A stretch of 64,000 nucleotides of DNA, taken from NCBI GenBank assembly GCA_016937175.1, contig JAFGWL010000056.1, forward strand, positions 25,685 to 89,684. The letters run 5' to 3'. The notes under the pieces are model-generated. The model was not told where the DNA came from, made no database searches, and saw only the letters and a list, made by a program, of their open reading frames with translations. Position numbers and translations under genes: made by a program. Positions 1 to 64,000 of this stretch are shown one piece after another; the stretch's first letter is position 1, and every line of letters starts with the position of its first letter. This DNA comes from Candidatus Mcinerneyibacteriota bacterium (GTDB taxonomy: Bacteria; Macinerneyibacteriota; Macinerneyibacteria; Macinerneyibacteriales; DSCS01).

Positions 1-987
1 CCAGGGGCAGGCCCGGCTCCAGAAGACAAGATAGACATACTTTCCCCGATAATCCTCAAGACGGCGGGTCTCTTGTGAAAAGATCTCCTTCCCCTGGAAG
101 GGAGGCGCTGTATACCCTACCTGGGCGGCGAGGAGAGGTTCACCGACAGGCTGTTTTTCCAGCATGACTGTCATAGCACCGGTATCGACCCCGTTAAAGC
201 GGTAATGATCCCCCAGCGCAAAAAGAAGGTTTCCTTCAGTGAAATCCTCATAAGCTTCGGAATTTTCAAAATAACGGAATGTCGGGTAGTCAAAATCCAG
301 GCCACCCCCGGGAAAGATTATGAACTTTCTCCCGAGAAAAGTCCCTTCTCCTCTGAAGAAGGCTGTCCACCCCAGAGCCTCCCCATTCCAATCCATAAAC
401 CTGAAGGGTATGGTCAGGGTACGGACTTTCCCGTTAAGTTTTGCTTCCACACGGACGTCCACGCAAGCATCTCTTTTCTCTTTTTCAGAGAGTTTGTCCC
501 ACTCTTCGTGTGTCAACAGTTTGACAGGAGCATTATTGGAAAAATCGTGGTCATTGTCAGAATCAATGAGATAACGGGTAACCCCGGCCTCATCCTTCCC
601 TCTCATCACATAAAAATAGCAGCGGATAAACTCCTCTGAAAGTCTTTGACTTAGCGCCTTGTCCGGCTCTCCTTTGAAATAAAAATCAAAATAGTCTTTG
701 TCGATGATTCCTGCATGATAACTTTGATACCTGAACTGGTCATAATTCATGACCACTTCTTTTACCATGACATCGGCCCAGTTTTCAGGGACCCCCTTCA
801 CCTCTTTTTTCATCTCTGTCCAGGGATACCCCTCATAATCGGGACGCCAACCAAGGCCCCCTGTCATCGTTTCCGCCTGAGCCTCGTGATACCCTGTCTT
901 GAACTTGAACGTCACTTCTCCGTTTTGAACACCGCAGGATACAAGAAGCAACCCCGCGGCCAGCAGAATCCCAAACCCTCGTCTCAT
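1..987 (-). CDS. Lipoprotein, 3' end beyond window start. Signal peptide with lipobox LVSC; C-terminus ends ...GKYVYLVFWSRACPW, suggesting a TlpA/thioredoxin-like fold
   Basis: I translated the minus strand from ATG 987 to position 1 with no stop. GGAGG sits 5 nt upstream of the ATG. N-terminus MRRGFGILLAAGLLLVSC is a lipoprotein signal. The track omits this ORF because no stop lies in the window. Confidence 0.6.
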   Translation of the reverse strand, partial: MRRGFGILLAAGLLLVSCGVQNGEVTFKFKTGYHEAQAETMTGGLGWRPDYEGYPWTEMKKEVKGVPENWADVMVKEVVMNYDQFRYQSYHAGIIDKDYFDFYFKGEPDKALSQRLSEEFIRCYFYVMRGKDEAGVTRYLIDSDNDHDFSNNAPVKLLTHEEWDKLSEKEKRDACVDVRVEAKLNGKVRTLTIPFRFMDWNGEALGWTAFFRGEGTFLGRKFIIFPGGGLDFDYPTFRYFENSEAYEDFTEGNLLFALGDHYRFNGVDTGAMTVMLEKQPVGEPLLAAQVGYTAPPFQGKEIFSQETRRLEDYRGKYVYLVFWSRACPW

Positions 988-999
988 TCGAACCTCCTT

Positions 1000-1455
1000 C
1001 TACTCAGCAGACAACTTCATAAACTTCTTATCGGGGCCGGAAAGCGCCAATGAAACACCGATTCCTCCATCCTGTCTGCTTAAACGGAATTTATAGGCAT
1101 GGTAATGCCAATTATTGAACTTATAATGGGTAAATCTTGCTATCTCCTTCGCCTCATAAAAAACATGAAAAGTATTGTTCCCGTAACGATACCGTTCCCG
1201 GCTCAGCCCTGCTCTGATGATGCGGCCCTTGTCATACACCACACTTTCACCCCAGACGACTCTTACCTTTTGGCGGTCAAGCCCTTCAGCCAGAGACACT
1301 TTCACGCGGTTCATATTGAAAAAATAACTCAGGGCGTGAGCGGCGGTCGTTCGGCAAAAAACTCCTCCCGGTTTGAAAAAGAGGAAAAGGAGAACTCCTG
1401 AAACCAGCACGGCCCCGCATATCGCTGTAATCCTCAAGGAATGAGTCATGGCCAT
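1000..1455 (-). CDS. Hypothetical N-terminally membrane-anchored protein (about 151 aa)
   Basis: ORF with internal start MAMTHSL preceded by GGAGGG. The track start at 1506 would overlap the upstream gene. One N-terminal hydrophobic helix. Confidence 0.5.
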   Translation of the reverse strand: MAMTHSLRITAICGAVLVSGVLLFLFFKPGGVFCRTTAAHALSYFFNMNRVKVSLAEGLDRQKVRVVWGESVVYDKGRIIRAGLSRERYRYGNNTFHVFYEAKEIARFTHYKFNNWHYHAYKFRLSRQDGGIGVSLALSGPDKKFMKLSAE

Positions 1456-1465
1456 CTGATCCCTC

Positions 1466-2281
1466 CTACCGGATCTCTTTAGCACCTGAGCAGATATAGA
1501 CGACACTCATCAGGTAGCGGTACATCTCTTGTGCATTTTGAAACTGCACCTTGATTTTTCGGGGATGAAGAAGCTCAGCTCCCGGGATAACGGAACACAT
1601 ATAACCCTGGAGGGCATCCCGGAACTCGATCTCCATCCGTCCCGGTACTTTCAGCGAAAGAAGCGTACCCCGGTTCTCTTTTAACATCTCCCCTTCTCTT
1701 TCCAGTTTATTAAGAAGCTCCCGGTGAGGAAGCATCACGCCTGCAAATTTGGATATCGCCCTTTTAGAGACCAGAAACCGCGCTTCAGGGACTTTCGGGG
1801 AAAGGAAATCCCGTGTGACATCGTCTCCGTATACAAAAGAGACCGGGACTTTGAACTCTCCTGCCAGATAGGCATTGATGATCCCCTCGTCCACCGGTTC
1901 TCCGTTGACAGATATCCCGTAGACTGAAGACCCGGAATAGGTATGCTCCATCATCCCGCCGCCCCCTGCCGGGCTATGATATCCGAAGAGGACAAGATGG
2001 GTGAAGGTCGAATCTATTCCCTCCATCATATAAAAATTACGGGGATATCCTTTAATAAGGGTCACATCTTCTTCCAGCCTGTCCCACAGGATGTTTCGCC
2101 CCAAAGCATGAGAGTCACACAGGACGATCTCTGCATCAGGGACACTCCTGCGTATTCCGCGGCAGAAAGCATTGATCTCTTCAGTGGCAAGCCGGTCCTG
2201 TTCAGGAAGCCCGGAGGCCTCAGCCCAGGATGTCACTCCTCCGATGCCTTCGTAATCAAATGAGATAAAGACTTTCATCAC
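1466..2281 (-). CDS. Peptidase M55 family D-aminopeptidase (DppA-like)
   Basis: 271 aa. N-terminus MMKVFISFDYEGIGGV is typical of the DppA/M55 family. Promoter TTTACA-17-TATAAT on the minus strand at 2316-2344. Confidence 0.75.
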   Translation of the reverse strand: MMKVFISFDYEGIGGVTSWAEASGLPEQDRLATEEINAFCRGIRRSVPDAEIVLCDSHALGRNILWDRLEEDVTLIKGYPRNFYMMEGIDSTFTHLVLFGYHSPAGGGGMMEHTYSGSSVYGISVNGEPVDEGIINAYLAGEFKVPVSFVYGDDVTRDFLSPKVPEARFLVSKRAISKFAGVMLPHRELLNKLEREGEMLKENRGTLLSLKVPGRMEIEFRDALQGYMCSVIPGAELLHPRKIKVQFQNAQEMYRYLMSVVYICSGAKEIR

Positions 2282-2436
2282 TCCTCCTTTTCGGGCTTCT
2301 TGAAAAGATAGTAAAATTATACGAAAACTTCATCATCTGTAAAGGACTCTTTTTAACACCTTCTCCTTTATCTATCGGGAAACACCCGGGGAGGCCTTAT
2401 ACGGGCCCGTCCGAAAGCAAGCTCCCGTGAGAAGCC

Positions 2437-2465
2437 TTGACAGGAGGGCTAAGCACCCCTATAAT
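2437..2465 (+). promoter_or_regulatory. Consensus sigma70 promoter TTGACA-17nt-TATAAT for the 2510 gene
   Basis: TTGACA at 2437-2442, 17-nt spacer, TATAAT at 2460-2465. It is divergent from the dppA-like promoter. Confidence 0.55.
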
Positions 2466-2509
2466 AGGAGAGCTAAATTATTTAATCAAAGGCTTTTCAG
2501 GGAGGTAGT

Positions 2510-2830
2510 ATGGAGAAAGGACTCTTGATCGTCAAACGTATTCATCAGCGTAAAAGCCGTTTTCGTCGGTTTTGGATCTACATCGACGGTGAAAGGAGAC
2601 AACCCATCAAAGACGGGGAGGCTGTCTCCCTGGAACTTCCCATCGGGAAACATGATGTTCAGATACGTCAGGACATTTACCGCAGCCAGAAAACCCTTTT
2701 CGACCTCAAGGCCGGCGAAACCGTCTCTCTGGAATGCGGAAGCCCCATCCAGGGGATCAAACTGATCGCCACCTGGCTCTATGCCCTGATCCCGATCCCC
2801 GGACTCTATATCTATCTGAAAAAAAAGTAG
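2510..2830 (+). CDS. Small hypothetical protein (106 aa) with C-terminal transmembrane helix
   Basis: GGGAGG SD 6 nt upstream of the ATG. Basic N-terminal segment RKSRFRR; hydrophobic C-terminal helix. Confidence 0.6.
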   Translation: MEKGLLIVKRIHQRKSRFRRFWIYIDGERRQPIKDGEAVSLELPIGKHDVQIRQDIYRSQKTLFDLKAGETVSLECGSPIQGIKLIATWLYALIPIPGLYIYLKKK

Positions 2831-2843
2831 GGTGATAGCGGCC

Positions 2844-3902
2844 TTATCTGATCTTCATAGAAAAGATGCCGGAGGCGAGGATGAGGCGCCGTAATACCCT
2901 GTTATACATAAAGGGAAGCTTTCTGTTCTTAAGCCAGATATTAAACTTCAGTGCGGCTGTCTTTTTTCGATAAACTTTCTGAAAACAGGGAAAATTTGTA
3001 TTGATACTTTCAGCCAGCAAAAGACCGCTTTTGATCGCATAACTGATCCCTTCAGCTGAACTGGGGCTGATGAAGCCTGCCGCCTCACCTGTGAATGCGA
3101 CTTCACCCCTATGTGTCCTTATACTTTTCATGTCCCGGGGCCTGTTGATGAAAGCACTCTCTTTTTTAACAGGCTCTCCGGTAATCAGCCCTTCTCCTTT
3201 GAGCCGGTCTAACAGCCCCTCAAATTTCTGTCTGGCCTCTTCCCCGGGTGGAAGAGCACTCCCCACAATCAGATGACCGTTTTTCTGAATTATCCATGAA
3301 TAAAAATCAGTCACCGTGCGGTCAAATATCGAAGTATAAAAGGGGCTTTCCCGTTGAGTCATAAACCAGTATTGCAAGGCCAGATAAGAGGCCTTTCCGA
3401 AAGCGGGATCCGCCTGGCGCCTGACACGCGAAGCCGCTCCGTCAGCTCCCACCAGGATCTTCGTCCGGGCTTCCGAAATGACCCCCTTTTCACGGTACTT
3501 GATTACGAGCCCCTTTTCGTCTCTTTTGTAGGAGAGAAACAGAGTATTGAATTTTTTTTCTGCATGTTCGGGAAGAGACGAACAGAGCCAACGGTCGAAC
3601 TTTTCCCGGTCGATATTGATATAATAACGCTGATAATAGCGCTCCAGGCCGTGGTCTCTGTCAATGGTGCGTACGCTGAAGAGCTGAGGCCCTGTCAGAA
3701 CCTCGCCGGGGATACCGAGCCCAAGACGTCCCAGGATATTCTGGGCATCAGGTGCCAAAAGCCCGCCGCAGCACTTGTTCACCAGAGGAGGCCATTCATC
3801 CAGATTCCTTTTATCTATGAGCAGGACACGGTATTGCTTATCAAGGAAGCGAGCCAGAGAGGCCCCGGACGGCCCCGCACCGATTATGACCACATCATAC
3901 AC
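2844..3902 (-). CDS. FAD-dependent oxidoreductase (geranylgeranyl-reductase / halogenase-like Rossmann family)
   Basis: GTG start followed by VIIGAGPSGASLA (GxGxxG dinucleotide-binding motif). 352 aa. AAGGGGGA SD. Confidence 0.7.
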   Translation of the reverse strand: MYDVVIIGAGPSGASLARFLDKQYRVLLIDKRNLDEWPPLVNKCCGGLLAPDAQNILGRLGLGIPGEVLTGPQLFSVRTIDRDHGLERYYQRYYINIDREKFDRWLCSSLPEHAEKKFNTLFLSYKRDEKGLVIKYREKGVISEARTKILVGADGAASRVRRQADPAFGKASYLALQYWFMTQRESPFYTSIFDRTVTDFYSWIIQKNGHLIVGSALPPGEEARQKFEGLLDRLKGEGLITGEPVKKESAFINRPRDMKSIRTHRGEVAFTGEAAGFISPSSAEGISYAIKSGLLLAESINTNFPCFQKVYRKKTAALKFNIWLKNRKLPFMYNRVLRRLILASGIFSMKIR

Positions 3903-3980
3903 CCTATTCCCCCTTTACAACTCACTGGGAGCATTGTAGGGGAGATCCCGAAGGGTCTCAACCGATTTCTTCTTTTTTTT

Positions 3981-4178
3981 TCAGACAGTATCAGTTTTTC
4001 TCTGAAGATGATCTCCTGAAGCAGTATTCTGCCTCATATCCGGCCCCGCAAGAATCAGAAGCCATCCGAAAGGGCCCAGAAGAAAAGAAAAAAAAGCTCC
4101 TGCCCCGGCACGCCCTTTTCTATCACCTATGAGGGCCCCGATCAGGATAGTCACAACAGCGATAATATAATACTCCAT
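3981..4178 (-). CDS. Small membrane protein (65 aa, 2 predicted TM helices)
   Basis: GGAGAGGG SD. Two hydrophobic helices. Confidence 0.5.
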   Translation of the reverse strand: MEYYIIAVVTILIGALIGDRKGRAGAGAFFSFLLGPFGWLLILAGPDMRQNTASGDHLQRKTDTV

Positions 4179-4254
4179 TTCCCTCTCCGCTCAACTTTTC
4201 AAACGCTTTCAGATTATTCAAATTCTTTTTTCACCAGGGCAGGGAAGCCGATGG

Positions 4255-4950
4255 TCATGGGGTCGGCTCACCGGCCTCCTCTTGCCTTCCATGCATGGGA
4301 TGCATGGCTGTCAGGATCCAGGCTTTACAAAGGAGGTGAACAGCCTTTTCGATCCTTGATACAGGGCTCTTTGACTTTTCAAGAATGATCTTCAATTCTT
4401 TATCTTTGAAGGCCTGCGGGTGAAGTTCGCAGATCTTCCTCATCCTTTGTCCGGATCTGCCGGTATACGAGACTTCCACCATGTATCGCCCGGCAGACTG
4501 ATCAAGGGCGTAGAGAAGAGTCTCGGCGTCTTCAGGCCCTCGCAGAGGGAGGTCGACTGTTCTCTTTTCTGTGAGGGAGGACAGAGCAGCCTGGCTCACG
4601 ATCTCAATATCTTCCAGGATATATTGAAAGACCACTTTTACATCCACCAGTCTGTCCATTTCCGGCGGCTGCAGCTCCAAACGCACAAAAGCCCCTATTT
4701 TTCCGGTCTCTTCTTCCCGTGTGAAAAAGACCTTTTCTCCGCTTAGCTTCAGGTCCCCGGGAATGACCAGATTTTTTGGATTACGGTCATGATATTGTCC
4801 CCTGACATATGACCAGGCGTAGTTGAGGGCTGTGGCCCAGAGGAGAATTTCCACAATAAGGGAAGACCAACGATCAGCCCCGTAATAGATATTGACAATT
4901 ATCAATCCTGATAAAAGAGCCATCACTGTTATGACTTTAATTTTCTCCAT
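4255..4950 (-). CDS. Hypothetical membrane protein (2 N-terminal TM helices plus cytoplasmic domain)
   Basis: Internal start MEKIKVITVMALL preceded by AAGGGGGGG SD (C7 tract on plus 4948-4954). The track N-extension to 5067 lacks an SD. Confidence 0.55.
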   Translation of the reverse strand: MEKIKVITVMALLSGLIIVNIYYGADRWSSLIVEILLWATALNYAWSYVRGQYHDRNPKNLVIPGDLKLSGEKVFFTREEETGKIGAFVRLELQPPEMDRLVDVKVVFQYILEDIEIVSQAALSSLTEKRTVDLPLRGPEDAETLLYALDQSAGRYMVEVSYTGRSGQRMRKICELHPQAFKDKELKIILEKSKSPVSRIEKAVHLLCKAWILTAMHPMHGRQEEAGEPTP

Positions 4951-5090
4951 ACCCCCCCTTTGGGCTTTCCTTTCAAATTTCTGACATTTCACCTCTTTAT
5001 TGACATAATCGGATCCCCGATAAGGAACCGTAGTATTATCGTAACATACCGACCGGTCTTTTGCCACTATTTTTTTTCCTTCTTTTCTCC

Positions 5091-5204
5091 GTCAGTCCCA
5101 TAACCTCTTTCTGTTATTCCCATCCTTCTCCCTCTTTTCCGGCCTCTCTTCCAGGTTCACGATGACAGCCAGGATAATCATTATGGCCAGAATAAGTTTT
5201 TCCA
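5091..5204 (-). CDS. Small hydrophobic peptide (37 aa) MEKLILAIMIILAVIVNLEERPEKREKDGNNRKRLWD, type I toxin-like architecture
   Basis: Perfect AAGGAGG SD 6 nt upstream of the ATG. Single TM helix plus charged tail. Below the ORF-track length cutoff. Minus-strand TATAAT at 5256-5261 upstream. Confidence 0.45.
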
Positions 5205-5450
5205 TTACAGGGCCTCCTTAATTGCGACAAACCGTTCCGCGGCTCTCTCATGATTATTATAAAAACAGGCAGAGGGTTAGTTAAGACAGCAAAATGAATT
5301 TGATTTGGTTCCCATTACTATTTTAATCAATTATTATATTTGTAGTTAAATTAGATATACATGTATTCAGGTTCCCAATCAAGGAACTGGTGATATTCTT
5401 TTAGGCCTGTATGTTGTAGGCTTTCAGCCGGCATCCCTAAAGTGAAGCGA

Positions 5451-5477
5451 GAAAAAGGGAGAATATATTATTCTCTC
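5451..5477 (-). terminator. Rho-independent terminator overlapping the stop codon of the giant gene
   Basis: 9-bp stem gggagaata/tattctctc (one G-U pair), loop tat, followed on the minus strand by UUUUUCU. Confidence 0.5.
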
Positions 5478-8400
5478 TCCAATGGAATACGGCCGCTGAT
5501 AAGGAACGAATGATAGATTTTTTCAGCGATCATGGTTCCCAGAAGCTGGAAATAGGAGCTGTCAGAAGCTACCGAATAACGGTCGGAATCGATCCTTAGG
5601 TAGACGGAAGCTGTCGTCCTCTTGTTCAAATCCACTCTCCGTATCAGATCTCCTTTCTCTTCATCACCCGGGAGAGCCGGATCCGTGATCAGACGGCTGC
5701 TTTCTCCCTGCAATCCCAGACAATAAATATCTTCTGATACGTCCAAAACAATAAAAAATGAGCTGGCATGGAAGTAAGTGACCAGCAGGTCAAAGATCTG
5801 CCTGACCATGGCCTCCGGCCCGGTGATGGGTCGGATTTTTTGCGCCAGGTCAAAAACAGCATCGATCTTCTCACTTTCTCTCACAGGATCCCGGAGAGGT
5901 TTCGCTTCCTTCTCTTTTTCCCTGCGCTCAGGGACTCCCCGGATATAAACGGTTCTGTTTCTCCCGCTCTCTTTGGCATAGTAGAGGGCCTCATCTGCTT
6001 TGGCTACGAGCTCTTCCAGAGCCTTTCCGTCATCGGGGTAGAGGGCATAACCTATACTGCATGTCAATTTATAATTCTGGTTCAACACGGAATTTTCAGT
6101 GTTCTTCCGGACCCGGTCAATGATCTTTTCTCTGTCGGCATCTCGGGGTATGATCATGGAGACACAAAACTCTTCTCCTCCATACCGTCCCACAAAGTCA
6201 CTCATGCGGACAGTCCCCTTGACAATACGCCCCATCTCTTTCAGGACCGAGTCCCCTCGTGAATGGCCGTAGGTATCGTTGATATTCTTGAAATGGTCCA
6301 GGTCCAGAATGGCGATGAGAACCTGCTGTTCAGACTTATCGGCATAATCCAGCATATCCTGTGTAAGATTTATCCAATGCTCCCTCTTATAAAGGCCTGT
6401 GAGCCGGTCAAGAAGAGCTGTCCTCTTCAAATAATCATAGTATCCCGCTGCATTGATAAAGTCCCGGAAAGGGCCTAACCCTTCGGTGATTTCTTTGTCA
6501 GGATAGAGGAGAAGACGAGTCGTATCCAGGTAGAGACACCCTCTAAGAGCAAAGTAGTGAAAACTTGATTGCCTGTTTTCCCGTGTTTTGCTTTTTCCCC
6601 GCCCCAGTTTTTCAATATCCAGTACGGGAATGATCAGGATCCCCGTCAGGTTCCGTCCCTGCCTCTTCTCTTCCCGGTGATAGAAGATATCCCTATGGGC
6701 CTTTTCAAAAAGGATCTCATTCAGAAGGTCCCGCCTCATGGGAACCGGAACATGATACCGTCCTTCTTTTTCGATCACAAGTTTCTCTGTCCAGCCCGAA
6801 TAGAGGTCATATTCGAAAAAGCCCCCCCGTGTCATCCCTGTGATATCCATAAGGTCCACGAGGATCGACTTATAGAGCCCTGTCCCCTCATTGACCGGAG
6901 ATAGCTGGTAATCCTCCAGAGCCTTTCTCTTGCTCTCTGCAATCATCTCACGGGCGAGATCACGGTGGGCCTCTCTGAAGAGATCGGGCCGGTCAACCAC
7001 CGGGTCGATGCCATGCTTTTTCAGAAGGCTTGCATGAAAAGCCCATTCTTTGTTTTGTTCCATGAAGGAGGTTCTGTACTGTATGGGGACTGTATTAAGC
7101 CACTCTTTCATTTGGGTAAAGAGGTCCAGGAGGACATCATAGAAGAGAGCTGTCCCCTCTTCATGCTTCTCAACAAGAAGATGAAGTGTATAAAGCATCT
7201 GAGAAGATCTGTAAAAGGGTGCAGCATAAACCCTTTCCAGTGCCTCTTCACTTCCGAGAAAAGCTCTGAGGAGGTCGGAGCGGTTCTTCTCCTCTCTCTC
7301 CTCGATTTCAAAACCTTTTCTCTCAAGAGTATCCAGAAAGCGGACAGCCAGGTCTTTATCTCCCGAAAGCCAGGCCTTCTCCGCTCCATGAAGAAGGAGT
7401 GTGCTATAATGCTTTTTATCTTCTTCTGCAGAGTACCGGCGCAAAATAGCATCCATCTCCTTTTCCATGGCTTTCAGCCCCGCTTCCTCTGCCCGGGCTG
7501 TGAGAGAGACGACCAGGTATTCCACGCATTCTCGAAGAGAGGGACGGTCTTCAAAAAAGGCCCCTGCTTCTTTCAAAGCGGCCCGGGCCCGCTCATGGTC
7601 TCCCAGTTCAAACAGAAGGTCTGCCAGCAGGAAATTCATCTTAGCCCCCTCGCGGACCCCTTTTTCGTCTCCCAAATAATCAAATCCTTTGCTGATGACA
7701 TCATAGGCTTTGTCATAGTAATGGAGTGTCTTGTAGGCTTGGGCTAAATTCATTGTATTGATGGTAGCTGCATGAAAGAAATGGATCCGTTCTGCTGCCC
7801 TGACAGCACGGATCCAGGAAGAAATGGCCTCTTCAATTTCGCCCCGGTCGATGTTGACGATCCCTGTGTTGGTGGAAACGATGGCGATAAGCCTCTGATC
7901 GTCCAGGCGCTGGGCTATCTCCAGGGCTTTTTTGAAATATTCATGGGCACGGTCGACCTCTCTGGCCCTTCGGTAGGCGATGGCTCTTGCGTTATAAGCA
8001 TTGAACTCTGCATCTAAAGAGATGTGTTCCCGATTTTTTTCGACGATTGAAAGCATCTGCTGGGCTGTCTCTTCCATTTTTTTATTGTTCTGATTATCCA
8101 TATAACTTATCATAAGCTCATTAAGGAAGAGCGATTTCCGGTTTTCGTCAAGTCCGTCGATCATCTCCCTGAAGCCGCAGACCATCTCTTCGACTCTATC
8201 ATATTCACTTTTTGTGACATAAAAGACCAGAAGGTTGTAAAAAACAGTCCCCCATTCTTCCGGGTGATCTGCCGGCCCTTTCTCGATAAATCCCATGAGT
8301 TCCTTTATATCCTCTTTATCCCCGTTGGACAGGATGACAAGCCGATAACTCTTGTAAAGGGTCTTTAACAAAGGAGTATCCGCAAAAGCCTCCATCTGGG

Positions 8401-10243
8401 AGAGGACGACATCTTTGCCGATGAAACGCTGAAAATCATGCCGATATAATACCTCATAGAGTTTGAAGAGATTGACTCCCGTCAGGTTTTGAGCAGAATT
8501 ATGGATCTGGGAAAACAGGTTATAGAAAAAGCGGTGATGGACCGACTGTTCCCTGACACCCATCATCAGATAATGGCTCATGGCCTTGTGATAAGCCTCG
8601 GCGCCGAATCCCGTGTTCAGTGCCAGATAGACGAAGGTTTCAAGATAGGAAAGCTCCCGGAACCCGTTCTCTTCAAAATAATCCAGGACAAGACGGGCCA
8701 GAGCGGGGTCGACTTTTTTCTCCCCGGTCTCTATCAGGGAGGAGAGACGGAATACATAGAAGAGTTCATCCCGATAGGCCACATCCTGCTCCTCCAGAAC
8801 CGCCAGGGCTTTTTGCAGAGAGACGGGAGCCTTTTCAACAAAATCCTGAGGGATCTTTCCACCCATAGCCCGTCCCAGAGCCAGAGCCTCTTTCGTATCC
8901 TCCTCTGTTTTCCCCTTAAAAGCTGCGATACTGATTCCGGTGCAAAAACACCCCTGCGTCCGTGGAAAAGATCCCCGGGCTTCGATAAGCTTAAAACATT
9001 CCTTATCAGCTGCCTTACACAGGCTTTTCCTGACCAGGGAAGGCTCTCCCCCGCTCTGGTCCAGAAGCTCCTTAACGGCTTCTTGCATGTCATCAACGAA
9101 ATAATAGTAGTAATGAAGCACACGTGCGGTTTCTTTTTCATCCAGTTTCGCCATGGTCAAAGGGAACATTCCGGGAAGGGGCCTTCGGTTCCAGGCTACG
9201 ACACGGAGGTCTTTCGGTTGAAAACGCCTGGAAAGATAAGTCAAAAACCGCATATCTTCTTCAGACAGCTCCTCTCCTCTGCCCAGGCCTAAAAGGGCCG
9301 GGCCCGAGGCGACTTTATTTTCCAAAAAACGGATTGCTTTGGCACGCATCTCTTCAGGGGTCCTCGCCACAGACTCCCGGCCCTCTTCTTCAGACCGGCC
9401 CAGGTATTTTATGATCCCTTCTGCGAGGGAAGCCTTCTCCTCTTCCAGCCCGAAATACTCATACCCTTTAGCCTGGATCAGGGGGATAAGGCCCTGATAC
9501 CAGAGACGGGCATTTTCTTCAGAAGCATAATCATAAACGGTTGTGAGAGACTCCGTGGTTTCCAATAGGGAGATCTCTCTCTCTGACAGGATCAAGGCTC
9601 CCGGGAAAGGGGTCGAGCAGGCATGGCCCTGAATAAAGTCCCTCTGAAGGCTATCAGAGATCACTTCGCGATGAGGAAAATAGAGCCGGAGGTCTGGTAC
9701 ATCTTCGTCAGAGAGTTTGTATCCTGCTTCATTCATCAAACGGGTAAAGGCCATCAGGTCCGCTCGGCGGCCCATATCGATATCGACATAAAGCGGGCTC
9801 ATATCAAAAAAGACAGGGTTCCTTTTTGTATCCCTCAAGGCATTGCTTTCACGGAGATCCCCGTGGTAAGTCCCGTTAGCATGAAGAAAAGAGATGAGAG
9901 AAAAAAGGCTGTTGATCAACATCTCTTTGTTCTCCGGGTTCATTCGAAAAAGCCCCGGCATCTTATCAGCGATATAAAAAGAGCGGGAACTGTCTGTGTA
10001 ACGGCCGTCTATACTCGCCAGGGTGTGAAAAGAGCGGATAGGCCGCAGAAGTGGATGCCTGTAAAGAGAGGTAACCATATATTCTTTTGTCAGAAGGTCC
10101 TTTTGGAATTTTTCTTCAGAAACTGTTATTTTGAGGATAAGCTCTCTTTTTGGGAAAAAAAGGTCGCCTGCTTCATAGACGATAAAATTATTGTTTTTAT
10201 TAAGAAGTTTTTTAATCGTAAAGCGTCCGTTGACCAGTTTCAT
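5468..10243 (-). CDS. Giant multidomain signalling protein (1591 aa): degenerate protein-kinase-like N-terminus, possibly degenerate STAND/TPR core, GAF-like region, GGDEF diguanylate cyclase (GGEEF) and a C-terminal GAF-like extension
   Basis: Kinase-like motifs HGDLRESNAL (catalytic loop) and FFDMSP (in place of DFG). TPR-like helical repeats. LDLDHFKNINDTYGHSRGD...RYGGEEF is a GGDEF domain. GGAG SD. Confidence 0.9.
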   Translation of the reverse strand: MKLVNGRFTIKKLLNKNNNFIVYEAGDLFFPKRELILKITVSEEKFQKDLLTKEYMVTSLYRHPLLRPIRSFHTLASIDGRYTDSSRSFYIADKMPGLFRMNPENKEMLINSLFSLISFLHANGTYHGDLRESNALRDTKRNPVFFDMSPLYVDIDMGRRADLMAFTRLMNEAGYKLSDEDVPDLRLYFPHREVISDSLQRDFIQGHACSTPFPGALILSEREISLLETTESLTTVYDYASEENARLWYQGLIPLIQAKGYEYFGLEEEKASLAEGIIKYLGRSEEEGRESVARTPEEMRAKAIRFLENKVASGPALLGLGRGEELSEEDMRFLTYLSRRFQPKDLRVVAWNRRPLPGMFPLTMAKLDEKETARVLHYYYYFVDDMQEAVKELLDQSGGEPSLVRKSLCKAADKECFKLIEARGSFPRTQGCFCTGISIAAFKGKTEEDTKEALALGRAMGGKIPQDFVEKAPVSLQKALAVLEEQDVAYRDELFYVFRLSSLIETGEKKVDPALARLVLDYFEENGFRELSYLETFVYLALNTGFGAEAYHKAMSHYLMMGVREQSVHHRFFYNLFSQIHNSAQNLTGVNLFKLYEVLYRHDFQRFIGKDVVLSQMEAFADTPLLKTLYKSYRLVILSNGDKEDIKELMGFIEKGPADHPEEWGTVFYNLLVFYVTKSEYDRVEEMVCGFREMIDGLDENRKSLFLNELMISYMDNQNNKKMEETAQQMLSIVEKNREHISLDAEFNAYNARAIAYRRAREVDRAHEYFKKALEIAQRLDDQRLIAIVSTNTGIVNIDRGEIEEAISSWIRAVRAAERIHFFHAATINTMNLAQAYKTLHYYDKAYDVISKGFDYLGDEKGVREGAKMNFLLADLLFELGDHERARAALKEAGAFFEDRPSLRECVEYLVVSLTARAEEAGLKAMEKEMDAILRRYSAEEDKKHYSTLLLHGAEKAWLSGDKDLAVRFLDTLERKGFEIEEREEKNRSDLLRAFLGSEEALERVYAAPFYRSSQMLYTLHLLVEKHEEGTALFYDVLLDLFTQMKEWLNTVPIQYRTSFMEQNKEWAFHASLLKKHGIDPVVDRPDLFREAHRDLAREMIAESKRKALEDYQLSPVNEGTGLYKSILVDLMDITGMTRGGFFEYDLYSGWTEKLVIEKEGRYHVPVPMRRDLLNEILFEKAHRDIFYHREEKRQGRNLTGILIIPVLDIEKLGRGKSKTRENRQSSFHYFALRGCLYLDTTRLLLYPDKEITEGLGPFRDFINAAGYYDYLKRTALLDRLTGLYKREHWINLTQDMLDYADKSEQQVLIAILDLDHFKNINDTYGHSRGDSVLKEMGRIVKGTVRMSDFVGRYGGEEFCVSMIIPRDADREKIIDRVRKNTENSVLNQNYKLTCSIGYALYPDDGKALEELVAKADEALYYAKESGRNRTVYIRGVPERREKEKEAKPLRDPVRESEKIDAVFDLAQKIRPITGPEAMVRQIFDLLVTYFHASSFFIVLDVSEDIYCLGLQGESSRLITDPALPGDEEKGDLIRRVDLNKRTTASVYLRIDSDRYSVASDSSYFQLLGTMIAEKIYHSFLISGRIPLERE

Positions 10244-10261
10244 CTCATCTCCTGCCTCTTT

Positions 10262-11245
10262 TTATTGCTCCGTTTTTTTGGACTCGTCCGGCCGTCCCAT
10301 GGGCTCCATGAGACGCCAGGCGTTTCGATAAGCGATTTTTTCACACTCCCCTATGGTAAATCCCGCTTTTCTAAAGGCCTCAAACAACCTGGGTATCCCT
10401 GAATAATCCTCCAATTCCAGAGGACAGAATATTCCGTCGAAATCACTTCCCAAAGCGCAGGCCTCTATTCCCCCGCATCTTTTTAGATGTCTCATATGAG
10501 CGACAATTCCTTCAATGGTGCCGGTTTCTCCCGTGCCGAGAAAAGCAGAAGAAAAATTGACCCCGATGACTCCCCCACGTCCGGCTACATCACGGATCAT
10601 CTCATCTGTGAGATTCCTTGGATGCGGGGTTATGGCCCTGCAGCAGGAGTGGCTGGCCAGGAAAGGCCCTTCCATGATCGCTGCCACGTCTTTGAACCCC
10701 CTGTCTGACAGGTGAGAGACATCCACGAGGATCCCCTTTTGTTCCATGGCTTTAACAGCATCTTTTCCCAAGTCCGTAAGCCCCTTTTCCGTGTGGACCC
10801 AATCTTTATTGGGATACCCGAGCGAATTGGGGAAATTCCAGGTAAGTGTGATCAGCCGCACGCCTTTGCTGAAGAGAAGGTCGATGTCTTCCGGGGAAGT
10901 TATGATCCCTCCCTCTTCCAGCGTCAGTATGGCACTGATCTTATTTGAAGCTTTGTTTTTTTCAACATCCTCCAGAACGCGTGCCGATTCCAGTCCCGGA
11001 AGGGCTTCAATTTCTTCATAAAAACGGCTGATCATGGAAAAGGCATAATCCCTGTATTCTTCGATGGCCTTCGCCGGATCGCCCATATAGATGAAAGCAG
11101 CAAAGAACTGAGCTAAAGCTCCCCCTTTTCTCAGCTTCTCCATATCAATATGATACCCGTTTTTTTTGAAATCTCCTCCGTAAGTAAAGGTGCGCCACAG
11201 AGTATCGCAATGGAGGTCGATGACCGGAAAGGGAGCCTGCATCAC
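10262..11245 (-). CDS. Membrane dipeptidase, peptidase family M19 (renal-dipeptidase-like)
   Basis: PVIDLHCDTL and GSDFDG motifs of M19. Start MQAPFPV lies 2 nt after the upstream stop. The track N-extension overlaps the upstream gene. Confidence 0.8.
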   Translation of the reverse strand: MMQAPFPVIDLHCDTLWRTFTYGGDFKKNGYHIDMEKLRKGGALAQFFAAFIYMGDPAKAIEEYRDYAFSMISRFYEEIEALPGLESARVLEDVEKNKASNKISAILTLEEGGIITSPEDIDLLFSKGVRLITLTWNFPNSLGYPNKDWVHTEKGLTDLGKDAVKAMEQKGILVDVSHLSDRGFKDVAAIMEGPFLASHSCCRAITPHPRNLTDEMIRDVAGRGGVIGVNFSSAFLGTGETGTIEGIVAHMRHLKRCGGIEACALGSDFDGIFCPLELEDYSGIPRLFEAFRKAGFTIGECEKIAYRNAWRLMEPMGRPDESKKTEQ

Positions 11246-11246
11246 T

Positions 11247-12125
11247 CTAGAGTCCGTTCCACCCTGCCAGCCGAGACCAGAGCCACCAGGCAGCATATGC
11301 CTTGAGATTTCCGTTCAGCGCCTGGGTATGGGCCGGATAACAGAGGTACCAATCTGTCCCCGAAGTATGAGCATCCTGCCATTGGATGGCCCAATTGGCA
11401 TCGCGGATCTGATCCCCGTCTGAATCGTAATCACAATTATCATTGGCCAGCAAGGACAGATATTCCTCCCCGTCGGGATCATAACTCTCGATGTCGGCAA
11501 AATCGTAGAGGATCTTCTCATACTGCCTGCAGTAGGAGCGGATCTGTTCATTCCTCTGATGCAGGTTCCCGGCCAGGCCCGTTCCGTCCAGATGTCCGGT
11601 CATATAGACAAAAGCAACCCCGGGATAATCGATCTCCAGCTGATTCATAAGATTCAGATAGGTCAGGATATCCTCTTCCGAGGCATCAGAGACCTGTCCG
11701 CACCAGGACCATATCACCACATTACATTCAGGATGAGTGTCCAGATAGTCCCTGGTCGATTGGGCCCAGGAGACCCGGTCAGGGTTCCCCAGGTCGCTTG
11801 CTCCGCTGAAAGGGGTGTCCTGAAGATCCAAAGCTCCTCCGCTCCCGCCTTCATTCCAGGTATAGAGCCCCTCCCCCCCCATAAAGGCATCCAGGGCGTT
11901 CATCCCGGTAATGATCTGGCTTCCATGGGAAGTATGGCCGTAAGCGATATGGAGGTTCGTTTTAGCCGCCTCTATGGCCGATTCAGGGATCGCGTTGATG
12001 TCAGTACAAAGATGATCCACAATAAACCCGTCGCTTAAGACAGGGTCCAGGATCTTCGACTCCGTTTTGGCACATCCCCACAGAAAAATCAAAAGAATGA
12101 TAAGGAAAAAGAGCATTTTTCTCAT
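11247..12125 (-). CDS. Uncharacterised lipoprotein (possible hydrolase). Conserved blocks GHTSHG, VIWSWCGQ and YMTGHLDG
   Basis: Signal peptide with lipobox LWGC. GGAGGAGG SD. 292 aa. Confidence 0.65.
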   Translation of the reverse strand: MRKMLFFLIILLIFLWGCAKTESKILDPVLSDGFIVDHLCTDINAIPESAIEAAKTNLHIAYGHTSHGSQIITGMNALDAFMGGEGLYTWNEGGSGGALDLQDTPFSGASDLGNPDRVSWAQSTRDYLDTHPECNVVIWSWCGQVSDASEEDILTYLNLMNQLEIDYPGVAFVYMTGHLDGTGLAGNLHQRNEQIRSYCRQYEKILYDFADIESYDPDGEEYLSLLANDNCDYDSDGDQIRDANWAIQWQDAHTSGTDWYLCYPAHTQALNGNLKAYAAWWLWSRLAGWNGL

Positions 12126-12141
12126 ATGACCTCCTCCGTCT

Positions 12142-15100
12142 TCAAGTATCCTCTTCTTTTTGAATGGTATGAAAGGATGCTAAAAAGACCTTTTCACTGA
12201 TAATATTCCCCAGCATCGTAAAAAAACGTTCATCCTGCTGAAAAGAATAGCGGTCCGATCCCATCTCCAGATAGACCGAAACACTGTAATGTTCATGGAT
12301 GGAATAGGTATTCAGCCTGGCTCCGCCTAACCCCCTGTCAGACTCCATCTCTCTTTTGCCCACCCCCTGGGCAGAGGCTTTTTTTTCGTAATAAATAAAG
12401 TGACTGTTCCCGCCCATGAGAATTCCCAGACGTGTAGCTTGGAAAAGGGCTACGAGGATATCATAAATATCCGAAACGACCTCTTCAACAGGCATAAAGG
12501 GGTCGATCTTCTCTTCAATGCCCAGCAAGGCATCCAGCTTCTCTTTCTCCCGGACAGGGTCATCGATAGCCTTTTTATTGTTTTTCTTTTCTCCCGCTGC
12601 ACTCGCCGGCATGGTCTCATAGGCGATGGTCACATTTCGTCCGCTCGATTTTGCATAATAGAGAGCTTCATCGGCCTGTCCCAGCAGAGAGTCTAAAATC
12701 TCTGCATCCCGGGGATAGAGGGCATACCCTATGCTGACGGTCAGGTTGAACTTTTTGTTCAGGGCCGAACTCTGTACATTCGCCCGGATCCGGTCCGTGA
12801 TACCGGAATAGGAAGCTTTCGGGGGAACCATCATGGCCAGGACGATCTCCTCGCCTCCATAGCGTCCGACGATATCTGAGGCTCTGACTGTCTCTTTGAT
12901 AATAGCACTCACTTCTTTTAAAACAGCATCTCCCCTGGCATGGCCGTATCTGTCGTTAATATTCTTAAAATGGTCGATATCAAGGATGGCTATGATCACC
13001 TGCTGGTCATTGTTCAAAGCATATTCCATGAGTTTTTTGGTCAGATTGATCCAGTGTTCCCTTTTATAAAGGCCCGTAAGCTTGTCCATGAGAGCCGTCT
13101 GTTTCAGGTAATCGTAATAGCCTGCGGCATTGATGTAATCTCTCAGGGGGCCCAGCCCCTCTGTGACCTCCGCGTCAGGCACCAGCAGCATCCTGTCGCT
13201 GTCCAGATAGATACATCCCCTCAAGGCAAAGTAGTGGTAGCTTGACTGGCGCTTATTGTCTCCCCTGTATTTATTGTGTCCCAGTTTTTCTATGTCAAGC
13301 ACCGGGATCACCATGACAGCACTGGCAGAAGAACCTTTTCTGGCCGGTTCACGGCTGAAATAGACATCCCGATGGGATGATTCAAAAAGGACCTCGTTGA
13401 TCGCCTCTTTATAGACAGGAAGAGGTGGATGATATCCGGTCCCCAGGTCCAGAACCACTTTATGCTGCCACCCTTCATACATGTCATACTCATAATAGGC
13501 TGCCCGGGTCATGCCGGTGATCCGGATCAGGTCTTTCAGAATGGACCTGTAGAGATTCTCACCTTCACTCATGGGAGACAACCTGTAGTTTTTCAATGCC
13601 CGTTTTTTCTCTTCCCGGATAAAACGCCGTGCTGTCTGCTCATATTCCTGACGAAATGAGTCCAGATGAAATTTTTCGGACTCATACCCCTGTTCCCGGA
13701 GGAGCTTACTGTGGAAGCGCCATTCAGGATTCTTCTTTTTAAAGGAATCCCTGTATTGATAAGGGATATGCGCCAGCCAGCGGCTCATGATAGAAAGAAG
13801 CTGGGCACAATATTCCAGATGCAGTGCATTCTTCGTCTTCTCTTTTCGGATAAGAGCGTTAAGGACAAACATGGACCTGGAATACCCTGTAAACTCCCCC
13901 ATCCCCTCTTCATCAAACTCCCTCTTCTCTCCGCTGAGAAAGAGGATGACATCCATCATCTTCCTGTCCCCCGGCTCCAGGGTCTCCAGGGAGCCGGAGT
14001 CGATTTTTTTTACATAGTCAGCTGCATCCTGATAGTGGCCTGCACATAGGAGCTGAAGGGCAGCGGTCAGAAGGACGATACTGTAATAGGCCTGGTCTTC
14101 AGCGGAAGAAAAACGTGAAAAGAGGCCTTCGATAAACTCGTCCATGGACTTCTTCCCTTCTGCCTGGAAGAGAAGAGCGATTCTGACGTCGAAATACTCA
14201 TAACTTACTTTTAAAGCGCTCCGTTCTTCATAAAAGGGGGCCGCTTCCTTCAAATGGGCTTTAGCCTGTTGATAATCCCCCAGTTCCATAAGCATATCCG
14301 CATAGAGAAGATGAAGCTTTGAATTTTCCCGGAGTGTAGGAGCTTCAGCCAGGTAAAGCTCTATTTTTTTAAAGGTCGACAGGGCTTGCTCATACTGATG
14401 GAGAAGTTTGTAGACTAAAGATAGGTTGATCGAGTTTGTAACCATTGAAAAATAGATCTTTGCCTGCTCAGCAGCTTTCACTGCGCTTGTCCATGAGGCC
14501 GTACAAGCTTCATAATCTCCTGAATAGTAGTGTATGACACCGATATTAGTTGCCACAATAGCTTCGTAACGATAGTTCTCCAGGATCCGTGCGATCTCAA
14601 GTGCTTTGTTATAGTGGACCAAAGCCTCCGGAAGACGTCCCTGTCTGCGGAGAACGATGGCCAGATTGTTATGGCTGCTGAAGTGGGCATCCAGCCCTGT
14701 TTTCTCTCCTTTTTTTCCAACGATCTCAATCATGGACCGGGCTGTCTCCTGCATCTTTTCAAGATCCATCTTATCCATATAACAGGAAAACATCTCATTC
14801 ATGACCATGACCCGGTTTTCATCGTTCAACGATTCGATGGGCTTTTTATATTTCTCCATGAGCTGTTCCATCTCTTCATAGCGGCCGAGGAATTTCAACT
14901 TCAGCAGGACATGCCGGAGAACGAGGGCCCAGGTATCCTTCTCCTTCCGGTCATAAGCATCCAGAAAAGGGTACATCGCCCTTACATCATCCAGAGTCGC
15001 TTTATCATCCAGAGTCAGCTTAAAAGCCTTTGTGACCTGCTTCTCTCGTTCCGTCCGCCCCTCTTTCTCCAATTTTTCCAACAGGAGGGAATTGTCATAG

Positions 15101-16881
15101 ACATGATTGTGATCCAGCTTCAATAAGTTCAGATAGAGGTCAAAGGAGTTTCCCCCTTTCATCTCCCCGATATTTTTTTCAAAGGCCCGGAAGAGGCGAA
15201 AAAAGAGGACACGGTTCAGAGAACGCTCCCTTTCGCTCAACCGGTTGTAAAAAGAGAGGATCTTTTCGTAAGCTTCTTCCCCCTGCCCGGTGTTTAGCGA
15301 ATAAAAGACATAGCTTTCAAGATAAGCCTTCTCCTGAAATGCAAGTCTTTCCAGCTCATCATACAAAGGACGTTGATCCGTCGTCGTAAATTTTTGTCGG
15401 ACAAGATCGCCGGGGATCCTGTTCAACCGCAGGATGAAGAAAAGTTTGTCCCGGTAAAAAGCTTTCTCTTCCATGAGGTAGATAAGGGCCTTTTTTTCTT
15501 CAGAAGAGAAGAAATCGAAAAAAGAGGAAGGTATCTTTCCTCCCATGGATCGGGCCAGAACCACCACATCCTCTACGGCTTTTCGCTCAGAGCCGGGAAT
15601 CTCCTTTAAGGAAATGGAAAAATCGAAACTCTCTTTCCCCTTATCCAGCGAGACAGTCCCGTTTTTGAATATAAGAGACTCTCCTGCAGCCATTTGACGG
15701 ATAAGCCTAAGAAGGAGGGATGGCTCTCCTTCCGACTGACGCCACAGGGTCTTCGCGGCCTCTTCATCTTCGTTCAGATAAGGAATATAATACCGGAGGA
15801 CGCGACAGGATTCTTCTTCTGTCAGAAGCGGGCAGGAGAGGTTTTCAAACTCTTCAGCAGGCTCGCGCTGCCAGATGAAAAAAGAGATACGATTGTTTTC
15901 AAAATGGTTCGCAATCTTTCTGAGCAGGCTAAGGTCATCACGGCTCATGGATTCTGCCGCTCCCAGCCCAATGGCCACAGGCCCATACCCGGCTGCATCT
16001 TCAAGAAAGCTCAGGAGCCCCTCTTCTCCGTCTGCGCCATTGACTGCCGCTGTAAGCCTCTGAGAAAGGGGTTCCGGGCCTTCTGCCCTGTAAAGCTCGA
16101 TCCCCTCAGCCTGGATAAGAGACAAGACCGCCTCATACCAGATACGGGCATTATCAGCACCACGATAATCATAGATCACCGTCACCGGCTGTATAAAAGT
16201 GAGCCCGTCCGGGGTTCTTGACTGTATAAGTCGTTCAGCTGGGAAGGGAGTGGCCCTGATATGCTCCAGTGCCACAGCTTTAACGTAATCATCCGAGATA
16301 AGAGAACGGAAACCGGGCAGCGAGAAGAGCTCCGTTGCATCCTCTTCCCTGAAGGGAAACCCGAGAGACCTCAGTAACTCAGCAACGGCTTTCATATCAT
16401 TTTTCTGTCCCAGGGCATTATTCACATAGAGAGGGCTCATATCAAAAAAAAGAGGAAGCCCCTGGCCGTCAGCCAGGATATTGCTTTCCCTGAGATCTCC
16501 GTGATAAGCTTCATTTCTGTGTAGAAACCCTAAAAAGACATAAAGGGCACTGATTAGGGTTCCGGCCTTCTGCTTGTCGGCCTGGAAAAGCGAGGGATAT
16601 TTGTCGGCTATATAAAAGCAACGGGTTGTATCAGTGAATCGACCGTCGATGGTCCGCAAAGGGTGAAAGGAATCCAGGGGCCGAAGCAGCGGATGTCGGT
16701 TCAACAGGCCGGCAAGATATTCCTTTCTCAGAAGATCAGTCTGAAAACGTTCTTCCGAAGCCGTGACCTTCAATATCTTCTCTTCGCCCGGAAAGAGGCG
16801 GTCGACCGCTTCATAGACGATGAAATTGCTGTTCTCATTCAAAAGGGTTTTGATTTCAAAGCGGCCGTTGAATAGTTTCAT
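12142..16881 (-). CDS. Giant multidomain signalling protein, paralog of 5468..10243 (1579 aa): kinase-like N-terminus, TPR/STAND-like core, GAF-like region, GGDEF domain with variant motif GGEEI
   Basis: N-terminus MKLFNGRFEIKTLLNENSNFIVYEA is near-identical to its paralog. HGDLRESNIL and FFDMSP motifs. RYGGEEIVLAMM in the GGDEF domain. Confidence 0.9.
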   Translation of the reverse strand: MKLFNGRFEIKTLLNENSNFIVYEAVDRLFPGEEKILKVTASEERFQTDLLRKEYLAGLLNRHPLLRPLDSFHPLRTIDGRFTDTTRCFYIADKYPSLFQADKQKAGTLISALYVFLGFLHRNEAYHGDLRESNILADGQGLPLFFDMSPLYVNNALGQKNDMKAVAELLRSLGFPFREEDATELFSLPGFRSLISDDYVKAVALEHIRATPFPAERLIQSRTPDGLTFIQPVTVIYDYRGADNARIWYEAVLSLIQAEGIELYRAEGPEPLSQRLTAAVNGADGEEGLLSFLEDAAGYGPVAIGLGAAESMSRDDLSLLRKIANHFENNRISFFIWQREPAEEFENLSCPLLTEEESCRVLRYYIPYLNEDEEAAKTLWRQSEGEPSLLLRLIRQMAAGESLIFKNGTVSLDKGKESFDFSISLKEIPGSERKAVEDVVVLARSMGGKIPSSFFDFFSSEEKKALIYLMEEKAFYRDKLFFILRLNRIPGDLVRQKFTTTDQRPLYDELERLAFQEKAYLESYVFYSLNTGQGEEAYEKILSFYNRLSERERSLNRVLFFRLFRAFEKNIGEMKGGNSFDLYLNLLKLDHNHVYDNSLLLEKLEKEGRTEREKQVTKAFKLTLDDKATLDDVRAMYPFLDAYDRKEKDTWALVLRHVLLKLKFLGRYEEMEQLMEKYKKPIESLNDENRVMVMNEMFSCYMDKMDLEKMQETARSMIEIVGKKGEKTGLDAHFSSHNNLAIVLRRQGRLPEALVHYNKALEIARILENYRYEAIVATNIGVIHYYSGDYEACTASWTSAVKAAEQAKIYFSMVTNSINLSLVYKLLHQYEQALSTFKKIELYLAEAPTLRENSKLHLLYADMLMELGDYQQAKAHLKEAAPFYEERSALKVSYEYFDVRIALLFQAEGKKSMDEFIEGLFSRFSSAEDQAYYSIVLLTAALQLLCAGHYQDAADYVKKIDSGSLETLEPGDRKMMDVILFLSGEKREFDEEGMGEFTGYSRSMFVLNALIRKEKTKNALHLEYCAQLLSIMSRWLAHIPYQYRDSFKKKNPEWRFHSKLLREQGYESEKFHLDSFRQEYEQTARRFIREEKKRALKNYRLSPMSEGENLYRSILKDLIRITGMTRAAYYEYDMYEGWQHKVVLDLGTGYHPPLPVYKEAINEVLFESSHRDVYFSREPARKGSSASAVMVIPVLDIEKLGHNKYRGDNKRQSSYHYFALRGCIYLDSDRMLLVPDAEVTEGLGPLRDYINAAGYYDYLKQTALMDKLTGLYKREHWINLTKKLMEYALNNDQQVIIAILDIDHFKNINDRYGHARGDAVLKEVSAIIKETVRASDIVGRYGGEEIVLAMMVPPKASYSGITDRIRANVQSSALNKKFNLTVSIGYALYPRDAEILDSLLGQADEALYYAKSSGRNVTIAYETMPASAAGEKKNNKKAIDDPVREKEKLDALLGIEEKIDPFMPVEEVVSDIYDILVALFQATRLGILMGGNSHFIYYEKKASAQGVGKREMESDRGLGGARLNTYSIHEHYSVSVYLEMGSDRYSFQQDERFFTMLGNIISEKVFLASFHTIQKEEDT

Positions 16882-16956
16882 TTTTCTATCTTATCATCTT
16901 CCCGTAACTATTCAATCTCTTTTCCTTACCCATTTACCCTTTTTATCACTCAACCC

Positions 16957-16985
16957 TTGCCCATCACCATTCTCCCTGATATAAT
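16957..16985 (+). promoter_or_regulatory. Sigma70 promoter TTGCCC-17nt-TGaTATAAT (extended -10) for the zinc-ribbon gene. The predicted TSS coincides with the ATG, so the mRNA would be leaderless
   Basis: TTGCCC at 16957-16962; TATAAT at 16980-16985 with TG at 16977-16978; ATG at 16993; no SD. Confidence 0.5.
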
Positions 16986-16992
16986 TTCATTA

Positions 16993-17760
16993 ATGAAACG
17001 GGAATCATCTTTGTATCACTGTCCGGAATGCAGTGAATTCGTAACAATGTCCCAATCCTACTGTCCTGCTTGCGGGACACGCCTTTCCCCTTCCCGGCTC
17101 AGGCCAGCCGCAGAAGAGGATAAGGTGACCCGGAAACACAGACGCTCTTTTGTCCCCCTCATCCTCGTTTTCATCCTCCTTATCACCGCTGTCATTTTCC
17201 TCAGCCCTCTCAACCGGGCTCTTCGCCCTCTTCTTCCCGGAATGCCGGTTTTTCAGGAGCCCCCCGGGACCTTCGAATGGGACGGAGAATACCTTACGTC
17301 ACATGCGGGGAATTTTTATATCCGTCTTCCTTCTCCCCCGTCTTTTGAGATCTCACAGATCAAAGCTGAAGGGGCTTCTTTCGACGAATATATTTTTACA
17401 GCACAGGATGAAGAAAGCCAGTGTCGTATTCTTTTTACTCTTCTTGATGACAGGACTTGCGGGACTCTTGATTTCAGCCAGCCCCTGAAAGCTTTGGAAA
17501 CCCTCAGCAGGATGAACATCATCGAGGGGAACCCCGTATCGGCATCTCCCCTGCTCTTTTATGATTTCTGGCCGGGAATCGAATTTCAGGTAGAGGTCAT
17601 TCCCCGGCAGGGGTCTGCATTACTGGGAGTGGGACGAGCTTTTTTAAAAGAAAAGACCCTCTATATCATGGAAGTTGTCAGGCCCTCAGCCCCGGGGCTT
17701 CCCCAAAAGAGCTCTTCCATCCCCTGGGTCGACTCCTTCGGGTTGATCGATATCAACTGA
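16993..17760 (+). CDS. Zinc-ribbon (CPEC...CPAC) membrane-anchored protein with extracytoplasmic domain, 255 aa
   Basis: Two CxxC pairs at the N-terminus, then a TM helix (LILVFILLITAVIFL). The track start at 16957 is a TTG inside the -35 element and is rejected. Confidence 0.65.
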   Translation: MKRESSLYHCPECSEFVTMSQSYCPACGTRLSPSRLRPAAEEDKVTRKHRRSFVPLILVFILLITAVIFLSPLNRALRPLLPGMPVFQEPPGTFEWDGEYLTSHAGNFYIRLPSPPSFEISQIKAEGASFDEYIFTAQDEESQCRILFTLLDDRTCGTLDFSQPLKALETLSRMNIIEGNPVSASPLLFYDFWPGIEFQVEVIPRQGSALLGVGRAFLKEKTLYIMEVVRPSAPGLPQKSSSIPWVDSFGLIDIN

Positions 17761-17762
17761 TT

Positions 17763-19247
17763 CTATCTCTGATTATAATATCGGTACAGCTTGATGTCTG
17801 TGATCACCTTGCCCAGGCCCACAAAAATAACAAATATCTCAAGACGTCCCAGGAACATCCCGGCAATCTCAGTCCAAAGAATATAAGGCGGGGCTGTTGC
17901 TGAAGTCACTCCCACAGAAAGACCGACTGTCCCGAGAGAAGAGGCAAACTCAAAAAATGAATCTGTGAATGAGTATCCGGCTGTCATAAGGATAAGAGTT
18001 CCCGCGAAAAGAATCAGAAGATAGGTAAAGACAAAGGCAAAGATCTTGTGCACCATCTCTGTTGTGATCCATTGCATACCGCCGCCGTAATAGACTCCTT
18101 TACTTTGGATGGTATTCTTCGGTAAAAGCTGGCGTCTGATATGAAACCATAGTTCCTTAAGGATGACGATGACACGGATCTGCTTGACCCCCCCTGATGT
18201 CGAATAGGCTCCTCCTCCTGTGATCATTAAAATGGAGATAACTACAAGGGCGATCTCGCTGAATTTGGAATAGGGATGGATATTGAATCCGGTCGTTGTC
18301 AATCCCGATATAGACTCAAAAACAGCTGCTTTTATGCGATAAGCTAGCGGAGCTGCTTCACCTGAAGAAACAGAAAAAAAAAGGAACAGTGAACTTGCCA
18401 GGGCCATGACAGCGAAAAGCCTGACTTCAGTGTTCTTAAAAAGTTTTTTAATATTTCCGTGGAAGACCTCATAGGCTGTAATAAAATTCAGATTCCCCAC
18501 AAACATAAGAATGAGAATGATAAAATAAACAGGCCATGAACTCCAATAACCGATACTTTGAGGGTGCGTTGCAAAACCTCCGGTCGAGATCGCTGCAAAT
18601 GTATGATTGACAGCATCAAAAAAAGACATTCCGGCCCACTTTAAAAGAAGAACCCCCGTAATCGCATAAGCACCATAGATGCGCATGACGACTTTTGCCG
18701 AGCTGACCACGTTGGGGATCATTTTATCAGAGCGTCCCTCTGCTTCCATGATGGAACTACCGAAGCCGGCCTGTATTCCGAACACAGAAAGCATGATGAT
18801 GGCCAGCCCTGCTCCTCCGGCGAATTGCATAATACTTCTCCATAACAGAAAGGGAGATGTAATGGAGGTCACATCAAGCACAGAAAGGCCCGTCGTCGTC
18901 CATCCGCTCATGGATTCGAAAAAAGCAAGATGAAAGGGGATGTTCAGCCCGATCCAGAAAGGAAACGATGAGACTACAATGATCCAGAGCCAACCGAAAA
19001 CAGTCAGGACAGCACCGTAATAGAGATTCATCTCTTCATTTTTATAACGAATAAAGAGAATTCGTAGAACAAGCCCGGTGGCAAGGAGAACGAGAGAGGG
19101 AAACCAAAAAGAAAAGATCTCCCTGTTTCCTCCCCCCGAAGTCAAAAGAGCCATAAGGAGAGACGGAAGAAAGAGAAAACTTCCGATAATAGACATATAG
19201 CCTGTATAGTAGAGGATTCCAGCATATTTTCTCATTATCTCATTCAT
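17763..19247 (-). CDS. trkH: Trk/Ktr-type potassium uptake membrane subunit (TrkH/KtrB family)
   Basis: MSGWTTTGLSVLD and SGLTTTGFNI pore-loop motifs. Start MNEIM lies 4 nt after the upstream stop. Confidence 0.85.
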   Translation of the reverse strand: MNEIMRKYAGILYYTGYMSIIGSFLFLPSLLMALLTSGGGNREIFSFWFPSLVLLATGLVLRILFIRYKNEEMNLYYGAVLTVFGWLWIIVVSSFPFWIGLNIPFHLAFFESMSGWTTTGLSVLDVTSITSPFLLWRSIMQFAGGAGLAIIMLSVFGIQAGFGSSIMEAEGRSDKMIPNVVSSAKVVMRIYGAYAITGVLLLKWAGMSFFDAVNHTFAAISTGGFATHPQSIGYWSSWPVYFIILILMFVGNLNFITAYEVFHGNIKKLFKNTEVRLFAVMALASSLFLFFSVSSGEAAPLAYRIKAAVFESISGLTTTGFNIHPYSKFSEIALVVISILMITGGGAYSTSGGVKQIRVIVILKELWFHIRRQLLPKNTIQSKGVYYGGGMQWITTEMVHKIFAFVFTYLLILFAGTLILMTAGYSFTDSFFEFASSLGTVGLSVGVTSATAPPYILWTEIAGMFLGRLEIFVIFVGLGKVITDIKLYRYYNQR

Positions 19248-19251
19248 GTTG

Positions 19252-19908
19252 TCAGTCCCCTTCGATGATTTTTGCAATTTTTCCGATATTTTCAGGGTCA
19301 GAGATGACAAGGATCTTCTGCCCCGACCTCAGGGGAGTCTCTCCCCCGGGAATAGTGATCCCGTTCTCATCAAAGATGACACTGACCAGGGACATTTTGG
19401 GGAAATGGGCATCTTTGATAGCGACCCCGTTGACGGGCGAATCCTCGCTGATCTCGTATTGTGTCATAACTACTTTTCCTTCTGCGAAACTCATGAGATA
19501 AGAAAACCCTTCAAAGATGGTATTCTGACTGATCAGGTCGGCGATCATCTTTGTATTGGACAATCCTTTGATCCCGAAATCCCTAAAGACCTCTTCAAGC
19601 TCAAAATTGTTCACAAGAGCCAGGACATGAGGGACTTTGAAGATGGTCCTGGCTACTTGTCCAATAATGAAATTATCCTGATCCTTTTCCCGTAAAGTAA
19701 TCAGAACATCACAAAAATCAGTTTCCGCTTCTTTCAGGCTTTTCAGGCCCGTTCCGCTTCCCAGGATAACCCTGGCTTTTAATTCCTTCGACAAAAATTC
19801 GCATTCGCTTGGTTCACTGTTCAGAATTGTCAACTGATGCCCTTTTGAAAGTAGCATCTTACCTAGAAAAAATATAATACGTCCTGTGCCGATGATGGTT
19901 ATTTTCAC
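19252..19908 (-). CDS. trkA: TrkA/KtrA-like RCK protein (TrkA-N Rossmann plus TrkA-C)
   Basis: GTG start with GGGAGGA SD. VKITIIGTGRIIFFLG is Rossmann-type. The GTG overlaps the upstream TGA (GTGA). Confidence 0.75.
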   Translation of the reverse strand: MKITIIGTGRIIFFLGKMLLSKGHQLTILNSEPSECEFLSKELKARVILGSGTGLKSLKEAETDFCDVLITLREKDQDNFIIGQVARTIFKVPHVLALVNNFELEEVFRDFGIKGLSNTKMIADLISQNTIFEGFSYLMSFAEGKVVMTQYEISEDSPVNGVAIKDAHFPKMSLVSVIFDENGITIPGGETPLRSGQKILVISDPENIGKIAKIIEGD

Positions 19909-20330
19909 ATATCCTCCCTGAACATCCCCGTGATAAAGAGGTCTGACACCGTGGACACTGTGCTGAGGACTTCTATCCCAAAGTGATGGTAGAGCTCCTC
20001 CCATTTGGGATCGAAGACATGGGCAATGACCCTGGGGACTTCATAATATTTCCTCGCCATCTGGGCCACCATAAGATTGGCATTGTCATCATCACTCGTA
20101 CAAAGGAGATAATCGGCATCCTTTAATTTGGCTTGCTTCAGGATATTTGGATCAACTCCATCACCCAGGATCGTGAAGCCTCCGAAATTCTCATCCAATC
20201 TGGAGAAGGACTTCTTGTCTGTATCAATGACAGTGACACTGTGTCCGAGTCGGCTCAATTTATTAGCCAGATAGGATCCGATCTTCCCCGAACCTATGAT
20301 GACAATATACTTGATGTTTTTCATTATCAT
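19905..20330 (-). CDS. trkA: TrkA-N domain protein (NAD-binding RCK N-domain only)
   Basis: IVIIGSGKIGSYLANKL Rossmann motif. 141 aa. The ATG overlaps the stop of the response regulator (ATGA). Confidence 0.8.
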   Translation of the reverse strand: MIMKNIKYIVIIGSGKIGSYLANKLSRLGHSVTVIDTDKKSFSRLDENFGGFTILGDGVDPNILKQAKLKDADYLLCTSDDDNANLMVAQMARKYYEVPRVIAHVFDPKWEELYHHFGIEVLSTVSTVSDLFITGMFREDM

Positions 20331-20998
20331 CCACCAAGACTCACGGGTTTATCAGGATGCATACTCGTCGCCCGGTCAATATTCTCGATAGCGGGTTTAA
20401 AGGCCGGGTCTATGGCTGTTGCTGCCCTGTAATACTTCAAAGCGTTATTTCTCTCTCCAGTCTTCTCATAGTAGACCCCCATCAGATTGTAGCCTTCCGG
20501 CTGATTGGGATCAAGGGCTATAGCCCTCTTGATCAGCCCCAAAGCTGTGGATGTCTTCTTCCCTTTGATCAAACCGATGATCTTTTCAATAAGGTCGCCA
20601 TAACTCTCTTTTCCAGGAACACTCTCATCCCTCTCAAACTCGATATTCATTTCGACAATCTGTCGGATCTCTTTAGGAGTAAATGGTTTTTGGATAAAAT
20701 CCATCGCCCCTGCTTTCATAGCTTCCACGGCCGAATCAACTGTTCCGTGAGCTGTAATGATGATGACACAGGGTTTGATTTCAGAATTTTTCATAATTTC
20801 CTTAAGTGTATCGATACCGCTCATCCCCGGCATCTTCAGATCCAGAAGAATGATATCAAACCTGCTGGCTTTGTGCAATCTGACAGCTTCTTCACCGTTG
20901 ACAGCTGTTTCAATGAGACAATCCGGTTTCTCCAGCGCCATTTTTATTGTCGTTCTGATATTTTTTTCATCGTCTACGATAAGTATTTTTTTCATCAA
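20327..20998 (-). CDS. Response regulator: REC receiver domain fused to C-terminal TPR repeats, with no DNA-binding domain
   Basis: ILIVDDEKNIR...LLDLKMPGMSG receiver motifs. C-terminal TPR-like helices (YNLMGVYYEKTGERNNALKYYRAATAIDP). Confidence 0.85.
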   Translation of the reverse strand: MMKKILIVDDEKNIRTTIKMALEKPDCLIETAVNGEEAVRLHKASRFDIILLDLKMPGMSGIDTLKEIMKNSEIKPCVIIITAHGTVDSAVEAMKAGAMDFIQKPFTPKEIRQIVEMNIEFERDESVPGKESYGDLIEKIIGLIKGKKTSTALGLIKRAIALDPNQPEGYNLMGVYYEKTGERNNALKYYRAATAIDPAFKPAIENIDRATSMHPDKPVSLGG

Positions 20999-22854
20999 CC
21001 CTCCTCTTCTATCGTTCTCATAGGTAATGTGAAAGTAAAAGCCGCTCCATTGCCCTTCTCTGATTCGACCCAGATGGTTCCCTTATGAGCATGGATGATC
21101 TCCCTTGATATCGAAAGTCCCAATCCCGATGCCCCCTGCTTCTCCTTATCACCCGTTTGGAAAAAGCGGTCGAAGACACGGGAAAGATCCTCCGGGGAGA
21201 TTCCAGGACCGAAATCACGGACAGTGACATAGAGATTGTCCCGGATTATCCGGGTTTTAACTGCGACCTCTCCTTTTTCTTCGGTATACCGTAGGGCATT
21301 TCCTATAAGATTGACTAAGACCCAGACGATTTTTTCAGTATCATGGTAAAAAGGCGGACTCTCTTTACTGTCCACTTCTACTTTGATCCCCTTCTCTCTG
21401 ACCTGGTTTTCCAGGACACTTAATGCTTTATCGAGCGTCTCTGAAAAAGGACAAAGCTCAAAATTCAATGGAAGCTGGCCTGATTCCATTTTCGAAAGGT
21501 TCAAAAGATCACTGACCAGGTTGCTTAACCGGCTGATCTCTTCACCGATCATATCCACAAGTTCCGTCACCTCTTTGCCCTTAATTTTTTCTTTCAGCAG
21601 ATCGACACTCATCTGCATACCGGTCAATGGAGTCTTCAATTCATGGGATGCAGCCATAACAAAATCGCTTTTCATCTTATCCAGAATCCTAAACTTTGTG
21701 ATATCTGTAATCAGAACGACAGCCCCGAAGACCGATTCTTTTTTCATAAAGAGGGGGGTGATTGTATATTGATAATACTTTATACCTTTTTCTCCCTGGA
21801 TCTCGATCAGGTTTTCCCCTTCTTTTTTTTCAAGCCGGCCTGTTCCCATGATGCTTTTGATATTTTTAAACAGAGTCTCCTCTTTTATGACTTCAAGAAA
21901 ATGGCGGTCCAGAGATTCAGACTGGCTCATATGAAAGATATCGGCGGCTTTTGTGTTGATGTTGGTTATCTTCATTTCTTCATTGACGACAATGACGCCG
22001 TCATCGATCTTATTGATGATAGCTTCATTTTTCTTGGTCTCCGTAAGGATCTGCTTGATATTGAGATTCTGATAAAACTGAAGCTTCTGGCTCATCCTGT
22101 TGAATTCCGCAGCCAATTGCCCGAATTCGTCTTTTGATTTTGTTCCAAGTTTGATATTATAATTTCCCCGGCTGATTTCATCAATGGCTGGAAGAATCTC
22201 TTGCATCGGACGCGTGAGGAGGTGAGAAAAGAGAAGGCTCAGAAGAAAACCGGCCAAAAGAGTTCCGCTGCCGACAATAATCAAGGAGAGACGGCTTTTT
22301 GCTGCGATCTCTCTTGTCCGTTCACTGGTTAAAAACATGGTATGCTGGTTCAGGTTTCTTAAAGCGATACAGGCCTTCCTGACCTGATGAAATTTTACCA
22401 TCAGGTCGTTCAGGTAAAACTTTCTTCTTCCTTCATTCCCAGTACGCTGGTATTCCTTGACCATGAACTGATAGAACGAATTAAGGTAAGAATTGTAATG
22501 TTTTTCCAAATCCTCAATCAAAGCCCCCTCTCCCTGGATGGTCTCGTTCTCGGCAGCAGCCTTTAGCCATGAAAGAAAATCCTGCTCGTTCTTTTTAAAA
22601 TCTTCCAGAAGAGATGCACTGTAGTCTGAGAAGAGGATCAGCGTTATGCTGTCTTGCCGTTCAATCGAATCCACCATATTTTCAGCAGCGATAATACTGT
22701 TATAATTCTCCTTGAGGATCTCCTGACTTGCATCTCCCAGCTCGCTGAGTTTTGAGAGCGCCCATAGAAAGATCACTGCAATCAATACAAGAAAGACAGC
22801 ATAAGCGATGAGGATTCGCCACTTTAAAACCGGCTGATACTTTTTGTTATCCAT
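20995..22854 (-). CDS. Sensor histidine kinase (2 TM, HAMP, PAS, HisKA, HATPase)
   Basis: H-box HELKTPLTGM and G-box GLGLSISREI. 4-nt overlap with the downstream response regulator. Confidence 0.9.
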   Translation of the reverse strand: MDNKKYQPVLKWRILIAYAVFLVLIAVIFLWALSKLSELGDASQEILKENYNSIIAAENMVDSIERQDSITLILFSDYSASLLEDFKKNEQDFLSWLKAAAENETIQGEGALIEDLEKHYNSYLNSFYQFMVKEYQRTGNEGRRKFYLNDLMVKFHQVRKACIALRNLNQHTMFLTSERTREIAAKSRLSLIIVGSGTLLAGFLLSLLFSHLLTRPMQEILPAIDEISRGNYNIKLGTKSKDEFGQLAAEFNRMSQKLQFYQNLNIKQILTETKKNEAIINKIDDGVIVVNEEMKITNINTKAADIFHMSQSESLDRHFLEVIKEETLFKNIKSIMGTGRLEKKEGENLIEIQGEKGIKYYQYTITPLFMKKESVFGAVVLITDITKFRILDKMKSDFVMAASHELKTPLTGMQMSVDLLKEKIKGKEVTELVDMIGEEISRLSNLVSDLLNLSKMESGQLPLNFELCPFSETLDKALSVLENQVREKGIKVEVDSKESPPFYHDTEKIVWVLVNLIGNALRYTEEKGEVAVKTRIIRDNLYVTVRDFGPGISPEDLSRVFDRFFQTGDKEKQGASGLGLSISREIIHAHKGTIWVESEKGNGAAFTFTLPMRTIEEEG

Positions 22855-22898
22855 ATTGGGCTATTTTAGTCTGCCGGAGGTGTCTTGTCAATTTTCTT

Positions 22899-25379
22899 TT
22901 AACCCAACCGTTGCAACACCCTGGACAGTTCGGCAATAGAAAACGGCTTCTGTAAAAAGCCCACGGCTCCTTCCCTGGTCATAGCCCGGATCCTCTTGTC
23001 GCCAGTAAAACCGGAAATCAGGATAACGGAGACCCTGCTGTCTATTTTTTTCAGCTCCCGGAAGGTCTCGTACCCGTCCATCCCCGGCATGGAGAGGTCC
23101 AGCAGGACTCCTTTGAATTCACGGCCCTGTTCCCGATACAGAGCGATTCCCTCGGGCCCGCCGGAAACACAGATAGCTTCATATCCGCAAAGCTGAAGCA
23201 TCTCACTGGTAAAATCTCTGACCAGGCTTTCATCATCGATGATAAGGACCCTCCCTTCTCCCCTGATGATCTCATCCGTCACGGCCGGACATTGCGGAGC
23301 AGCTTTTTCCCCCTGGTAAGCGGGAAGAGTAATGGTAAAGAGAGTCCCTTTTCCCTCTGAGGAATCAACGGTGACTGTTCCCCCGTGCCTGTTCACGGCA
23401 TTGGAGACCATGATGAGTCCGAGTCCACTTCCGGCAGCTTTCTCTTTTGTGGTGAAAAAGGGGTCGAAGATCTGCCTGCGCACCCGTTCACTCATCCCCA
23501 CTCCTGTATCCCGGACAGTGATCACCCATGAAGCCCCCCCCTCTGCGGAGGGATGGAGAGCGACTGTCAGGGTCCCCCCCTTTTTCTCTTTTTCCGGGCG
23601 CATGATGGTCATGGCATGTTCGGCATTGACACAGAGGTTCAGGAGCATATGTTCGATCTGATAATAATCTCCGCTGATCAGGGCTTTTTGATCAAAAAAG
23701 TGAAAATCGAGGACCACCGATTTGTCCAGAGTATTCTTACAGATCTCAAAGATCTCTTCGAGGGCATCATTCAAGTCAAAGAGGGTCTCCTCCCCGCTGT
23801 TCATTTTGGATAAGCTGAGGAGCCTGTCGATCACCGATGAAGCTCGGCGTGAAGCTTTAGACAAGTTAGAAAGATAACCCAGGAGTTTCTCTTTATCGAG
23901 TTGTCCGCTCCTGTTGATATAGTATTCAGCCAGAGAGACCGTCCCTTCTATTCCCCCGAGGACATTGTTGAAATCGTGAGCCAGCCCTCCTGCCAGTGTT
24001 CCCACGACTTCCATCTTCTGAGCTTGAAGAAGCTGTCGGTTCATGAGATGGGATTCTGTCACGTCATCCACCCGGACTACCCCTTCCCTGCTGTTTTCTG
24101 TAAAGGGGAAAAAGGTGACATTTAGATAATATTCGGATTCTCCCGATTCATAGGGAAGCCCGAGGATGGTTTTTTCCCTGCCTTTTTTTGCAGCTTCCCG
24201 GATCTCAGACTCCACCGAGGCGAAGAAGGGGGAGACTTGCCCCAGTGAGAAATAACGTCCTTTCAGATGCTGAATGCCAAAGACACGCTCAGCAGCTTTG
24301 TTCCAGCCGGTCACGGTAAGGCCCCTGTCAATGGTGATCAGGACTGAAGGGGAAGAATCGATGATTCCCTGAAAATAGTTCTTGGACTCGGTGAGAGCCT
24401 TTTCCATCCGCCGGATCTCTTCCATCTCCTTTTTTGCCCGGGTGTTTTTCAGGCTCAGATAGATAAAGCCGGCGACCAGAGCCATAAGGACGAAAATGGT
24501 GAGAAAAAGACGCCACCGGTAACCCAGCAAAACCTCGACCTCACTGCTGTGAGGAGTCGAGACAGCGACTGACCAGAAGGTATCCCCCATCCTGATAGGA
24601 TAGAAGGAGGCGTATATGGTGATATTTTTCTCAGAATCCTCCGGTTTAAGGAAATAGGTGCCTTTTCCCTTCAATCCCTTGAGCATGTTGGTGATGATAC
24701 TCTCGAACCCGGGAGCTTCCTGGTGAAGGGCTCTTATCTTTTGTCCGATAAGCTCTTTAACAGGGTGGTAGATGATATACCCACCCTCTGAGATGACCCA
24801 GGGATACCCTTCCCCTGAGGTCCCGACGGGTTCGAAAAAACGACGGGCGATGGAATCAAAGGGGATCAGAACGGTAATACACCCTTTGAACGCTTCTCCT
24901 GCGAAAACGGGATAGGCATAGGCTACAGCCTGATATCCCTGAACAGTTTCAAAGACATCGCTGACCACAGGCTTGTGATCCTTTAAGATGCGTTCATTAT
25001 GTGGTTGCGAACTAACATCCATCCCGAGGACATCTTCCCGGACAGGATAGGTCCCTCTGATCCGTCCCGATTCATCGATCCGGGTCACAGCGATGATGCT
25101 CCCTTCATTGGCACGATAATAACGCTCCAGGAGCATCCCCATATCAAAGGTGTTGTAGATCACCCGGTTATGGGCCGACAGAAAATTCAGGTCTTTCTCG
25201 TAATGGCTGAAATATTCCCTGAGGGCTACCGAAGTCTGTTCGACGATGAGTTCGCGCTGCCGTTCGTGATGCCGGATGATCTCCTGAGAGATCTTATTAT
25301 AATTGACCAGGAGAAACAGCAGCCCTACACAGGTGAGACACCCTCCGATAAGAATCGATTTTGTAATTTTACCGTCCAT
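22899..25379 (-). CDS. Hybrid sensor histidine kinase (periplasmic Cache-like domain, PAS, HisKA, HATPase, C-terminal REC)
   Basis: H-box LAHDFNNVLGGI; GSGLGLIMV; C-terminal receiver VLIIDDESLV...LLDLSMPGMDG. Confidence 0.9.
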   Translation of the reverse strand: MDGKITKSILIGGCLTCVGLLFLLVNYNKISQEIIRHHERQRELIVEQTSVALREYFSHYEKDLNFLSAHNRVIYNTFDMGMLLERYYRANEGSIIAVTRIDESGRIRGTYPVREDVLGMDVSSQPHNERILKDHKPVVSDVFETVQGYQAVAYAYPVFAGEAFKGCITVLIPFDSIARRFFEPVGTSGEGYPWVISEGGYIIYHPVKELIGQKIRALHQEAPGFESIITNMLKGLKGKGTYFLKPEDSEKNITIYASFYPIRMGDTFWSVAVSTPHSSEVEVLLGYRWRLFLTIFVLMALVAGFIYLSLKNTRAKKEMEEIRRMEKALTESKNYFQGIIDSSPSVLITIDRGLTVTGWNKAAERVFGIQHLKGRYFSLGQVSPFFASVESEIREAAKKGREKTILGLPYESGESEYYLNVTFFPFTENSREGVVRVDDVTESHLMNRQLLQAQKMEVVGTLAGGLAHDFNNVLGGIEGTVSLAEYYINRSGQLDKEKLLGYLSNLSKASRRASSVIDRLLSLSKMNSGEETLFDLNDALEEIFEICKNTLDKSVVLDFHFFDQKALISGDYYQIEHMLLNLCVNAEHAMTIMRPEKEKKGGTLTVALHPSAEGGASWVITVRDTGVGMSERVRRQIFDPFFTTKEKAAGSGLGLIMVSNAVNRHGGTVTVDSSEGKGTLFTITLPAYQGEKAAPQCPAVTDEIIRGEGRVLIIDDESLVRDFTSEMLQLCGYEAICVSGGPEGIALYREQGREFKGVLLDLSMPGMDGYETFRELKKIDSRVSVILISGFTGDKRIRAMTREGAVGFLQKPFSIAELSRVLQRLG

Positions 25380-25555
25380 TTACATATCCTACCGTTGAGT
25401 ATGACCTGAAGAAGGCTTCCTGTCAATAACTGTCATGTTTTTGCTTCGTTTCTCTCCAGGCTAAGACTTCAGGCCCCGGCCCGGAGCCGCCTCCAGGGCC
25501 TGCAGGATTTAGAGGATTCGGTGGAAAGGAACGAAGGAAAGGCGGCTCCGATATC

Positions 25556-26056
25556 TCAAGCTGAAAGTGAAAAGGCCTTCTTGTCCCTTTGAGGGGAGAA
25601 GGGGCTTCTCTCTTTCAAGTGGACAGCCAGTGACGGGGTCTCCAAAAGAAGCTTGGCAAAGGAGATATTGAAAGACTCTTCACGGCTTGTCAGAAAGACT
25701 TCACGGAGACCGGCCACAGTTTCTGCAAATAAAAAGATATTGTCAAGCCTGAACGTCCGTCCGATAAGACGCAGATCAGCATAATCACTCTTTAACCGGG
25801 GCAAAAAACGCCTGGCATAATCTGTCACCCGGGGATTCTTTTCAAGATGAAGGAGGATCATTAAATAGGCCTCCCTCCCCGGTTCTTCCCCGGCTGATAT
25901 CCACTTCCATGTCCTCTCAGAATCCCGGTAAAACCACATGGGACAGGGATCTTCCTTAAAAAAGAGAGAAGCGCCCCCCCACTCGCCGGTAAGGGCAAAA
26001 TCCCAAAGAGCGGTCCTGCTGATATCTCCTCTTGTATCAAGAAGCGCTTCTTTCAT
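25556..26056 (-). CDS. Hypothetical protein (166 aa)
   Basis: Start MKEALLDT preceded by AAAGGAG. The track N-extension (start 26227) is in a different frame from the small upstream ORF and lacks an SD. Confidence 0.5.
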   Translation of the reverse strand: MKEALLDTRGDISRTALWDFALTGEWGGASLFFKEDPCPMWFYRDSERTWKWISAGEEPGREAYLMILLHLEKNPRVTDYARRFLPRLKSDYADLRLIGRTFRLDNIFLFAETVAGLREVFLTSREESFNISFAKLLLETPSLAVHLKERSPFSPQRDKKAFSLSA

Positions 26057-26193
26057 ATTGCGCTCCTTTTCCCTCTGGAAAAGGATTGCCTCTGCCCGCT
26101 GCTCCGGCGGATCATATAAACGACCTCCCTTGTGATCAACCCCCAGAGAAGAGCGGCTGTCCCCAATAAAATAAAAGCTAAAAGCATCATCAT
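26053..26193 (-). CDS. Small membrane peptide (46 aa) MMMLLAFILLGTAALLWGLITREVVYMIRRSSGQRQSFSRGKRSAI, translationally coupled to the downstream gene
   Basis: AAAGGAG SD. TM helix plus basic tail. Its stop TGA overlaps the ATG of 25556..26056 (ATGA). Confidence 0.4.
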   Translation of the reverse strand: MMMLLAFILLGTAALLWGLITREVVYMIRRSSGQRQSFSRGKRSAI

Positions 26194-26352
26194 TTCTCCT
26201 TTCTGTATTAATCATAAGGCCGCTCATTGATTCTTTGAAGATAGCAGTTTATTTATTTTAGAGTTCCCCTATTCTATTATATATTATTGTTATTCTAATA
26301 GTTACTTACTTTTATATTGTATTTAGGTTGCCATTTGCTGAACTTCTGAAAC

Positions 26353-26375
26353 GGGCGGAGAAGAAGCCTCCGCCC
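26353..26375 (-). terminator. GC-rich hairpin downstream of the pmbA-like gene
   Basis: Perfect 8-bp stem gggcggag/ctccgccc with a 7-nt loop; weak U-tract (GUUUCAG) on the minus strand. Confidence 0.4.
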
Positions 26376-26388
26376 GCAGGGAAAGTGT

Positions 26389-27693
26389 CTACTTCCCCGA
26401 GATAGTGATCTGGTCTGTCAGGGCCCAGGGAAGGCGGCTATGGCCTGAATCGCTGACTTCTGCAGAAACAGCTTTGATATTTCGGAAAAGCTCTTTGACA
26501 TTCCCGCTTATCATGGTTTCACTGAGTCCGTTTTTGATCTCTCCGTTTTCAATGAGGAAACTGTTTTTGGCCACTCCCGAGAAGTCACCGTTTTCCCCGG
26601 GATTCCCTCCGGAAAAGCGGGTGAGAAGGAGCCCCTTTTTAACACTTCTGATCATGGACTCAAGGGAATCCCGCCCAGGTTCAAGGAGATAGAAACGGCC
26701 ATTGTTGGCAGCCCGTTCCCGTTTGCATTTGGCTGCTCCATATTGGCTTAAAAGATAACTTTTCAGGACACCCTTTTCGATGAGTGTGAGGTTTTCTGCC
26801 GGGAATCCGTCCTGAGTTATCGCATACCCGCCCGCCATTGAGGGGTCCAGAGGAAGAGACTTCAAAGTGACCAGCGGAGAAGCCACCTCTTCGCCCAAAG
26901 CATCTTTCAGAAAAGAGGTTCCGGTGATCATGGCCCTGTCACTCAGATGAGAAGAAAGAAACATGATAAAATCCAGAAGACATTCGGGGGTCATAACGAT
27001 CTCCCCGATGCATTTACCGGGGAAAGGCCTTGTGTCAATGAGGCGCGGAGCTTCTCCTATGAGCCTCTTTACCCCCCCGGCCTCAAGGAGATGATGTGAA
27101 AGGTCATTCATAGTGACATCGGCAAAATTGAAAGAAGAGCTCTTTTCTCCTTTTTTGGCTGAAAACATTACAGTGAATTGGTAGAATCCCCGCTCATGGT
27201 ATAGATCAGCCTCATTACTGTTTTTGTAATGACGGGTAAGGACCTTATAGTCCAAAATGGCCTGTTCCAGGATCACTGAGGGATAAGTCGCCTTGACATC
27301 GGTAACAAATTCTTTCAGACGCTCGTACATCCGGTCAGCGTCGGGCCCGTCTCCTGCCGCTTCTCTTCTCAGGGTATTCTTTTCGGAAATGTCGTATGCA
27401 GGATCCTTTTCCGATGAGAGGGCGATATCGTATGTCTCACGGACCGTCTCGTTGACAGCATCCTCATCGGTCCTGTTCGTGGTCATTGTCCCTTTTTTAG
27501 CATCTTTAATAACTGTGAGAGTAAGTTCCGTATCAAAAATAGTTCTGAGAAGACTGATCTCTCCCCCATCCACATTCAGCTCATGGGTCATGGAATGAGT
27601 AAGGTCACAGGCCGTCTTCTCAGCCCCGGTCGCTTTCAGAGATTCACAGCTTTTGTTAAGGATATCAGTGCTTTTTTCATAGGACATCTTCAT
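26389..27693 (-). CDS. pmbA: PmbA/TldE-family metallopeptidase (peptidase U62)
   Basis: Start MKMSYEK with GGAGGG SD; abuts tldD. The family typically pairs with TldD. Confidence 0.8.
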   Translation of the reverse strand: MKMSYEKSTDILNKSCESLKATGAEKTACDLTHSMTHELNVDGGEISLLRTIFDTELTLTVIKDAKKGTMTTNRTDEDAVNETVRETYDIALSSEKDPAYDISEKNTLRREAAGDGPDADRMYERLKEFVTDVKATYPSVILEQAILDYKVLTRHYKNSNEADLYHERGFYQFTVMFSAKKGEKSSSFNFADVTMNDLSHHLLEAGGVKRLIGEAPRLIDTRPFPGKCIGEIVMTPECLLDFIMFLSSHLSDRAMITGTSFLKDALGEEVASPLVTLKSLPLDPSMAGGYAITQDGFPAENLTLIEKGVLKSYLLSQYGAAKCKRERAANNGRFYLLEPGRDSLESMIRSVKKGLLLTRFSGGNPGENGDFSGVAKNSFLIENGEIKNGLSETMISGNVKELFRNIKAVSAEVSDSGHSRLPWALTDQITISGK

Positions 27694-27694
27694 A

Positions 27695-29110
27695 CTACTT
27701 CCCTCCAATATTGATCCGGCATTTGACAGCAGGGCCGCCCATACCCACGGGGATGGCCTGCTTTTTTCCGCACATCCCGGCACAACTCCAGGACATCTCA
27801 TCTGATACCATGGTCACAGTCTTCAGCATATCGAAGGCTATCCCGGAGATTGTTGTGTTCTTTAGAGCTTTCCCCAGCTTTCCATTTTTGATCTCGTACC
27901 CCATGACGACTCCAAACATGAACTCACTGGTGGTATCCGCCTGTCCGTTACTGGCCTTGGCCAGATAATATCCATGATCAATGGAGGCGACCATATCTTC
28001 AAGTCTGTCCTTTCCGGGAAGGATCGCCGTATTTCTCATACGGATCAGTGGTTCGTCGCTGTATTCCGAGGCACGGGCGTTCCCTGTTGGAGCAAATCCA
28101 AAGTGAAGGGCTGTTTCTTTATTGAATAAGTAACTTTTCAGGATACCCTGTTCTATGATAGGGACATCTTTCGCCTCTGTCCCTTCATCATCTACAAAGA
28201 CAGGGACCGGGCACTGTACTCCAAGAGCTGTATGGGCAAAATCGGTGAGGGAGATCAGAGGGCTGGCCACCTCCTTATCCAGGTAATCTCCTGCTACAGA
28301 ACCTCCCAGGACGATGTCGGCTTCTGTAGTATGGCCTATAGCTTCGTGAGCCAGGATCCCTGCCAGATCGGCATCCATAATGACATCATGCTCTCCTGCT
28401 TCAGGATAGATCCCTTCAGCTTTTTCTTTCAGTTTCCCGTATAACCTGTCCAGACGCTCGAAAAAGTCTTCGGGAATTCCGAAATTATCTTCATACTGTC
28501 CGAAGCCGCCGTAGACATCATAGAGGTCCACAGGCCCTTCCCCCTTATCCAGAGTGAGAGAGACGATAAGAAGCGCCCGGGGGATCATGGAATAGGCCCG
28601 TGACCCTTCAGAGTTCAGAAGGGCTTTTTCCATATCCAGGTTTGCCATTGTCACACCGCGGGCACTGACATCGGGATAACTTTTTTTCAAGTAATTGTCG
28701 ATCTCCCTTAAAAACGCGGTCATCTCTTTTGGTGTCGCCCTCTGCTGAATCGTTGAAAAATCGTGATACCCCTGTGCGCTGCCATAGGCCAAAGGCATGG
28801 CATTCCGGTTTTCTCTGCTGTCGAGAAATTGAGCGTTTCTTGTAGCAGCCCGTATCACTGACTTTACATCCGCCTCTGAGGTTTCAGGACTGGCTGAAAA
28901 TCCCCAGACACCTCCGGCGTAGACACGGGCGGAGATACCGCTGCTATGGTTCCTCGTGTTGGCTACGACATCCCCGTTCAAAAGGGTAATCCGCAGATTC
29001 CTGTTTTTTTGGTATCGAAGTTCAGTATATTCACTGAAATCATCACGAAACTTATCAAGATATTCCAGGTTCAAAATGCCCTCCTTTTTTTTCACCCTCA
29101 TTATAATCAC
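27695..29110 (-). CDS. tldD: TldD-family metallopeptidase (peptidase U62)
   Basis: HEAIGH motif (ILAHEAIGHTTEAD). GTG start at 29110 with AGGTGA SD; alternative ATG (MRVKKK) about 9 nt downstream. Confidence 0.8.
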   Translation of the reverse strand: MIIMRVKKKEGILNLEYLDKFRDDFSEYTELRYQKNRNLRITLLNGDVVANTRNHSSGISARVYAGGVWGFSASPETSEADVKSVIRAATRNAQFLDSRENRNAMPLAYGSAQGYHDFSTIQQRATPKEMTAFLREIDNYLKKSYPDVSARGVTMANLDMEKALLNSEGSRAYSMIPRALLIVSLTLDKGEGPVDLYDVYGGFGQYEDNFGIPEDFFERLDRLYGKLKEKAEGIYPEAGEHDVIMDADLAGILAHEAIGHTTEADIVLGGSVAGDYLDKEVASPLISLTDFAHTALGVQCPVPVFVDDEGTEAKDVPIIEQGILKSYLFNKETALHFGFAPTGNARASEYSDEPLIRMRNTAILPGKDRLEDMVASIDHGYYLAKASNGQADTTSEFMFGVVMGYEIKNGKLGKALKNTTISGIAFDMLKTVTMVSDEMSWSCAGMCGKKQAIPVGMGGPAVKCRINIGGK

Positions 29111-29139
29111 GGGACTTTCACCTGTAAAGTGCCAAACTT

Positions 29140-30276
29140 TTATCTGTCCTCCAGGGTCGTTGTGTAGATGTAATCGCTTGTCGGCTTCTCTTTTCCCGTC
29201 TCTTTGTCAATCTCTGATATTGCCACAAAGACAAAGCGGTCATCGAAAGGGTAGAGACGGTAATCCTGATGAGGTTCGAGAAACTCGGCGTCCACTCTTT
29301 TGATATGCTTCAAAGTCTCCGTGTCGAAAATATCCACAAACCCCTTTTCCAACCCTGGGATAGGCAGGCCGTAATAGGCCTTTCTTCCATTTTCCCACTT
29401 GACTTCGTTTATCCCGGCGACACCTCTCAAAACATAGAGTTTCTCTCCTTTTACACACAAAGATGTCGCAGACGCCCCGCCGTTCGCTTCAAAAGAACCG
29501 TCGGGGAAACGGGAGATCTCCAGCGAGAGGAGCTCATTCAGGCCATCGTCATTATAAGCTGTCTTGACCAGTTTCAACTCGGGGCTATATTTTCTGATCT
29601 CATAAGCCCCCTTCAAGCCGAGCATGACAACATAGATGTTTCCTTTTCCATCTGTTGTATAACGGACAAGGTTTTCGAACATCTTCTCCACATCCAAGTC
29701 CGTTTCAGGGCTGATACGGCCCAGGGCATTGAATTGGCTGTCCGTCTTCACCACGGATCCGGGATAAGTCATCCCGATATAGTAATTGTCTCCATGCCTT
29801 GTCATCACACAGTTTCCAAAGGAGAGGCTGTAGGAGGCATCCTGGATGGGAATGGAATCCTCAAACTCTCCTTGGGGAGAGAACATCTCAATGGAATTTT
29901 TCTGACGGTCGATAAAATAGATCATCTCTCCATCCATCCCCATACCCGGAATCCAACTCCCCAGCTCTCCGGGCCCCTTCCCTGTATGAAGCTGGAAAGA
30001 TCCGATGTGCTCCAGCTCCTTATTGAAAAGAGCGACCTGGCGCATATCACTCTCATCGTGGATCACCACAGCCAGACGGTCTTTCCCATCTGATGAATGG
30101 AGATAAAAATCGATATTCCCCTCTTCAACCTTTAGTTTCTTTAACAGCGCTAATCTTCCGTCGGGTTTGAGAGCGATCCTATTATGAATGACTTTATCAT
30201 CGTTTCGGGATGCACAGCCGCAGAGAAAGAGGAGAAGCAGAGCAAAGAAAAAGAGAATAACATCTTTTTTGAACAT
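29140..30276 (-). CDS. Lipoprotein, predicted beta-propeller fold (378 aa)
   Basis: Signal peptide with lipobox LFLCGC; repetitive beta-strand-rich sequence. Confidence 0.6.
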   Translation of the reverse strand: MFKKDVILFFFALLLLFLCGCASRNDDKVIHNRIALKPDGRLALLKKLKVEEGNIDFYLHSSDGKDRLAVVIHDESDMRQVALFNKELEHIGSFQLHTGKGPGELGSWIPGMGMDGEMIYFIDRQKNSIEMFSPQGEFEDSIPIQDASYSLSFGNCVMTRHGDNYYIGMTYPGSVVKTDSQFNALGRISPETDLDVEKMFENLVRYTTDGKGNIYVVMLGLKGAYEIRKYSPELKLVKTAYNDDGLNELLSLEISRFPDGSFEANGGASATSLCVKGEKLYVLRGVAGINEVKWENGRKAYYGLPIPGLEKGFVDIFDTETLKHIKRVDAEFLEPHQDYRLYPFDDRFVFVAISEIDKETGKEKPTSDYIYTTTLEDR

Positions 30277-30382
30277 GGATAGTCTCCTTTCATAGTACCA
30301 TAATCATTACATTTCCATCGTAATCCGTAATAATTAGACAATAAAAAGAGACAGGTTGTTTCACCAAGTGAGCCGGAACAGG

Positions 30383-31312
30383 CTATTTGGCATACATGGT
30401 AAAGAAACGCATGACATCCTGAACAAAATCATATTTCTTCTCAACAAAGGGAAAATGTCCGGCATCATTATAGATGATAAAAATCGAATTGGGGATCAAG
30501 TCGTGAAGGGCCATGGCGCTCTCTTCTCCCACGGGATCTTTCTCTCCGTGAATGATGAGAACCGGCGGCCGGAGAGACTCCAGGCCGGGTGTCATGTCAT
30601 AAGAATCCATAAAGGGCTGTAAAGCCGTCATGACATTGAACATCTTGGCTGTCCGATCTCTGTCCAGGCCCAAATCGATGTCTGAGACTTCTTCGCCCTG
30701 AGCCATGGTCATTTTAAACAGGCATGAAAAGATAAACGAAACAGCTTCAGGGTCTCCTTCTTTAAAGGAACCGTTTTTTGAGATCTCCTGATAACGGTTC
30801 TGCTCCTCATAAGAAAGGCGGGAAAAATCGTTTTTTTTCGGAAGATAGGCCGATTTCATGGGAGCAGCCCCGGCCAGAACAAGGGAACCGCAACGTTCAG
30901 GGTAGCGTTTAGCATACTCCAGGGCCAGTAGGGCCCCGAAAGAGTGTCCCAGAAGGTTGACTCGCTCCAGTTTCAGTTCATTTCTCAGCATCTCAATATC
31001 ATCCACAAGCCGGTCAAAGGTGATCCGGCCTGGTTCCTCCTCGGAAGAGCGGCCGCATCCTCTCTGGTCAAAATAAATAAGTTTAAATTTCTGAGTCAGA
31101 AAAGAGAGATAGGGTTCAAGGTAATGAAACCCGAATCCCGGCCCTCCGTGGAGGACTATAACAGGGACCCCTTCTCCGGAACTCTTATAAAAGAGAGAGG
31201 CCTCTCCGTCTTCAACGTATCCTTCCTCATGCTGCCTTGACAGACACGAGAGAAAGAGGCAAAGAGCAACCAACCCGGCGATGATGAGACTGATCAGAAC
31301 CCAAAGCTTCAT
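30383..31312 (-). CDS. Alpha/beta hydrolase, proline iminopeptidase-like (S33), secreted/lipoprotein
   Basis: GHSFG nucleophile elbow; HGGPG oxyanion region. Start MKLWVL with AGGAGGT SD. Own promoter TTGATA-16-TATATT. Confidence 0.8.
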   Translation of the reverse strand: MKLWVLISLIIAGLVALCLFLSCLSRQHEEGYVEDGEASLFYKSSGEGVPVIVLHGGPGFGFHYLEPYLSFLTQKFKLIYFDQRGCGRSSEEEPGRITFDRLVDDIEMLRNELKLERVNLLGHSFGALLALEYAKRYPERCGSLVLAGAAPMKSAYLPKKNDFSRLSYEEQNRYQEISKNGSFKEGDPEAVSFIFSCLFKMTMAQGEEVSDIDLGLDRDRTAKMFNVMTALQPFMDSYDMTPGLESLRPPVLIIHGEKDPVGEESAMALHDLIPNSIFIIYNDAGHFPFVEKKYDFVQDVMRFFTMYAK

Positions 31313-31368
31313 CGGGACCTCCTGTAATGCTCTTTTGAATATACAGAAGGAAAGATAAATATCAAGAT

Positions 31369-31401
31369 AAAAAAAAAGGGAGAGAGGAAAACCTCTCTCC
31401 C
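31369..31401 (-). terminator. Strong rho-independent terminator
   Basis: Perfect 10-bp stem gggagagagg/cctctctccc with loop aaaa, followed on the minus strand by U9. Confidence 0.85.
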
Positions 31402-31421
31402 TCACCTGAAATAAGGCCTCT

Positions 31422-31964
31422 TTACTCTTCGTCGTCTTTTTTCTGCTCTTTCAGCATCTCTTTTTTCTTCTCCTGCAGCTTTTTTTGCTCTTTCAACTGA
31501 TCTTCCTCTGAGACACCGTCCTTTTTCTGTTCTTTGTTTTGAAGCTTTTTGGCCTCTTCCGACACACCCGGTTCATTGTCATTATTTTTGTTCTGAGCTT
31601 TATTGGCTTCCTTGTTCTTCAGCTGGGTCTCTTCACCCTTATTCTGATTAGCCTCTTTGTTCAGCTCTTTTTCCATTTCCCCATCTCCGGACTGATCCTT
31701 TGTCTGAGCCGCGTCTCCGTTGACCTCTTTTTCCTGCTCTTTATTCTGGGTCTCACCTTTGTTTTTATTCTCGTTGATCTCTTTCTCTTTTTCCAGCAGC
31801 TCTTTCTTCTCCTGGATTATGGTTTTGACCTTCTTCTTCTCAACGGTCCCTTTACCGGCTCCGGCCGATCCGGTTGTGCCCTGGGCTCCTCCGGAGCCCC
31901 CTTTCGCCAGAATCAATCCGAAAGCAGCCAGCACACATAAAAGTAACAGAACAGATCTTTTCAT
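31422..31964 (-). CDS. Secreted low-complexity K/E/Q/N-rich protein (180 aa), predicted intrinsically disordered
   Basis: Signal peptide MKRSVLLLLCVLAAFGLILA. The remainder is charged repeats (NKEANQNKGEETQLKNKEANKAQNK...). GGAGGGA SD. Own terminator. Confidence 0.65.
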   Translation of the reverse strand: MKRSVLLLLCVLAAFGLILAKGGSGGAQGTTGSAGAGKGTVEKKKVKTIIQEKKELLEKEKEINENKNKGETQNKEQEKEVNGDAAQTKDQSGDGEMEKELNKEANQNKGEETQLKNKEANKAQNKNNDNEPGVSEEAKKLQNKEQKKDGVSEEDQLKEQKKLQEKKKEMLKEQKKDDEE

Positions 31965-32016
31965 AGTGATCCCTCCTTTACTTTTAAATACGCTGTCGTC
32001 TCCGTTCCGGTTACAG

Positions 32017-35000
32017 TCAGTTCACTATGATGACTTTTGCCAGGGCCTCTCCCTCCGCATCTTTGACCTGTTTTTCATTCCCGTAGACGCTGTATATCCC
32101 CTGCTGTATCATCCTCCGGAAAAGAGGCGCATAGGAGCGGATCTCCTCAGGAGTCGTGGAAAGGACCTCTTTACGTATTCTGTTGATTTCCTGAAGATCC
32201 CCGCCAGTGAGGACTTTAGTAAAATAGTATCGGCCACGGCTTAACGGAGCATCAGGAAGATCCAGATTAGCTATCGTCCCGATAAGGTAGAGTTCCATCT
32301 CTTTTATTGAAGGCTGAAAACGGGCCAGGTAATCTTCTGTCTCTTCAAATACTTTCAAAGTCTCGGCGATGTGAGGGTCACGGAAAGAATACATCAGCAT
32401 CGTCCCGTTTTCATAGACTGACATTCCCCCTCCGTAAGCCCCTCCCCTGACGCGTAAAGACTGCCAGAGGTATGTATTTCTGACAATGGTCGCTGTTGCC
32501 AGAAGAGAGCCGTTATAATCCTGCCCCTCTTTTTTAAAATCAGCTACCTGGGCGACAAAATTGACCCGTGAGGGAGATGCAAACCCCTCATGAGGTCTGT
32601 ATTCAACCAGTTGGAGCACTTTGAAGGGAGGGGTTTCCCTCCGGTTTGAGTGAGATAGGTTACTGATGATTTTTTTGGTCTGTTTCAATCCTTCATTCAT
32701 GAGTTCTTTTTCTGTAATCAAGCCTGCCACGGCTCTTTCGGAGATAAAAATACGATCATAGGTCTGTTTCAACTTTGCCTGCACCTGAGCCGGATCATTT
32801 CGAAACGCTTCTTCTGTCTCCTTGACAAAAAGATAATAGTCGTATCCCGATGTGATCTCATCAAAAAGATGAGCACCTCCTAACCCTGCCCGGGCCCGGG
32901 CTATTGCCAACCCCAATCCATCGTTGAGGAGGGAGCGCTCCATTTGCGCCTTCTCATTTTCCAGGAGGGTCTTTAAACGTTTCTCATCTGAGAAATCAGT
33001 TTCGGTCAAGATTGTAGAGAGGAGCCCCACCGCCGTATCGGCTTCTCTTGCCAGGACACGCAAAGAGGTCACAGCATACGCTTTCCAGAGAGCCGGCTCC
33101 CGGGCATCAGCCAATTGAGAGATACCAAAATCCAGCCCACCCAGGTGTGTGCTGGTTTTAGTCGACAGCGTCTCATAATCGTCTCCCCCTGCTCCGAGTC
33201 TTCCCAAAAGGCGGGAAAGAAGGACGGCACTTTGAAGGCTCTTTTTGTCCAGGTCCGATATGTCAAAATAGAGTTCCCAGTAATGGATTCCATTGGTGTG
33301 ATCTTCATAAGTAAGGACGGAGCGGCCTTGAAGAGTCTTTTTCTTGCCGGCCGGAACAGCGACAACGGGTTCGATATCCGAAAGACTCAAAAGAGGGACC
33401 TTGCTCAACGCTTCTTCGCTGTCAGGAGTTTCCTGATAGGCCTTTAAAGCTTCATTTTTCTGAATAATCGCCTGAAGATCATCCTCTGTGAGAGAAGCCT
33501 GAACCTCAGCCAGACGCTCCTTTTCTACAGCCGCAAGCTGTTGATTCATCCCGGGGTCGGGGATCATGGTAAGAGAGAGGACATGATTGTTCTGAATAAA
33601 ATGTTTTTTGATCAGATCCTTCCAAATCGACCTGTCATTTCTGAGCCTTGCGATCACCTTTTCATATTTTAAGCATTCAAAAGGCTCTCCGGTGTTGATC
33701 CATGACCTGTTGATCTGAAACATATAACCCAAACCCTTTGAAAACCTGGCAGAAGGCTCCCTTAAACGGAATTCCAGCCGGTTGATGAGAGATGTGAGGA
33801 GAGATTCCTCCAATCCCTGTTCAGCTAGTTCTTTCAGTGTGTCGTCGATCAAAGCCGTAAATTCCCCTTCATTGTCCCTCTCTCCGCCCACGGCCACAAA
33901 GCTCATAACGGGATAAGCTGATGGATAAAACGAACTGTAAAAAAGAGTTCCCAGCCCTTTTGCTTCCATCTTCTTTTTCAAAGGTGATGCGGGTATACCC
34001 ATGAGATATTCTTCAAGTAGACTTAAGGCCGTCATCTCCACATTATCTTCGATCTCCTTCATCAGAAAATGATAGGAGAGATAATCCTGACCCTCTTTCC
34101 CGTCAGTCCCTCCGGGATAGGGGCGTGTCACTCGTCTTCTTTCAGCAAACCGTATCTGCTGAGGATTGTTGAAATGATTCTCACGTTTTTCGAACTCATT
34201 CAGATATTCCTCGCTGATATATTTCAGCTGTTCACATACATCGATATCGCCGTAAAGATAGATATAAGCATTGGAAGGGTGATAAAAGGTCTTATGGAAA
34301 TCGACAAACATCTCCTGTGTCAGAGAGGGTATCGACAGAGGATCTCCCCCAGAATTATTGGCATAGATCGTATCTGGGAGCAACTCTTGAGAAACAGCAT
34401 ACCGCAAAGCCGACTCCGGGGAGGACATGGCTCCTTTCATTTCGTTATATACAACGCCGTTATAACGCAGCTTCTCAAGGAGAGGATCCCACTCATAACG
34501 CCATCCTTCCTGCATAAGAATGCGCTCGTCTTTCAGCAAAACCGGATGAAAGACGCTATCCAGATAGACTGTCATCAAGTTATAAAAATCCTTTTTGTTT
34601 TTACTGGCGATGGGATACATAGTCATGTCATTGGATGTCATGGCATTTAAAAAGGTCCTTAAAGATCCCTTACGCATGATGTCAAAGGGGCTTTTGACAG
34701 GGAACCGCTCTGACCCGCATAGGACAGAATGCTCCATTATATGAGCCACGCCGGTATCATCCTGGGGAAGTGTCCGGAATGTGATGCCGAAAACATTATT
34801 GGTGTCATTATTTTCCAGTTTGACAAGACGGGCTCCGCTTTTCTCATGATGAAAAAGATAAGCTTGAGCTTCTATTTCAGGGATATACTCCTGTTTTATC
34901 AGTTTAAACCCTGAATAAAACTCTCCGTTGTTCAAACCCCTCTTCTCTTGCAGGCCGGAAGCCACAGAAATAAGTATTAATACAGCTATAACAGAACTAA

Positions 35001-35019
35001 ACACCTTTTTTTGTGCCAT
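32017..35019 (-). CDS. Large M16-family zinc peptidase (M16C, presequence-protease/pitrilysin-like, 1000 aa), secreted
   Basis: Inverted zinc motif HIMEH (GVAHIMEHSVLCG). Signal peptide. GGAGG SD. Confidence 0.85.
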   Translation of the reverse strand: MAQKKVFSSVIAVLILISVASGLQEKRGLNNGEFYSGFKLIKQEYIPEIEAQAYLFHHEKSGARLVKLENNDTNNVFGITFRTLPQDDTGVAHIMEHSVLCGSERFPVKSPFDIMRKGSLRTFLNAMTSNDMTMYPIASKNKKDFYNLMTVYLDSVFHPVLLKDERILMQEGWRYEWDPLLEKLRYNGVVYNEMKGAMSSPESALRYAVSQELLPDTIYANNSGGDPLSIPSLTQEMFVDFHKTFYHPSNAYIYLYGDIDVCEQLKYISEEYLNEFEKRENHFNNPQQIRFAERRRVTRPYPGGTDGKEGQDYLSYHFLMKEIEDNVEMTALSLLEEYLMGIPASPLKKKMEAKGLGTLFYSSFYPSAYPVMSFVAVGGERDNEGEFTALIDDTLKELAEQGLEESLLTSLINRLEFRLREPSARFSKGLGYMFQINRSWINTGEPFECLKYEKVIARLRNDRSIWKDLIKKHFIQNNHVLSLTMIPDPGMNQQLAAVEKERLAEVQASLTEDDLQAIIQKNEALKAYQETPDSEEALSKVPLLSLSDIEPVVAVPAGKKKTLQGRSVLTYEDHTNGIHYWELYFDISDLDKKSLQSAVLLSRLLGRLGAGGDDYETLSTKTSTHLGGLDFGISQLADAREPALWKAYAVTSLRVLAREADTAVGLLSTILTETDFSDEKRLKTLLENEKAQMERSLLNDGLGLAIARARAGLGGAHLFDEITSGYDYYLFVKETEEAFRNDPAQVQAKLKQTYDRIFISERAVAGLITEKELMNEGLKQTKKIISNLSHSNRRETPPFKVLQLVEYRPHEGFASPSRVNFVAQVADFKKEGQDYNGSLLATATIVRNTYLWQSLRVRGGAYGGGMSVYENGTMLMYSFRDPHIAETLKVFEETEDYLARFQPSIKEMELYLIGTIANLDLPDAPLSRGRYYFTKVLTGGDLQEINRIRKEVLSTTPEEIRSYAPLFRRMIQQGIYSVYGNEKQVKDAEGEALAKVIIVN

Positions 35020-35087
35020 AGGGGACCTCCGTTTTTTTCTTATACGGGTTACGAAATTTTTTGTTTCGTTTACAGGAATTTTTTATT

Positions 35088-35120
35088 GAAAAAAAGAAAA
35101 AGCGGCCCCGAAAGGCCGCT
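35088..35120 (-). terminator. Rho-independent terminator after the M16 pair
   Basis: Stem agcggcc/ggccgct followed on the minus strand by UUUUUCUUUUUUU. Confidence 0.75.
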
Positions 35121-35126
35121 TAAGAA

Positions 35127-36572
35127 TTACATCTCAATGACTTCGACAGGGATCCCGGCTTCTTCAAACTGAGGGACCAGCTTCTCTTTCTGTCCCAGGA
35201 TGACCGTGAGAAAACGGTCGGGATCCAGGTTCTTCTCAAAGATCCGCTGTGCTGTCTCTGCTGTCATATTGTTATAGCGTTTGATATTCTCGTTGACTTT
35301 ATTGGCGCTTTCCCCCCATATCTCAACACTGAGGACTACCGACTCGATGACGTCGATCTTCTCTACGTAGAATTTGGGAAGGAGGGCGTTGAAAAAGTTC
35401 ACTGTCTTAAAGAGTTCATCCTTTGTGATAGGTTCGGCCCTGTCAAGGATCTTGTCCATCTCCCCGATGATCGTCTGATAGGTATCGAGGGCACTCTCGG
35501 GCTTCACTTCCGTTGTCACGACATACTCTCCGCCCAGCTTATTGGCATTATAGGTGGACCTGGCATCGTACGCATAGCCCTTCTGCACACGCAACGTATC
35601 CATAAGGCGGCACTCAAAGGAGCCACTCCCATATACCATATTTGCGACCCTGAATTCAGTATCCTCGGGGTAATCGTGGGTAAAGAGGTCGAAACCCATC
35701 TTGAACTTGGCCTGGGTAGCATCGGGTTTATTGATGATATAGACCTTCCCGTATTCATCCCGGGGAGCCATGCTCTTCTGATGAGGAAGAGTCACCGGGG
35801 CCTTTTCCCAGGTTCCGAAGGCCTTTTCTATCTCTTTTTTCATCGCTTTAGCCGAGAAGTCTCCGGCAAAGGCCATAATGGTCATATTAGGGGCTACTGC
35901 TTCTTTATAATACTTCATCAGGCGGGCCGGGGTGTAGTTCTGAGCCGCAGCGGTGATGAGATCGATATCGGCATCAAAACTGTAGGGATGGTCTCCGTAC
36001 AGATGGCGATAGAAGATCATATCCACCAAGGCCGGGTCTTGAGTCCGGGCCATGCTCAATCCCTGGTAAAGCTCCATGAGTTTTCGTTGATAATAGGGAG
36101 CATCGAACTTAGGATTCATAAGGACATCGGCCATGAGTTCCAGGAGATGTCCCTTATCCTGAATAAGGGCGCTCCCTCTCAGGGTAAAGTAATCCCTTTT
36201 GACCCCCATGGAAAAAGAGAGGCCGTAGAGCTCTTTATACTTATCCAGGGCTTCTTCTGACCGGTTCTGTGTTCCCGTGGTCATCATATCGGTAAGGAAG
36301 GAGCTTATTCCGGCGACATCCTTGGTCTCATGGGCTCTCCCCCCTTTGATAAAACCCGTGACTTCGATAAGGGGCAGAGAGTGATCCTCCACCAGGTAGA
36401 CGACGAGCCCGTTATCCAGGACAAATCGCTCATAAGCGGGGATCTCGATCTCGGGGACTTTATTGACGCTCCGGGCCAACTCTTCAAACAGCTGGGGAGA
36501 AAATTCCACTCCTGCCAGGGCTGAAGGAATGAAGAGAGCCAGGGCCAACCATAGCATTATTAATCTTTTCAT
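35127..36572 (-). CDS. M16-family peptidase-like protein lacking the HxxEH motif (non-catalytic partner), secreted
   Basis: Signal peptide. M16 fold by length and similarity to the adjacent gene. No HxxEH. Confidence 0.75.
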   Translation of the reverse strand: MKRLIMLWLALALFIPSALAGVEFSPQLFEELARSVNKVPEIEIPAYERFVLDNGLVVYLVEDHSLPLIEVTGFIKGGRAHETKDVAGISSFLTDMMTTGTQNRSEEALDKYKELYGLSFSMGVKRDYFTLRGSALIQDKGHLLELMADVLMNPKFDAPYYQRKLMELYQGLSMARTQDPALVDMIFYRHLYGDHPYSFDADIDLITAAAQNYTPARLMKYYKEAVAPNMTIMAFAGDFSAKAMKKEIEKAFGTWEKAPVTLPHQKSMAPRDEYGKVYIINKPDATQAKFKMGFDLFTHDYPEDTEFRVANMVYGSGSFECRLMDTLRVQKGYAYDARSTYNANKLGGEYVVTTEVKPESALDTYQTIIGEMDKILDRAEPITKDELFKTVNFFNALLPKFYVEKIDVIESVVLSVEIWGESANKVNENIKRYNNMTAETAQRIFEKNLDPDRFLTVILGQKEKLVPQFEEAGIPVEVIEM

Positions 36573-36584
36573 GGATATCCTCCG

Positions 36585-37934
36585 TTATTTTCCCTTGGGG
36601 ACGACATATCCCACAGTTCTTTTTTGAGGCACGAGATATTTTCGGGCCGCTTCTCTGATATCCTCTCCGGTCAGGGCTTCAAGCTGCTGATACGACCTTT
36701 TATATAGGTCAGGATCATTGAAACGCAAGGTGTTGATAGCCAGCTGAGAAGCAAAGCCTCCTTTGTTCTTCAGGCTGAAGACCTTGGATTTGAGCGCGGC
36801 TTTTTTCACCGCTGCCAGCTCCTCTTCAGTAATACCTTCATCAATGAGCCTCTGTATCTCTGCGTCAAATGCCTCTTTGACATTATCCATGCTTTTGACC
36901 GACATAGGGATAAGATAGACAAAGAGATAGGAGGGGTCTCTCAGTTCAAAACTGAAGCTTCCCGCTTGCATGATCAGATGCTTCTCGTTTTTCAAGACAC
37001 TGTTGACCCGTGATGTGGCATTATTGACAAGGATGGCATTGAGGGCATTGAGGGCCACTATATCGGGGTGATTGCCCGCAGGGATCTTGTACATCATGCC
37101 GATGAGAGGGACCTGAGTCACTTTTTCAATCTTGATAAAGCGTTCCTCGGTCTGCTCGGGTTCAGTGATTCCCAGCCGAGTGACTTTTCGGGATTCATAG
37201 TCTCCGAAATATTTTTCAGCTAGTTTGAATACCTCCTGAGGATCCACATCGCCCGAAACGGCCATCACGGCATTGTTCGGGGCATAATACTGGGTGTAGT
37301 AGTCTCTCATATCTTCGACAGTATAAGCTAAGATAGAGTCCATCCAGCCGATGATGGTATGATGAAGGGGGTGCTTGATGAAGGCTTTGGACTGGATCTC
37401 TTCCATGGAGGACATGAAGAAGTTGTTTTCTGTCCTCTGGCGCCTTTCCTGAGCGACCACCTGCTGTTCACGGGCAAACTCCTCCGGATCGATCTTAAGG
37501 TTTCTCATCCGGTCGGCTTCGATAGCCATGGCCAGCTCCAGCTTGGCTGAAGGCAGCTCTTCTTCATACATGGTAAAATCATAATATGTGCCGGCGTTGG
37601 CCCATCCGCCGACCTGCTTAGTCAGGTGATGGACTTTATCCTTCCCCAGGCTTTCCGTTCCCAGAAACATCGTATGCTCCAGCATATGGGATATCCCGGA
37701 GATGCGTTCTGTCTCATCGATGGCTCCCACATTGTACCAGATCTCGAATTTTACCAGGGGGACGGCGTGGTCTTCCACCACATAGATCTTCAGCCCGTTA
37801 TCCAGCTGCATGGTCTCATAGCGGATCTCGGGGATTTCAGTTGCTGCGGAAGTGTCTTTGGTCTGGGCCATGGAACATCCGACGGCCAACACAAGGACTC
37901 CCAGGGCAAACAGGGTCATTATGCTTCTTTTCAT
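36585..37934 (-). CDS. M16-family zinc peptidase, catalytic (HMLEH), lipoprotein-like signal
   Basis: GISHMLEHTMFLGT inverted zinc-binding motif. Signal peptide ending VGCS. AAGGAGG SD. Confidence 0.85.
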   Translation of the reverse strand: MKRSIMTLFALGVLVLAVGCSMAQTKDTSAATEIPEIRYETMQLDNGLKIYVVEDHAVPLVKFEIWYNVGAIDETERISGISHMLEHTMFLGTESLGKDKVHHLTKQVGGWANAGTYYDFTMYEEELPSAKLELAMAIEADRMRNLKIDPEEFAREQQVVAQERRQRTENNFFMSSMEEIQSKAFIKHPLHHTIIGWMDSILAYTVEDMRDYYTQYYAPNNAVMAVSGDVDPQEVFKLAEKYFGDYESRKVTRLGITEPEQTEERFIKIEKVTQVPLIGMMYKIPAGNHPDIVALNALNAILVNNATSRVNSVLKNEKHLIMQAGSFSFELRDPSYLFVYLIPMSVKSMDNVKEAFDAEIQRLIDEGITEEELAAVKKAALKSKVFSLKNKGGFASQLAINTLRFNDPDLYKRSYQQLEALTGEDIREAARKYLVPQKRTVGYVVPKGK

Positions 37935-38005
37935 AGAGCCTCCTTAAATTGGTTCTACTTCTTTATACGGATTCAGCTCTTTTTGTTGCACAGAATCCTT
38001 ACCAA

Positions 38006-39241
38006 TTATGAACACTTCTCCTTTTTATATTGTTCCAGGATGCTGAGGACAGCTTCGATATCAGCTTCCGTATGATCTCCGTTCACCTGAAAACGGATCT
38101 CTTCATCTCCTTTGGGAACCACAGGGTAGTTCAACCCTGTGGCCAGGACACCGTTCCGGGTAAGATACTCCACCAGGTCTGCTGTCTTCTTCGTATCCCT
38201 GACCAGGAGGGGGACGACGGGATGCTCCCCGGGAAGTGTCTCATACCCCAGGGATATAAGCCCTTCTTTGAATTTCGAAGTCATGGCACGTAAATGCTCC
38301 AGCCTTTTCTTCCCTTCGTCGCTTTCGAGGATATCCAGGACTTTCAGGGCAGCAGCTGCTTCCGAACAGGTTATGGGATTAGAGTAGATATACATGGGGG
38401 TCGTCTCCCGGAAATAGTCGATGACAGCCTGGTCCGACACCACATACCCGCCGTTGACGCCGAAAGCTTTCCCCAGGGTCCCGATGAGAATATCGACTTT
38501 GGCTCCTGTGTACTCTTCTGTCCCTCGTCCGGTCTTACCGAACCCGCCTACTCCGTGGGAATCATCGGCGATGGAGATAACCCCTTCTTCGAACCGGCTG
38601 TCATAGGCACGGCAGAGGGCCGTAAGCTCGTCGAAAGGGCTGTGGTCTCCGCGCATGCTGAAGATGCCGTCGGTAATGACCAGGACTCTCTTCCCCTTCC
38701 CCACAGCCTCTTTGAGTTTGTCTTCCAGATCCTTCATATCATTATGCCTGAAGATAAATTTTTGCGCCGGCCGGGAAAGGCGGAGGGCGTTGATTATACA
38801 ATTGTGGTTGAGTTCGTCGCTGATGACCACGGTCTCCGAAGTCGTCAGGGGAACGATGACCCCCATGCTGGTCACATAGGCCGAGCTCAGGATCATACAG
38901 GCTTCCCGCCCGTGGAAAGAGGCCAGCCTCTTTTCCAGTTCCACATGGGGTTTATGTGTCCCGCTGATAAACCGGACTGCACCCGGGCCCACTCCATATT
39001 CCAGTGCGGCCTTCTCTTCTGCTTTGATGACTTCAGGATGCATAGAGAGGCCGAGATAAGAATTGGCATTCATCTTGATATACTCTTTGTCGCCGCTTCC
39101 TTCCAGAAGATACCGGGGGCCCTTATCCTGGCGGGGAGGAATGATCTTGACAATGATCTTTTCCTTCCCTTTTGACGTCCCCTTTTCCATGAGTTCCAGG
39201 ACTTCCTTCTTCAACAGGTCATTCAATTTATTCAAAGCCAT
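38006..39241 (-). CDS. kbl: 2-amino-3-ketobutyrate CoA ligase (glycine C-acetyltransferase), PLP-dependent
   Basis: GTLGKAFG PLP-lysine motif; YPVVPKGDEEIRFQ; SDELNHNCII. These blocks match KBL/AONS family conservation. Confidence 0.8.
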   Translation of the reverse strand: MALNKLNDLLKKEVLELMEKGTSKGKEKIIVKIIPPRQDKGPRYLLEGSGDKEYIKMNANSYLGLSMHPEVIKAEEKAALEYGVGPGAVRFISGTHKPHVELEKRLASFHGREACMILSSAYVTSMGVIVPLTTSETVVISDELNHNCIINALRLSRPAQKFIFRHNDMKDLEDKLKEAVGKGKRVLVITDGIFSMRGDHSPFDELTALCRAYDSRFEEGVISIADDSHGVGGFGKTGRGTEEYTGAKVDILIGTLGKAFGVNGGYVVSDQAVIDYFRETTPMYIYSNPITCSEAAAALKVLDILESDEGKKRLEHLRAMTSKFKEGLISLGYETLPGEHPVVPLLVRDTKKTADLVEYLTRNGVLATGLNYPVVPKGDEEIRFQVNGDHTEADIEAVLSILEQYKKEKCS

Positions 39242-39255
39242 CTTTGCCTCCTCTT

Positions 39256-40140
39256 TTAGAGTAATCCCATGACAATCGAGTTCAGCTTCGTGGCCGCATC
39301 ATCGGCCCTGCTCAGCATGATGATAGGGGCTTTCCCCCCTACGACAAGCCCTCCGAAGGCACAATCAGCTGTATACATCATAGCTTTGGCCATGAGGTTG
39401 CCGGAAAGGACATCCGGCACCAGGATAATATCGGCATTTCCCGCAACCGGGGAAGAGATCCCTTTGACAGCAGCAGCCTCTTCGGACAAGGCATTATCCA
39501 ACCCGAAGGGCCCGTCGATTATACACCCTTTGATCTGCCCCCGCCGGCTCATCCCTGCCAGAAGAGCAGCATCCAGGGTCGCCTGTGATTTAGGGTTCAC
39601 TGTCTCCACATGAGCCACAGCAGCGATTTTAGGATTATTCCATCCCAGCCTTGACGCATATTCCACGGCATTACCGATGATCATGACCTTATCCTGGAGA
39701 GTGGGTGACAAGACCATTCCACTGTCTGTTATCATAATCAGGCGTCCGATCTTTGCTGCGTCCATGAGGACGATATGGCTTAAGAGAGAGCCTGTCCGCA
39801 GGCCCTTCTCTTCGTCCAGGGCCGCTTTCAAAAAGAGAGCGGTGGGGAGCTTTCCCTTCATCAACGCGTCAGCTTCGCCAGAAGCTACCAGGGAAGCACT
39901 TTTAAGAGCCCCTTCCCACTCCCCGGGAGCATGGATGATCTCATAATCATCCTGTGAGATCTCTGCCTCTTCAAAGGAAGCGTCTATCTTTTCCCTGTCC
40001 CCTACGAGAAGAGAACGGGCGATGCCCTCTCTCCGGGCTTCTTCAAGAGCACGGATCACTTCCCCTCCGTAGGGATGGGCGACGGCTAGCCGCCGGTTCC
40101 TGCCTTTTACTCCGTCAAACAGGTCAGAAAATCTTTTCAC
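39256..40140 (-). CDS. Phosphate acetyl/butyryl-transferase family protein (short Ptb-type)
   Basis: 294 aa, Pta/Ptb fold features. Lies 14 nt upstream of kbl. Confidence 0.7.
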   Translation of the reverse strand: MKRFSDLFDGVKGRNRRLAVAHPYGGEVIRALEEARREGIARSLLVGDREKIDASFEEAEISQDDYEIIHAPGEWEGALKSASLVASGEADALMKGKLPTALFLKAALDEEKGLRTGSLLSHIVLMDAAKIGRLIMITDSGMVLSPTLQDKVMIIGNAVEYASRLGWNNPKIAAVAHVETVNPKSQATLDAALLAGMSRRGQIKGCIIDGPFGLDNALSEEAAAVKGISSPVAGNADIILVPDVLSGNLMAKAMMYTADCAFGGLVVGGKAPIIMLSRADDAATKLNSIVMGLL

Positions 40141-40154
40141 AAGAATCCCTCTTT

Positions 40155-41567
40155 TCAGTTCATCTTCTCAAAAAAGGTTTTATAGGCTTCATAACAGGTA
40201 TAAATATCCATGACCGACGCCAGCTCAAAGGGAGAATGCATGGAGAGGAGGGCCGGGCCGGCATCTACGACATTCATGTTGTATTCAGCCAGGAACTTGG
40301 CGACGGTTCCGCCGCCCCCTTCGTCAACTTTCCCCAGAGTCCCGATCTGCCAATCGACATTATTGTCATCCCATATCCTGCGGACCTTGGCCATAAATTC
40401 GGCATCTGCGTCATTAGAGCCGCCTTTCCCCCCTGAACCGGTATATTTAGTCAGGACGATCCCGTACCCCAGGCGGGGAGCGTTCAAGGGGTCATGGACT
40501 GATTTGAAGTTGGGGTTGATCCCCGCGCCCACATCAGAGGAGAGGACGTTGGATCTCTCCATGGCTTTACGGAGCATAAGGTCGTTGAACCCCTTTTCCT
40601 GATAGTCCATGATCTCAGAGAGGACACGGAGGATAAACCAGGACTGCATCCCCGAACGGCCTTCGCTTCCTATCTCCTCTTTGTCAGCCAAAAAATTCAC
40701 CGCAGTATATTCCGGGTCTTCCACATCAAAGATAGCCATTGAAGAGGTGTAACCGCAGATCCTGTCGTCATGTCCGAAGGCTCCGATGAGTCCTTTATCA
40801 AATCCGACCCACCTGGCAGACCCTGCCGGGACTAGCTGCAGCTCGGCGGAAATAAAATCGGCTTCTGTGATTCCGTATTTCTCGTGAAGGATCTCAAGCA
40901 CATGGATCTTGATCTTGTTTTTGACCTTTTCATCATCTACAGGGATGGACCCGCAGAGCATGTTGAGGTCTTCTCCTGAAAAACCGCTGAGAAGCTTCTT
41001 ATCTCCCTGGATCTTCCTGGAGAGGTGAGGAAGCACATCGGGAAAAGTCAGGACTCCCTCCTCTTCTTTTTCTCCCCAGACGATATTGATCCTTGTCCCG
41101 TCTTTTTTCACGATAATCCCGTGAAGGGCCAGAGGCAGGTTCACCCAGTGATATTTTTTGATCCCTCCGTAATAGTGTGTCTTGACAAGGCAATACTCCT
41201 CGTCTTCATAGAGGGGGTTCATCTTCAGGTCGATATGGGGGACATCCACATGGGAGGCCACAAGATTGACCCCATCTTTTACACTCTTTTCTCCCAGGAC
41301 GATCAGGACAAGGTTCTTTTCCTGATTTACATCATAGAATTTACGATGCCCCTTTTTTCCCAGTTGAGACAGAGGCAAAAACCCTCTCTTTTCGGCCATT
41401 TTGACCACTTCGCGGACATTCTCACGCTCTGTCTTCACCGCCGAGAGAAAATTCCTGTATTCTTCGCTGAACCGGAAGGCTTTCTTTCTCACTTCACCGT
41501 CATGTTTGATCCAGCTGCTTTTTTTCTCATTGAGCAACTCTTTTTCCAGTTTTTCATATTTTGTCAT
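40155..41567 (-). CDS. M18-family aminopeptidase (aspartyl aminopeptidase-like)
   Basis: 470 aa; His/Asp/Glu-rich metal-binding blocks typical of M18/M42. Confidence 0.7.
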   Translation of the reverse strand: MTKYEKLEKELLNEKKSSWIKHDGEVRKKAFRFSEEYRNFLSAVKTERENVREVVKMAEKRGFLPLSQLGKKGHRKFYDVNQEKNLVLIVLGEKSVKDGVNLVASHVDVPHIDLKMNPLYEDEEYCLVKTHYYGGIKKYHWVNLPLALHGIIVKKDGTRINIVWGEKEEEGVLTFPDVLPHLSRKIQGDKKLLSGFSGEDLNMLCGSIPVDDEKVKNKIKIHVLEILHEKYGITEADFISAELQLVPAGSARWVGFDKGLIGAFGHDDRICGYTSSMAIFDVEDPEYTAVNFLADKEEIGSEGRSGMQSWFILRVLSEIMDYQEKGFNDLMLRKAMERSNVLSSDVGAGINPNFKSVHDPLNAPRLGYGIVLTKYTGSGGKGGSNDADAEFMAKVRRIWDDNNVDWQIGTLGKVDEGGGGTVAKFLAEYNMNVVDAGPALLSMHSPFELASVMDIYTCYEAYKTFFEKMN

Positions 41568-41652
41568 TCGTATCCCTCCTTCATTTTTTTCCTGTGCCTA
41601 TTATAGAGGGAAGGGCTTTCCCGTCAAGGCTATTATTTCGTATACAGAAACA

Positions 41653-42828
41653 TCAAAACCATAAAACGATCCCTGTCAGCGCAGCCGCCGCCATAAAAAG
41701 AGGCAGTGATGCAGGAATCAAAAATCTCTTATACAGACTTGTGAGTTTTACATCAAAATAGTCCACCGTAAGCACCAGGCAAAGATGAGTGGGAGAGAGG
41801 ATGATACCCACAAAGACAAAGGTGTAAAGTGCCAGAAGATGGAGCAGTCCGAAATCGGGAAAAAGGGCCATGAAAACGGGAAAAGCGATACTCACCCCGG
41901 CAACCGTCAGCCCCGTGGCAAACCCCACCACCAGAGGCAGCCCCATAAAAAAGAGGATCAGAAGCCAGGAGGGGATAGCCCCTACGCTTCCGAAGATCTC
42001 TCCTTCCTGGACAATAGTCTTAAAAAACATCGCTCCGAAGATCAGAAAAAACATCGAAAGATAACGGATCTTTCCGAAAGCCCTGAAAAAGTCTTTTGCG
42101 GGGATCTTTTCAGCCAGAGTGAAAACCAGAACGGATATAACAAGGCTCAACAGGATATTCAACCTGAAGAGGGCATAAAGAAGGATCAGGAGGATGATGG
42201 GATAGATGATCCGGAGAAGCTCTCTCCAGTTGACAGCCCCGAATTTCAAAGGGCCGTCTACATGCCTGATCATAAAAAATCCCGACAGGACCGCAAGAAG
42301 CATCAACGGGAGCATTCCCAGGAAGACCGATGAGAAGCGAATGGTTACAAATCCGTTCATAAACAGGATGATAGCCGGATATAGAGGCCATCCGAACTCC
42401 CAGACATGCCTGAACCAATAGTTGACAAAGGCTTTCTCCTCCCCTGTCATCCGGAGACTTTCTCCGATCTGCCCCACAAAGGGAGCCGAGACCATGGCTC
42501 CTCCCGGCATGGGTATAAGCCCGATGAGCATGGCCGGAAAAAGCAGAGCGCTTTTACTGACCCCCATATGTCCCGCCAGGGAATCGATCCGTCCCTTTTT
42601 CCCCATGAGGTTAAGAAGGAGATAGATAAGATAGACTGTAAAAAGAAGCTGGATATTACTCCAGTCTGTCACAGTAGCCAGGGCAAACCGGTAGGCTCGG
42701 TAGTTGGGTATATGGAAGGCAAAGAGACTGAGCAGCCCTGAAAAGACAAGGGCCAGGCCGATATTGACCTTCATCTTGATCAACAGGATCAAAAAGACGA
42801 TGATCAGGAGAAATTTGAGAAAAATCAT
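41653..42828 (-). CDS. Polytopic membrane protein of unknown function (about 10-12 TM), possibly DUF401-like
   Basis: Highly hydrophobic, 391 aa. Located immediately downstream of the decarboxylase beta subunit. Confidence 0.55.
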   Translation of the reverse strand: MIFLKFLLIIVFLILLIKMKVNIGLALVFSGLLSLFAFHIPNYRAYRFALATVTDWSNIQLLFTVYLIYLLLNLMGKKGRIDSLAGHMGVSKSALLFPAMLIGLIPMPGGAMVSAPFVGQIGESLRMTGEEKAFVNYWFRHVWEFGWPLYPAIILFMNGFVTIRFSSVFLGMLPLMLLAVLSGFFMIRHVDGPLKFGAVNWRELLRIIYPIILLILLYALFRLNILLSLVISVLVFTLAEKIPAKDFFRAFGKIRYLSMFFLIFGAMFFKTIVQEGEIFGSVGAIPSWLLILFFMGLPLVVGFATGLTVAGVSIAFPVFMALFPDFGLLHLLALYTFVFVGIILSPTHLCLVLTVDYFDVKLTSLYKRFLIPASLPLFMAAAALTGIVLWF

Positions 42829-42886
42829 GTAAGATCATTCCCTTTCTGAAAAAGGAACCCGGAAAACTATTCCGGGTCCCTGTATC

Positions 42887-44095
42887 TTACTTGACAAAAA
42901 TGGCCAGAAAGACCCCTGCAGCAATGGCCGAACCGATGACTCCGGCGACATTGGGTGCCATAGCGTGCATAAGCAGATGGTTGTCTTTATCATACTGCCG
43001 GGCAAAATGCTGGACCACGCGGGCAGAATCGGGAACAGCCGAGACCCCGGCAGCCCCGATCAGGGGATTGATCTTTCTTTTTAAAAAGAGGTTCATGATC
43101 TTGGCGAAAAGAAGCCCTGAAGCTGTAGCCACAGCAAAAGAGAGAGCCCCCAGGCCGAAGATCTTCAAAGATTCCCATTTGATAAAATAACTGGCCTGTG
43201 TACTGGCGCCCACGGAAAATCCCAGAAGGATCGTCGCGATATCAAGGATAGCATTGGCTGCAGTCTTGGCCAGGCGTTCAGTTACTCCGCTCTCTTTAAG
43301 AATATTCCCGAACATGAGCATTCCTACCAGGGGAATGGCTCCGGGGGCTATAAGAGCTGATCCGATGAAAGCGATGACCGGAAAAGCGATGCGTTCCACT
43401 TTGGTCACTCTCCGGGGCGGCTGCATCCTGATAAGACGTTCTTTTTTTGTGGTCATCAGTTTCATGATAGGCGGTTGGATCACCGGCACAAGGGCCATAT
43501 AGGAATAGGCTGCGATGGCAATGGGGCCCAAAAGCGGCGGGGCAAGCTGAGAGGCTATAAAGATGGATGTAGGGCCGTCGGCTCCGCCGATGATCCCTAT
43601 AGAAGCCGCCTCCATGGGAGTGAAACCCAGATAGAGGGCTCCCAGGAAAGTGGCATAGATCCCCACCTGGGCCGCTCCGCCCAGAAGAACGGATTTTGGG
43701 CTTGATATCAGTGTAGAGAAATCGGTCAGAGCTCCGATGCCCAGGAAGATCAGCGGGGGAAAGATACCGGCCCGCACCCCCCAGTAGATATAACTGAAGA
43801 CACTGTCCATACTGAACCCGTTGGCCACCGTATCATAGACCCCGATAGGGATGTTGGGAGCACTGGCGATATTCCCAATGATGATTCCGAACCCGATGGG
43901 CAGGAGAAGAAGAGGCTCATATTTTTTGGCAATAGCCAGGTATATGGCCACGATTCCCACAACCAGCATGATGATATTCCCCCACTGCATATGGGCAAAC
44001 CCTGTATTCCCCAGGATGTCTTTGAAGAGGTCGATCAGATGTTCCAATGAAGCCGGAATCGCCATCTGGCTGCTTAAGGCAGAAATCACGTGCAT
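42887..44095 (-). CDS. mmdB: Na+-translocating decarboxylase beta subunit (OadB/MmdB/GcdB family)
   Basis: 402 aa integral membrane protein with characteristic beta-subunit sequence. Confidence 0.85.
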   Translation of the reverse strand: MHVISALSSQMAIPASLEHLIDLFKDILGNTGFAHMQWGNIIMLVVGIVAIYLAIAKKYEPLLLLPIGFGIIIGNIASAPNIPIGVYDTVANGFSMDSVFSYIYWGVRAGIFPPLIFLGIGALTDFSTLISSPKSVLLGGAAQVGIYATFLGALYLGFTPMEAASIGIIGGADGPTSIFIASQLAPPLLGPIAIAAYSYMALVPVIQPPIMKLMTTKKERLIRMQPPRRVTKVERIAFPVIAFIGSALIAPGAIPLVGMLMFGNILKESGVTERLAKTAANAILDIATILLGFSVGASTQASYFIKWESLKIFGLGALSFAVATASGLLFAKIMNLFLKRKINPLIGAAGVSAVPDSARVVQHFARQYDKDNHLLMHAMAPNVAGVIGSAIAAGVFLAIFVK

Positions 44096-44107
44096 GCTTT
44101 CTCTCCT

Positions 44108-44554
44108 TTATTCCAGGACGATGAGGATGTCTCCTTCATAGACAGAATCCCCGCGTCTGACCTTTATCTCTTTAACTGTCCCCTCCTGGGGCGACTGGAC
44201 TTCATTCTCCATCTTCATGGCTTCCATGATCAGGACATCCTGTCCGGCTTTCACCATGTCTCCCTCTTTGACAAGAATCTCCAGGATGAGTCCCGGAAGC
44301 GGCGCTGTCACATGGCCGGACCCTACGACCTCCCTGGGTTTCCTGAGAGTTTCTCCCTCTTTGGCAGCCGGAGCTGGCTGCCTTTTGAGAGGCGGAGCTG
44401 CAGGTCTGATATCCAGAGCCTTGGGCTCTCCCAGGTCTTTCAGCCCGACGGTATACTCGGTTCCGTTGACAGAAAGTTTCGCTTTTTCGGCGCCGAACTC
44501 CTGCACTTTGACTTTGTACTCTTTTCCGTTTATTTCAAGTGTGATTTCCTTCAT
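44108..44554 (-). CDS. mmdC: Biotin carboxyl carrier subunit of the decarboxylase
   Basis: EAMKMENE biotinyl-lysine motif. Confidence 0.85.
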   Translation of the reverse strand: MKEITLEINGKEYKVKVQEFGAEKAKLSVNGTEYTVGLKDLGEPKALDIRPAAPPLKRQPAPAAKEGETLRKPREVVGSGHVTAPLPGLILEILVKEGDMVKAGQDVLIMEAMKMENEVQSPQEGTVKEIKVRRGDSVYEGDILIVLE

Positions 44555-44562
44555 ACTCCCCC

Positions 44563-44967
44563 CTATACTCTATGGCCGTATTTCATGCCGGATTTCCAGG
44601 CAGTCTGTTCGCGGCCTTGCCGAAATGTTATTTTACTTTGCAGTTCATCCATATGGAGCCTTTTATAGAGCTCCACGGTGGCCCCGATGGCCGCCAGGAT
44701 GTCACTGTCCAGCTCATCCTGGACAATGATCCCCTTTTCCGCGGCTGCAGACGGTACAGTAACGGATTCTCCGGGGATATCGGTTTTGATCTTTTTAGCC
44801 GGGGAATGGGTAAAGACGATATTAAACAGGGCAATAAGCAGAGCGATGAGGATGAGCCCTGTGAAAACAGTCATAATACCGCTTAACGCCACATTTCCTC
44901 CATGGAACTTCTCCTGGATGGCCTGTTGCACCACGGGATCCTGGGTCATCTGTAAGAGCAGATACAC
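44563..44967 (-). CDS. Small membrane-anchored subunit (OadG/MmdD-like)
   Basis: N-terminal TM helix; size and position between the alpha and biotin-carrier subunits. Confidence 0.55.
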   Translation of the reverse strand: MYLLLQMTQDPVVQQAIQEKFHGGNVALSGIMTVFTGLILIALLIALFNIVFTHSPAKKIKTDIPGESVTVPSAAAEKGIIVQDELDSDILAAIGATVELYKRLHMDELQSKITFRQGREQTAWKSGMKYGHRV

Positions 44968-44982
44968 GATACTCCCCTCCCC

Positions 44983-46533
44983 TTACAACGGGATGTTCCC
45001 GTGTTTTTTCGGCGGGTTCTGATCCCTTTTATTCTGAAGCATCTCAAGCGCCTTGATCAGTTTATAACGTGTCAGCTTGGGTTCGATGACATCGTCCACA
45101 TCTCCCCGTGACGCTGCCACATAGGGGTTGGCGAACTTTTCCCGGTACTCCTCTTCTTTTTCCTGCAGCTTGGCTTCAGGATTCTCAGATGCAGCGATCT
45201 CTTTGGCAAAGACGATCTCGCTGGCTCCTTTGGGACCCATGACGGCGATCTCTGCAGAGGGCCAGGCAAATATCATGTCGCCGTTGAGCTGTTTGGAGTT
45301 CATGACGCAATAGGCTCCTCCGTAAGCTTTTCTTGTAATGACCGTGATCCGCGGGACAGTGGCCTCGGCATAAGCATAGAGCAGTTTTGCCCCGTGGCGG
45401 ATGATCCCGCCGTATTCCTGGACAGTTCCCGGCATGAAGCCCGGGACATCTTCAAATGTGACGATAGGAACATTGAACGCGTCACAGACCCGGACAAAAC
45501 GGGCTGCTTTAACAGAAGCATTGATATCAAGGACCCCGGCCAGATGTTTGGGCTGGTTGGCGACGATCCCGATGCTCTTTCCGTTAAGGCGGGCATATCC
45601 GATGACGATATTGGGTGCGAAATATTCCTGGACTTCTAAGAACTTCCCGTCATCCACGATACGGGTGATGATATCCTTGACATCGTAAGGTTTATTGGGG
45701 TTGTCAGGGATGATATAGTTGAGTTCTTCATCGACGCGGTCCACGGGATCCTCAGTCTTGACGACGGGAGGCTCCTCCATATTATTCTGGGGCAGATAAG
45801 AGAGCAGGACCCTGATTCCCTCAAAGAGGTCTTTTTCATTGTCATAGGTCATGTGAGTCACACCGCTTTTTGTCGCGTGGACCATGGCTCCGCCCAACTC
45901 TTCTTTGGTCACATCCTCGTGGGTGACGGCTTTGACCACTTTAGGGCCCGTGACAAACATCTGAGATGTATTCTGGGCCATAAAAATAAAATCTGTGACG
46001 GCGGGAGAATAGACCGCCCCCCCGGCTGCAGGCCCCACGATAGCCGTGATCTGGGGAACGACCCCCGAATACATGACATTGCGGTAGAAGATAGAGGCAT
46101 ATCCTGCCAACGCTCCGACTCCTTCCTGAATACGGGCTCCGCCGGAATCGTTGATCCCCACTACGGGAGCTCCCGTCTTGGCTGCCATTTCCATGATCTT
46201 AACGATCTTGGCCGCCACTGTCTCGGAAAGAGAACCGCCGATCACAGTAAAATCAAAAGAATAGACAAAGACCAGACGGCCTTCCACTGTCCCATATCCG
46301 GTGACCATGCCGTCACCATAGTATTTTTTCTTTTCCATGCCGAACTCGGTGCAGGTATGGGTTCGAAGGGCGTCGATCTCTTCAAAGCTCCCCTGATCCA
46401 GGAGCAGTTCAATGCGCTCCCGGGCGGTGAGTTTTCCTCTGGCATGCTGCTTAGCGATAGCCTCTGTCCCGCCGCCGGATCGGGATTTTTCCATTTTCTC
46501 TTTCAGTTCAAGGATTTTACGGTCCATGGACAT
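44983..46533 (-). CDS. mmdA: Methylmalonyl-CoA decarboxylase alpha subunit (carboxyltransferase)
   Basis: 516 aa acyl-CoA carboxyltransferase fold. Confidence 0.85.
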
Positions 46534-46537
46534 AATC

Positions 46538-46951
46538 TTACTCCTCTCCGGCCTGGCACAGTTCAGTCAGTACTTTGGCCGATGATTTTGGATGTAAAAA
46601 AGCTATACGGCTGCCGTGGGCGCCGCTTCGGGGTTCTTCATCGATGAGACGGACCCCTTTTCCCTTCATAATGCTTAACTCGTCTTCAATGTCGTCTGTG
46701 TTGTAAGCCAGGTGATGGATCCCTTCGCCCTTCTTTTCAATGAATTTTGCAATAGGGCTCTCTTCTGAAAGAGGTTCCAACAACTCGATCTTCACTTCAC
46801 CCACTTGAAACATAGCCACCCTGACCTTCTGCTCAGGCACTTCTTCCGTCCCTACCAGCTTCAATCCGAGGATATCCCTGTAAAAAGGGATTTGCTCCTC
46901 CAGCGAAGAGACAGCGACTCCTACATGGTCGATCTTCCTGATCATTGTCAT
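46538..46951 (-). CDS. Methylmalonyl-CoA epimerase (VOC/glyoxalase fold)
   Basis: 137 aa; IDHVGVAV...EGIHHLAY. Confidence 0.8.
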
Positions 46952-47904
46952 TCACTCTCCTTTTTTAAAAAAAACCGTAAACGCTCATTTATAAAATGGT
47001 ATGGTTTGACGTCCTTATTATAGATCATTTCAGCCCATTCGCCCACATTATTATAAAAATCCATTTTTCTGTCAAGTAATTCGTGGATTTTAAGCGAAAA
47101 TATCCTGAGAAGCTCCTTCCGGATGCGCTCTTTTCTCTTTTCCCTGAGCTCCCCGCTCTCCTCCAGCTGACCATAGAGCCTTTCCATCTCATTCCGGAGA
47201 TGATCCAGTCCCTTCTTCATCTTGGCAGAGACCAGGCAGACAGGGTTCATCTTCTCTTTTTCACCGGCATATTTGAACCCCAGGACATATTCCACTTCTG
47301 TGCGAAGCTTTTCAGCTCCCTCTTTGTCGCTCTTATTGATGACAAAAATATCTCCGATCTCCATGACTCCGGCCTTCATCGCCTGGATCTCATCCCCCAT
47401 GCCGGGGACAAGGACAAGGAGGACTAGGTCGGTGAGCTCGATGATATCCACTTCTGTCTGGCCCACTCCGATGGTCTCCACGATAATCGTGTCAAATCCG
47501 GCGGCGTCCAGGACCTTGACTGCGTCGAGCGTCGCGCCGGAAACTCCCCCGAGATGGCCCCGGGAAGCCATGGAGCGGATAAAGACTCCGTCATCCTCTG
47601 CATGGGACTGCATCCTGAGCCGGTCTCCCAGCAGGGCCCCGCCCGTAAAGGGAGAGCTGGGGTCCACGGCCACAACTGCGACTTTCCGGCCCCTATCCCG
47701 CTCACAGGAGATGAGAAGATCAGCGAGTGTGCTCTTGCCGGCGCCGGGCGGGCCTGTAATCCCCCAGACCTGCGCCTTCCCCGTGTGGGGAAAGAGAGCA
47801 TCGATCAACTCCTCGCGCCCTTTTATGTTATTTTCCACCAGAGAGATTCCACGGGCGATGGCCCGGATCTTTCCCCCGATGATATCACGGGCCAACTCGG
47901 TCAT
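46948..47904 (-). CDS. meaB: MeaB/ArgK-type G-protein chaperone of methylmalonyl-CoA mutase
   Basis: P-loop [13 protein letters not shown]; 4-nt overlaps with both neighbours. Confidence 0.85.
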
Positions 47905-48308
47905 TGATTCCGTTCATCCCTTTTCGATTCGATAAAATCCACGATCTCCTGTATCGGTGTTCCCGGAGTGAAGACAGCCCGAACTCCTTTTTCCTTCAAG
48001 AAAGGAATATCCTCTTCGGGGATGACACCTCCCCCGAAAACGATGATATCGGCAGCATCATTCTCACGGAGAAGATCCACGATCCGGGGAAAGAGTTCGT
48101 TATGAGCCCCTGAAAGAAGACTCAGCCCGACAAAATCAACATCCTCCTGCAGGGCCGTCCTGACAATGCTTTCGGGAGTCTGCCGGATGCCTGTATAGAT
48201 GACTTCATACCCTTCATCTTTCAGAGCCCGGGCGACATATTTTGCTCCTCTGTCATGGCCGTCCAGGCCGGGTTTGGCGATCAGTATCCTTAATTTTCGT
48301 TTACTCAT
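47901..48308 (-). CDS. Methylmalonyl-CoA mutase B12-binding subunit
   Basis: DxHxxG cobalamin-binding motif ([12 protein letters not shown]). Confidence 0.85.
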
Positions 48309-48319
48309 TTTTTCCCCCT

Positions 48320-49993
48320 TTACAGAACAATAGACTCTTTATATTCTCCGTAGACTTCCCTCAGGATATTGCATATCTCCCCCAGAGAGGCATATTCCCG
48401 TACAGCATCGATGATGAGCGGCATCAGGTTCACATCAGGCTTCGCTGCGGCGTCTTCCAGGGCTTTCAACGCCTTTTTAACCGCCTCATTATCACGTTCG
48501 GCTTTTGTCCGGGCCAGTTTTTTGACCTGAAGGTCCCGCAAAGCGGGATCGACTTTGAGAAGGTCTCTGGGAGCTTCCTCTTTGATCGTAAACTTGTTGA
48601 CACCCACAACGATACGGTCACCTTTTTCCACATCCTTCTGGTAACGGTAGGCGGCATCCTGGATCTCTTTCTGTATATAACCCTTTTCGATAGCTTTTAC
48701 CATTCCGCCCATCTCTTCGATCTTTTCGATATAATCCATGGCTTCGTTGTAGATGCGGCTGGTCAGGGCTTCTACATAATAGGAACCGGCCAGGGGGTCC
48801 ACGGTATTGGCCACCCCGGACTCATGGGCCACGATTTGTTGCGTCCTCAAAGCAATACGGACAGAATCCTCTGTGGGCAGGGCCAGAGCCTCGTCTCTGG
48901 AATTTGTATGAAGGCTCTGGGTCCCTCCCAAAACAGCGGCCAAAGTCTGGATCGCAACACGGACGATATTGTTGTCCGGTTGCTGAGCGGTCAGGGTCGA
49001 ACCTCCTGTCTGTGTATGAAAACGCAGCATCATGGACTTCGAGGACTTTGCAAGAAACTTCTCTTTCATGAGCGTCGCCCATATCCTCCTGGCAGCCCGG
49101 TATTTGGCTACTTCTTCCAGAAGGTCGTTATGAGCATTGAAGAAAAAGGAGAGACGGTCGGCGAACTGGTCTACATCGAGCCCTGCCCTGACTGCGGTCT
49201 TGACATATTCCATGCCGTCGGCGATGGTAAACGCCACTTCCTGGACAGCCGTAGACCCCGCCTCCCTGATATGATAACCGGAAATGCTGATAGTGTTCCA
49301 TTTGGGGACCTCTTTTGAGCAGAACTCAAAGATATTCGTGATCAGGCGCATGGAGGGCTCCGGAGGAAAGATATAGGTCCCCCGGGCGATATACTCTTTC
49401 AGGATATCATTCTGTATCGTCCCGCGGAGCTGATCCCGGGAGACGCCCTGCTTTTCTCCTACGACGATATACATGGCCAGAAGGACCGAGGCAGGAGCAT
49501 TGATGGTCATGGATGTGGAGACTTTGTCCAGGGGGATCCCCTCGAAAAGGATCTCCATATCTTTGAGTGTATCGATGGCGACACCCACTTTTCCCACTTC
49601 GCCCACACTCATGGCATCATCCGAGTCATACCCGATCTGCGTCGGCAGATCAAAAGCCACGGAGAGGCCGGTCTGGCCTTGCTCCAGCAAATATTTATAC
49701 CTTCTGTTGGATTCTTCAGCTGTGCCGAATCCGGCATATTGCCGCATGGTCCAGAAACGGCCCCGGTACATGGTAGGCTGGACACCCCTTGTGAAGGGGT
49801 ATTCTCCGGGAAAGCCGACTTCATCCAGCCAGCGCTCTTCGTCAAAGGACTCAGGAGAATAGGCACGGTCTACGGGGATATCCGATCCCGTAACAAAGAT
49901 CTCTTTCCGTTCCGGGAAACGGCTGATGACTTTATCTACGGTTTTTTCCTCCCACTTTCTGCGGGCTTCCTTGATTTTCTTATACTCTTCCAC
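48320..49993 (-). CDS. Methylmalonyl-CoA mutase catalytic (large) subunit
   Basis: 557 aa; TIM-barrel mutase N-domain. Confidence 0.9.
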
Positions 49994-50003
49994 GATAGCC
50001 TCC

Positions 50004-51203
50004 TTACTTTTCCTGTGTCAGCTCAAGGGTCTCTTTGGCGATCATCAACTCTTCGTTGGTGGGGATGACCAGGACTTTGATGCGGCTTTCCGGAGCGGAG
50101 ATATCCACTCTTTTCCCCCGCACCTTGTTCTTCTCCTTGTCGATTTTAATCCCCAAAAACTCCATTCCGCTGCAGATCTCTTCTCTGGTCTCCCAACCGT
50201 TCTCCCCGATACCGGCGGTAAAGACAAGGGCATCGGCCCCGTTCATGACAGCCAGATAGCCCCCTATAAACTTTTTAGCGTTATAATGGACAAGGTCCAG
50301 GGCCAGCTGGGCCCTCTTGTCTTTCTCGTTCCAGGCCTTCTGCTCGATGTCCCGCATATCGCTCGAGATCCCCGAGACGCCCAGCATCCCGCTTTTTTTG
50401 TAAATAAGGTCATGCAGGCTCTCAGGCGTGAAATCCCCTGTATTGAGAAGGTGAGTCAATATTCCCGGATCGAAATCACCGGCCCGGGTACCCATGGGGA
50501 TCCCGCACATGGTACTGAAACCCAGGGAAGTGTCCACAGAATGGCCGTTCTGAACGGCGCTGAAAGATGTCCCGTTCCCCATATGGCAGGTAATGACCTT
50601 GATCTCCTCAAAGGGGCGCCCCAGCATAGCTGCCGCTTCCAGAGCCACATAATGATGGGATGTCCCGTGAAATCCGTACCTGCGTATCCCGTACTGCTCG
50701 TAAAGCTCATAAGGCAGAGCATACATATAGGCCTTTTCGGGCATCCTTGAATGGAAAGAGGTATCAAAGACGATGACATTGGGGACCTGCGGGATCAGCT
50801 CCAGCATAGCCTTGACACCCACCAGGTTGTGCGGATTGTGAAGAGGAGCCAGATGATTCAGCTTTTCCAGAGCGGGAATATCCTCAGCAGTGACCACAGC
50901 AGAATCTTTATACTCTTCTCCTCCGTGGACATAACGATGTCCCACAGCATCGATCTCATTGAAATCGGAGATGACTCCGTGTTCTGAATCCGTCAGAATA
51001 TCGAGAACGGCAGAGAGCCCTTCCTTATGTCCGGGAATCTGAAGGGTTTTTTTGTGTTGATCTCCATCCGTCTTCCAGGAGATGGCCGATTCTTCCAGGC
51101 CGATCCTCTCCACAAGTCCCCTCAGCAAGACCTCTTCGCTTGACATGTCAAGCATCTGGAACTTGATGGATGAACTTCCTGAATTCAATACCAAAATTTT
51201 CAT
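50004..51203 (-). CDS. ackA: Acetate (propionate) kinase
   Basis: [17 protein letters not shown]-terminal motif. 399 aa. Confidence 0.9.
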
Positions 51204-52534
51204 AAATCTTCCTCCAATTGGCTGTTTCGTTTCAACTTAATCACAACTTCTCCGTCAATCGTATCCCGGTTGAAATCGGCAGAAAAGAAGAGTCTTGAGA
51301 AATTTGCATAGACACCTTCATTCTTATAGACTTCATTGAGATAGAGACTGTCCATATAGAGACTGATATGGGAGCTACGGTATATCAGGCCCCGCACAAA
51401 ATCCCCTGCCCGGGAAGAGGGTAAGATCCCCGTCTCCAGGCCCCGGTTATAGATTTTTAAGCTGTGCAGGCTGTCAAAAAAAAGAAGAAAATCCCCCCGG
51501 GCGTAATAGAAGGGCCTTTTCATCTCCTCCCACTTTTCTTTAAACAAGTTCTTAACGATGAGGCCGGCTATCCCTGTCACATCCACAGTCCAGGCCCGAA
51601 GTCCGTCGAAATCATCTTCCCTGAACTCAACAGGGTAGCGTTTTTCCAATTCTCCGGCGATCCGCCCCATCTCTTTCAATCCGGTTTCTTTCTCCATGAC
51701 GGCGAAATAATCATCCACATCGCGGGCTCCGATCACGGCTCCCGCTTCTAAAAGGGGCATGATCTGTTTCTCGATATCGATGCCTGTCTTTTCATAGATC
51801 TTTCTTCGGGTCTCCATGAACTTCTGAAAAAGGGCACTCCTCTGAAACATCTTTCTGATACGGGCATAATGAGCTTCGAAATCCGCCATGTTGACCTTGA
51901 GTATAAAGTCGGAATCGGAAGGGACCAGGGCCAGACACTTCTCCGCCCGGGCCTGCTGCGCAGCATCCCCTATGGGGTTCTTCATGTGATAGGAGATTTT
52001 AAGCGCGTTGTGCCGGGATAAGACATTGACTTCACCCCAGAGGGCTTCTCCGAGTTCCTCCTCTTTCAAAAACATCTCAGGCCTCTTCAGGACAAACCGG
52101 GCATCCCCTCCTCCTTTGAGCTTTCCTGTCTCTTCCCTGTGTGATCCGATATAGCCCCCCGTCATGACATAGTCTTTATTGGTCGTAATACAGAGTACAT
52201 TCCCTTCCACCGGACCCAGCGAGGAAAAGAGCGGCGCTAAAAATGAGAGTTCGATGAAAATATAGGTGTTTTTATCCTGATCCAGGGCCAGATAAAAGTC
52301 TTTACCAGGGAGCCATCTGATCCACTTCTTACTCTTGAATTCTCCTGCATAACGGTCAACAAGAGGGGAATCAAGTTTGAGAAAAGACTTGAAAGAGCGG
52401 ACTTTGGCAAAAGCCACGGTGTCCTGAGGGAAAAAATCAGGAGCGCTCCGGCGGTTAAAAAGATAGTACGCCCCGATGGTTAAGAGAATAAGGAGAATTA
52501 GGGTCAGGGCAACCCCGGGAATTTTTTTTTTCAT
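51200..52534 (-). CDS. Hypothetical N-terminally anchored protein (about 444 aa)
   Basis: Start MKKKIPGVALTLILL with GGGGA SD. The track start at 52555 is a TTG abutting the tRNA. 4-nt overlap with ackA. Confidence 0.55.
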   Translation of the reverse strand: MKKKIPGVALTLILLILLTIGAYYLFNRRSAPDFFPQDTVAFAKVRSFKSFLKLDSPLVDRYAGEFKSKKWIRWLPGKDFYLALDQDKNTYIFIELSFLAPLFSSLGPVEGNVLCITTNKDYVMTGGYIGSHREETGKLKGGGDARFVLKRPEMFLKEEELGEALWGEVNVLSRHNALKISYHMKNPIGDAAQQARAEKCLALVPSDSDFILKVNMADFEAHYARIRKMFQRSALFQKFMETRRKIYEKTGIDIEKQIMPLLEAGAVIGARDVDDYFAVMEKETGLKEMGRIAGELEKRYPVEFREDDFDGLRAWTVDVTGIAGLIVKNLFKEKWEEMKRPFYYARGDFLLFFDSLHSLKIYNRGLETGILPSSRAGDFVRGLIYRSSHISLYMDSLYLNEVYKNEGVYANFSRLFFSADFNRDTIDGEVVIKLKRNSQLEEDL

Positions 52535-52555
52535 TATTTTCCCCGCCAAAAGCAA

Positions 52556-52628
52556 TGTGCCCGAAAGGAGTCGAACCTTCAGCCTACAGATCCGGAGTCT
52601 GTCGCTCTATCCATTGAGCTACGGGCAC
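52556..52628 (-). tRNA. tRNA-Arg (anticodon CCG)
   Basis: Hand-folded cloverleaf: acceptor GUGCCCG/CGGGCAC, D-stem GCUC/GAGC, anticodon stem ACAGA/UCUGU with loop CUCCGGA, T-stem GAAGG/CCUUU with loop UUCGACU. No encoded CCA. Confidence 0.85.
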
Positions 52629-52639
52629 GTACGAGCAGT

Positions 52640-52667
52640 ATTATAATGGCCCTTTAAGACTTGTCAA
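52640..52667 (-). promoter_or_regulatory. Perfect consensus sigma70 promoter TTGACA-16nt-TATAAT driving tRNA-Arg
   Basis: Minus-strand TTGACA (plus 52662-52667), 16-nt spacer, TATAAT (plus 52640-52645). tRNA +1 lies 11 nt downstream. Confidence 0.6.
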
Positions 52668-52688
52668 GACAGATAACAGCCTCTTTGC

Positions 52689-54077
52689 TCAATTCAGCTC
52701 GAAGGATTCACCCATTTCCGGCACGTAGATCTCCGCTTTCGAGATCTCACCGAGAGACTCTGCAAAAGCGAGAGCAGACTCCTCTTCTCCATGGACGACG
52801 AAGATCTTTTCAGGCTCCTGTTTCAGCCCCCGGACAAATCCCAGAAGCTCATCTCTGTCCGCATGGGCGGAGAAGGATTCGATACGCGCGACTTCAGCAT
52901 GGACTTCATAAGGTTCTCCGAAGATCTTTACCGGACTTTCGCCGGTGAGGATCTTCCTGCCCAGGGTATTTTCAGCCTGAAAACCCACAAAAAGGACAGT
53001 ATTGCGCTCATCTTCGACATTATTCTTGAGATGGTGAAGAATGCGTCCCGCTTCAGCCATACCCGATGCCGATATAATGATCATGGGATCCTGAGTGTCA
53101 TTGAGTTTTTTGGAGTCTTCCACATGCTGAATGTAACGAAGACTGTCGAAACCGAAGGGGTCCCCTTCCCTGACCAGGAAATCATGGGTCTCCCTGTCGA
53201 AGCATTCGGCATGAAGCCTGAAGACGGAAGTGGCGTTGACACTCAGGGGGCTGTCGACAAAGACAGGGACATCGGGGATCTGATTACGGAGGAAAAGACG
53301 GTGAAGCGCATAGACCAGCTCCTGGGTCCGACCCACGGAAAAAGAGGGGACGATGACTTTTCCGTTTCTCTTTACTGTCCTGGTGATGACAGCTGCCAGC
53401 TCCTTTTCCATATTCTCGATATCGTCATGCAGCCGGTTTCCGTAAGTACTCTCAATGACCAGGTAATCCACGGGAAGGTCGATGGAATCGGGATCCCTCA
53501 GAATAGGAAGGTTTTTCCGGCCCAGGTCTCCGGAAAAAAGGATGTTTTTCCCCTCTGCTTGAACCATGATCATGGCAGAACCCAGTATATGGCCTGCGTC
53601 ATAGAATTTCAGCTTGATGTCGTCATGCAAGGCAAAGAGCCGGTTATAGTTATAACTGACGAAATACTGGAGGGCGTTGATGGCGTCATCCATGGTATAG
53701 AGGGGCTCGAAGGGATTTTTCCCACTTCTTATCCTTTTTTTATTCACATAAGCCACATCAAATTCCTGAATATGGGCGGAATCCCTGAGCATGATATTGG
53801 CCAGGTCGCGTGTGGCATGGGTGCAGACGATATCTCCTTCAAACCCGCGACTGACCAGGGTGGGTATACTTCCTGAATGATCGATGTGGGCGTGGGTGAG
53901 CAAAACGGCATCCACAGCTTCCGGATCGATCCCCTCCAGCCTGCGGTTCATCTCAAAGGCTTCCTTGCGCTTACCCTGAAAAAGGCCGCAATCGACGAGG
54001 ATCTGCCGGTTCCCCGTCTCCAGAAGATGTTTTGATCCGGTCACTGTCCTGGCTGCTCCATGGAACGATAATCTCAT
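52689..54077 (-). CDS. Metallo-beta-lactamase/beta-CASP family ribonuclease (RNase J/CPSF-like)
   Basis: LLTHAHIDHSGSIP (HxHxDH). Start MRLSFHG with AAGGAG SD; the thyX stop lies between the SD and the ATG. Confidence 0.8.
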   Translation of the reverse strand: MRLSFHGAARTVTGSKHLLETGNRQILVDCGLFQGKRKEAFEMNRRLEGIDPEAVDAVLLTHAHIDHSGSIPTLVSRGFEGDIVCTHATRDLANIMLRDSAHIQEFDVAYVNKKRIRSGKNPFEPLYTMDDAINALQYFVSYNYNRLFALHDDIKLKFYDAGHILGSAMIMVQAEGKNILFSGDLGRKNLPILRDPDSIDLPVDYLVIESTYGNRLHDDIENMEKELAAVITRTVKRNGKVIVPSFSVGRTQELVYALHRLFLRNQIPDVPVFVDSPLSVNATSVFRLHAECFDRETHDFLVREGDPFGFDSLRYIQHVEDSKKLNDTQDPMIIISASGMAEAGRILHHLKNNVEDERNTVLFVGFQAENTLGRKILTGESPVKIFGEPYEVHAEVARIESFSAHADRDELLGFVRGLKQEPEKIFVVHGEEESALAFAESLGEISKAEIYVPEMGESFELN

Positions 54078-54078
54078 C

Positions 54079-55542
54079 CTATTCTCCTTTTTTTTCATTT
54101 CTCATTCTTATAAAAGCATCTTTTCCCATGAGTTGTCCGGTCAAAAGAGGATAGGCTTCATGGAGTTTCTCCCGTATCATCTCTGACAAGGCCCGGATCC
54201 CCCATTGGGCATGGGTGTCGCTCCGGAGACGGACAAAATGGTACCATTCGCGGAGGTTGGCTTTGACCACGACTTTTCGTCTGTGGGCATTGGTAAGGAC
54301 ATAGCCTGCCCCGTTCTTATCGTATAATCTCACTTTCTCATAAAATTCATTGACTCTTTCGATCTCTTCCATGAAAGAGCCTTCTTCCCCTATCTCTTTG
54401 ATGGAATCGGGGACCGTAACCCCCAGGCCGGGAGTGTATTCCCCCGTTAGCCGGCTCATCAGGCGATGCCTTTTCAGCTGGGCATAACAGGAGGCCGAGG
54501 CCAGGACTTCAAATGTCGCTGTGGCCAGTTCAAAGGCCCTGTCCACGCTGTCATAAAAGTTGATCCCCTTCATCGCCTCCCTGATAACGCTCTTCTTGTC
54601 AATGGTTTTGATATTGTCCAGAAGGGCCTGATAATCATGGCCGGAATCTTCAAAGACCAGTCCGGCCACTACCTTATCCTCACCGTCTGACGTCCATGAA
54701 ACCAGACGGACGATATCGGGGCCGGGATCCAGTCGTTGTGTTTTGACTGGGAATCCTCCCCGCCAGGCTTTCACATCATATTCTCCGGGCTCATGGAAAA
54801 CGACCAGCGAGGGAACCTTGTCCCGGACCAGGCTGAATATCTCGTCTCCCAGCATGCGGACCTCATACAACGGGGAGGCTGCCATCTGACGAAGTATATA
54901 TTCGAGGTTTCTGGCGTTGACTGTCATCCCCATCTGCGATGTGGTGGCCAGAGAGAGGATATACCGGGCGTCCTCTTTCGCCTTTCCCGTCAGCTCCCGT
55001 TCTGAAATCCGGGGTTCCTTCTCTTTGAAATATTCGAGGAGAGCGGTGTAGTACCGGTTATAGAGGTTGTTTTCTCTCTCCAGGAGTTCCCTGAACTCCC
55101 GGGTAAGCTCCTTATCGTCTTTGATCTCATCGGGAGTGATAAAATCTTTTCCAAGTTTAATATACCTTTGTGATTTTTCTGTAAAAGAGAGGAGGCGATG
55201 CTCCTGGAGCCATTCTGAAGCCAGGCGGGAGATTCCGAGAAGATCAAAATTGAAGACGGCATGCTCGGCAATAGATCCGTGCCCCATCCCGTAGATGATC
55301 TTTTCATTGGACCTCCGGGCCTTTTCGACTTCCCGGACAGCCTGGCTTCTCAGCTCCTCAACGGAGAGAGGCGACCGGCTGATGCGGGCATAGGCTGCTG
55401 AGATGGTTTCAGGGGTAAGAGCTCCGTTTTTCAGCAGGCGGATCAGTTCATCCCGGGATCTTTCGTCCTCTTCCAGCAGGGCTTTTTCCATAAGTTGCAG
55501 AAGTGACATGTCAATATTCATGCCGGCAAGAATAACCTTCAT
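54079..55542 (-). CDS. thyX: Flavin-dependent thymidylate synthase, long (double-length) form
   Basis: ThyX signature-like EHRLLSFTEKSQRY in the first half and KRHRLMS in the second half. 487 aa versus about 220-280 aa for canonical ThyX. Confidence 0.7.
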   Translation of the reverse strand: MKVILAGMNIDMSLLQLMEKALLEEDERSRDELIRLLKNGALTPETISAAYARISRSPLSVEELRSQAVREVEKARRSNEKIIYGMGHGSIAEHAVFNFDLLGISRLASEWLQEHRLLSFTEKSQRYIKLGKDFITPDEIKDDKELTREFRELLERENNLYNRYYTALLEYFKEKEPRISERELTGKAKEDARYILSLATTSQMGMTVNARNLEYILRQMAASPLYEVRMLGDEIFSLVRDKVPSLVVFHEPGEYDVKAWRGGFPVKTQRLDPGPDIVRLVSWTSDGEDKVVAGLVFEDSGHDYQALLDNIKTIDKKSVIREAMKGINFYDSVDRAFELATATFEVLASASCYAQLKRHRLMSRLTGEYTPGLGVTVPDSIKEIGEEGSFMEEIERVNEFYEKVRLYDKNGAGYVLTNAHRRKVVVKANLREWYHFVRLRSDTHAQWGIRALSEMIREKLHEAYPLLTGQLMGKDAFIRMRNEKKGE

Positions 55543-55611
55543 GGAACCCCCTTTTTTCGCGAGTATACAGGAGCCTTCCGGTCAAATCAATCCGTTTTTT
55601 GTCCCCGCCGG

Positions 55612-56889
55612 TCAATACCCCTGCATGGCTTTCCCCAGGGAGAAGATTGGCATGTAGATAGCTAAGGTAAGGATCAGGACCACAACGGCCATAAAAATGA
55701 TAAGCATCGGTTCGATGATCTGGCTGATCCTGTCCACCTTCTTATTGATCTCATTGTCATAAAACTGGTTGAACTTCAACAGCATATCGTCCAGGGAACC
55801 GGTCTCTTCCCCTGTCCCCACCATCTGAACAAGGATAGAGGGGTAGATGGGGCCCTCTTCCTGCATACTGGCATAGATGGTATATCCCTGCTGTATTTTT
55901 TTCCTGACTCGGTCCAGAGAGCGCCTGTAGATCTCATTATTGATGATATTGCGCGACAGTTCCAGGGATTCGAGGATATTGATCCCTGCAGTCATAAGCA
56001 ACCCGAAAGTCTTGGAAAAATTTACCAAAATCCCCATCTGATAAATAGGGCCGAGATTGGGAAATTTGAGCAGGAACTTATGATAGTAGAAACGAACAGC
56101 CTCATTTGTCCTGATAAGATACTTCATCAATATCACAAGGGCGATGATGAGGATGAGTACAAAGAAGAAATTCTTCCTCATGAATTCCGCTACGGACATG
56201 ATCATCAGAGTGATGGGAGGGAGTTTTGCCCCCATGTCCGAATAAATCGTCTTGAATTTAGGGATGACAAAAAGCATAACGCCCAGAGTGGCCAGGATAA
56301 TAAAGGAAAAGACAAAGAGAGGGTAGCGGGTAGCCGATTTGATCTTGTCGCTGATGTCTTTCAACCGCTCCATATACTCGCTTATACTGATAAGGGTCAC
56401 GTCAAGGCCGCCCGAAGCCTCGGCGCTTTTTATCATGTTGACAAAAAGGCGGTTAAAGACTTTGGGATATTTGGCAATGGAATCGGAAAAAGCGACTCCT
56501 CCCCGGATATCGTCGATGACTTTTCCCAGGATCTCTCGGAACTCCTGGTTTTTCTCGTCCCGCGTCAATGTCTCCAGAGACTGCATAATGGGAAGCCCTG
56601 CGCTGATCATGGAACCTAATTGCCGGGAAAACATAATAAGCGTGGTAGCATCGACTGAGGTCCCTGATATATTGATCCGGTTAAGGCTTTTGATAAAATC
56701 GATCAGCGAAGGTTTCGAAGAGGCACCCTTTTCATGGATATCCAGGATCGTCTTGTCTTTGTCCCTGAGCATGGAGACAAGCTCTTCGCGGTTCACGGCA
56801 AAGATATTCTGCCTGATCTTCTTCCCGGAAGGTTCAAAGTAGGTCACACGGTATTCAGGCATATCACTCTTCCCCGAAGGTGGCTGCAA
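55612..56889 (-). CDS. gspF: Type II secretion / type IV pilus platform protein (GspF/PilC family)
   Basis: 425 aa, 3-TM GspF topology. Overlaps gspE by 26 nt. Confidence 0.85.
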   Translation of the reverse strand: MQPPSGKSDMPEYRVTYFEPSGKKIRQNIFAVNREELVSMLRDKDKTILDIHEKGASSKPSLIDFIKSLNRINISGTSVDATTLIMFSRQLGSMISAGLPIMQSLETLTRDEKNQEFREILGKVIDDIRGGVAFSDSIAKYPKVFNRLFVNMIKSAEASGGLDVTLISISEYMERLKDISDKIKSATRYPLFVFSFIILATLGVMLFVIPKFKTIYSDMGAKLPPITLMIMSVAEFMRKNFFFVLILIIALVILMKYLIRTNEAVRFYYHKFLLKFPNLGPIYQMGILVNFSKTFGLLMTAGINILESLELSRNIINNEIYRRSLDRVRKKIQQGYTIYASMQEEGPIYPSILVQMVGTGEETGSLDDMLLKFNQFYDNEINKKVDRISQIIEPMLIIFMAVVVLILTLAIYMPIFSLGKAMQGY

Positions 56890-58576
56890 AGACCTCTTCC
56901 ACAGTGGTCACTCCCCTTTCGACTTTTTCCATGCCGTCATCACGCATGAGAAGCATTCCCTCACTCAAGGCCTCTGCTTTGAGTTCATCGGAGTCGGCAT
57001 TACGGTAGATCATCTTACGCAGGGATTTGCTGATGGAAAGGATCTCAAAGATCCCCACACGCCCTGAATAGCCTGTATTATTACAGGCCAGACAGCCCTG
57101 TCCTCTGTGGAGGACAGTATCTTTTTTCAGGCCGTACTTCTCCAAAGCCTCACTGTCAGCCACATAGGCTTCCTTGCAGCTGTCACAGACGCGCCGCACC
57201 AGGCGCTGGGCCACCACCATATTGAGGGAAGAGCCCACCAGGTAGGGAGGGATCCCCATATCAAGGAGCCTGGCCACTGTGGCAGATGCATTATTCGCAT
57301 GGATGGTGGAAAGGACCATATGTCCCGTAAGAGCCGCCCGGATGGCTATCTCAGCTGTTGCCTTGTCCCTGATCTCGCCTACCATGATCACATCTGGGTC
57401 CTGACGGAGCATGGAGCGGAGGCCGGCGGCAAAAGTGAGTCCTGCTTTCTCATTCACCTGGACCTGATTGACATTGTCCATGTTGTATTCAATGGGATCC
57501 TCGATGGTGATGATGTTCTTGTCAGGGCTCACCAATTCTTTTAAAATAGCATACATAGTGGTCGTCTTGCCGCTTCCGGTGGGGCCGGAAACCAGGATAA
57601 TGCCATAGGGTTTCTCGAAGTTTTCGATAAACTGGGGCAGAGCCCTGTTGGAGATCCCGAGGCTTTCCACGTCCAGCAGACCCATAGACTTGTTCAGGAT
57701 CCTCATGACGATCTTTTCCCCGTAACTTGTGGGAAGGGTAGAGACGCGGATATCCACATTGTAATTCTTATGCCGGAATGAGAAACGCCCGTCCTGAGGG
57801 ACCCTCTTTTCGGCAATATTGATATTGGCGATGATCTTGATCCGGGAGACAATGGCCGCCTGAAGCTTTTTGGGCGGAGTGACGATCTCCAGAAGTTTCC
57901 CGTCGATACGGAACCTGACCTTCAGCATATACTCGAAGGGTTCGATATGGATATCTGTAGCGTTCTTGTTGATGGCCTCGATGAGAATATAGTTGACCAG
58001 ACGGATGGCCGGAGCCTCATCTTCTTCGGAGACGACCATCTCAGGTTCTGTCTCCTCCTCTTTTTCAAAGGAGATCTCCCCTTCGGTCTGCATCTGGATC
58101 TCCTTGACCTTCTGGATCTCAGAATAGAGCCGTTCGATGCTTGCGGCGATATCCTCTGCGTCAGCAAGCATGGTGACGATATTCATAGAGACGATACTTT
58201 TAAGATTTTCCAGGAGGATGATATCTTCCGGATGTTCTGTGGCTACATAGAGTTTATCCGTACGCTGGTCATACCTGATGGGAAGGACGTTATACTTCTG
58301 GGCTACTTCACGGGGGATCTTATAGACGACGTCGGGGCTGATATTGATGAACATGTCCCGTGTGACCAGATCCACATTAAGCTGTTCAGCAAGGACGGCA
58401 AGAAAATCATCCTTGTCGACAAGGCCCAGCTCGATGATAGCCTTCCCCAGCTTGATCCCCTCTTTTTTCTGGTAGGAGAGGGCATTTTCCAGCTGCTCCT
58501 CATTGATGAGCCCTTTGCTGACAAGAAGCTCTCCGACCCGTGAATAGACATTTTTATATCGTTTGGGATCTGCCAT
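56864..58576 (-). CDS. gspE: Type II secretion / type IV pilus assembly ATPase (GspE/PilB family)
   Basis: Walker A GPTGSGKTTT; N-terminal GSPII_E_N-like domain. Confidence 0.9.
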   Translation of the reverse strand: MADPKRYKNVYSRVGELLVSKGLINEEQLENALSYQKKEGIKLGKAIIELGLVDKDDFLAVLAEQLNVDLVTRDMFINISPDVVYKIPREVAQKYNVLPIRYDQRTDKLYVATEHPEDIILLENLKSIVSMNIVTMLADAEDIAASIERLYSEIQKVKEIQMQTEGEISFEKEEETEPEMVVSEEDEAPAIRLVNYILIEAINKNATDIHIEPFEYMLKVRFRIDGKLLEIVTPPKKLQAAIVSRIKIIANINIAEKRVPQDGRFSFRHKNYNVDIRVSTLPTSYGEKIVMRILNKSMGLLDVESLGISNRALPQFIENFEKPYGIILVSGPTGSGKTTTMYAILKELVSPDKNIITIEDPIEYNMDNVNQVQVNEKAGLTFAAGLRSMLRQDPDVIMVGEIRDKATAEIAIRAALTGHMVLSTIHANNASATVARLLDMGIPPYLVGSSLNMVVAQRLVRRVCDSCKEAYVADSEALEKYGLKKDTVLHRGQGCLACNNTGYSGRVGIFEILSISKSLRKMIYRNADSDELKAEALSEGMLLMRDDGMEKVERGVTTVEEVFAATFGEE

Positions 58577-58584
58577 GTCATCTC

Positions 58585-59175
58585 CTATCGGCCGGATATT
58601 CCGGCGGTCTTCGCTTTGAGCAGTATAAGTTTGAACAGCGAGACTTTTGTATAATCATAGGCCGGGGTCCGGAGGAGTTTTTTCATCCCGGAAAGGCTGA
58701 TCTGAGGGTAAGTGGCCAGGATCCGCTCGACTTTTTCCCGGAGCGTGAGGCCTTTGACATCGGTAAAGTCTTCTACTGTATCGAGATTGATATTTGTGAT
58801 ATCCGTAGGGGAGAGCGAAGAGTCGTAAAAGGAGAGGACCGCATCAGCCGGCTCACGGTAGTAGGAGAGGATCCGGTCGTACTCCAGAAGATGAAAAGCC
58901 TTTTCAGGGTCTTTACGAAGAGCTGTGATCCTGATATCACCACCCCCCGCCTTGATATTGTTCAGGATCCCAATAATGGTGTTCCATCCTACGGCAGCCA
59001 CGAACTCCACATCAGACATATCCAGGACGAATTGGAGTTTTTCCTCGGCCAGGAGCCGTGTAAAGCGCTGGATAAGGATATTGGCAGTCCCTGAGTCCAG
59101 ATATCCCTGAAGGGCTATGACCGTGACCTTTTTCCCCTTCCCGGCTTCTTTTATCTCTTTGATAAGCTTTTCCAT
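58585..59175 (-). CDS. STAS-domain (anti-sigma-factor-antagonist-like) protein with a C-terminal extension
   Basis: SpoIIAA-like pattern VTVIALQGYLDSGTANIL...FVLDMSDVEFVAAVGWNTIIG. Lies 8 nt upstream of gspE. Confidence 0.65.
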   Translation of the reverse strand: MEKLIKEIKEAGKGKKVTVIALQGYLDSGTANILIQRFTRLLAEEKLQFVLDMSDVEFVAAVGWNTIIGILNNIKAGGGDIRITALRKDPEKAFHLLEYDRILSYYREPADAVLSFYDSSLSPTDITNINLDTVEDFTDVKGLTLREKVERILATYPQISLSGMKKLLRTPAYDYTKVSLFKLILLKAKTAGISGR

Positions 59176-59241
59176 AAAGCCCCTTTCATCGTATGGTTTT
59201 TCTCTTATATCATATCATGAAGGGCTCTCTTTTTCAACCGT

Positions 59242-60162
59242 TTACTCGATGATGACCTGTATGCTGCTGGGATCGAGGTCAATAAGGCTGACTGCTTCGG
59301 GATGGCCGATCTCCGGAACCAGATTGTATGTCCCCTTCTCGTAGTCTCTCAGGTCCAGACTGACACTAATACTCTCCCGTAGCGCTTCTGTCTCCATGGA
59401 GACGGGGGCTTCGAATTTGAGAGAGACTACCCGGGGGAATATAAGAGAATAGGAGCCGGTGACCCGGACAGGGATATCTCTGATTTCGGCTGTTTTTAGT
59501 TTGACAATCTCGATCTGGGCGAAGATCTTATCTTCTTCATCTCTGAGAAGAGTGGTATTCTCCGGAATATCAAGGGTAACTTCTTTGCTGAAGGACTCGG
59601 TCATCCCCTCCAGATCAAGGGGATAGGTCTCCAGGATCCCTACGCTTTTGGGCCCCCTTATCTTCACCACTGAAGGCGTCACGATAATCGGCTGCATAAG
59701 CTTATACCCTTTTGGAGGCGTTCCCCGGGAAACGATCCGAATGGGGACATATTTCTCTTCTTTCTCATCAATAACGACTCTGACGGAATCATGACGCTCG
59801 CTGATCTGAAATAGGCTGAGGTTTTCGGTCCCCATTATATTTCTTTTATCCAGGGAAAGTTCATATTTACCCTTTTCAAAACCAGTCAGTTTGACTTCAT
59901 AATAGAGCTCTTTTTTCATCAATTTTATAATATCGCTACCCCGGGCCTCCACACGGACGATGACCTCCTCTGGATCCATCGAAGCGATGACGAGACTCTC
60001 TTGTAACCCTGAATAGCGGACAGAGAGGTGAAAAGCTTTCGTAACGACCCGGTTATGTACTAAAGAAAACCAGAGAAGCAGAGAGATGAAGAAAGCCAAA
60101 ATCTTATATAGGGTGTTCCTGAAGAAAACGCCGGTAGGACGCTTAAGGAGTCTCTTTCCCAT
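59242..60162 (-). CDS. cdaR: CdaR/YbbR-domain regulator of diadenylate cyclase
   Basis: N-terminal TM plus repeated YbbR-like beta domains. Overlaps cdaA. Confidence 0.75.
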   Translation of the reverse strand: MGKRLLKRPTGVFFRNTLYKILAFFISLLLWFSLVHNRVVTKAFHLSVRYSGLQESLVIASMDPEEVIVRVEARGSDIIKLMKKELYYEVKLTGFEKGKYELSLDKRNIMGTENLSLFQISERHDSVRVVIDEKEEKYVPIRIVSRGTPPKGYKLMQPIIVTPSVVKIRGPKSVGILETYPLDLEGMTESFSKEVTLDIPENTTLLRDEEDKIFAQIEIVKLKTAEIRDIPVRVTGSYSLIFPRVVSLKFEAPVSMETEALRESISVSLDLRDYEKGTYNLVPEIGHPEAVSLIDLDPSSIQVIIE

Positions 60163-60922
60163 CGCCCTCCTCCCTTTTTTCCTTCTTCAGTGTCTCCTGA
60201 CCCAGCCTTTCCTTCTCTATGAGAAGGTCATAGAGGACATCCTTGACCTCATTTCTGTTCATCCCTCGGGTGAGGAACTGTCCCCGATGAGCAAAGGAGA
60301 TCCGCTTTGTCTCCTCGGAGATCACGATGACCCCTGCATCGGTGAGCTCACTCAGTCCTACCGCAGCCCTGTGCCTCGTCCCGAACTCGCGGGGGATATT
60401 GGCCCCTTCCGGGAGCGGCAGAACACAGCGGGCAGCATAAATACGTCCGTTACGGATAACCACGGCCCCGTCATGAAGAGGAGTGTTCAACGAAAAGATG
60501 GTCACAAGAAGCTCACGGGTGACAGCTGCATCCAGGATGACGGCATTCTCTATGTAATTCCTGATATCAGTGTTCTGCTCGAAGACAATAAGGGCTCCTA
60601 TTCTCCGTGAAGACATCTCCATGACAGCTTCGATGATCTCATTGATATAAGCCTCCTCTTCGGAGACAGCCTTCCTCATGATGAGGGAAAAGAGCGGCAG
60701 CTTTGAGACCTTATCCAGGATGTTGCGAAACTCAGGCTGGAATAAAAGGAGGAAGAAGACTCCCCAGATGACGAGAAACAGGCTGCTGAGATAGTGGAGC
60801 ATATGAAGCTGTAGCCACTGCGCTGCAAAGAAGAGAAGAAGTATGATCATCAGGAGGATGGTCATCTGCAAAGCCTTTATCCCCTTAAACGTCAGGAGGA
60901 GAAAATAGATAATAGAGGCCAC
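60143..60922 (-). CDS. cdaA: Diadenylate cyclase CdaA (membrane DAC domain)
   Basis: 3 N-terminal TM helices; DAC motifs TPLHDGAVVIR and RHRAAVGLSE. Confidence 0.85.
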   Translation of the reverse strand: MASIIYFLLLTFKGIKALQMTILLMIILLLFFAAQWLQLHMLHYLSSLFLVIWGVFFLLLFQPEFRNILDKVSKLPLFSLIMRKAVSEEEAYINEIIEAVMEMSSRRIGALIVFEQNTDIRNYIENAVILDAAVTRELLVTIFSLNTPLHDGAVVIRNGRIYAARCVLPLPEGANIPREFGTRHRAAVGLSELTDAGVIVISEETKRISFAHRGQFLTRGMNRNEVKDVLYDLLIEKERLGQETLKKEKREEGDGKETP

Positions 60923-60983
60923 GATAAGAATATCCAGGATATCGAGAATCGTGATATTTTGCAGATAGATCAGGAAATTGATA

Positions 60984-61556
60984 TTAATGCCCTCCCTTTA
61001 TCAAAAAAAGAGCCTCTTCACGTGTCGATTTTCTCTTAAAAGCTCCCCGCATGGCTGATGTCACCGTCTTGGACCCCGGTTTTTTGATCCCCCGCATGAT
61101 CATACAGAGGTGTTCCGCTTCAACGATGACAAAGACTCCAAGAGGGTTGACAAGATTCATAATGGTATCAGCTATCTTCGTCGTGAGTCTCTCCTGAAGC
61201 TGGGGAGCACGGGAGATCAAGTCCACAGCCCGGGCTATCTTACTGAGTCCGGTTACACGGTTCTCCTTGGGAATATAAGCGACATGGGCTTTGCCGAAAA
61301 ACGGCAGAAGATGGTGCTCACACATGGAGTAAAAGGGGATATCCTTGACGATGACCATCTCGTCTTCATCAAAATCGGCATGAAATGTCACGACGATGTT
61401 TTTAAGCTCTTCGTCGGCTCTGTGAAGCCCGCTGAAGACCTCTTCATACATGTCGGCCACCCGACGCGGAGTTTCAGCCAGGCCTTCCCGGTCAGGGTCT
61501 TCGCCGATGGCTTCCAGAAGTTCTCTGACGGCTTGCCGGATCTTTGCCTTATCCAT
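60984..61556 (-). CDS. folE: GTP cyclohydrolase I
   Basis: [19 protein letters not shown]. Start MDKAKIRQ with GGAGGGG SD; overlaps the ftsH stop by 8 nt. Confidence 0.85.
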
Positions 61557-63366
61557 TTGCCCCCTCCCCCCGGATGAGGGTGTCGATCTCCTCAGCTTCC
61601 AGGACTTCTTTATCCAGAAGAGCTTCGGCCAGCCTGACAAGGATGTCCTTGTTTTCAGCCAGGATCGTTTTAGCTTCCCGGTAAGCCTCTGTTACTATAT
61701 TGCTTACTGAGCGGTCGATCTTTTCAGCTGTGCTTTCACTGTAGTCCCGGGTGCTTCCCAGGTCTCTTCCCAGGAAAATATGCTCCTCTTTTTTCCCGAA
61801 TGTCAAGGGGCCGACTTCATCGCTCATCCCCCAGTTGGAGACCATTTTCCGAGCGATATCGGTGACTCTCTCCAGATCGTCGGAAGCACCGCTGCTGTAT
61901 TCGTTGAAGATGATCTCTTCGGCGGCTCTACCTCCGAGGATACGCTGCATGAGCCCCGTAAGGTAATCTTTTGTATAGAGGTGTTTCTGGTCCAGGGGCA
62001 GAAAATGGGTCACACCGAGGGCTCTGCCCCGGGGAACGATGGTCACTTTATGGATGGGATCTCCGTTTTTAGTCAGTTTACCGATCAGGACATGCCCCGA
62101 TTCGTGGTATGCGATCCTTTTTTTCTCCTCATCGGTGATGACCAGGCTTTTACGCGCTTTCCCCATGAGGACCTTGTCCTTGGCTTCTTCGAAATCTTCC
62201 ATCTCCACGGATTCTTTGTTAAGACGCGCTGCCAAAAGAGCGGCTTCATTGGTCATATTCGCAAGGTCAGCACCACTCATCCCGGGGGTAGCTTTGGCCA
62301 GGATATCGAGACGGACATCAGCGTGGACGGGGATCGAACGGGTATGGACTTTGAGGATCTCTTCCCTTCCTTTTACATCGGGAAGGTCGATGACGACCTG
62401 ACGGTCAAAACGCCCGGGGCGAAGCAGGGCCGGGTCCAGGACATCCGGCCTGTTGGTGGCAGCGATGAGGATCACACCGAGTTTCGTGTCAAACCCGTCC
62501 ATCTCCACAAGAAGCTGGTTCAGTGTCTGTTCCCTCTCGTCATGCCCGCCGCCAAGCCCGGACCCTCTTGAGCGTCCCACGGCATCGATCTCGTCGATGA
62601 AGATGATAGCCGGTGCACCCCGTTTGGCCTGTTCAAAGAGGTCACGGACCCGGGCGGCACCCACACCCACGAACATCTCCACAAAATCTGACCCGCTCAG
62701 GGAGAGGAAGGGGACGTTGGCTTCTCCCGCCACGGCTTTGGCCAGAAGGGTCTTTCCTGTTCCCGGGGCCCCCACGAGGAGGACTCCTTTTGGGATCTTG
62801 CCTCCCAGTCTCTGAAAGCGGGAGGGCGCCTTGAGGTAATCGATGATCTCTTCCAGCTCCTCTTTTGCTTCTTCACAACCGGCGACATCATTGAAGGTCA
62901 CGCCCACTTCGCCTTTGGCGATCATCCTGGCACGGCTTTTGCCGAACGAGAAGGCTTTGTTGTTGCCCCCCTGCATATTACGCAGAAACATGATGAAAAA
63001 GACTACGAAGATGAGAGTAGGCAGCACATAGATAAGAAAAAGCTTCAAGTCTCCCGACGAGGGTTTTTTGATCTTGATGTCGGAATTCTGGCTGAGGAGA
63101 CGATCGATGGTATTGGCCTGGTCCAGGGGGATGACCGTCGTAAACTCTGTGGCCTTATCCGGATAGGGCTTTTTGAACAGCCCTGTGACGTCCATCTCCT
63201 GAATCTCTACCGAATCCACATTCCCTGACTCCACCTGAGCGATGAATTCGCTGTAGGTGATCTCCACTGTCTTTGTGTTTTTCTGCCATTTATTCAGCCA
63301 GCTGAACGCCAGCATAAAAATAAAAAAGAGTATGATCCATATCATGACGTCTTTGAATTTACCCAT
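61549..63366 (-). CDS. ftsH: ATP-dependent zinc metalloprotease FtsH
   Basis: AAA Walker A GAPGTGKT; zinc site HESGH; 2 N-terminal TM helices. Confidence 0.9.
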
Positions 63367-63394
63367 GCACAGTTCTCCTTAATCCTTTTGATGA

Positions 63395-63422
63395 ATTGTA
63401 AAGAAACAGGCTTAAAAGTCAA
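63395..63422 (-). promoter_or_regulatory. Sigma70 promoter TTGACT-16nt-TACAAT upstream of ftsH
   Basis: Minus-strand TTGACT (plus 63417-63422) and TACAAT (plus 63395-63400). The -35 is embedded in the inverted repeat GTCAA-n6-TTGAC and overlaps the NUDIX stop. Confidence 0.45.
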
Positions 63423-64000
63423 GGGAATTTGACCGGCTCCCCCTGCGGCAGGAGAAGCTGGTGCACCATGAGAAGAAAACGCCCTGTGATCCCCCAGATA
63501 ACACCGAAAGAGGCAGAAAACGAGACGATCTCATGCCTGAGGGGCTTCCCTGCTTCCTGCCGGGCTTTGAAAGTAAGCTCTGGCCCTGTCTGTGGGACAG
63601 CTTCCCACTCCAGAACGCCCTTACGGAAGGAAGAGGAAGACTGGATCTCCCGGAGCGGGAGGAGGTGGAGAGATTCCACTTCCCGGGGAGAAGGACGGAG
63701 ATCCTCCATCGTCTCTCGTTTCAGGACACCCCAAAACCCATGGACCACCTTCCCCCAGGGGTTGACCACAACACCCACAGCCCCGCCGGGTTCCAGATCG
63801 CTGAGAGGAACCCCGATCTCTTCAGATGTCTCACGAAGGGCTGTGGCCATAAGCGAGCTGTCCCCTTCGTCGTAATGACCCCCCGGAAAAGCGAACTGGC
63901 CGGGATGAGAGATCGTCCCTGTGCGTTTTTCCAGGAGAAGAGTCCACTCTCCCTCCTGATAAAAGAAAGGGATGAAGACAGAGGAGGGACGTGAAAGCCC
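63419..64000 (-). CDS. NUDIX hydrolase (CoA-pyrophosphatase/NudL-like), 5' end beyond window end
   Basis: NUDIX box GGHYDEGDSSLMATALRETSEEIGV. The minus strand frame stays open, without stops, from 63850 to 64000. Confidence 0.75.
   Translation of the reverse strand, partial: GLSRPSSVFIPFFYQEGEWTLLLEKRTGTISHPGQFAFPGGHYDEGDSSLMATALRETSEEIGVPLSDLEPGGAVGVVVNPWGKVVHGFWGVLKRETMEDLRPSPREVESLHLLPLREIQSSSSFRKGVLEWEAVPQTGPELTFKARQEAGKPLRHEIVSFSASFGVIWGITGRFLLMVHQLLLPQGEPVKFP

Follow-up and report, generated by a model that had tools for sequence, protein, structure and literature searches.

A conserved five-gene cassette linking a sensor kinase and a REC-TPR response regulator to a Trk-type K+ uptake system

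Fast control of Trk and Ktr K+ uptake systems has so far been explained by nucleotides (ATP/ADP, NADH and c-di-AMP) and, in enterobacteria, also by PtsN. In Firmicutes, c-di-AMP acts at the protein level on KtrA/KtrC, KimA and other unrelated K+ importers. Adaptor-type response regulators such as CheY, CpdR, RssB, PhyR and PorX switch the binding of protein partners by phosphorylation of the receiver; to our knowledge, none of these five combines REC with 2.5 TPR repeats or is linked to an ion transporter. Proteobacteria possess ntrYX/plrSR-trkAH clusters whose TrkA is the 458-aa tandem form. In these clusters, a HAMP-PAS kinase and a response regulator are encoded directly upstream of trkA and trkH with 4-bp overlaps (PMC13001219). 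The plrR gene of Bordetella overlaps trkA by 4 bp, the trkAH linkage held in 27% of plrS homologues, and a functional link between trkAH and PlrSR in infection was not found (PMC13001219). Binding of E. coli PtsN (EIIA-Ntr) to TrkA is direct, depends on the phosphorylation state of PtsN and modulates K+ uptake (review PMC13104625). KdpD reportedly also acts post-translationally on the pump (PMC11018627). REC-TPR combinations are listed in censuses as rare architectures, with no function given (PMC5847659).

The window analysed here, a stretch of 64,000 nucleotides from a Candidatus Mcinerneyibacteriota bacterium (contig JAFGWL010000056.1), carries six ORFs on the minus strand, whose positions and domains, assigned by Pfam for the six proteins, agree with the preliminary description (Table 1). 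The junctions were read from the sequence. As described before, the genes of the REC-TPR response regulator and of the RCK protein with an N-lobe only (N-only RCK) overlap by 4 nt in ATGA, the latter gene and that of the RCK protein with both lobes (N+C RCK) overlap by 4 nt in GTGA, and 4 nt separate the N+C RCK gene from trkH. The GTG start is backed by an alignment of 29 homologues. At the junction of the sensor kinase HK2 with the response regulator, GGTTGATGAAA, the 4-nt overlap reported earlier holds if the regulator starts at TTG and becomes 1 nt if it starts at ATG, which is favoured by the alignment of homologues and by the gene call in the related locus L082. GA-rich, Shine-Dalgarno-like stretches are located within the 3′ end of each upstream gene. 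The five genes from HK2 to trkH span approximately 5.1 kb.

Table 1. Positions of genes and candidate promoters in the window.
Feature	Position	Strand	Basis
TrkH-family K+ translocating subunit (predicted), 494 aa	17763..19247	-	Pfam TrkH, 153 bits
RCK N+C protein, 218 aa, GTG start	19252..19908	-	Pfam TrkA_N + TrkA_C
RCK N-lobe-only protein, 141 aa	19905..20330	-	Pfam TrkA_N only
REC-TPR response regulator, 222 aa from ATG	20327..20995	-	Pfam REC + TPR; alternative TTG start at 20998
HK2 sensor histidine kinase	20995..22854	-	Pfam HAMP, PAS, HisKA, HATPase_c; TM segments
P2, putative sigma70-like promoter of the five-gene operon, TTGACA-17-TAAAAT	22863..22891	-	consensus scan
Hybrid histidine kinase	22899..25379	-	Pfam dCache_1, PAS, HisKA, HATPase_c, REC
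P1, putative sigma70-like promoter of the hybrid histidine kinase, TTGACA-17-CATACT	25398..25426	-	consensus scan

The hybrid kinase gene neither overlaps nor abuts HK2. The two are separated by 44 nt, and this gap contains the sigma70-type promoter P2, which matches the sigma70 consensus at 11 of 12 positions. The idea of one tightly coupled unit of six genes could thus be kept for five of them and had to be given up for the hybrid kinase. Only 8 nt lie between the end of the -10 element of P2 and the ATG of HK2, and no Shine-Dalgarno sequence was found between the two; a leaderless start of the HK2 transcript is predicted. In L084, a relative of 66% identity, TTGACA-17-TAAGAT is kept at the same 8-nt distance from the ATG, with an unrelated spacer. 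Both hexamers of P1 recur upstream of the L084 orthologue (TTGACA-16-CATACT) with a diverged spacer, and P1 presumably functions as a promoter as well. No riboswitch is present in the window. The hybrid kinase is confined to L082-L085, where REC-TPR is 66-95% identical and flanking genes are shared; the remaining genome loci lack it in front of HK2. Judged by sequence and gene order, it is a lineage-specific neighbour with a promoter of its own, outside the conserved cassette, and may or may not feed into it. The locus had been viewed as a phosphorelay. Hpt families, however, gave no Pfam match in the six proteins or in the five flanking ORFs scanned, so this view found no support, and the conserved core is a plain pair of histidine kinase and response regulator; an Hpt protein could still be encoded elsewhere in the genome.

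HK2 consists, in this order, of a TM segment (residues 7-40), an extracytoplasmic helical domain of about 150 aa, a second TM segment (residues 187-212), HAMP, PAS, HisKA and HATPase_c. The sole sensor match of the HK2 in the window is a sub-threshold one to KinB_sensor. Several of its relatives match 4HB_MCP_1, among them the kinase of L162; in two, the score reaches or exceeds the cut-off (L013, 29.0 bits; L024, 27.0 bits). Homologues of HK2 with 33-44% full-length identity are encoded directly upstream of REC-TPR, and this adjacency was found in all genome loci extending far enough except L010, in which the two genes are separated. HisKA and HATPase_c in the kinase, a D-D-D-T-K acceptor set in the receiver and neighbouring genes are what defines a two-component system, and HK2 with REC-TPR shows all three. 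The pairing is further supported by the fusion protein P0128 (HisKA-HATPase-REC-TPR).

For the response regulator, Pfam gave REC and TPR families only, confirming the reported lack of a DNA-binding domain. The AF2 model, a confident one (pLDDT 89.4, pTM 0.78), agrees and shows REC followed by five helices that make up two TPR repeats with a cap. Solved structures match the REC part or the TPR part; none of the matches spans the full length or involves a DNA-binding domain, and PorX is among those to the REC part. No NCBIfam model reached its cut-off, and databases label the family merely 'response regulator'. We defined the cassette by a REC-TPR protein of about 210-245 aa, preceded by a HAMP-PAS kinase and followed by N-only RCK, N+C RCK and TrkH; the window conforms to this order, which metagenome loci show as well, and members from other phyla share 45-52% identity with the regulator of the window over the full length. 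In an alignment of 30 sequences, the receiver residues D8, D9, D52, T81 and K103 are invariant, as are A158, E167, N170, G173, E177, R190, P197, A202, N205 and R208 on the TPR side.

The two RCK proteins differ in their nucleotide sites. The Rossmann motif of the N-only protein is intact, reading GSGKIG in the window and GCGRLG across the family; the aspartate of VxVID is conserved (here VTVID). In the N+C protein, the motif is degenerate (GTGRII...ILN in the window): nearly all of 29 aligned members lack the third glycine of GxGxxG, which L030 alone keeps, and the acidic residue of strand 2 is mostly N. In all 55 metagenome loci, the N-only gene is followed by the N+C gene. All 28 TrkH sequences compared keep the four pore-loop glycines (TTTG 118, STGG 221, TTTG 318, GTVG 440) and the STxGGxK loop at 350; with the NCBIfam model TIGR00933, the protein reaches 267 bits, short of the cut-off of 331. 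With a four-pore-loop membrane subunit and a TrkA_N/TrkA_C RCK subunit, the locus is predicted to encode a Trk/Ktr-type system.

The linkage suspected from this single locus is kept in relatives. The order HK2, REC-TPR, N-only RCK, N+C RCK and TrkH recurs under eleven or more phylum-level labels, and the five genes form a conserved unit. A full-length REC-TPR homologue was found in 35 genomes, and in 29 of them Trk genes come next downstream (27 in consensus order, L006 permuted and L021 on a contig ending after the N+C RCK gene), whereas none of 46 control response regulator loci had any Trk gene within 10 kb (Fisher p = 2e-16). In the reciprocal test, REC-TPR was found immediately upstream in 44 of 54 metagenomic N-only RCK homologues. 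In the genome loci, the junctions between REC-TPR and the N-only RCK gene mostly measure -17 to +20 nt. The distance matrices of the five proteins correlate (r 0.74-0.92), suggesting that the cassette evolves as a unit. On the other hand, the two-component system is missing from approximately 19% of the closest trios of N-only RCK, N+C RCK and TrkH, so the transporter does not need it. Three of the six genomes without downstream Trk genes show other neighbours. In L018 and L033, whose contigs carry no RCK gene, the HK2/REC-TPR pair lies beside another K+ importer, either Kup or a homologue of KimA (E 7e-59 to 6s3k), so the target of REC-TPR need not be an RCK protein, or the regulator may act at another level; in the third, MscS and a gene for a Na+/H+ exchanger-Usp protein adjoin. 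In addition, REC-TPR is fused to two Usp domains in P0266 (REC-TPR-Usp-Usp). No fusion of REC or TPR to TrkA_N turned up in a scan of eight proteins of unusual length, taken from the 150 best representatives of the family. In the literature and curated families, no description of an HK2/REC-TPR/Trk module was found. The arrangement, earlier called unusual, is uncharacterised but not rare.

We propose that the locus is a self-contained five-gene K+ uptake cassette in which HK2 signals to a REC-TPR adaptor that acts most likely on the RCK/TrkH assembly, and we give this reading a probability of roughly 0.5. Transcription would start at a promoter of its own upstream of HK2, of sigma70 type here and, in several lineages, of sigma54 type with an NtrC-family activator. 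The four-helix-bundle-like domain of HK2 would sense a signal from outside the cytoplasm or from the membrane, which probably has to do with K+ or osmolarity. Given the neighbouring genes, the conserved acceptor residues and the kinase-regulator fusion, HK2 would phosphorylate Asp52 of REC-TPR, and the regulator may then serve as a phosphorylation-switched adaptor that binds proteins through its 2.5-repeat TPR module. Its likeliest target would be the cytoplasmic gating assembly of the two RCK proteins on TrkH, by which K+ flux could be tuned on a scale of seconds, in addition to whatever control is exerted on transcription. It is plausible that REC-TPR contacts the RCK proteins directly; the weak partial mirror-tree correlations (RR-TrkA 0.26, RR-TrkA_N 0.18) were counted against it. 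Only tentatively do we suggest that the Trk gating ring includes REC-TPR as a phosphorylation-switched subunit, which would dock on the heteromer of RCK proteins and perhaps on its N-lobe-only member, which has no C-lobe.

Seven genome loci carry an NtrC-type response regulator directly upstream of HK2 and yet retain REC-TPR. With the NtrX model, these NtrC-type regulators score 290-325 bits (cut-off 600), and the AtoC and NtrC models score higher. Six of the seven gaps between the NtrC-type gene and HK2 contain a sigma54-type -24/-12 element (TGGCAC/T-N5-TTGC in four of them and the less strict GG-N10-GC in the other two), and TTGCA-type inverted repeats were found in six of the seven. Since transcription would be handled there by the NtrC-type regulator and the sigma54 elements, a non-transcriptional role is left for REC-TPR. 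Together with the missing DNA-binding domain, these loci make control at the protein level, as the preliminary description had supposed, the economical reading. It is rather unlikely, in our view, that REC-TPR targets components of signalling or transcription and not the transporter, so that control of K+ uptake would be transcriptional after all. It might then serve HK2 as a phosphate sink or feedback partner, act as co-regulator with the NtrC-type activator or with a DNA-binding response regulator from another locus, or bind RNA polymerase or a sigma factor. Several loci indeed have two or three response regulators per HK2 (NtrC- or OmpR-type, stand-alone REC, REC-TPR), and a role at the level of expression would explain more easily why the pair occurs beside KimA-like and Kup genes without an RCK subunit. 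Sigma54-binding single-domain response regulators have been described; VemR, for example, reportedly interacts with RpoN2 (PMC6637908). Most loci, however, including the window and L081, have no second response regulator nearby, the promoter in the window is close to the sigma70 consensus in a 44-nt gap too small for an activator site, and the invariant TPR surface would be needless in a phosphate sink.

Less probable still is that REC-TPR is a general adaptor of K+ homeostasis, in contact with Trk, KimA and Kup or with a shared upstream node such as a second-messenger enzyme, and not with the RCK ring in particular. This would account for the association of the pair with three unrelated families of K+ importers, with MscS and with the Na+/H+ exchanger-Usp gene, and for the REC-TPR-Usp-Usp fusion; but only two loci have KimA or Kup, second-messenger genes were not seen in the neighbourhoods inspected, and REC-TPR immediately precedes the N-only RCK gene in 29/35 and 44/54 loci, often with overlapping codons. 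That the linkage reflects mere co-transcription or hitch-hiking, with unrelated targets of the two-component system, as proposed for proteobacterial ntrYX/plrSR-trkAH and favoured by the Bordetella result and a linkage of 27% (PMC13001219), is very improbable for a linkage of about 80% in both directions across many phyla, with controls at 0/46, other K+ importers in place of the missing Trk genes in two loci and co-divergence of all five proteins.

If REC-TPR does act on the RCK/TrkH assembly, a two-component system would gate a channel-like K+ importer directly, bypassing transcription, by a module present in at least eleven phyla, and REC-TPR would be the first response regulator shown to gate a Trk/Ktr system as its ligand. 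External signals would then reach K+ flux by a direct route in many phyla without well-studied models, a large uncharacterised family of response regulators would be assigned a function, and the unusual split RCK pair, with one intact and one degenerate nucleotide site, would be explained.

Control through the non-DNA-binding regulator of this cassette appears to have been studied by nobody, and we rate the cassette as a variant of two-component control of K+ transport not described before. It resembles KdpD/KdpE-KdpFABC in that a two-component system is dedicated to, and encoded beside, a K+ importer. KdpE, however, is a DNA-binding response regulator of the OmpR type and Kdp a P-type ATPase, whereas the cassette has a regulator with TPR output and a channel-like TrkH with RCK subunits, and HK2 lacks the N-terminal domain of KdpD. 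Assignment to KdpDE was rejected: the KdpD model matches the kinase core of HK2 alone (118 bits over residues 393-615; cut-off 1123), and the cluster contains no winged-helix domain and no kdp genes. The ntrYX/plrSR clusters have NtrX (REC-AAA+-HTH) as response regulator; the cassette differs by REC-TPR, by split RCK genes and by a linkage of about 80% across phyla. As the cluster in the window has no AAA+ response regulator, it was not counted among the NtrYX-trkAH clusters. The split is also unlike KtrA, a single N+C protein, and unlike tandem TrkA. Like c-di-AMP, HK2/REC-TPR is associated with several importers (Trk, KimA-like and Kup), but c-di-AMP is a nucleotide ligand and not a phosphorylated protein. 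The closest functional analogue of the mechanism proposed for REC-TPR, whose own interaction we infer, is PtsN-TrkA. PtsN, a small cytoplasmic protein of PTS-Ntr, receives its phosphate from PEP on a His residue; it has no homology to REC-TPR and is not encoded with trk genes, but sets a precedent for a TrkA-binding protein that depends on phosphorylation.

All six reading frames were found on the minus strand where the preliminary description had placed them, and Pfam confirmed each of its domain calls, including that of a response regulator with TPR repeats and without a DNA-binding domain (REC-TPR). None of the NCBIfam models reached its cut-off with the six proteins, so that PGAP-type annotation would yield generic names only. 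The genes from the sensor kinase HK2 to TrkH are tightly coupled, as read from the DNA. The junction between HK2 and REC-TPR is GGTTGATG, with an overlap of 4 nt if translation of the regulator starts at TTG and of 1 nt if it starts at ATG, the start favoured both by the homologues and by gene calling. REC-TPR and the N-only RCK gene join at ATGA and the two RCK genes at GTGA, while trkA and trkH are 4 nt apart; GA-rich ribosome-binding stretches are localized within the preceding genes. Coupling had been proposed for all six genes. It holds from HK2 to TrkH and fails at the hybrid kinase, which is separated from HK2 by a 44-nt gap.

Features of the K+ uptake cassette and its surroundings (window positions)
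Feature	Position	Strand	Evidence and remarks
TPR repeats with C-terminal GGDEF, 1579 aa	12142-16881	minus	
TrkH, 494 aa	17763-19247	minus	Pfam
N+C RCK: TrkA_N plus TrkA_C, 218 aa from GTG start	19252-19908	minus	Pfam
N-only RCK: TrkA_N alone, 141 aa	19905-20330	minus	Pfam
Regulator: REC then TPR	20327-20995	minus	Pfam
HK2: HAMP, PAS, HisKA, HATPase_c	20995-22854	minus	Pfam
HK2 promoter, sigma70-like, TTGACA-17-TAAAAT	22863-22891	minus	11/12 consensus matches; in the hybrid kinase/HK2 gap
Hybrid kinase: dCache_1, PAS, HisKA, HATPase_c, REC	22899-25379	minus	Pfam
Hybrid kinase promoter, sigma70-like, TTGACA-17-CATACT	25398-25426	minus	hexamers kept in related locus L084
223-aa ORF upstream of hybrid kinase, with two PmbA/TldD-family genes	25556-29110	minus	no Pfam match for the 223-aa ORF
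tRNA gene	52556-52628	minus	Rfam

The two promoter calls are consensus matches, each backed by one cross-species comparison. In the related locus L084, whose REC-TPR protein is 66% identical, the HK2 promoter reads TTGACA-17-TAAGAT (L084:6107-6135); its spacer is unrelated to that in the window, and the -10 element lies 8 nt from the ATG in both. Preservation of hexamers and distance next to a diverged spacer is the phylogenetic footprint of a real HK2 promoter. The hybrid kinase promoter of L084 (TTGACA-16-CATACT, L084:3563-3590) also has a spacer diverged from that of the window. There is no Shine-Dalgarno sequence between the HK2 -10 element and the ATG, and the short distance suggests that the HK2 mRNA is leaderless or nearly leaderless. 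No terminator-like site was detected in the gap upstream of HK2 or just beyond trkH, and transcriptional read-through from the hybrid kinase into HK2 is possible. A riboswitch, such as one for c-di-AMP, was not found before the operon, the tRNA gene being the sole Rfam match across the 64-kb window.

The hybrid kinase occurs upstream of HK2 solely in close relatives. As these also have the flanking PmbA/TldD and TPR-GGDEF genes, its co-occurrence with the cassette may simply reflect synteny. Pfam detected no Hpt domain in the cluster; membership in a multi-step phosphorelay was therefore rejected, where the preliminary description had spoken of a phosphorelay. On the other side of the cassette, 3 nt separate the stop codon of trkH from the end of a convergent 267-aa ORF; the TPR-GGDEF gene, syntenic in L084 and L085, comes next. 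After the 223-aa ORF come two metallopeptidase genes of the PmbA/TldD family with overlapping maximal ORFs, and this arrangement recurs in L082 and L084.

For the analysis of gene neighbourhoods, an alignment of 30 members of the family served to scan one genome per GTDB species. The 34 loci with a full-length match and one further locus from a look-up made up a sample of 35, whose gene content was assigned by tblastn with the window proteins. Trk genes lie directly downstream of REC-TPR in 29 of the 35 loci, whereas no Trk gene occurs within 10 kb in any of 46 control loci from the same scan, which encode other response regulators and match the REC part only (Fisher's exact test, p = 2e-16). 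The linkage is conserved, then, in the neighbourhood comparison that the preliminary description had proposed. The order HK2, REC-TPR, N-only RCK, N+C RCK, TrkH was seen in 27 loci; gene order is permuted in L006, and the contig of L021 stops after TrkA. The related loci come mostly from MAGs, with start codons set by homology, and the cassette loci carry deposited labels that include Planctomycetota, Desulfobacterota, Chloroflexota, Bacillota, Hydrogenedentota, Riflebacteria, Gemmatimonadota, Cyanobacteria, Actinomycetota, Aminicenantes and Spirochaetes. The REC-TPR family is large: in many phyla it has members that share 45-52% identity across the full length, all under generic names. The 9208 matches at E<=1e-30 do not represent a family size, as multi-REC proteins and long TPR proteins swell their number.

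For the reciprocal test, metagenomes were scanned with aligned N-only RCK sequences, which yielded 80 loci; a search for homologues of the 141-aa protein by word index had found only three proteins. REC-TPR is located immediately upstream of the N-only RCK gene in 44 of 54 loci with at least 750 nt of upstream sequence. The N+C RCK gene comes next in 55/55 loci and TrkH follows in 36/36. Where HK2 and REC-TPR are missing, the upstream genes are unrelated, among them a P-type ATPase and cytochromes, showing that the transporter trio can exist alone and that the two-component pair is a frequent accessory. Pairwise correlations among the distance matrices of the five proteins range from r 0.74 to 0.92, and the cassette thus moves and diverges as one. 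In L162, an otherwise complete cassette is interrupted after REC-TPR by an alpha-amylase gene (L162:2967-4445; NCBIfam NF006969, 719 bits), on whose far side the N-only RCK gene lies.

In the 30-sequence alignment of REC-TPR, the acceptor residues D8, D9, D52, T81 and K103 are invariant, and so are A158, E167, N170, G173, E177, R190, P197, A202, N205 and R208 in the C-terminal part. A confident AF2 model (pLDDT 89.4, pTM 0.78) predicts a REC fold, a long alpha-5 helix and five more helices forming two TPR repeats and a capping helix. Sequence and fold searches of the PDB matched the REC part to NtrC1, Spo0F and CheY and the TPR part to consensus TPR proteins and OGT; no structure matched both parts. 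A Rosetta-stone scan of the best 150 representatives from the profile search gave eight unusually long proteins, none of them a fusion with TrkA_N. The representative P0128 is a HisKA-HATPase-REC-TPR fusion, which supports HK2 as the cognate kinase of REC-TPR, and P0266 is a REC-TPR-Usp-Usp fusion. Three others (P0126, P0127 and P0137) have an extension of about 95 residues ahead of REC-TPR, giving coiled-coil-REC-TPR forms. In two loci, the slot adjoining the Trk genes is occupied by coiled-coil-REC regulators 52% identical to each other (L010:6291-6968 and L116:5354-5998), with a coiled-coil-like N-terminus of about 95 aa and a REC domain of the DDEKNIR/DFIQKPF type, as in REC-TPR. L010 contains one HK2 with two Trk sets in tandem behind it.

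The two RCK proteins differ in their nucleotide-binding motifs. The N-only protein keeps the Rossmann motif in its canonical form: GCGRLG ... VVVID across the family and GSGKIG ... VTVID in the window. Among 29 aligned N+C proteins (that of the window and 28 homologues, L001-L081), the consensus is degenerate, GGGKxxYF ... IN: the third glycine is kept only in L030, and the acidic residue is mostly replaced by N. One intact and one degenerate motif point to a heteromeric RCK design with one nucleotide site of each kind. The C lobe of other RCK proteins carries regulatory ligand sites, and a trans-acting protein could plausibly dock on the RCK subunit that has no C lobe. In L030, an actinobacterial locus, the first RCK protein is longer (202 aa), with a C-terminal extension resembling a C lobe. 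TrkH retains the four pore-loop glycines and the GGxK loop. HK2 has hydrophobic segments at residues 7-40 and 187-212, enclosing an extracytoplasmic stretch of about 150 residues, for which repeated weak matches to 4HB_MCP_1 and KinB_sensor were obtained across the family. The sensor reaches the Pfam cut-off in two members (L013 and L024), the L162 kinase also matches 4HB_MCP_1, and the match in the window is sub-threshold.

The reading with the best support is that of a cassette dedicated to K+ uptake, with a phospho-switched REC-TPR adaptor. HK2 would phosphorylate REC-TPR, which would act as a phosphorylation-switched protein-binding adaptor, its partner most likely being the RCK assembly of TrkH; we infer that K+ flux would be altered, in one direction or the other. 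Support for an RCK partner is indirect. The REC-TPR gene adjoins that of the N-only RCK protein, and the codons of the two often overlap. Mirror-tree partial correlations (20 taxa) were 0.42 for HK2-RR and 0.52 for TrkA-TrkH, both known partners, and 0.26 for RR-TrkA, 0.18 for RR-TrkA_N and -0.06 for RR-TrkH, values without a significance test. This weak signal is suggestive at most of an RCK protein as partner.

Six genome loci have REC-TPR without neighbouring Trk genes, and these bear on the possibility that REC-TPR is a general K+-homeostasis adaptor. In L018, the gene after HK2 and REC-TPR encodes an APC-family permease (1264-3309) whose only match of solved structure is the K+ transporter KimA (E 7e-59). 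In L033, genes for Kup and for a permease with weaker similarity to KimA come ahead of the pair (4074-8122), and in L013 genes for an MscS channel and a Na+/H+ exchanger-Usp protein flank it (6242-7360, 11856-13871). Of the remaining loci, L003 and L028 lie on short contigs that tell little or nothing about the region downstream of REC-TPR, and L034 has a distant REC-TPR (34% identity) adjoining a peroxiredoxin gene. Half of the exceptions thus still suggest a connection with K+ or osmotic homeostasis. They also indicate that the two-component pair is not exclusively bound to RCK proteins, and the KimA and Kup loci argue against an RCK-only target.

REC-TPR might alternatively act indirectly in signalling or transcription, as a phosphate sink or co-regulator. 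In some lineages a separate, DNA-binding regulator is present. An NtrC-family REC-AAA+-HTH regulator lies directly upstream of HK2 in seven genome loci (L002, L004, L005, L010, L011, L015 and L032); L020 has an OmpR-type regulator instead, and in the metagenome locus L116 an NtrC-type regulator is placed after HK2. REC-TPR in the NtrC-type lineages still stands between HK2 and the RCK genes. Its retention beside a dedicated transcriptional regulator argues that it must do something else than a DNA-binding regulator. The gap between the NtrC-type gene and HK2 contains a sigma54 -24/-12 element in 6/7 cases, which independently marks HK2 as the operon's first gene. Four have TGGCAC/T-N5-TTGC (L002, for example, TGGCACAACTGTTGCT), and L011 and L015 a looser GG-N10-GC form, read by eye. 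TTGCA-type inverted repeats, typical of enhancer sites, occur in six gaps, the clearest (CCTTGCA-N3-TGCAAGG) in L002, L004, L005 and L011. The NtrC-type regulators are generic, with AtoC, NtrC and ZraR as best models, all under cut-off. They score 290-325 bits on the NtrX model (cut-off 600); the cluster in the window has no AAA+ regulator, and membership in NtrYX was rejected.

Mere hitch-hiking, as in ntrYX/plrSR-trkAH, fits poorly with the linkage in 29/35 loci; in that example just 27% of homologues show the linkage, and a functional link was not observed (PMC13001219). Censuses list REC-TPR architectures as rare combinations with no function assigned (PMC5847659), and full-text searches of the literature turned up no work on a REC-TPR regulator with a link to Trk/Ktr; the cassette is uncharacterised but widespread. 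Two-component control of K+ uptake is already known from KdpDE. That system has a DNA-binding regulator and another transporter, and membership in it was rejected. The impression that the concept is without precedent did not stand: in E. coli, unphosphorylated PtsN binds TrkA (PMC13104625), a phosphorylation-dependent protein binding to TrkA like that proposed for REC-TPR. PtsN, however, has no sequence relation to REC-TPR and is not encoded with trk. Here, the cassette makes directly testable the hypothesis that a response regulator may serve as a channel-gating ligand.

Follow-up and report, generated by a model that had tools for sequence, protein, structure and literature searches.

Why should a gene for a STAS-domain protein stand directly in front of the genes for a PilB/GspE-like extension ATPase and a PilC/GspF-like platform protein, and what might such a protein do there? 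The question is raised by a 64,000-nucleotide (64-kb) stretch of DNA from Candidatus Mcinerneyibacteriota, which we call the window. A sequence-only reading of the window had proposed that the STAS gene shares a transcript with the gspE/gspF pair and exerts partner-switch-type control over the machine that the pair serves. We consider below what the gene encodes, how it is arranged with its neighbors, how far this arrangement extends to other genomes, and whether the protein could still operate as a partner switch.

The STAS protein and its C-terminal domain

The gene and the parts of its product are as follows.

58585-59175, minus strand: STAS-CTD open reading frame (196 aa, start ATG, stop TAG)
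58831-59175, minus strand: STAS domain, residues 1-115 (Pfam PF01740 and AF2)
58747-58830, minus strand: linker, residues 116-143 (low-confidence coil in AF2, block pLDDT 55-81)
58588-58746, minus strand: C-terminal three-helix domain with basic tail, residues 144-196 (AF2 pLDDT ~84)

Existing annotation already names the gene a "STAS domain-containing protein" or an "anti-anti-sigma factor", and the domain call is therefore not new. The call, which the sequence-only reading had also made, holds up against both profile and fold. PF01740 matches residues 16-111 of the 196-aa protein with 48.7 bits (E 6.8e-13; gathering cut-off 22.6), and an AF2 model with a mean pLDDT of 87.8 has a SpoIIAA-like alpha/beta STAS fold at residues 1-115. 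This model was built on a 62-sequence alignment; a shallower alignment of 11 sequences gave a pLDDT of 46 and was discarded. The narrower NCBIfam families are not reached, TIGR00377 (ant_ant_sig) scoring 42.9 against a cut-off of 53.45 and TIGR02886 scoring 30.8 against 114.75. A spurious open reading frame at 58585-59175 is ruled out by orthologs at 30-96% identity and by pN values well below pS. Comparison with a 77%-identical ortholog, at which distance synonymous sites are near saturation, indicates purifying selection on the STAS domain (pN 0.098, pS 0.636) and on the C-terminal domain (pN 0.251, pS 0.709).

The C-terminal extension that had been put at about 85 aa is indeed present, at a length of 81 aa. 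In the AF2 model it consists of the linker, residues 116-143, and three helices, at residues 145-155, 161-168, and 180-194, with a tail rich in Lys and Arg. The linker carries an acidic motif around residue 132, LDTVEDFTD in the window copy. In the clade alignment (A4) Asp132 is invariant and the V-E-D-F-T that follows is partly conserved across the short clade described below, as D132-x-[VI]-[ED]-[DN]-[FL]-[TS]; the motif looks like a short docking motif. Two broader alignments, A2 and A3, show that the C-terminal domain is kept in every full-length relative and that Trp64, Gly79, and Leu168 are invariant. We use STAS-CTD for the family so defined, in which a STAS domain with an S-S-x-G-W motif is followed by a C-terminal helical domain of ~55 aa; the window copy departs from the motif and reads A-A-V-G-W.

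What the C-terminal domain does is less obvious. The domain of the window copy has no Pfam match, its profile finds only chance-level matches among PDB sequences (E 0.6 or worse), and a search with the domain alone against 5.8 billion proteins yielded no further architecture, its only matches being two short fragments. One could imagine that the protein is a STAS-sensor transcription factor, whose C-terminal helix-turn-helix (HTH) binds DNA and autoregulates the operon or controls other genes while the STAS domain senses a ligand or partner. The three helices and the Lys/Arg-rich tail would suit such a role. Moreover, the C-terminal domains of distant family members weakly match HTH_21 (4/10) and HTH_Tnp_Tc3_2 (4/10), at E values of 0.003-0.13, and one relative, P0194, has a precomputed PF13276 match. 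However, all of these HTH matches fall far below gathering scores and none is obtained for the domain in the window, which also finds no PDB counterpart by sequence, as noted above. The terminal "...KRYEFA" segment of the distant members is missing from the clade of the window, and the pilB-linked STAS proteins of Planctomycetota, to which we return below, are without any such domain. We therefore consider a DNA-binding role unlikely.

Organization of the operon

Immediately downstream of the STAS gene, on the same strand, lie the genes for the ATPase and the platform protein, and upstream of it lies a candidate promoter.

59209-59237, minus strand: sigma-70-like promoter candidate, TTGAAA, 17 nt, TG-extended TATGAT (TTGAAA-17-TGnTATGAT; consensus scan)
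58577-58587, minus strand: STAS stop codon TAG and 8-nt junction with the gspE Shine-Dalgarno sequence (TAGGAGATGAC, then ATG; read from the sequence)
56864-58576, minus strand: GspE/PilB-like extension ATPase, 570 aa (Pfam T2SSE 463 bits, MshEN 45.5 bits)
58382-58540, minus strand: tandem MshEN c-di-GMP-binding motifs of the ATPase, residues 13-36 and 42-65 (NF053729 and regular expression)
55612-56862, minus strand: GspF/PilC-like platform protein, 416 aa (Pfam T2SSF 183 bits, two stretches)

After the STAS stop codon (TAG, 58587-58585) come the spacer GAGATGAC (58584-58577) and then the gspE ATG at 58576, a gap of exactly 8 nt, as had been read previously. The gspE Shine-Dalgarno sequence, AGGAG, overlaps the STAS stop codon, and across all relatives of the short clade the junction measures between -4 and +10 nt. 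These features point to probable translational coupling between the STAS and ATPase genes.

The shared transcript proposed in the sequence-only reading fares well by the same comparison. A terminator or promoter of its own could have cut the STAS gene off from gspE, but a scan of the junction found no terminator-like site, and the promoter candidate lies on the far side of the STAS gene, in the 66-nt gap that separates it from cdaR. The candidate scores 10/12 on the consensus scan and has a TG extension in addition. An equivalent arrangement, TTGAAA/TTGATA-17-TGnTAnAAT, is found upstream of the STAS gene in all five diverged loci compared (L001, L006, L009, L010, and L011), including L009, which keeps it although its upstream genes differ. 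An Rfam search of the operon leader found no riboswitch. Thus, STAS-CTD, the PilB/GspE-like ATPase, and the PilC/GspF-like platform protein probably form a three-gene operon, with STAS-CTD in first position and a sigma-70-type promoter of its own.

The ATPase reaches 623.3 against TIGR02538 (PilB; cut-off 675.65) and 598.5 against TIGR02533 (GspE; cut-off 630.25), and because neither equivalog cut-off is attained, we do not assign it to a type IV pilus (T4P) or a type II secretion system (T2SS). Two CxxC pairs, at residues 464 and 495, are typical of extension ATPases. The platform protein likewise scores below both NCBIfam cut-offs (PilC 309.7, GspF 295.4). Its start has been placed at 56862, where an ATG lies one base after the gspE stop; the open reading frame list gives a TTG at 56889, and the downstream ATG is the probable start because the 416-aa orthologs begin 1 nt after the gspE stop.

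The N-terminus of the ATPase is more informative. NF053729 (NCBIfam) matches it with 61.4 bits (cut-off 38), and a regular expression finds the MshEN motifs RVGELLVSKGLINEEQLENALSYQ and KLGKAIIELGLVDKDDFLAVLAEQ, of 24 residues each, separated by 5 residues. This is the published arrangement, in which two 24-residue RLGxx(L/V/I)(L/V/I)xxG(L/V/I)(L/V/I)xxxxLxxxLxxQ motifs are separated by a 5-residue spacer (PMC5013675). The N-terminus thus matches the c-di-GMP-binding motifs as a matter of sequence, and the ATPase is predicted to bind this ligand.

The window also encodes two paralogous giant proteins of 1591 and 1579 aa (5468-10243 and 12142-16881, both on the minus strand), each with TPR repeats and, at its C-terminus, a GGDEF diguanylate cyclase domain, with most of each protein left without a domain assignment. 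Their presence fits a c-di-GMP-responsive ATPase, and they could be a source of c-di-GMP for it.

Conservation of the pairing in the STAS-CTD family

An exhaustive HMMER scan of 1.84 billion representative proteins returned 1278 STAS matches, a small set of which aligns over both domains; profile matches span residues 1-190 in P0011-P0014, P0041, P0046, and others, and a word-indexed search added Calditrichota-type members to the family. Within it, the HMMER scan places only five 50%-identity clusters, at 30-96% identity, in a short clade of 194-196 aa: that of the window and P0011-P0014 (43-30% identity). In all five clusters the next gene is an ortholog of the ATPase, 59-92% identical, at a distance of -4 to +10 nt, and the junction survives a change of upstream genes in L009 and of downstream genes in L011. 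By gene order, then, the STAS-ATPase pairing is conserved in every detectable member of the short clade. Part of this conservation is plain synteny, because four of the five lineages also keep the cdaA-cdaR pair directly upstream.

Outside the short clade the company changes. The gene before members of 230-240 aa, some of which bear the names Calditrichaeota or Caldithrix, invariably encodes a HATPase_c_2-HAMP-SpoIIE protein of 1076-1176 aa, a textbook partner-switching kinase/phosphatase. The surrounding block is conserved around these relatives (L004, 4649-12786; L094, 3412-12013; L097, 3731-12584). It begins with a giant Big_1/FlgD_ig surface protein, a TPR/UPF0164 protein, and the HATPase_c_2-HAMP-SpoIIE fusion, followed by STAS-CTD and then by DUF4159, a DUF4175-like protein of ~1130 aa, and a Patatin-POTRA-Omp85 protein. 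A further variant, of 339 aa with an N-terminal extension of ~140 aa, was seen in the one such locus examined (L005, 8001-12227), where it adjoins a Poly_export (Wza-like) gene and a gene for a 795-aa Wzc-like AAA_31 protein; this single locus suggests polysaccharide export as a third kind of output for the family. From its three contexts, the STAS-CTD family appears to be derived from partner switching, with the link to the ATPase specific to the clade of the window.

Independent occurrence in Planctomycetota-type loci

Is the pairing peculiar to this family? As a background sample we took 80 diverse pilB/gspE loci from among the matches listed, at 39-47% identity to the GspE of the window and none from its lineage. 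A STAS open reading frame lies within 4 kb in 3 of these 80 listed loci. Each comes from Planctomycetota and has its STAS frame directly upstream of, and on the same strand as, an MshEN-type pilB. Next come pilC and pilM, joined in L081 by pilN and pilO. The Planctomycetota STAS is a plain protein of 110 aa that keeps the Ser ("VDSxG") and lacks both the C-terminal domain and the G-W motif, which points to a separate recruitment. It follows as well that the linkage of STAS to pilB does not depend on the C-terminal domain.

A metagenome scan with the Planctomycetota STAS extended this result. Among the best 15 of 80 listed relatives (30-94% STAS identity), pilB lies downstream in 14 of the 14 informative loci, a set that includes three near-identical copies and one gap of ~535 nt, and pilC follows pilB wherever the contig is long enough; pilB was found in none of the 65 remaining loci among the matches listed. 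The gene upstream of STAS encodes a PAS-HisKA-HATPase_c histidine kinase in eight loci, and an HD-GYP and GGDEF pair occupies this place in three. No response regulator or RsbW-type kinase gene was seen adjoining the STAS gene in these loci (L075, L081, L088, and L099-L113). Divergence is much faster in the STAS protein than in the ATPase, here as in the lineage of the window. Gene order thus supports an independent STAS-pilB pairing in Planctomycetota-type loci, and the linkage of STAS to gspE in the window, for which a neighborhood survey had been advised, both holds across the short clade and recurs with a different STAS orthogroup.

These comparisons also bear on the genes upstream of the operon.

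59242-60922, minus strand: cdaA (diadenylate cyclase) and cdaR (YbbR) pair, directly upstream of the STAS operon

The pair occupies the same position in three other lineages and is absent from it in L009; it and the STAS operon may be separate units or may be read through together. Such proximity in four of five lineages might mean that the STAS protein regulates the upstream c-di-AMP module (CdaA/CdaR), or that it is an unrelated passenger kept by synteny only. Yet L009 has other upstream genes and still keeps the STAS-gspE junction, a conserved promoter lies between cdaR and the STAS gene, which is itself 8 nt from gspE or overlaps it, and an unrelated STAS orthogroup pairs with pilB in loci that have no cdaA or cdaR. 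We regard either possibility as very unlikely.

The phospho-acceptor position

Partner-switch-type control calls for a phosphorylatable Ser or Thr, which in SpoIIAA stands at the N-terminus of helix alpha2 (Ser58), and for a cognate kinase and phosphatase.

58993-58995, minus strand: codon GCC, Ala61, at the position of the SpoIIAA phospho-acceptor Ser58 (alignments)

Ala61, in the context AAVG within F-V-A-A-V-G-W, aligns with Ser58 of SpoIIAA both in an HMMER alignment to SpoIIAA (1auz) and, by BLASTP, in an alignment with "VDSKG", the motif of the Planctomycetota STAS. Among the 62 aligned family members, 57 have Ser in this column; the five Ala all belong to the window's own cluster (>=77% identity), in which Ala60 and Ala61 are both invariant, and the sister clusters P0011-P0014 retain the Ser. 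As judged by alignment, the canonical phospho-acceptor has been lost in the cluster of the window organism, and the canonical serine switch would accordingly be absent from it. Non-canonical phosphorylation, for example at Ser54 or Thr66, may occur.

The enzymes of a switch are missing from the neighborhood as well. A search for the cognate RsbW-like kinase and PP2C phosphatase came back empty, with no HATPase_c_2 (RsbW-like) or SpoIIE (PP2C) gene in the 64-kb window or within 8-10 kb in the short-clade relatives.

A classical partner switch could nevertheless operate at a distance, with an unlinked RsbW-type kinase and PP2C phosphatase, an unphosphorylated form that sequesters a kinase or an anti-sigma factor, and an operon position that reflects co-expression only. 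The fold of the protein is closest to those of SpoIIAA and of RsbV in kinase complexes, P0011-P0014 keep the Ser, and distant members of the family adjoin HATPase_c_2-HAMP-SpoIIE proteins, so that the earlier proposal of partner-switch control retains some merit as a statement about the origin of the family. As an account of the protein in the window it meets three difficulties: the phospho-acceptor is replaced by Ala61, itself preceded by Ala60, in every member of the cluster; neither kinase nor phosphatase genes lie nearby; and TIGR00377 and TIGR02886 score below their cut-offs. The first two of these together argue against it, and we think that a classical switch is improbable here.

Other genes of the window

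The remaining content of the window offers several observations in their own right. A 487-aa ThyX (54079-55542, minus strand) contains two Thy1 stretches and is thus a tandem-duplicated flavin-dependent thymidylate synthase; it is conserved in the 77%-identity relative. A cluster for methylmalonyl-CoA mutase, MeaB, epimerase, carboxyltransferase, and Na+-decarboxylase (42887-49993, minus strand) provides an ordinary metabolic context. The sole Rfam match in the window is a single tRNA gene (52556-52628, minus strand). Several sizeable open reading frames, all on the minus strand, have no Pfam match: 51200-52555 (451 aa), 29140-30276 (378 aa), 25556-26227 (223 aa), and 4255-5067 (270 aa). The first of these is kept beside a beta-CASP gene in loci L001-L003 of the 77%-identity relative (443 aa, likewise with no Pfam match).

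Discussion

We place at about an even chance the explanation that the MshEN-type ATPase has acquired a STAS protein derived from partner switching, as an accessory or regulator that works independently of phosphorylation. On this account the family would have started out within a HATPase_c_2/SpoIIE partner-switching module, as its STAS substrate or antagonist, a role that it still appears to have in Calditrichota-type genomes, and STAS-CTD, a two-domain cytoplasmic protein, would then have been captured by the ATPase operon in the Mcinerneyibacteriota lineage. There, as gene order suggests, it would exert its effect by binding the ATPase or the ATPase-platform complex directly, through the face of helix alpha2 that bears the invariant Trp64 beside the former phospho-site. 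The Ala61 protein could not be switched off by canonical serine phosphorylation and would serve in this organism as a constitutive accessory subunit or gate, its effect set by the level of expression and combined with the c-di-GMP input received through the MshEN domain. Where sister lineages have retained the Ser, unlinked enzymes may still regulate the protein by phosphorylation. Against this account it may be said that no gene for a pilin, a secretin, or PilMNO accompanies the pair in the 64-kb window, and that a regular expression for prepilin motifs found none there.

A broader reading, which we offer tentatively and hold to be possible rather than probable, is that MshEN-type PilB/GspE ATPases have, in STAS-fold proteins, an unrecognized class of dedicated cytoplasmic partners. 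Such proteins would have been recruited at least twice, as STAS-CTD in Mcinerneyibacteriota and relatives and as the plain 110-aa protein in Planctomycetota, downstream of PAS histidine kinases or HD-GYP/GGDEF enzymes, and would gate the ATPase alongside c-di-GMP, with the Ala61 protein as a natural "locked" form.

Several known systems bear on the capture that we favor. First, the SpoIIAA/RsbV anti-sigma-factor antagonists are structurally nearer to the window protein than MlaB is. The window protein differs from them in having Ala61 in place of the phospho-Ser and an additional 81 aa of linker and helical domain, and its gene shares an operon with a pilus/secretion ATPase instead of keeping company with sigma-factor genes. 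Genes for a kinase, a phosphatase, or a sigma factor are absent from its surroundings.

Second, STAS proteins are known to control secretion, motility, or biofilm formation rather than a sigma factor, as in BtrV/BtrW/BtrU of the Bordetella type III secretion system, HsbA of Pseudomonas, and SypA of Vibrio fischeri. In these systems the phospho-Ser is retained and genes for a dedicated kinase and phosphatase are present, and we know of none of them reported beside a PilB/GspE ATPase.

Third, the nearest precedent for the proposed action is MlaB, the STAS subunit of the MlaFEDB phospholipid ABC transporter, which binds the ATPase MlaF through a helical face and which MlaF requires (PMC7367683). 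Thr52 of MlaB, the residue at the phospho-site, lies at the center of this interface, and its phosphorylation has not been demonstrated (PMC7367683). The likeness is that of a single STAS protein encoded together with a transport ATPase. It is an analogy of working rather than of membership, and binding to the ATPase is here suggested by gene order and coupling alone.

Finally, accessory inputs to the N-terminal region of PilB-type ATPases have been described. PilZ-FimX-PilB is reported to provide such a cytoplasmic input (PMC8389850), and MshE-type control by c-di-GMP acts on the same region (PMC5013675). The window ATPase resembles these in having both MshEN motifs, and HD-GYP and GGDEF genes precede the STAS-pilB pair in the three Planctomycetota-type loci mentioned above. 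The accessory protein differs, being of the STAS fold and not a PilZ or EAL domain.

Known regulators of the ATPases of T4P and T2SS include c-di-GMP (through MshEN), PilZ/FimX, and polarity proteins, among other such inputs. The searchable literature describes no STAS protein in this role: full-text searches, with most subscription journals outside their coverage, returned no paper linking STAS proteins with PilB, GspE, or MshE. A Synechocystis preprint that they did return concerns an anti-anti-sigma domain on a glycosyltransferase and is unrelated to PilB. What is new here, at the level of comparative genomics, is a new partner for STAS partner proteins and a new two-domain architecture. 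If the proposed contact were to fail, what is left would be an ordinary STAS gene with an unexplained neighbor. As matters stand, a conserved, coupled STAS gene before pilB/gspE in two unrelated lineages is a concrete candidate for a regulator of these ATPases, and Ala61 is in effect a Ser-to-Ala "experiment" of nature, bearing on what phosphorylation does. More generally, the case would illustrate how a secretion-type ATPase can take over a component of partner switching that once served a kinase/phosphatase module.
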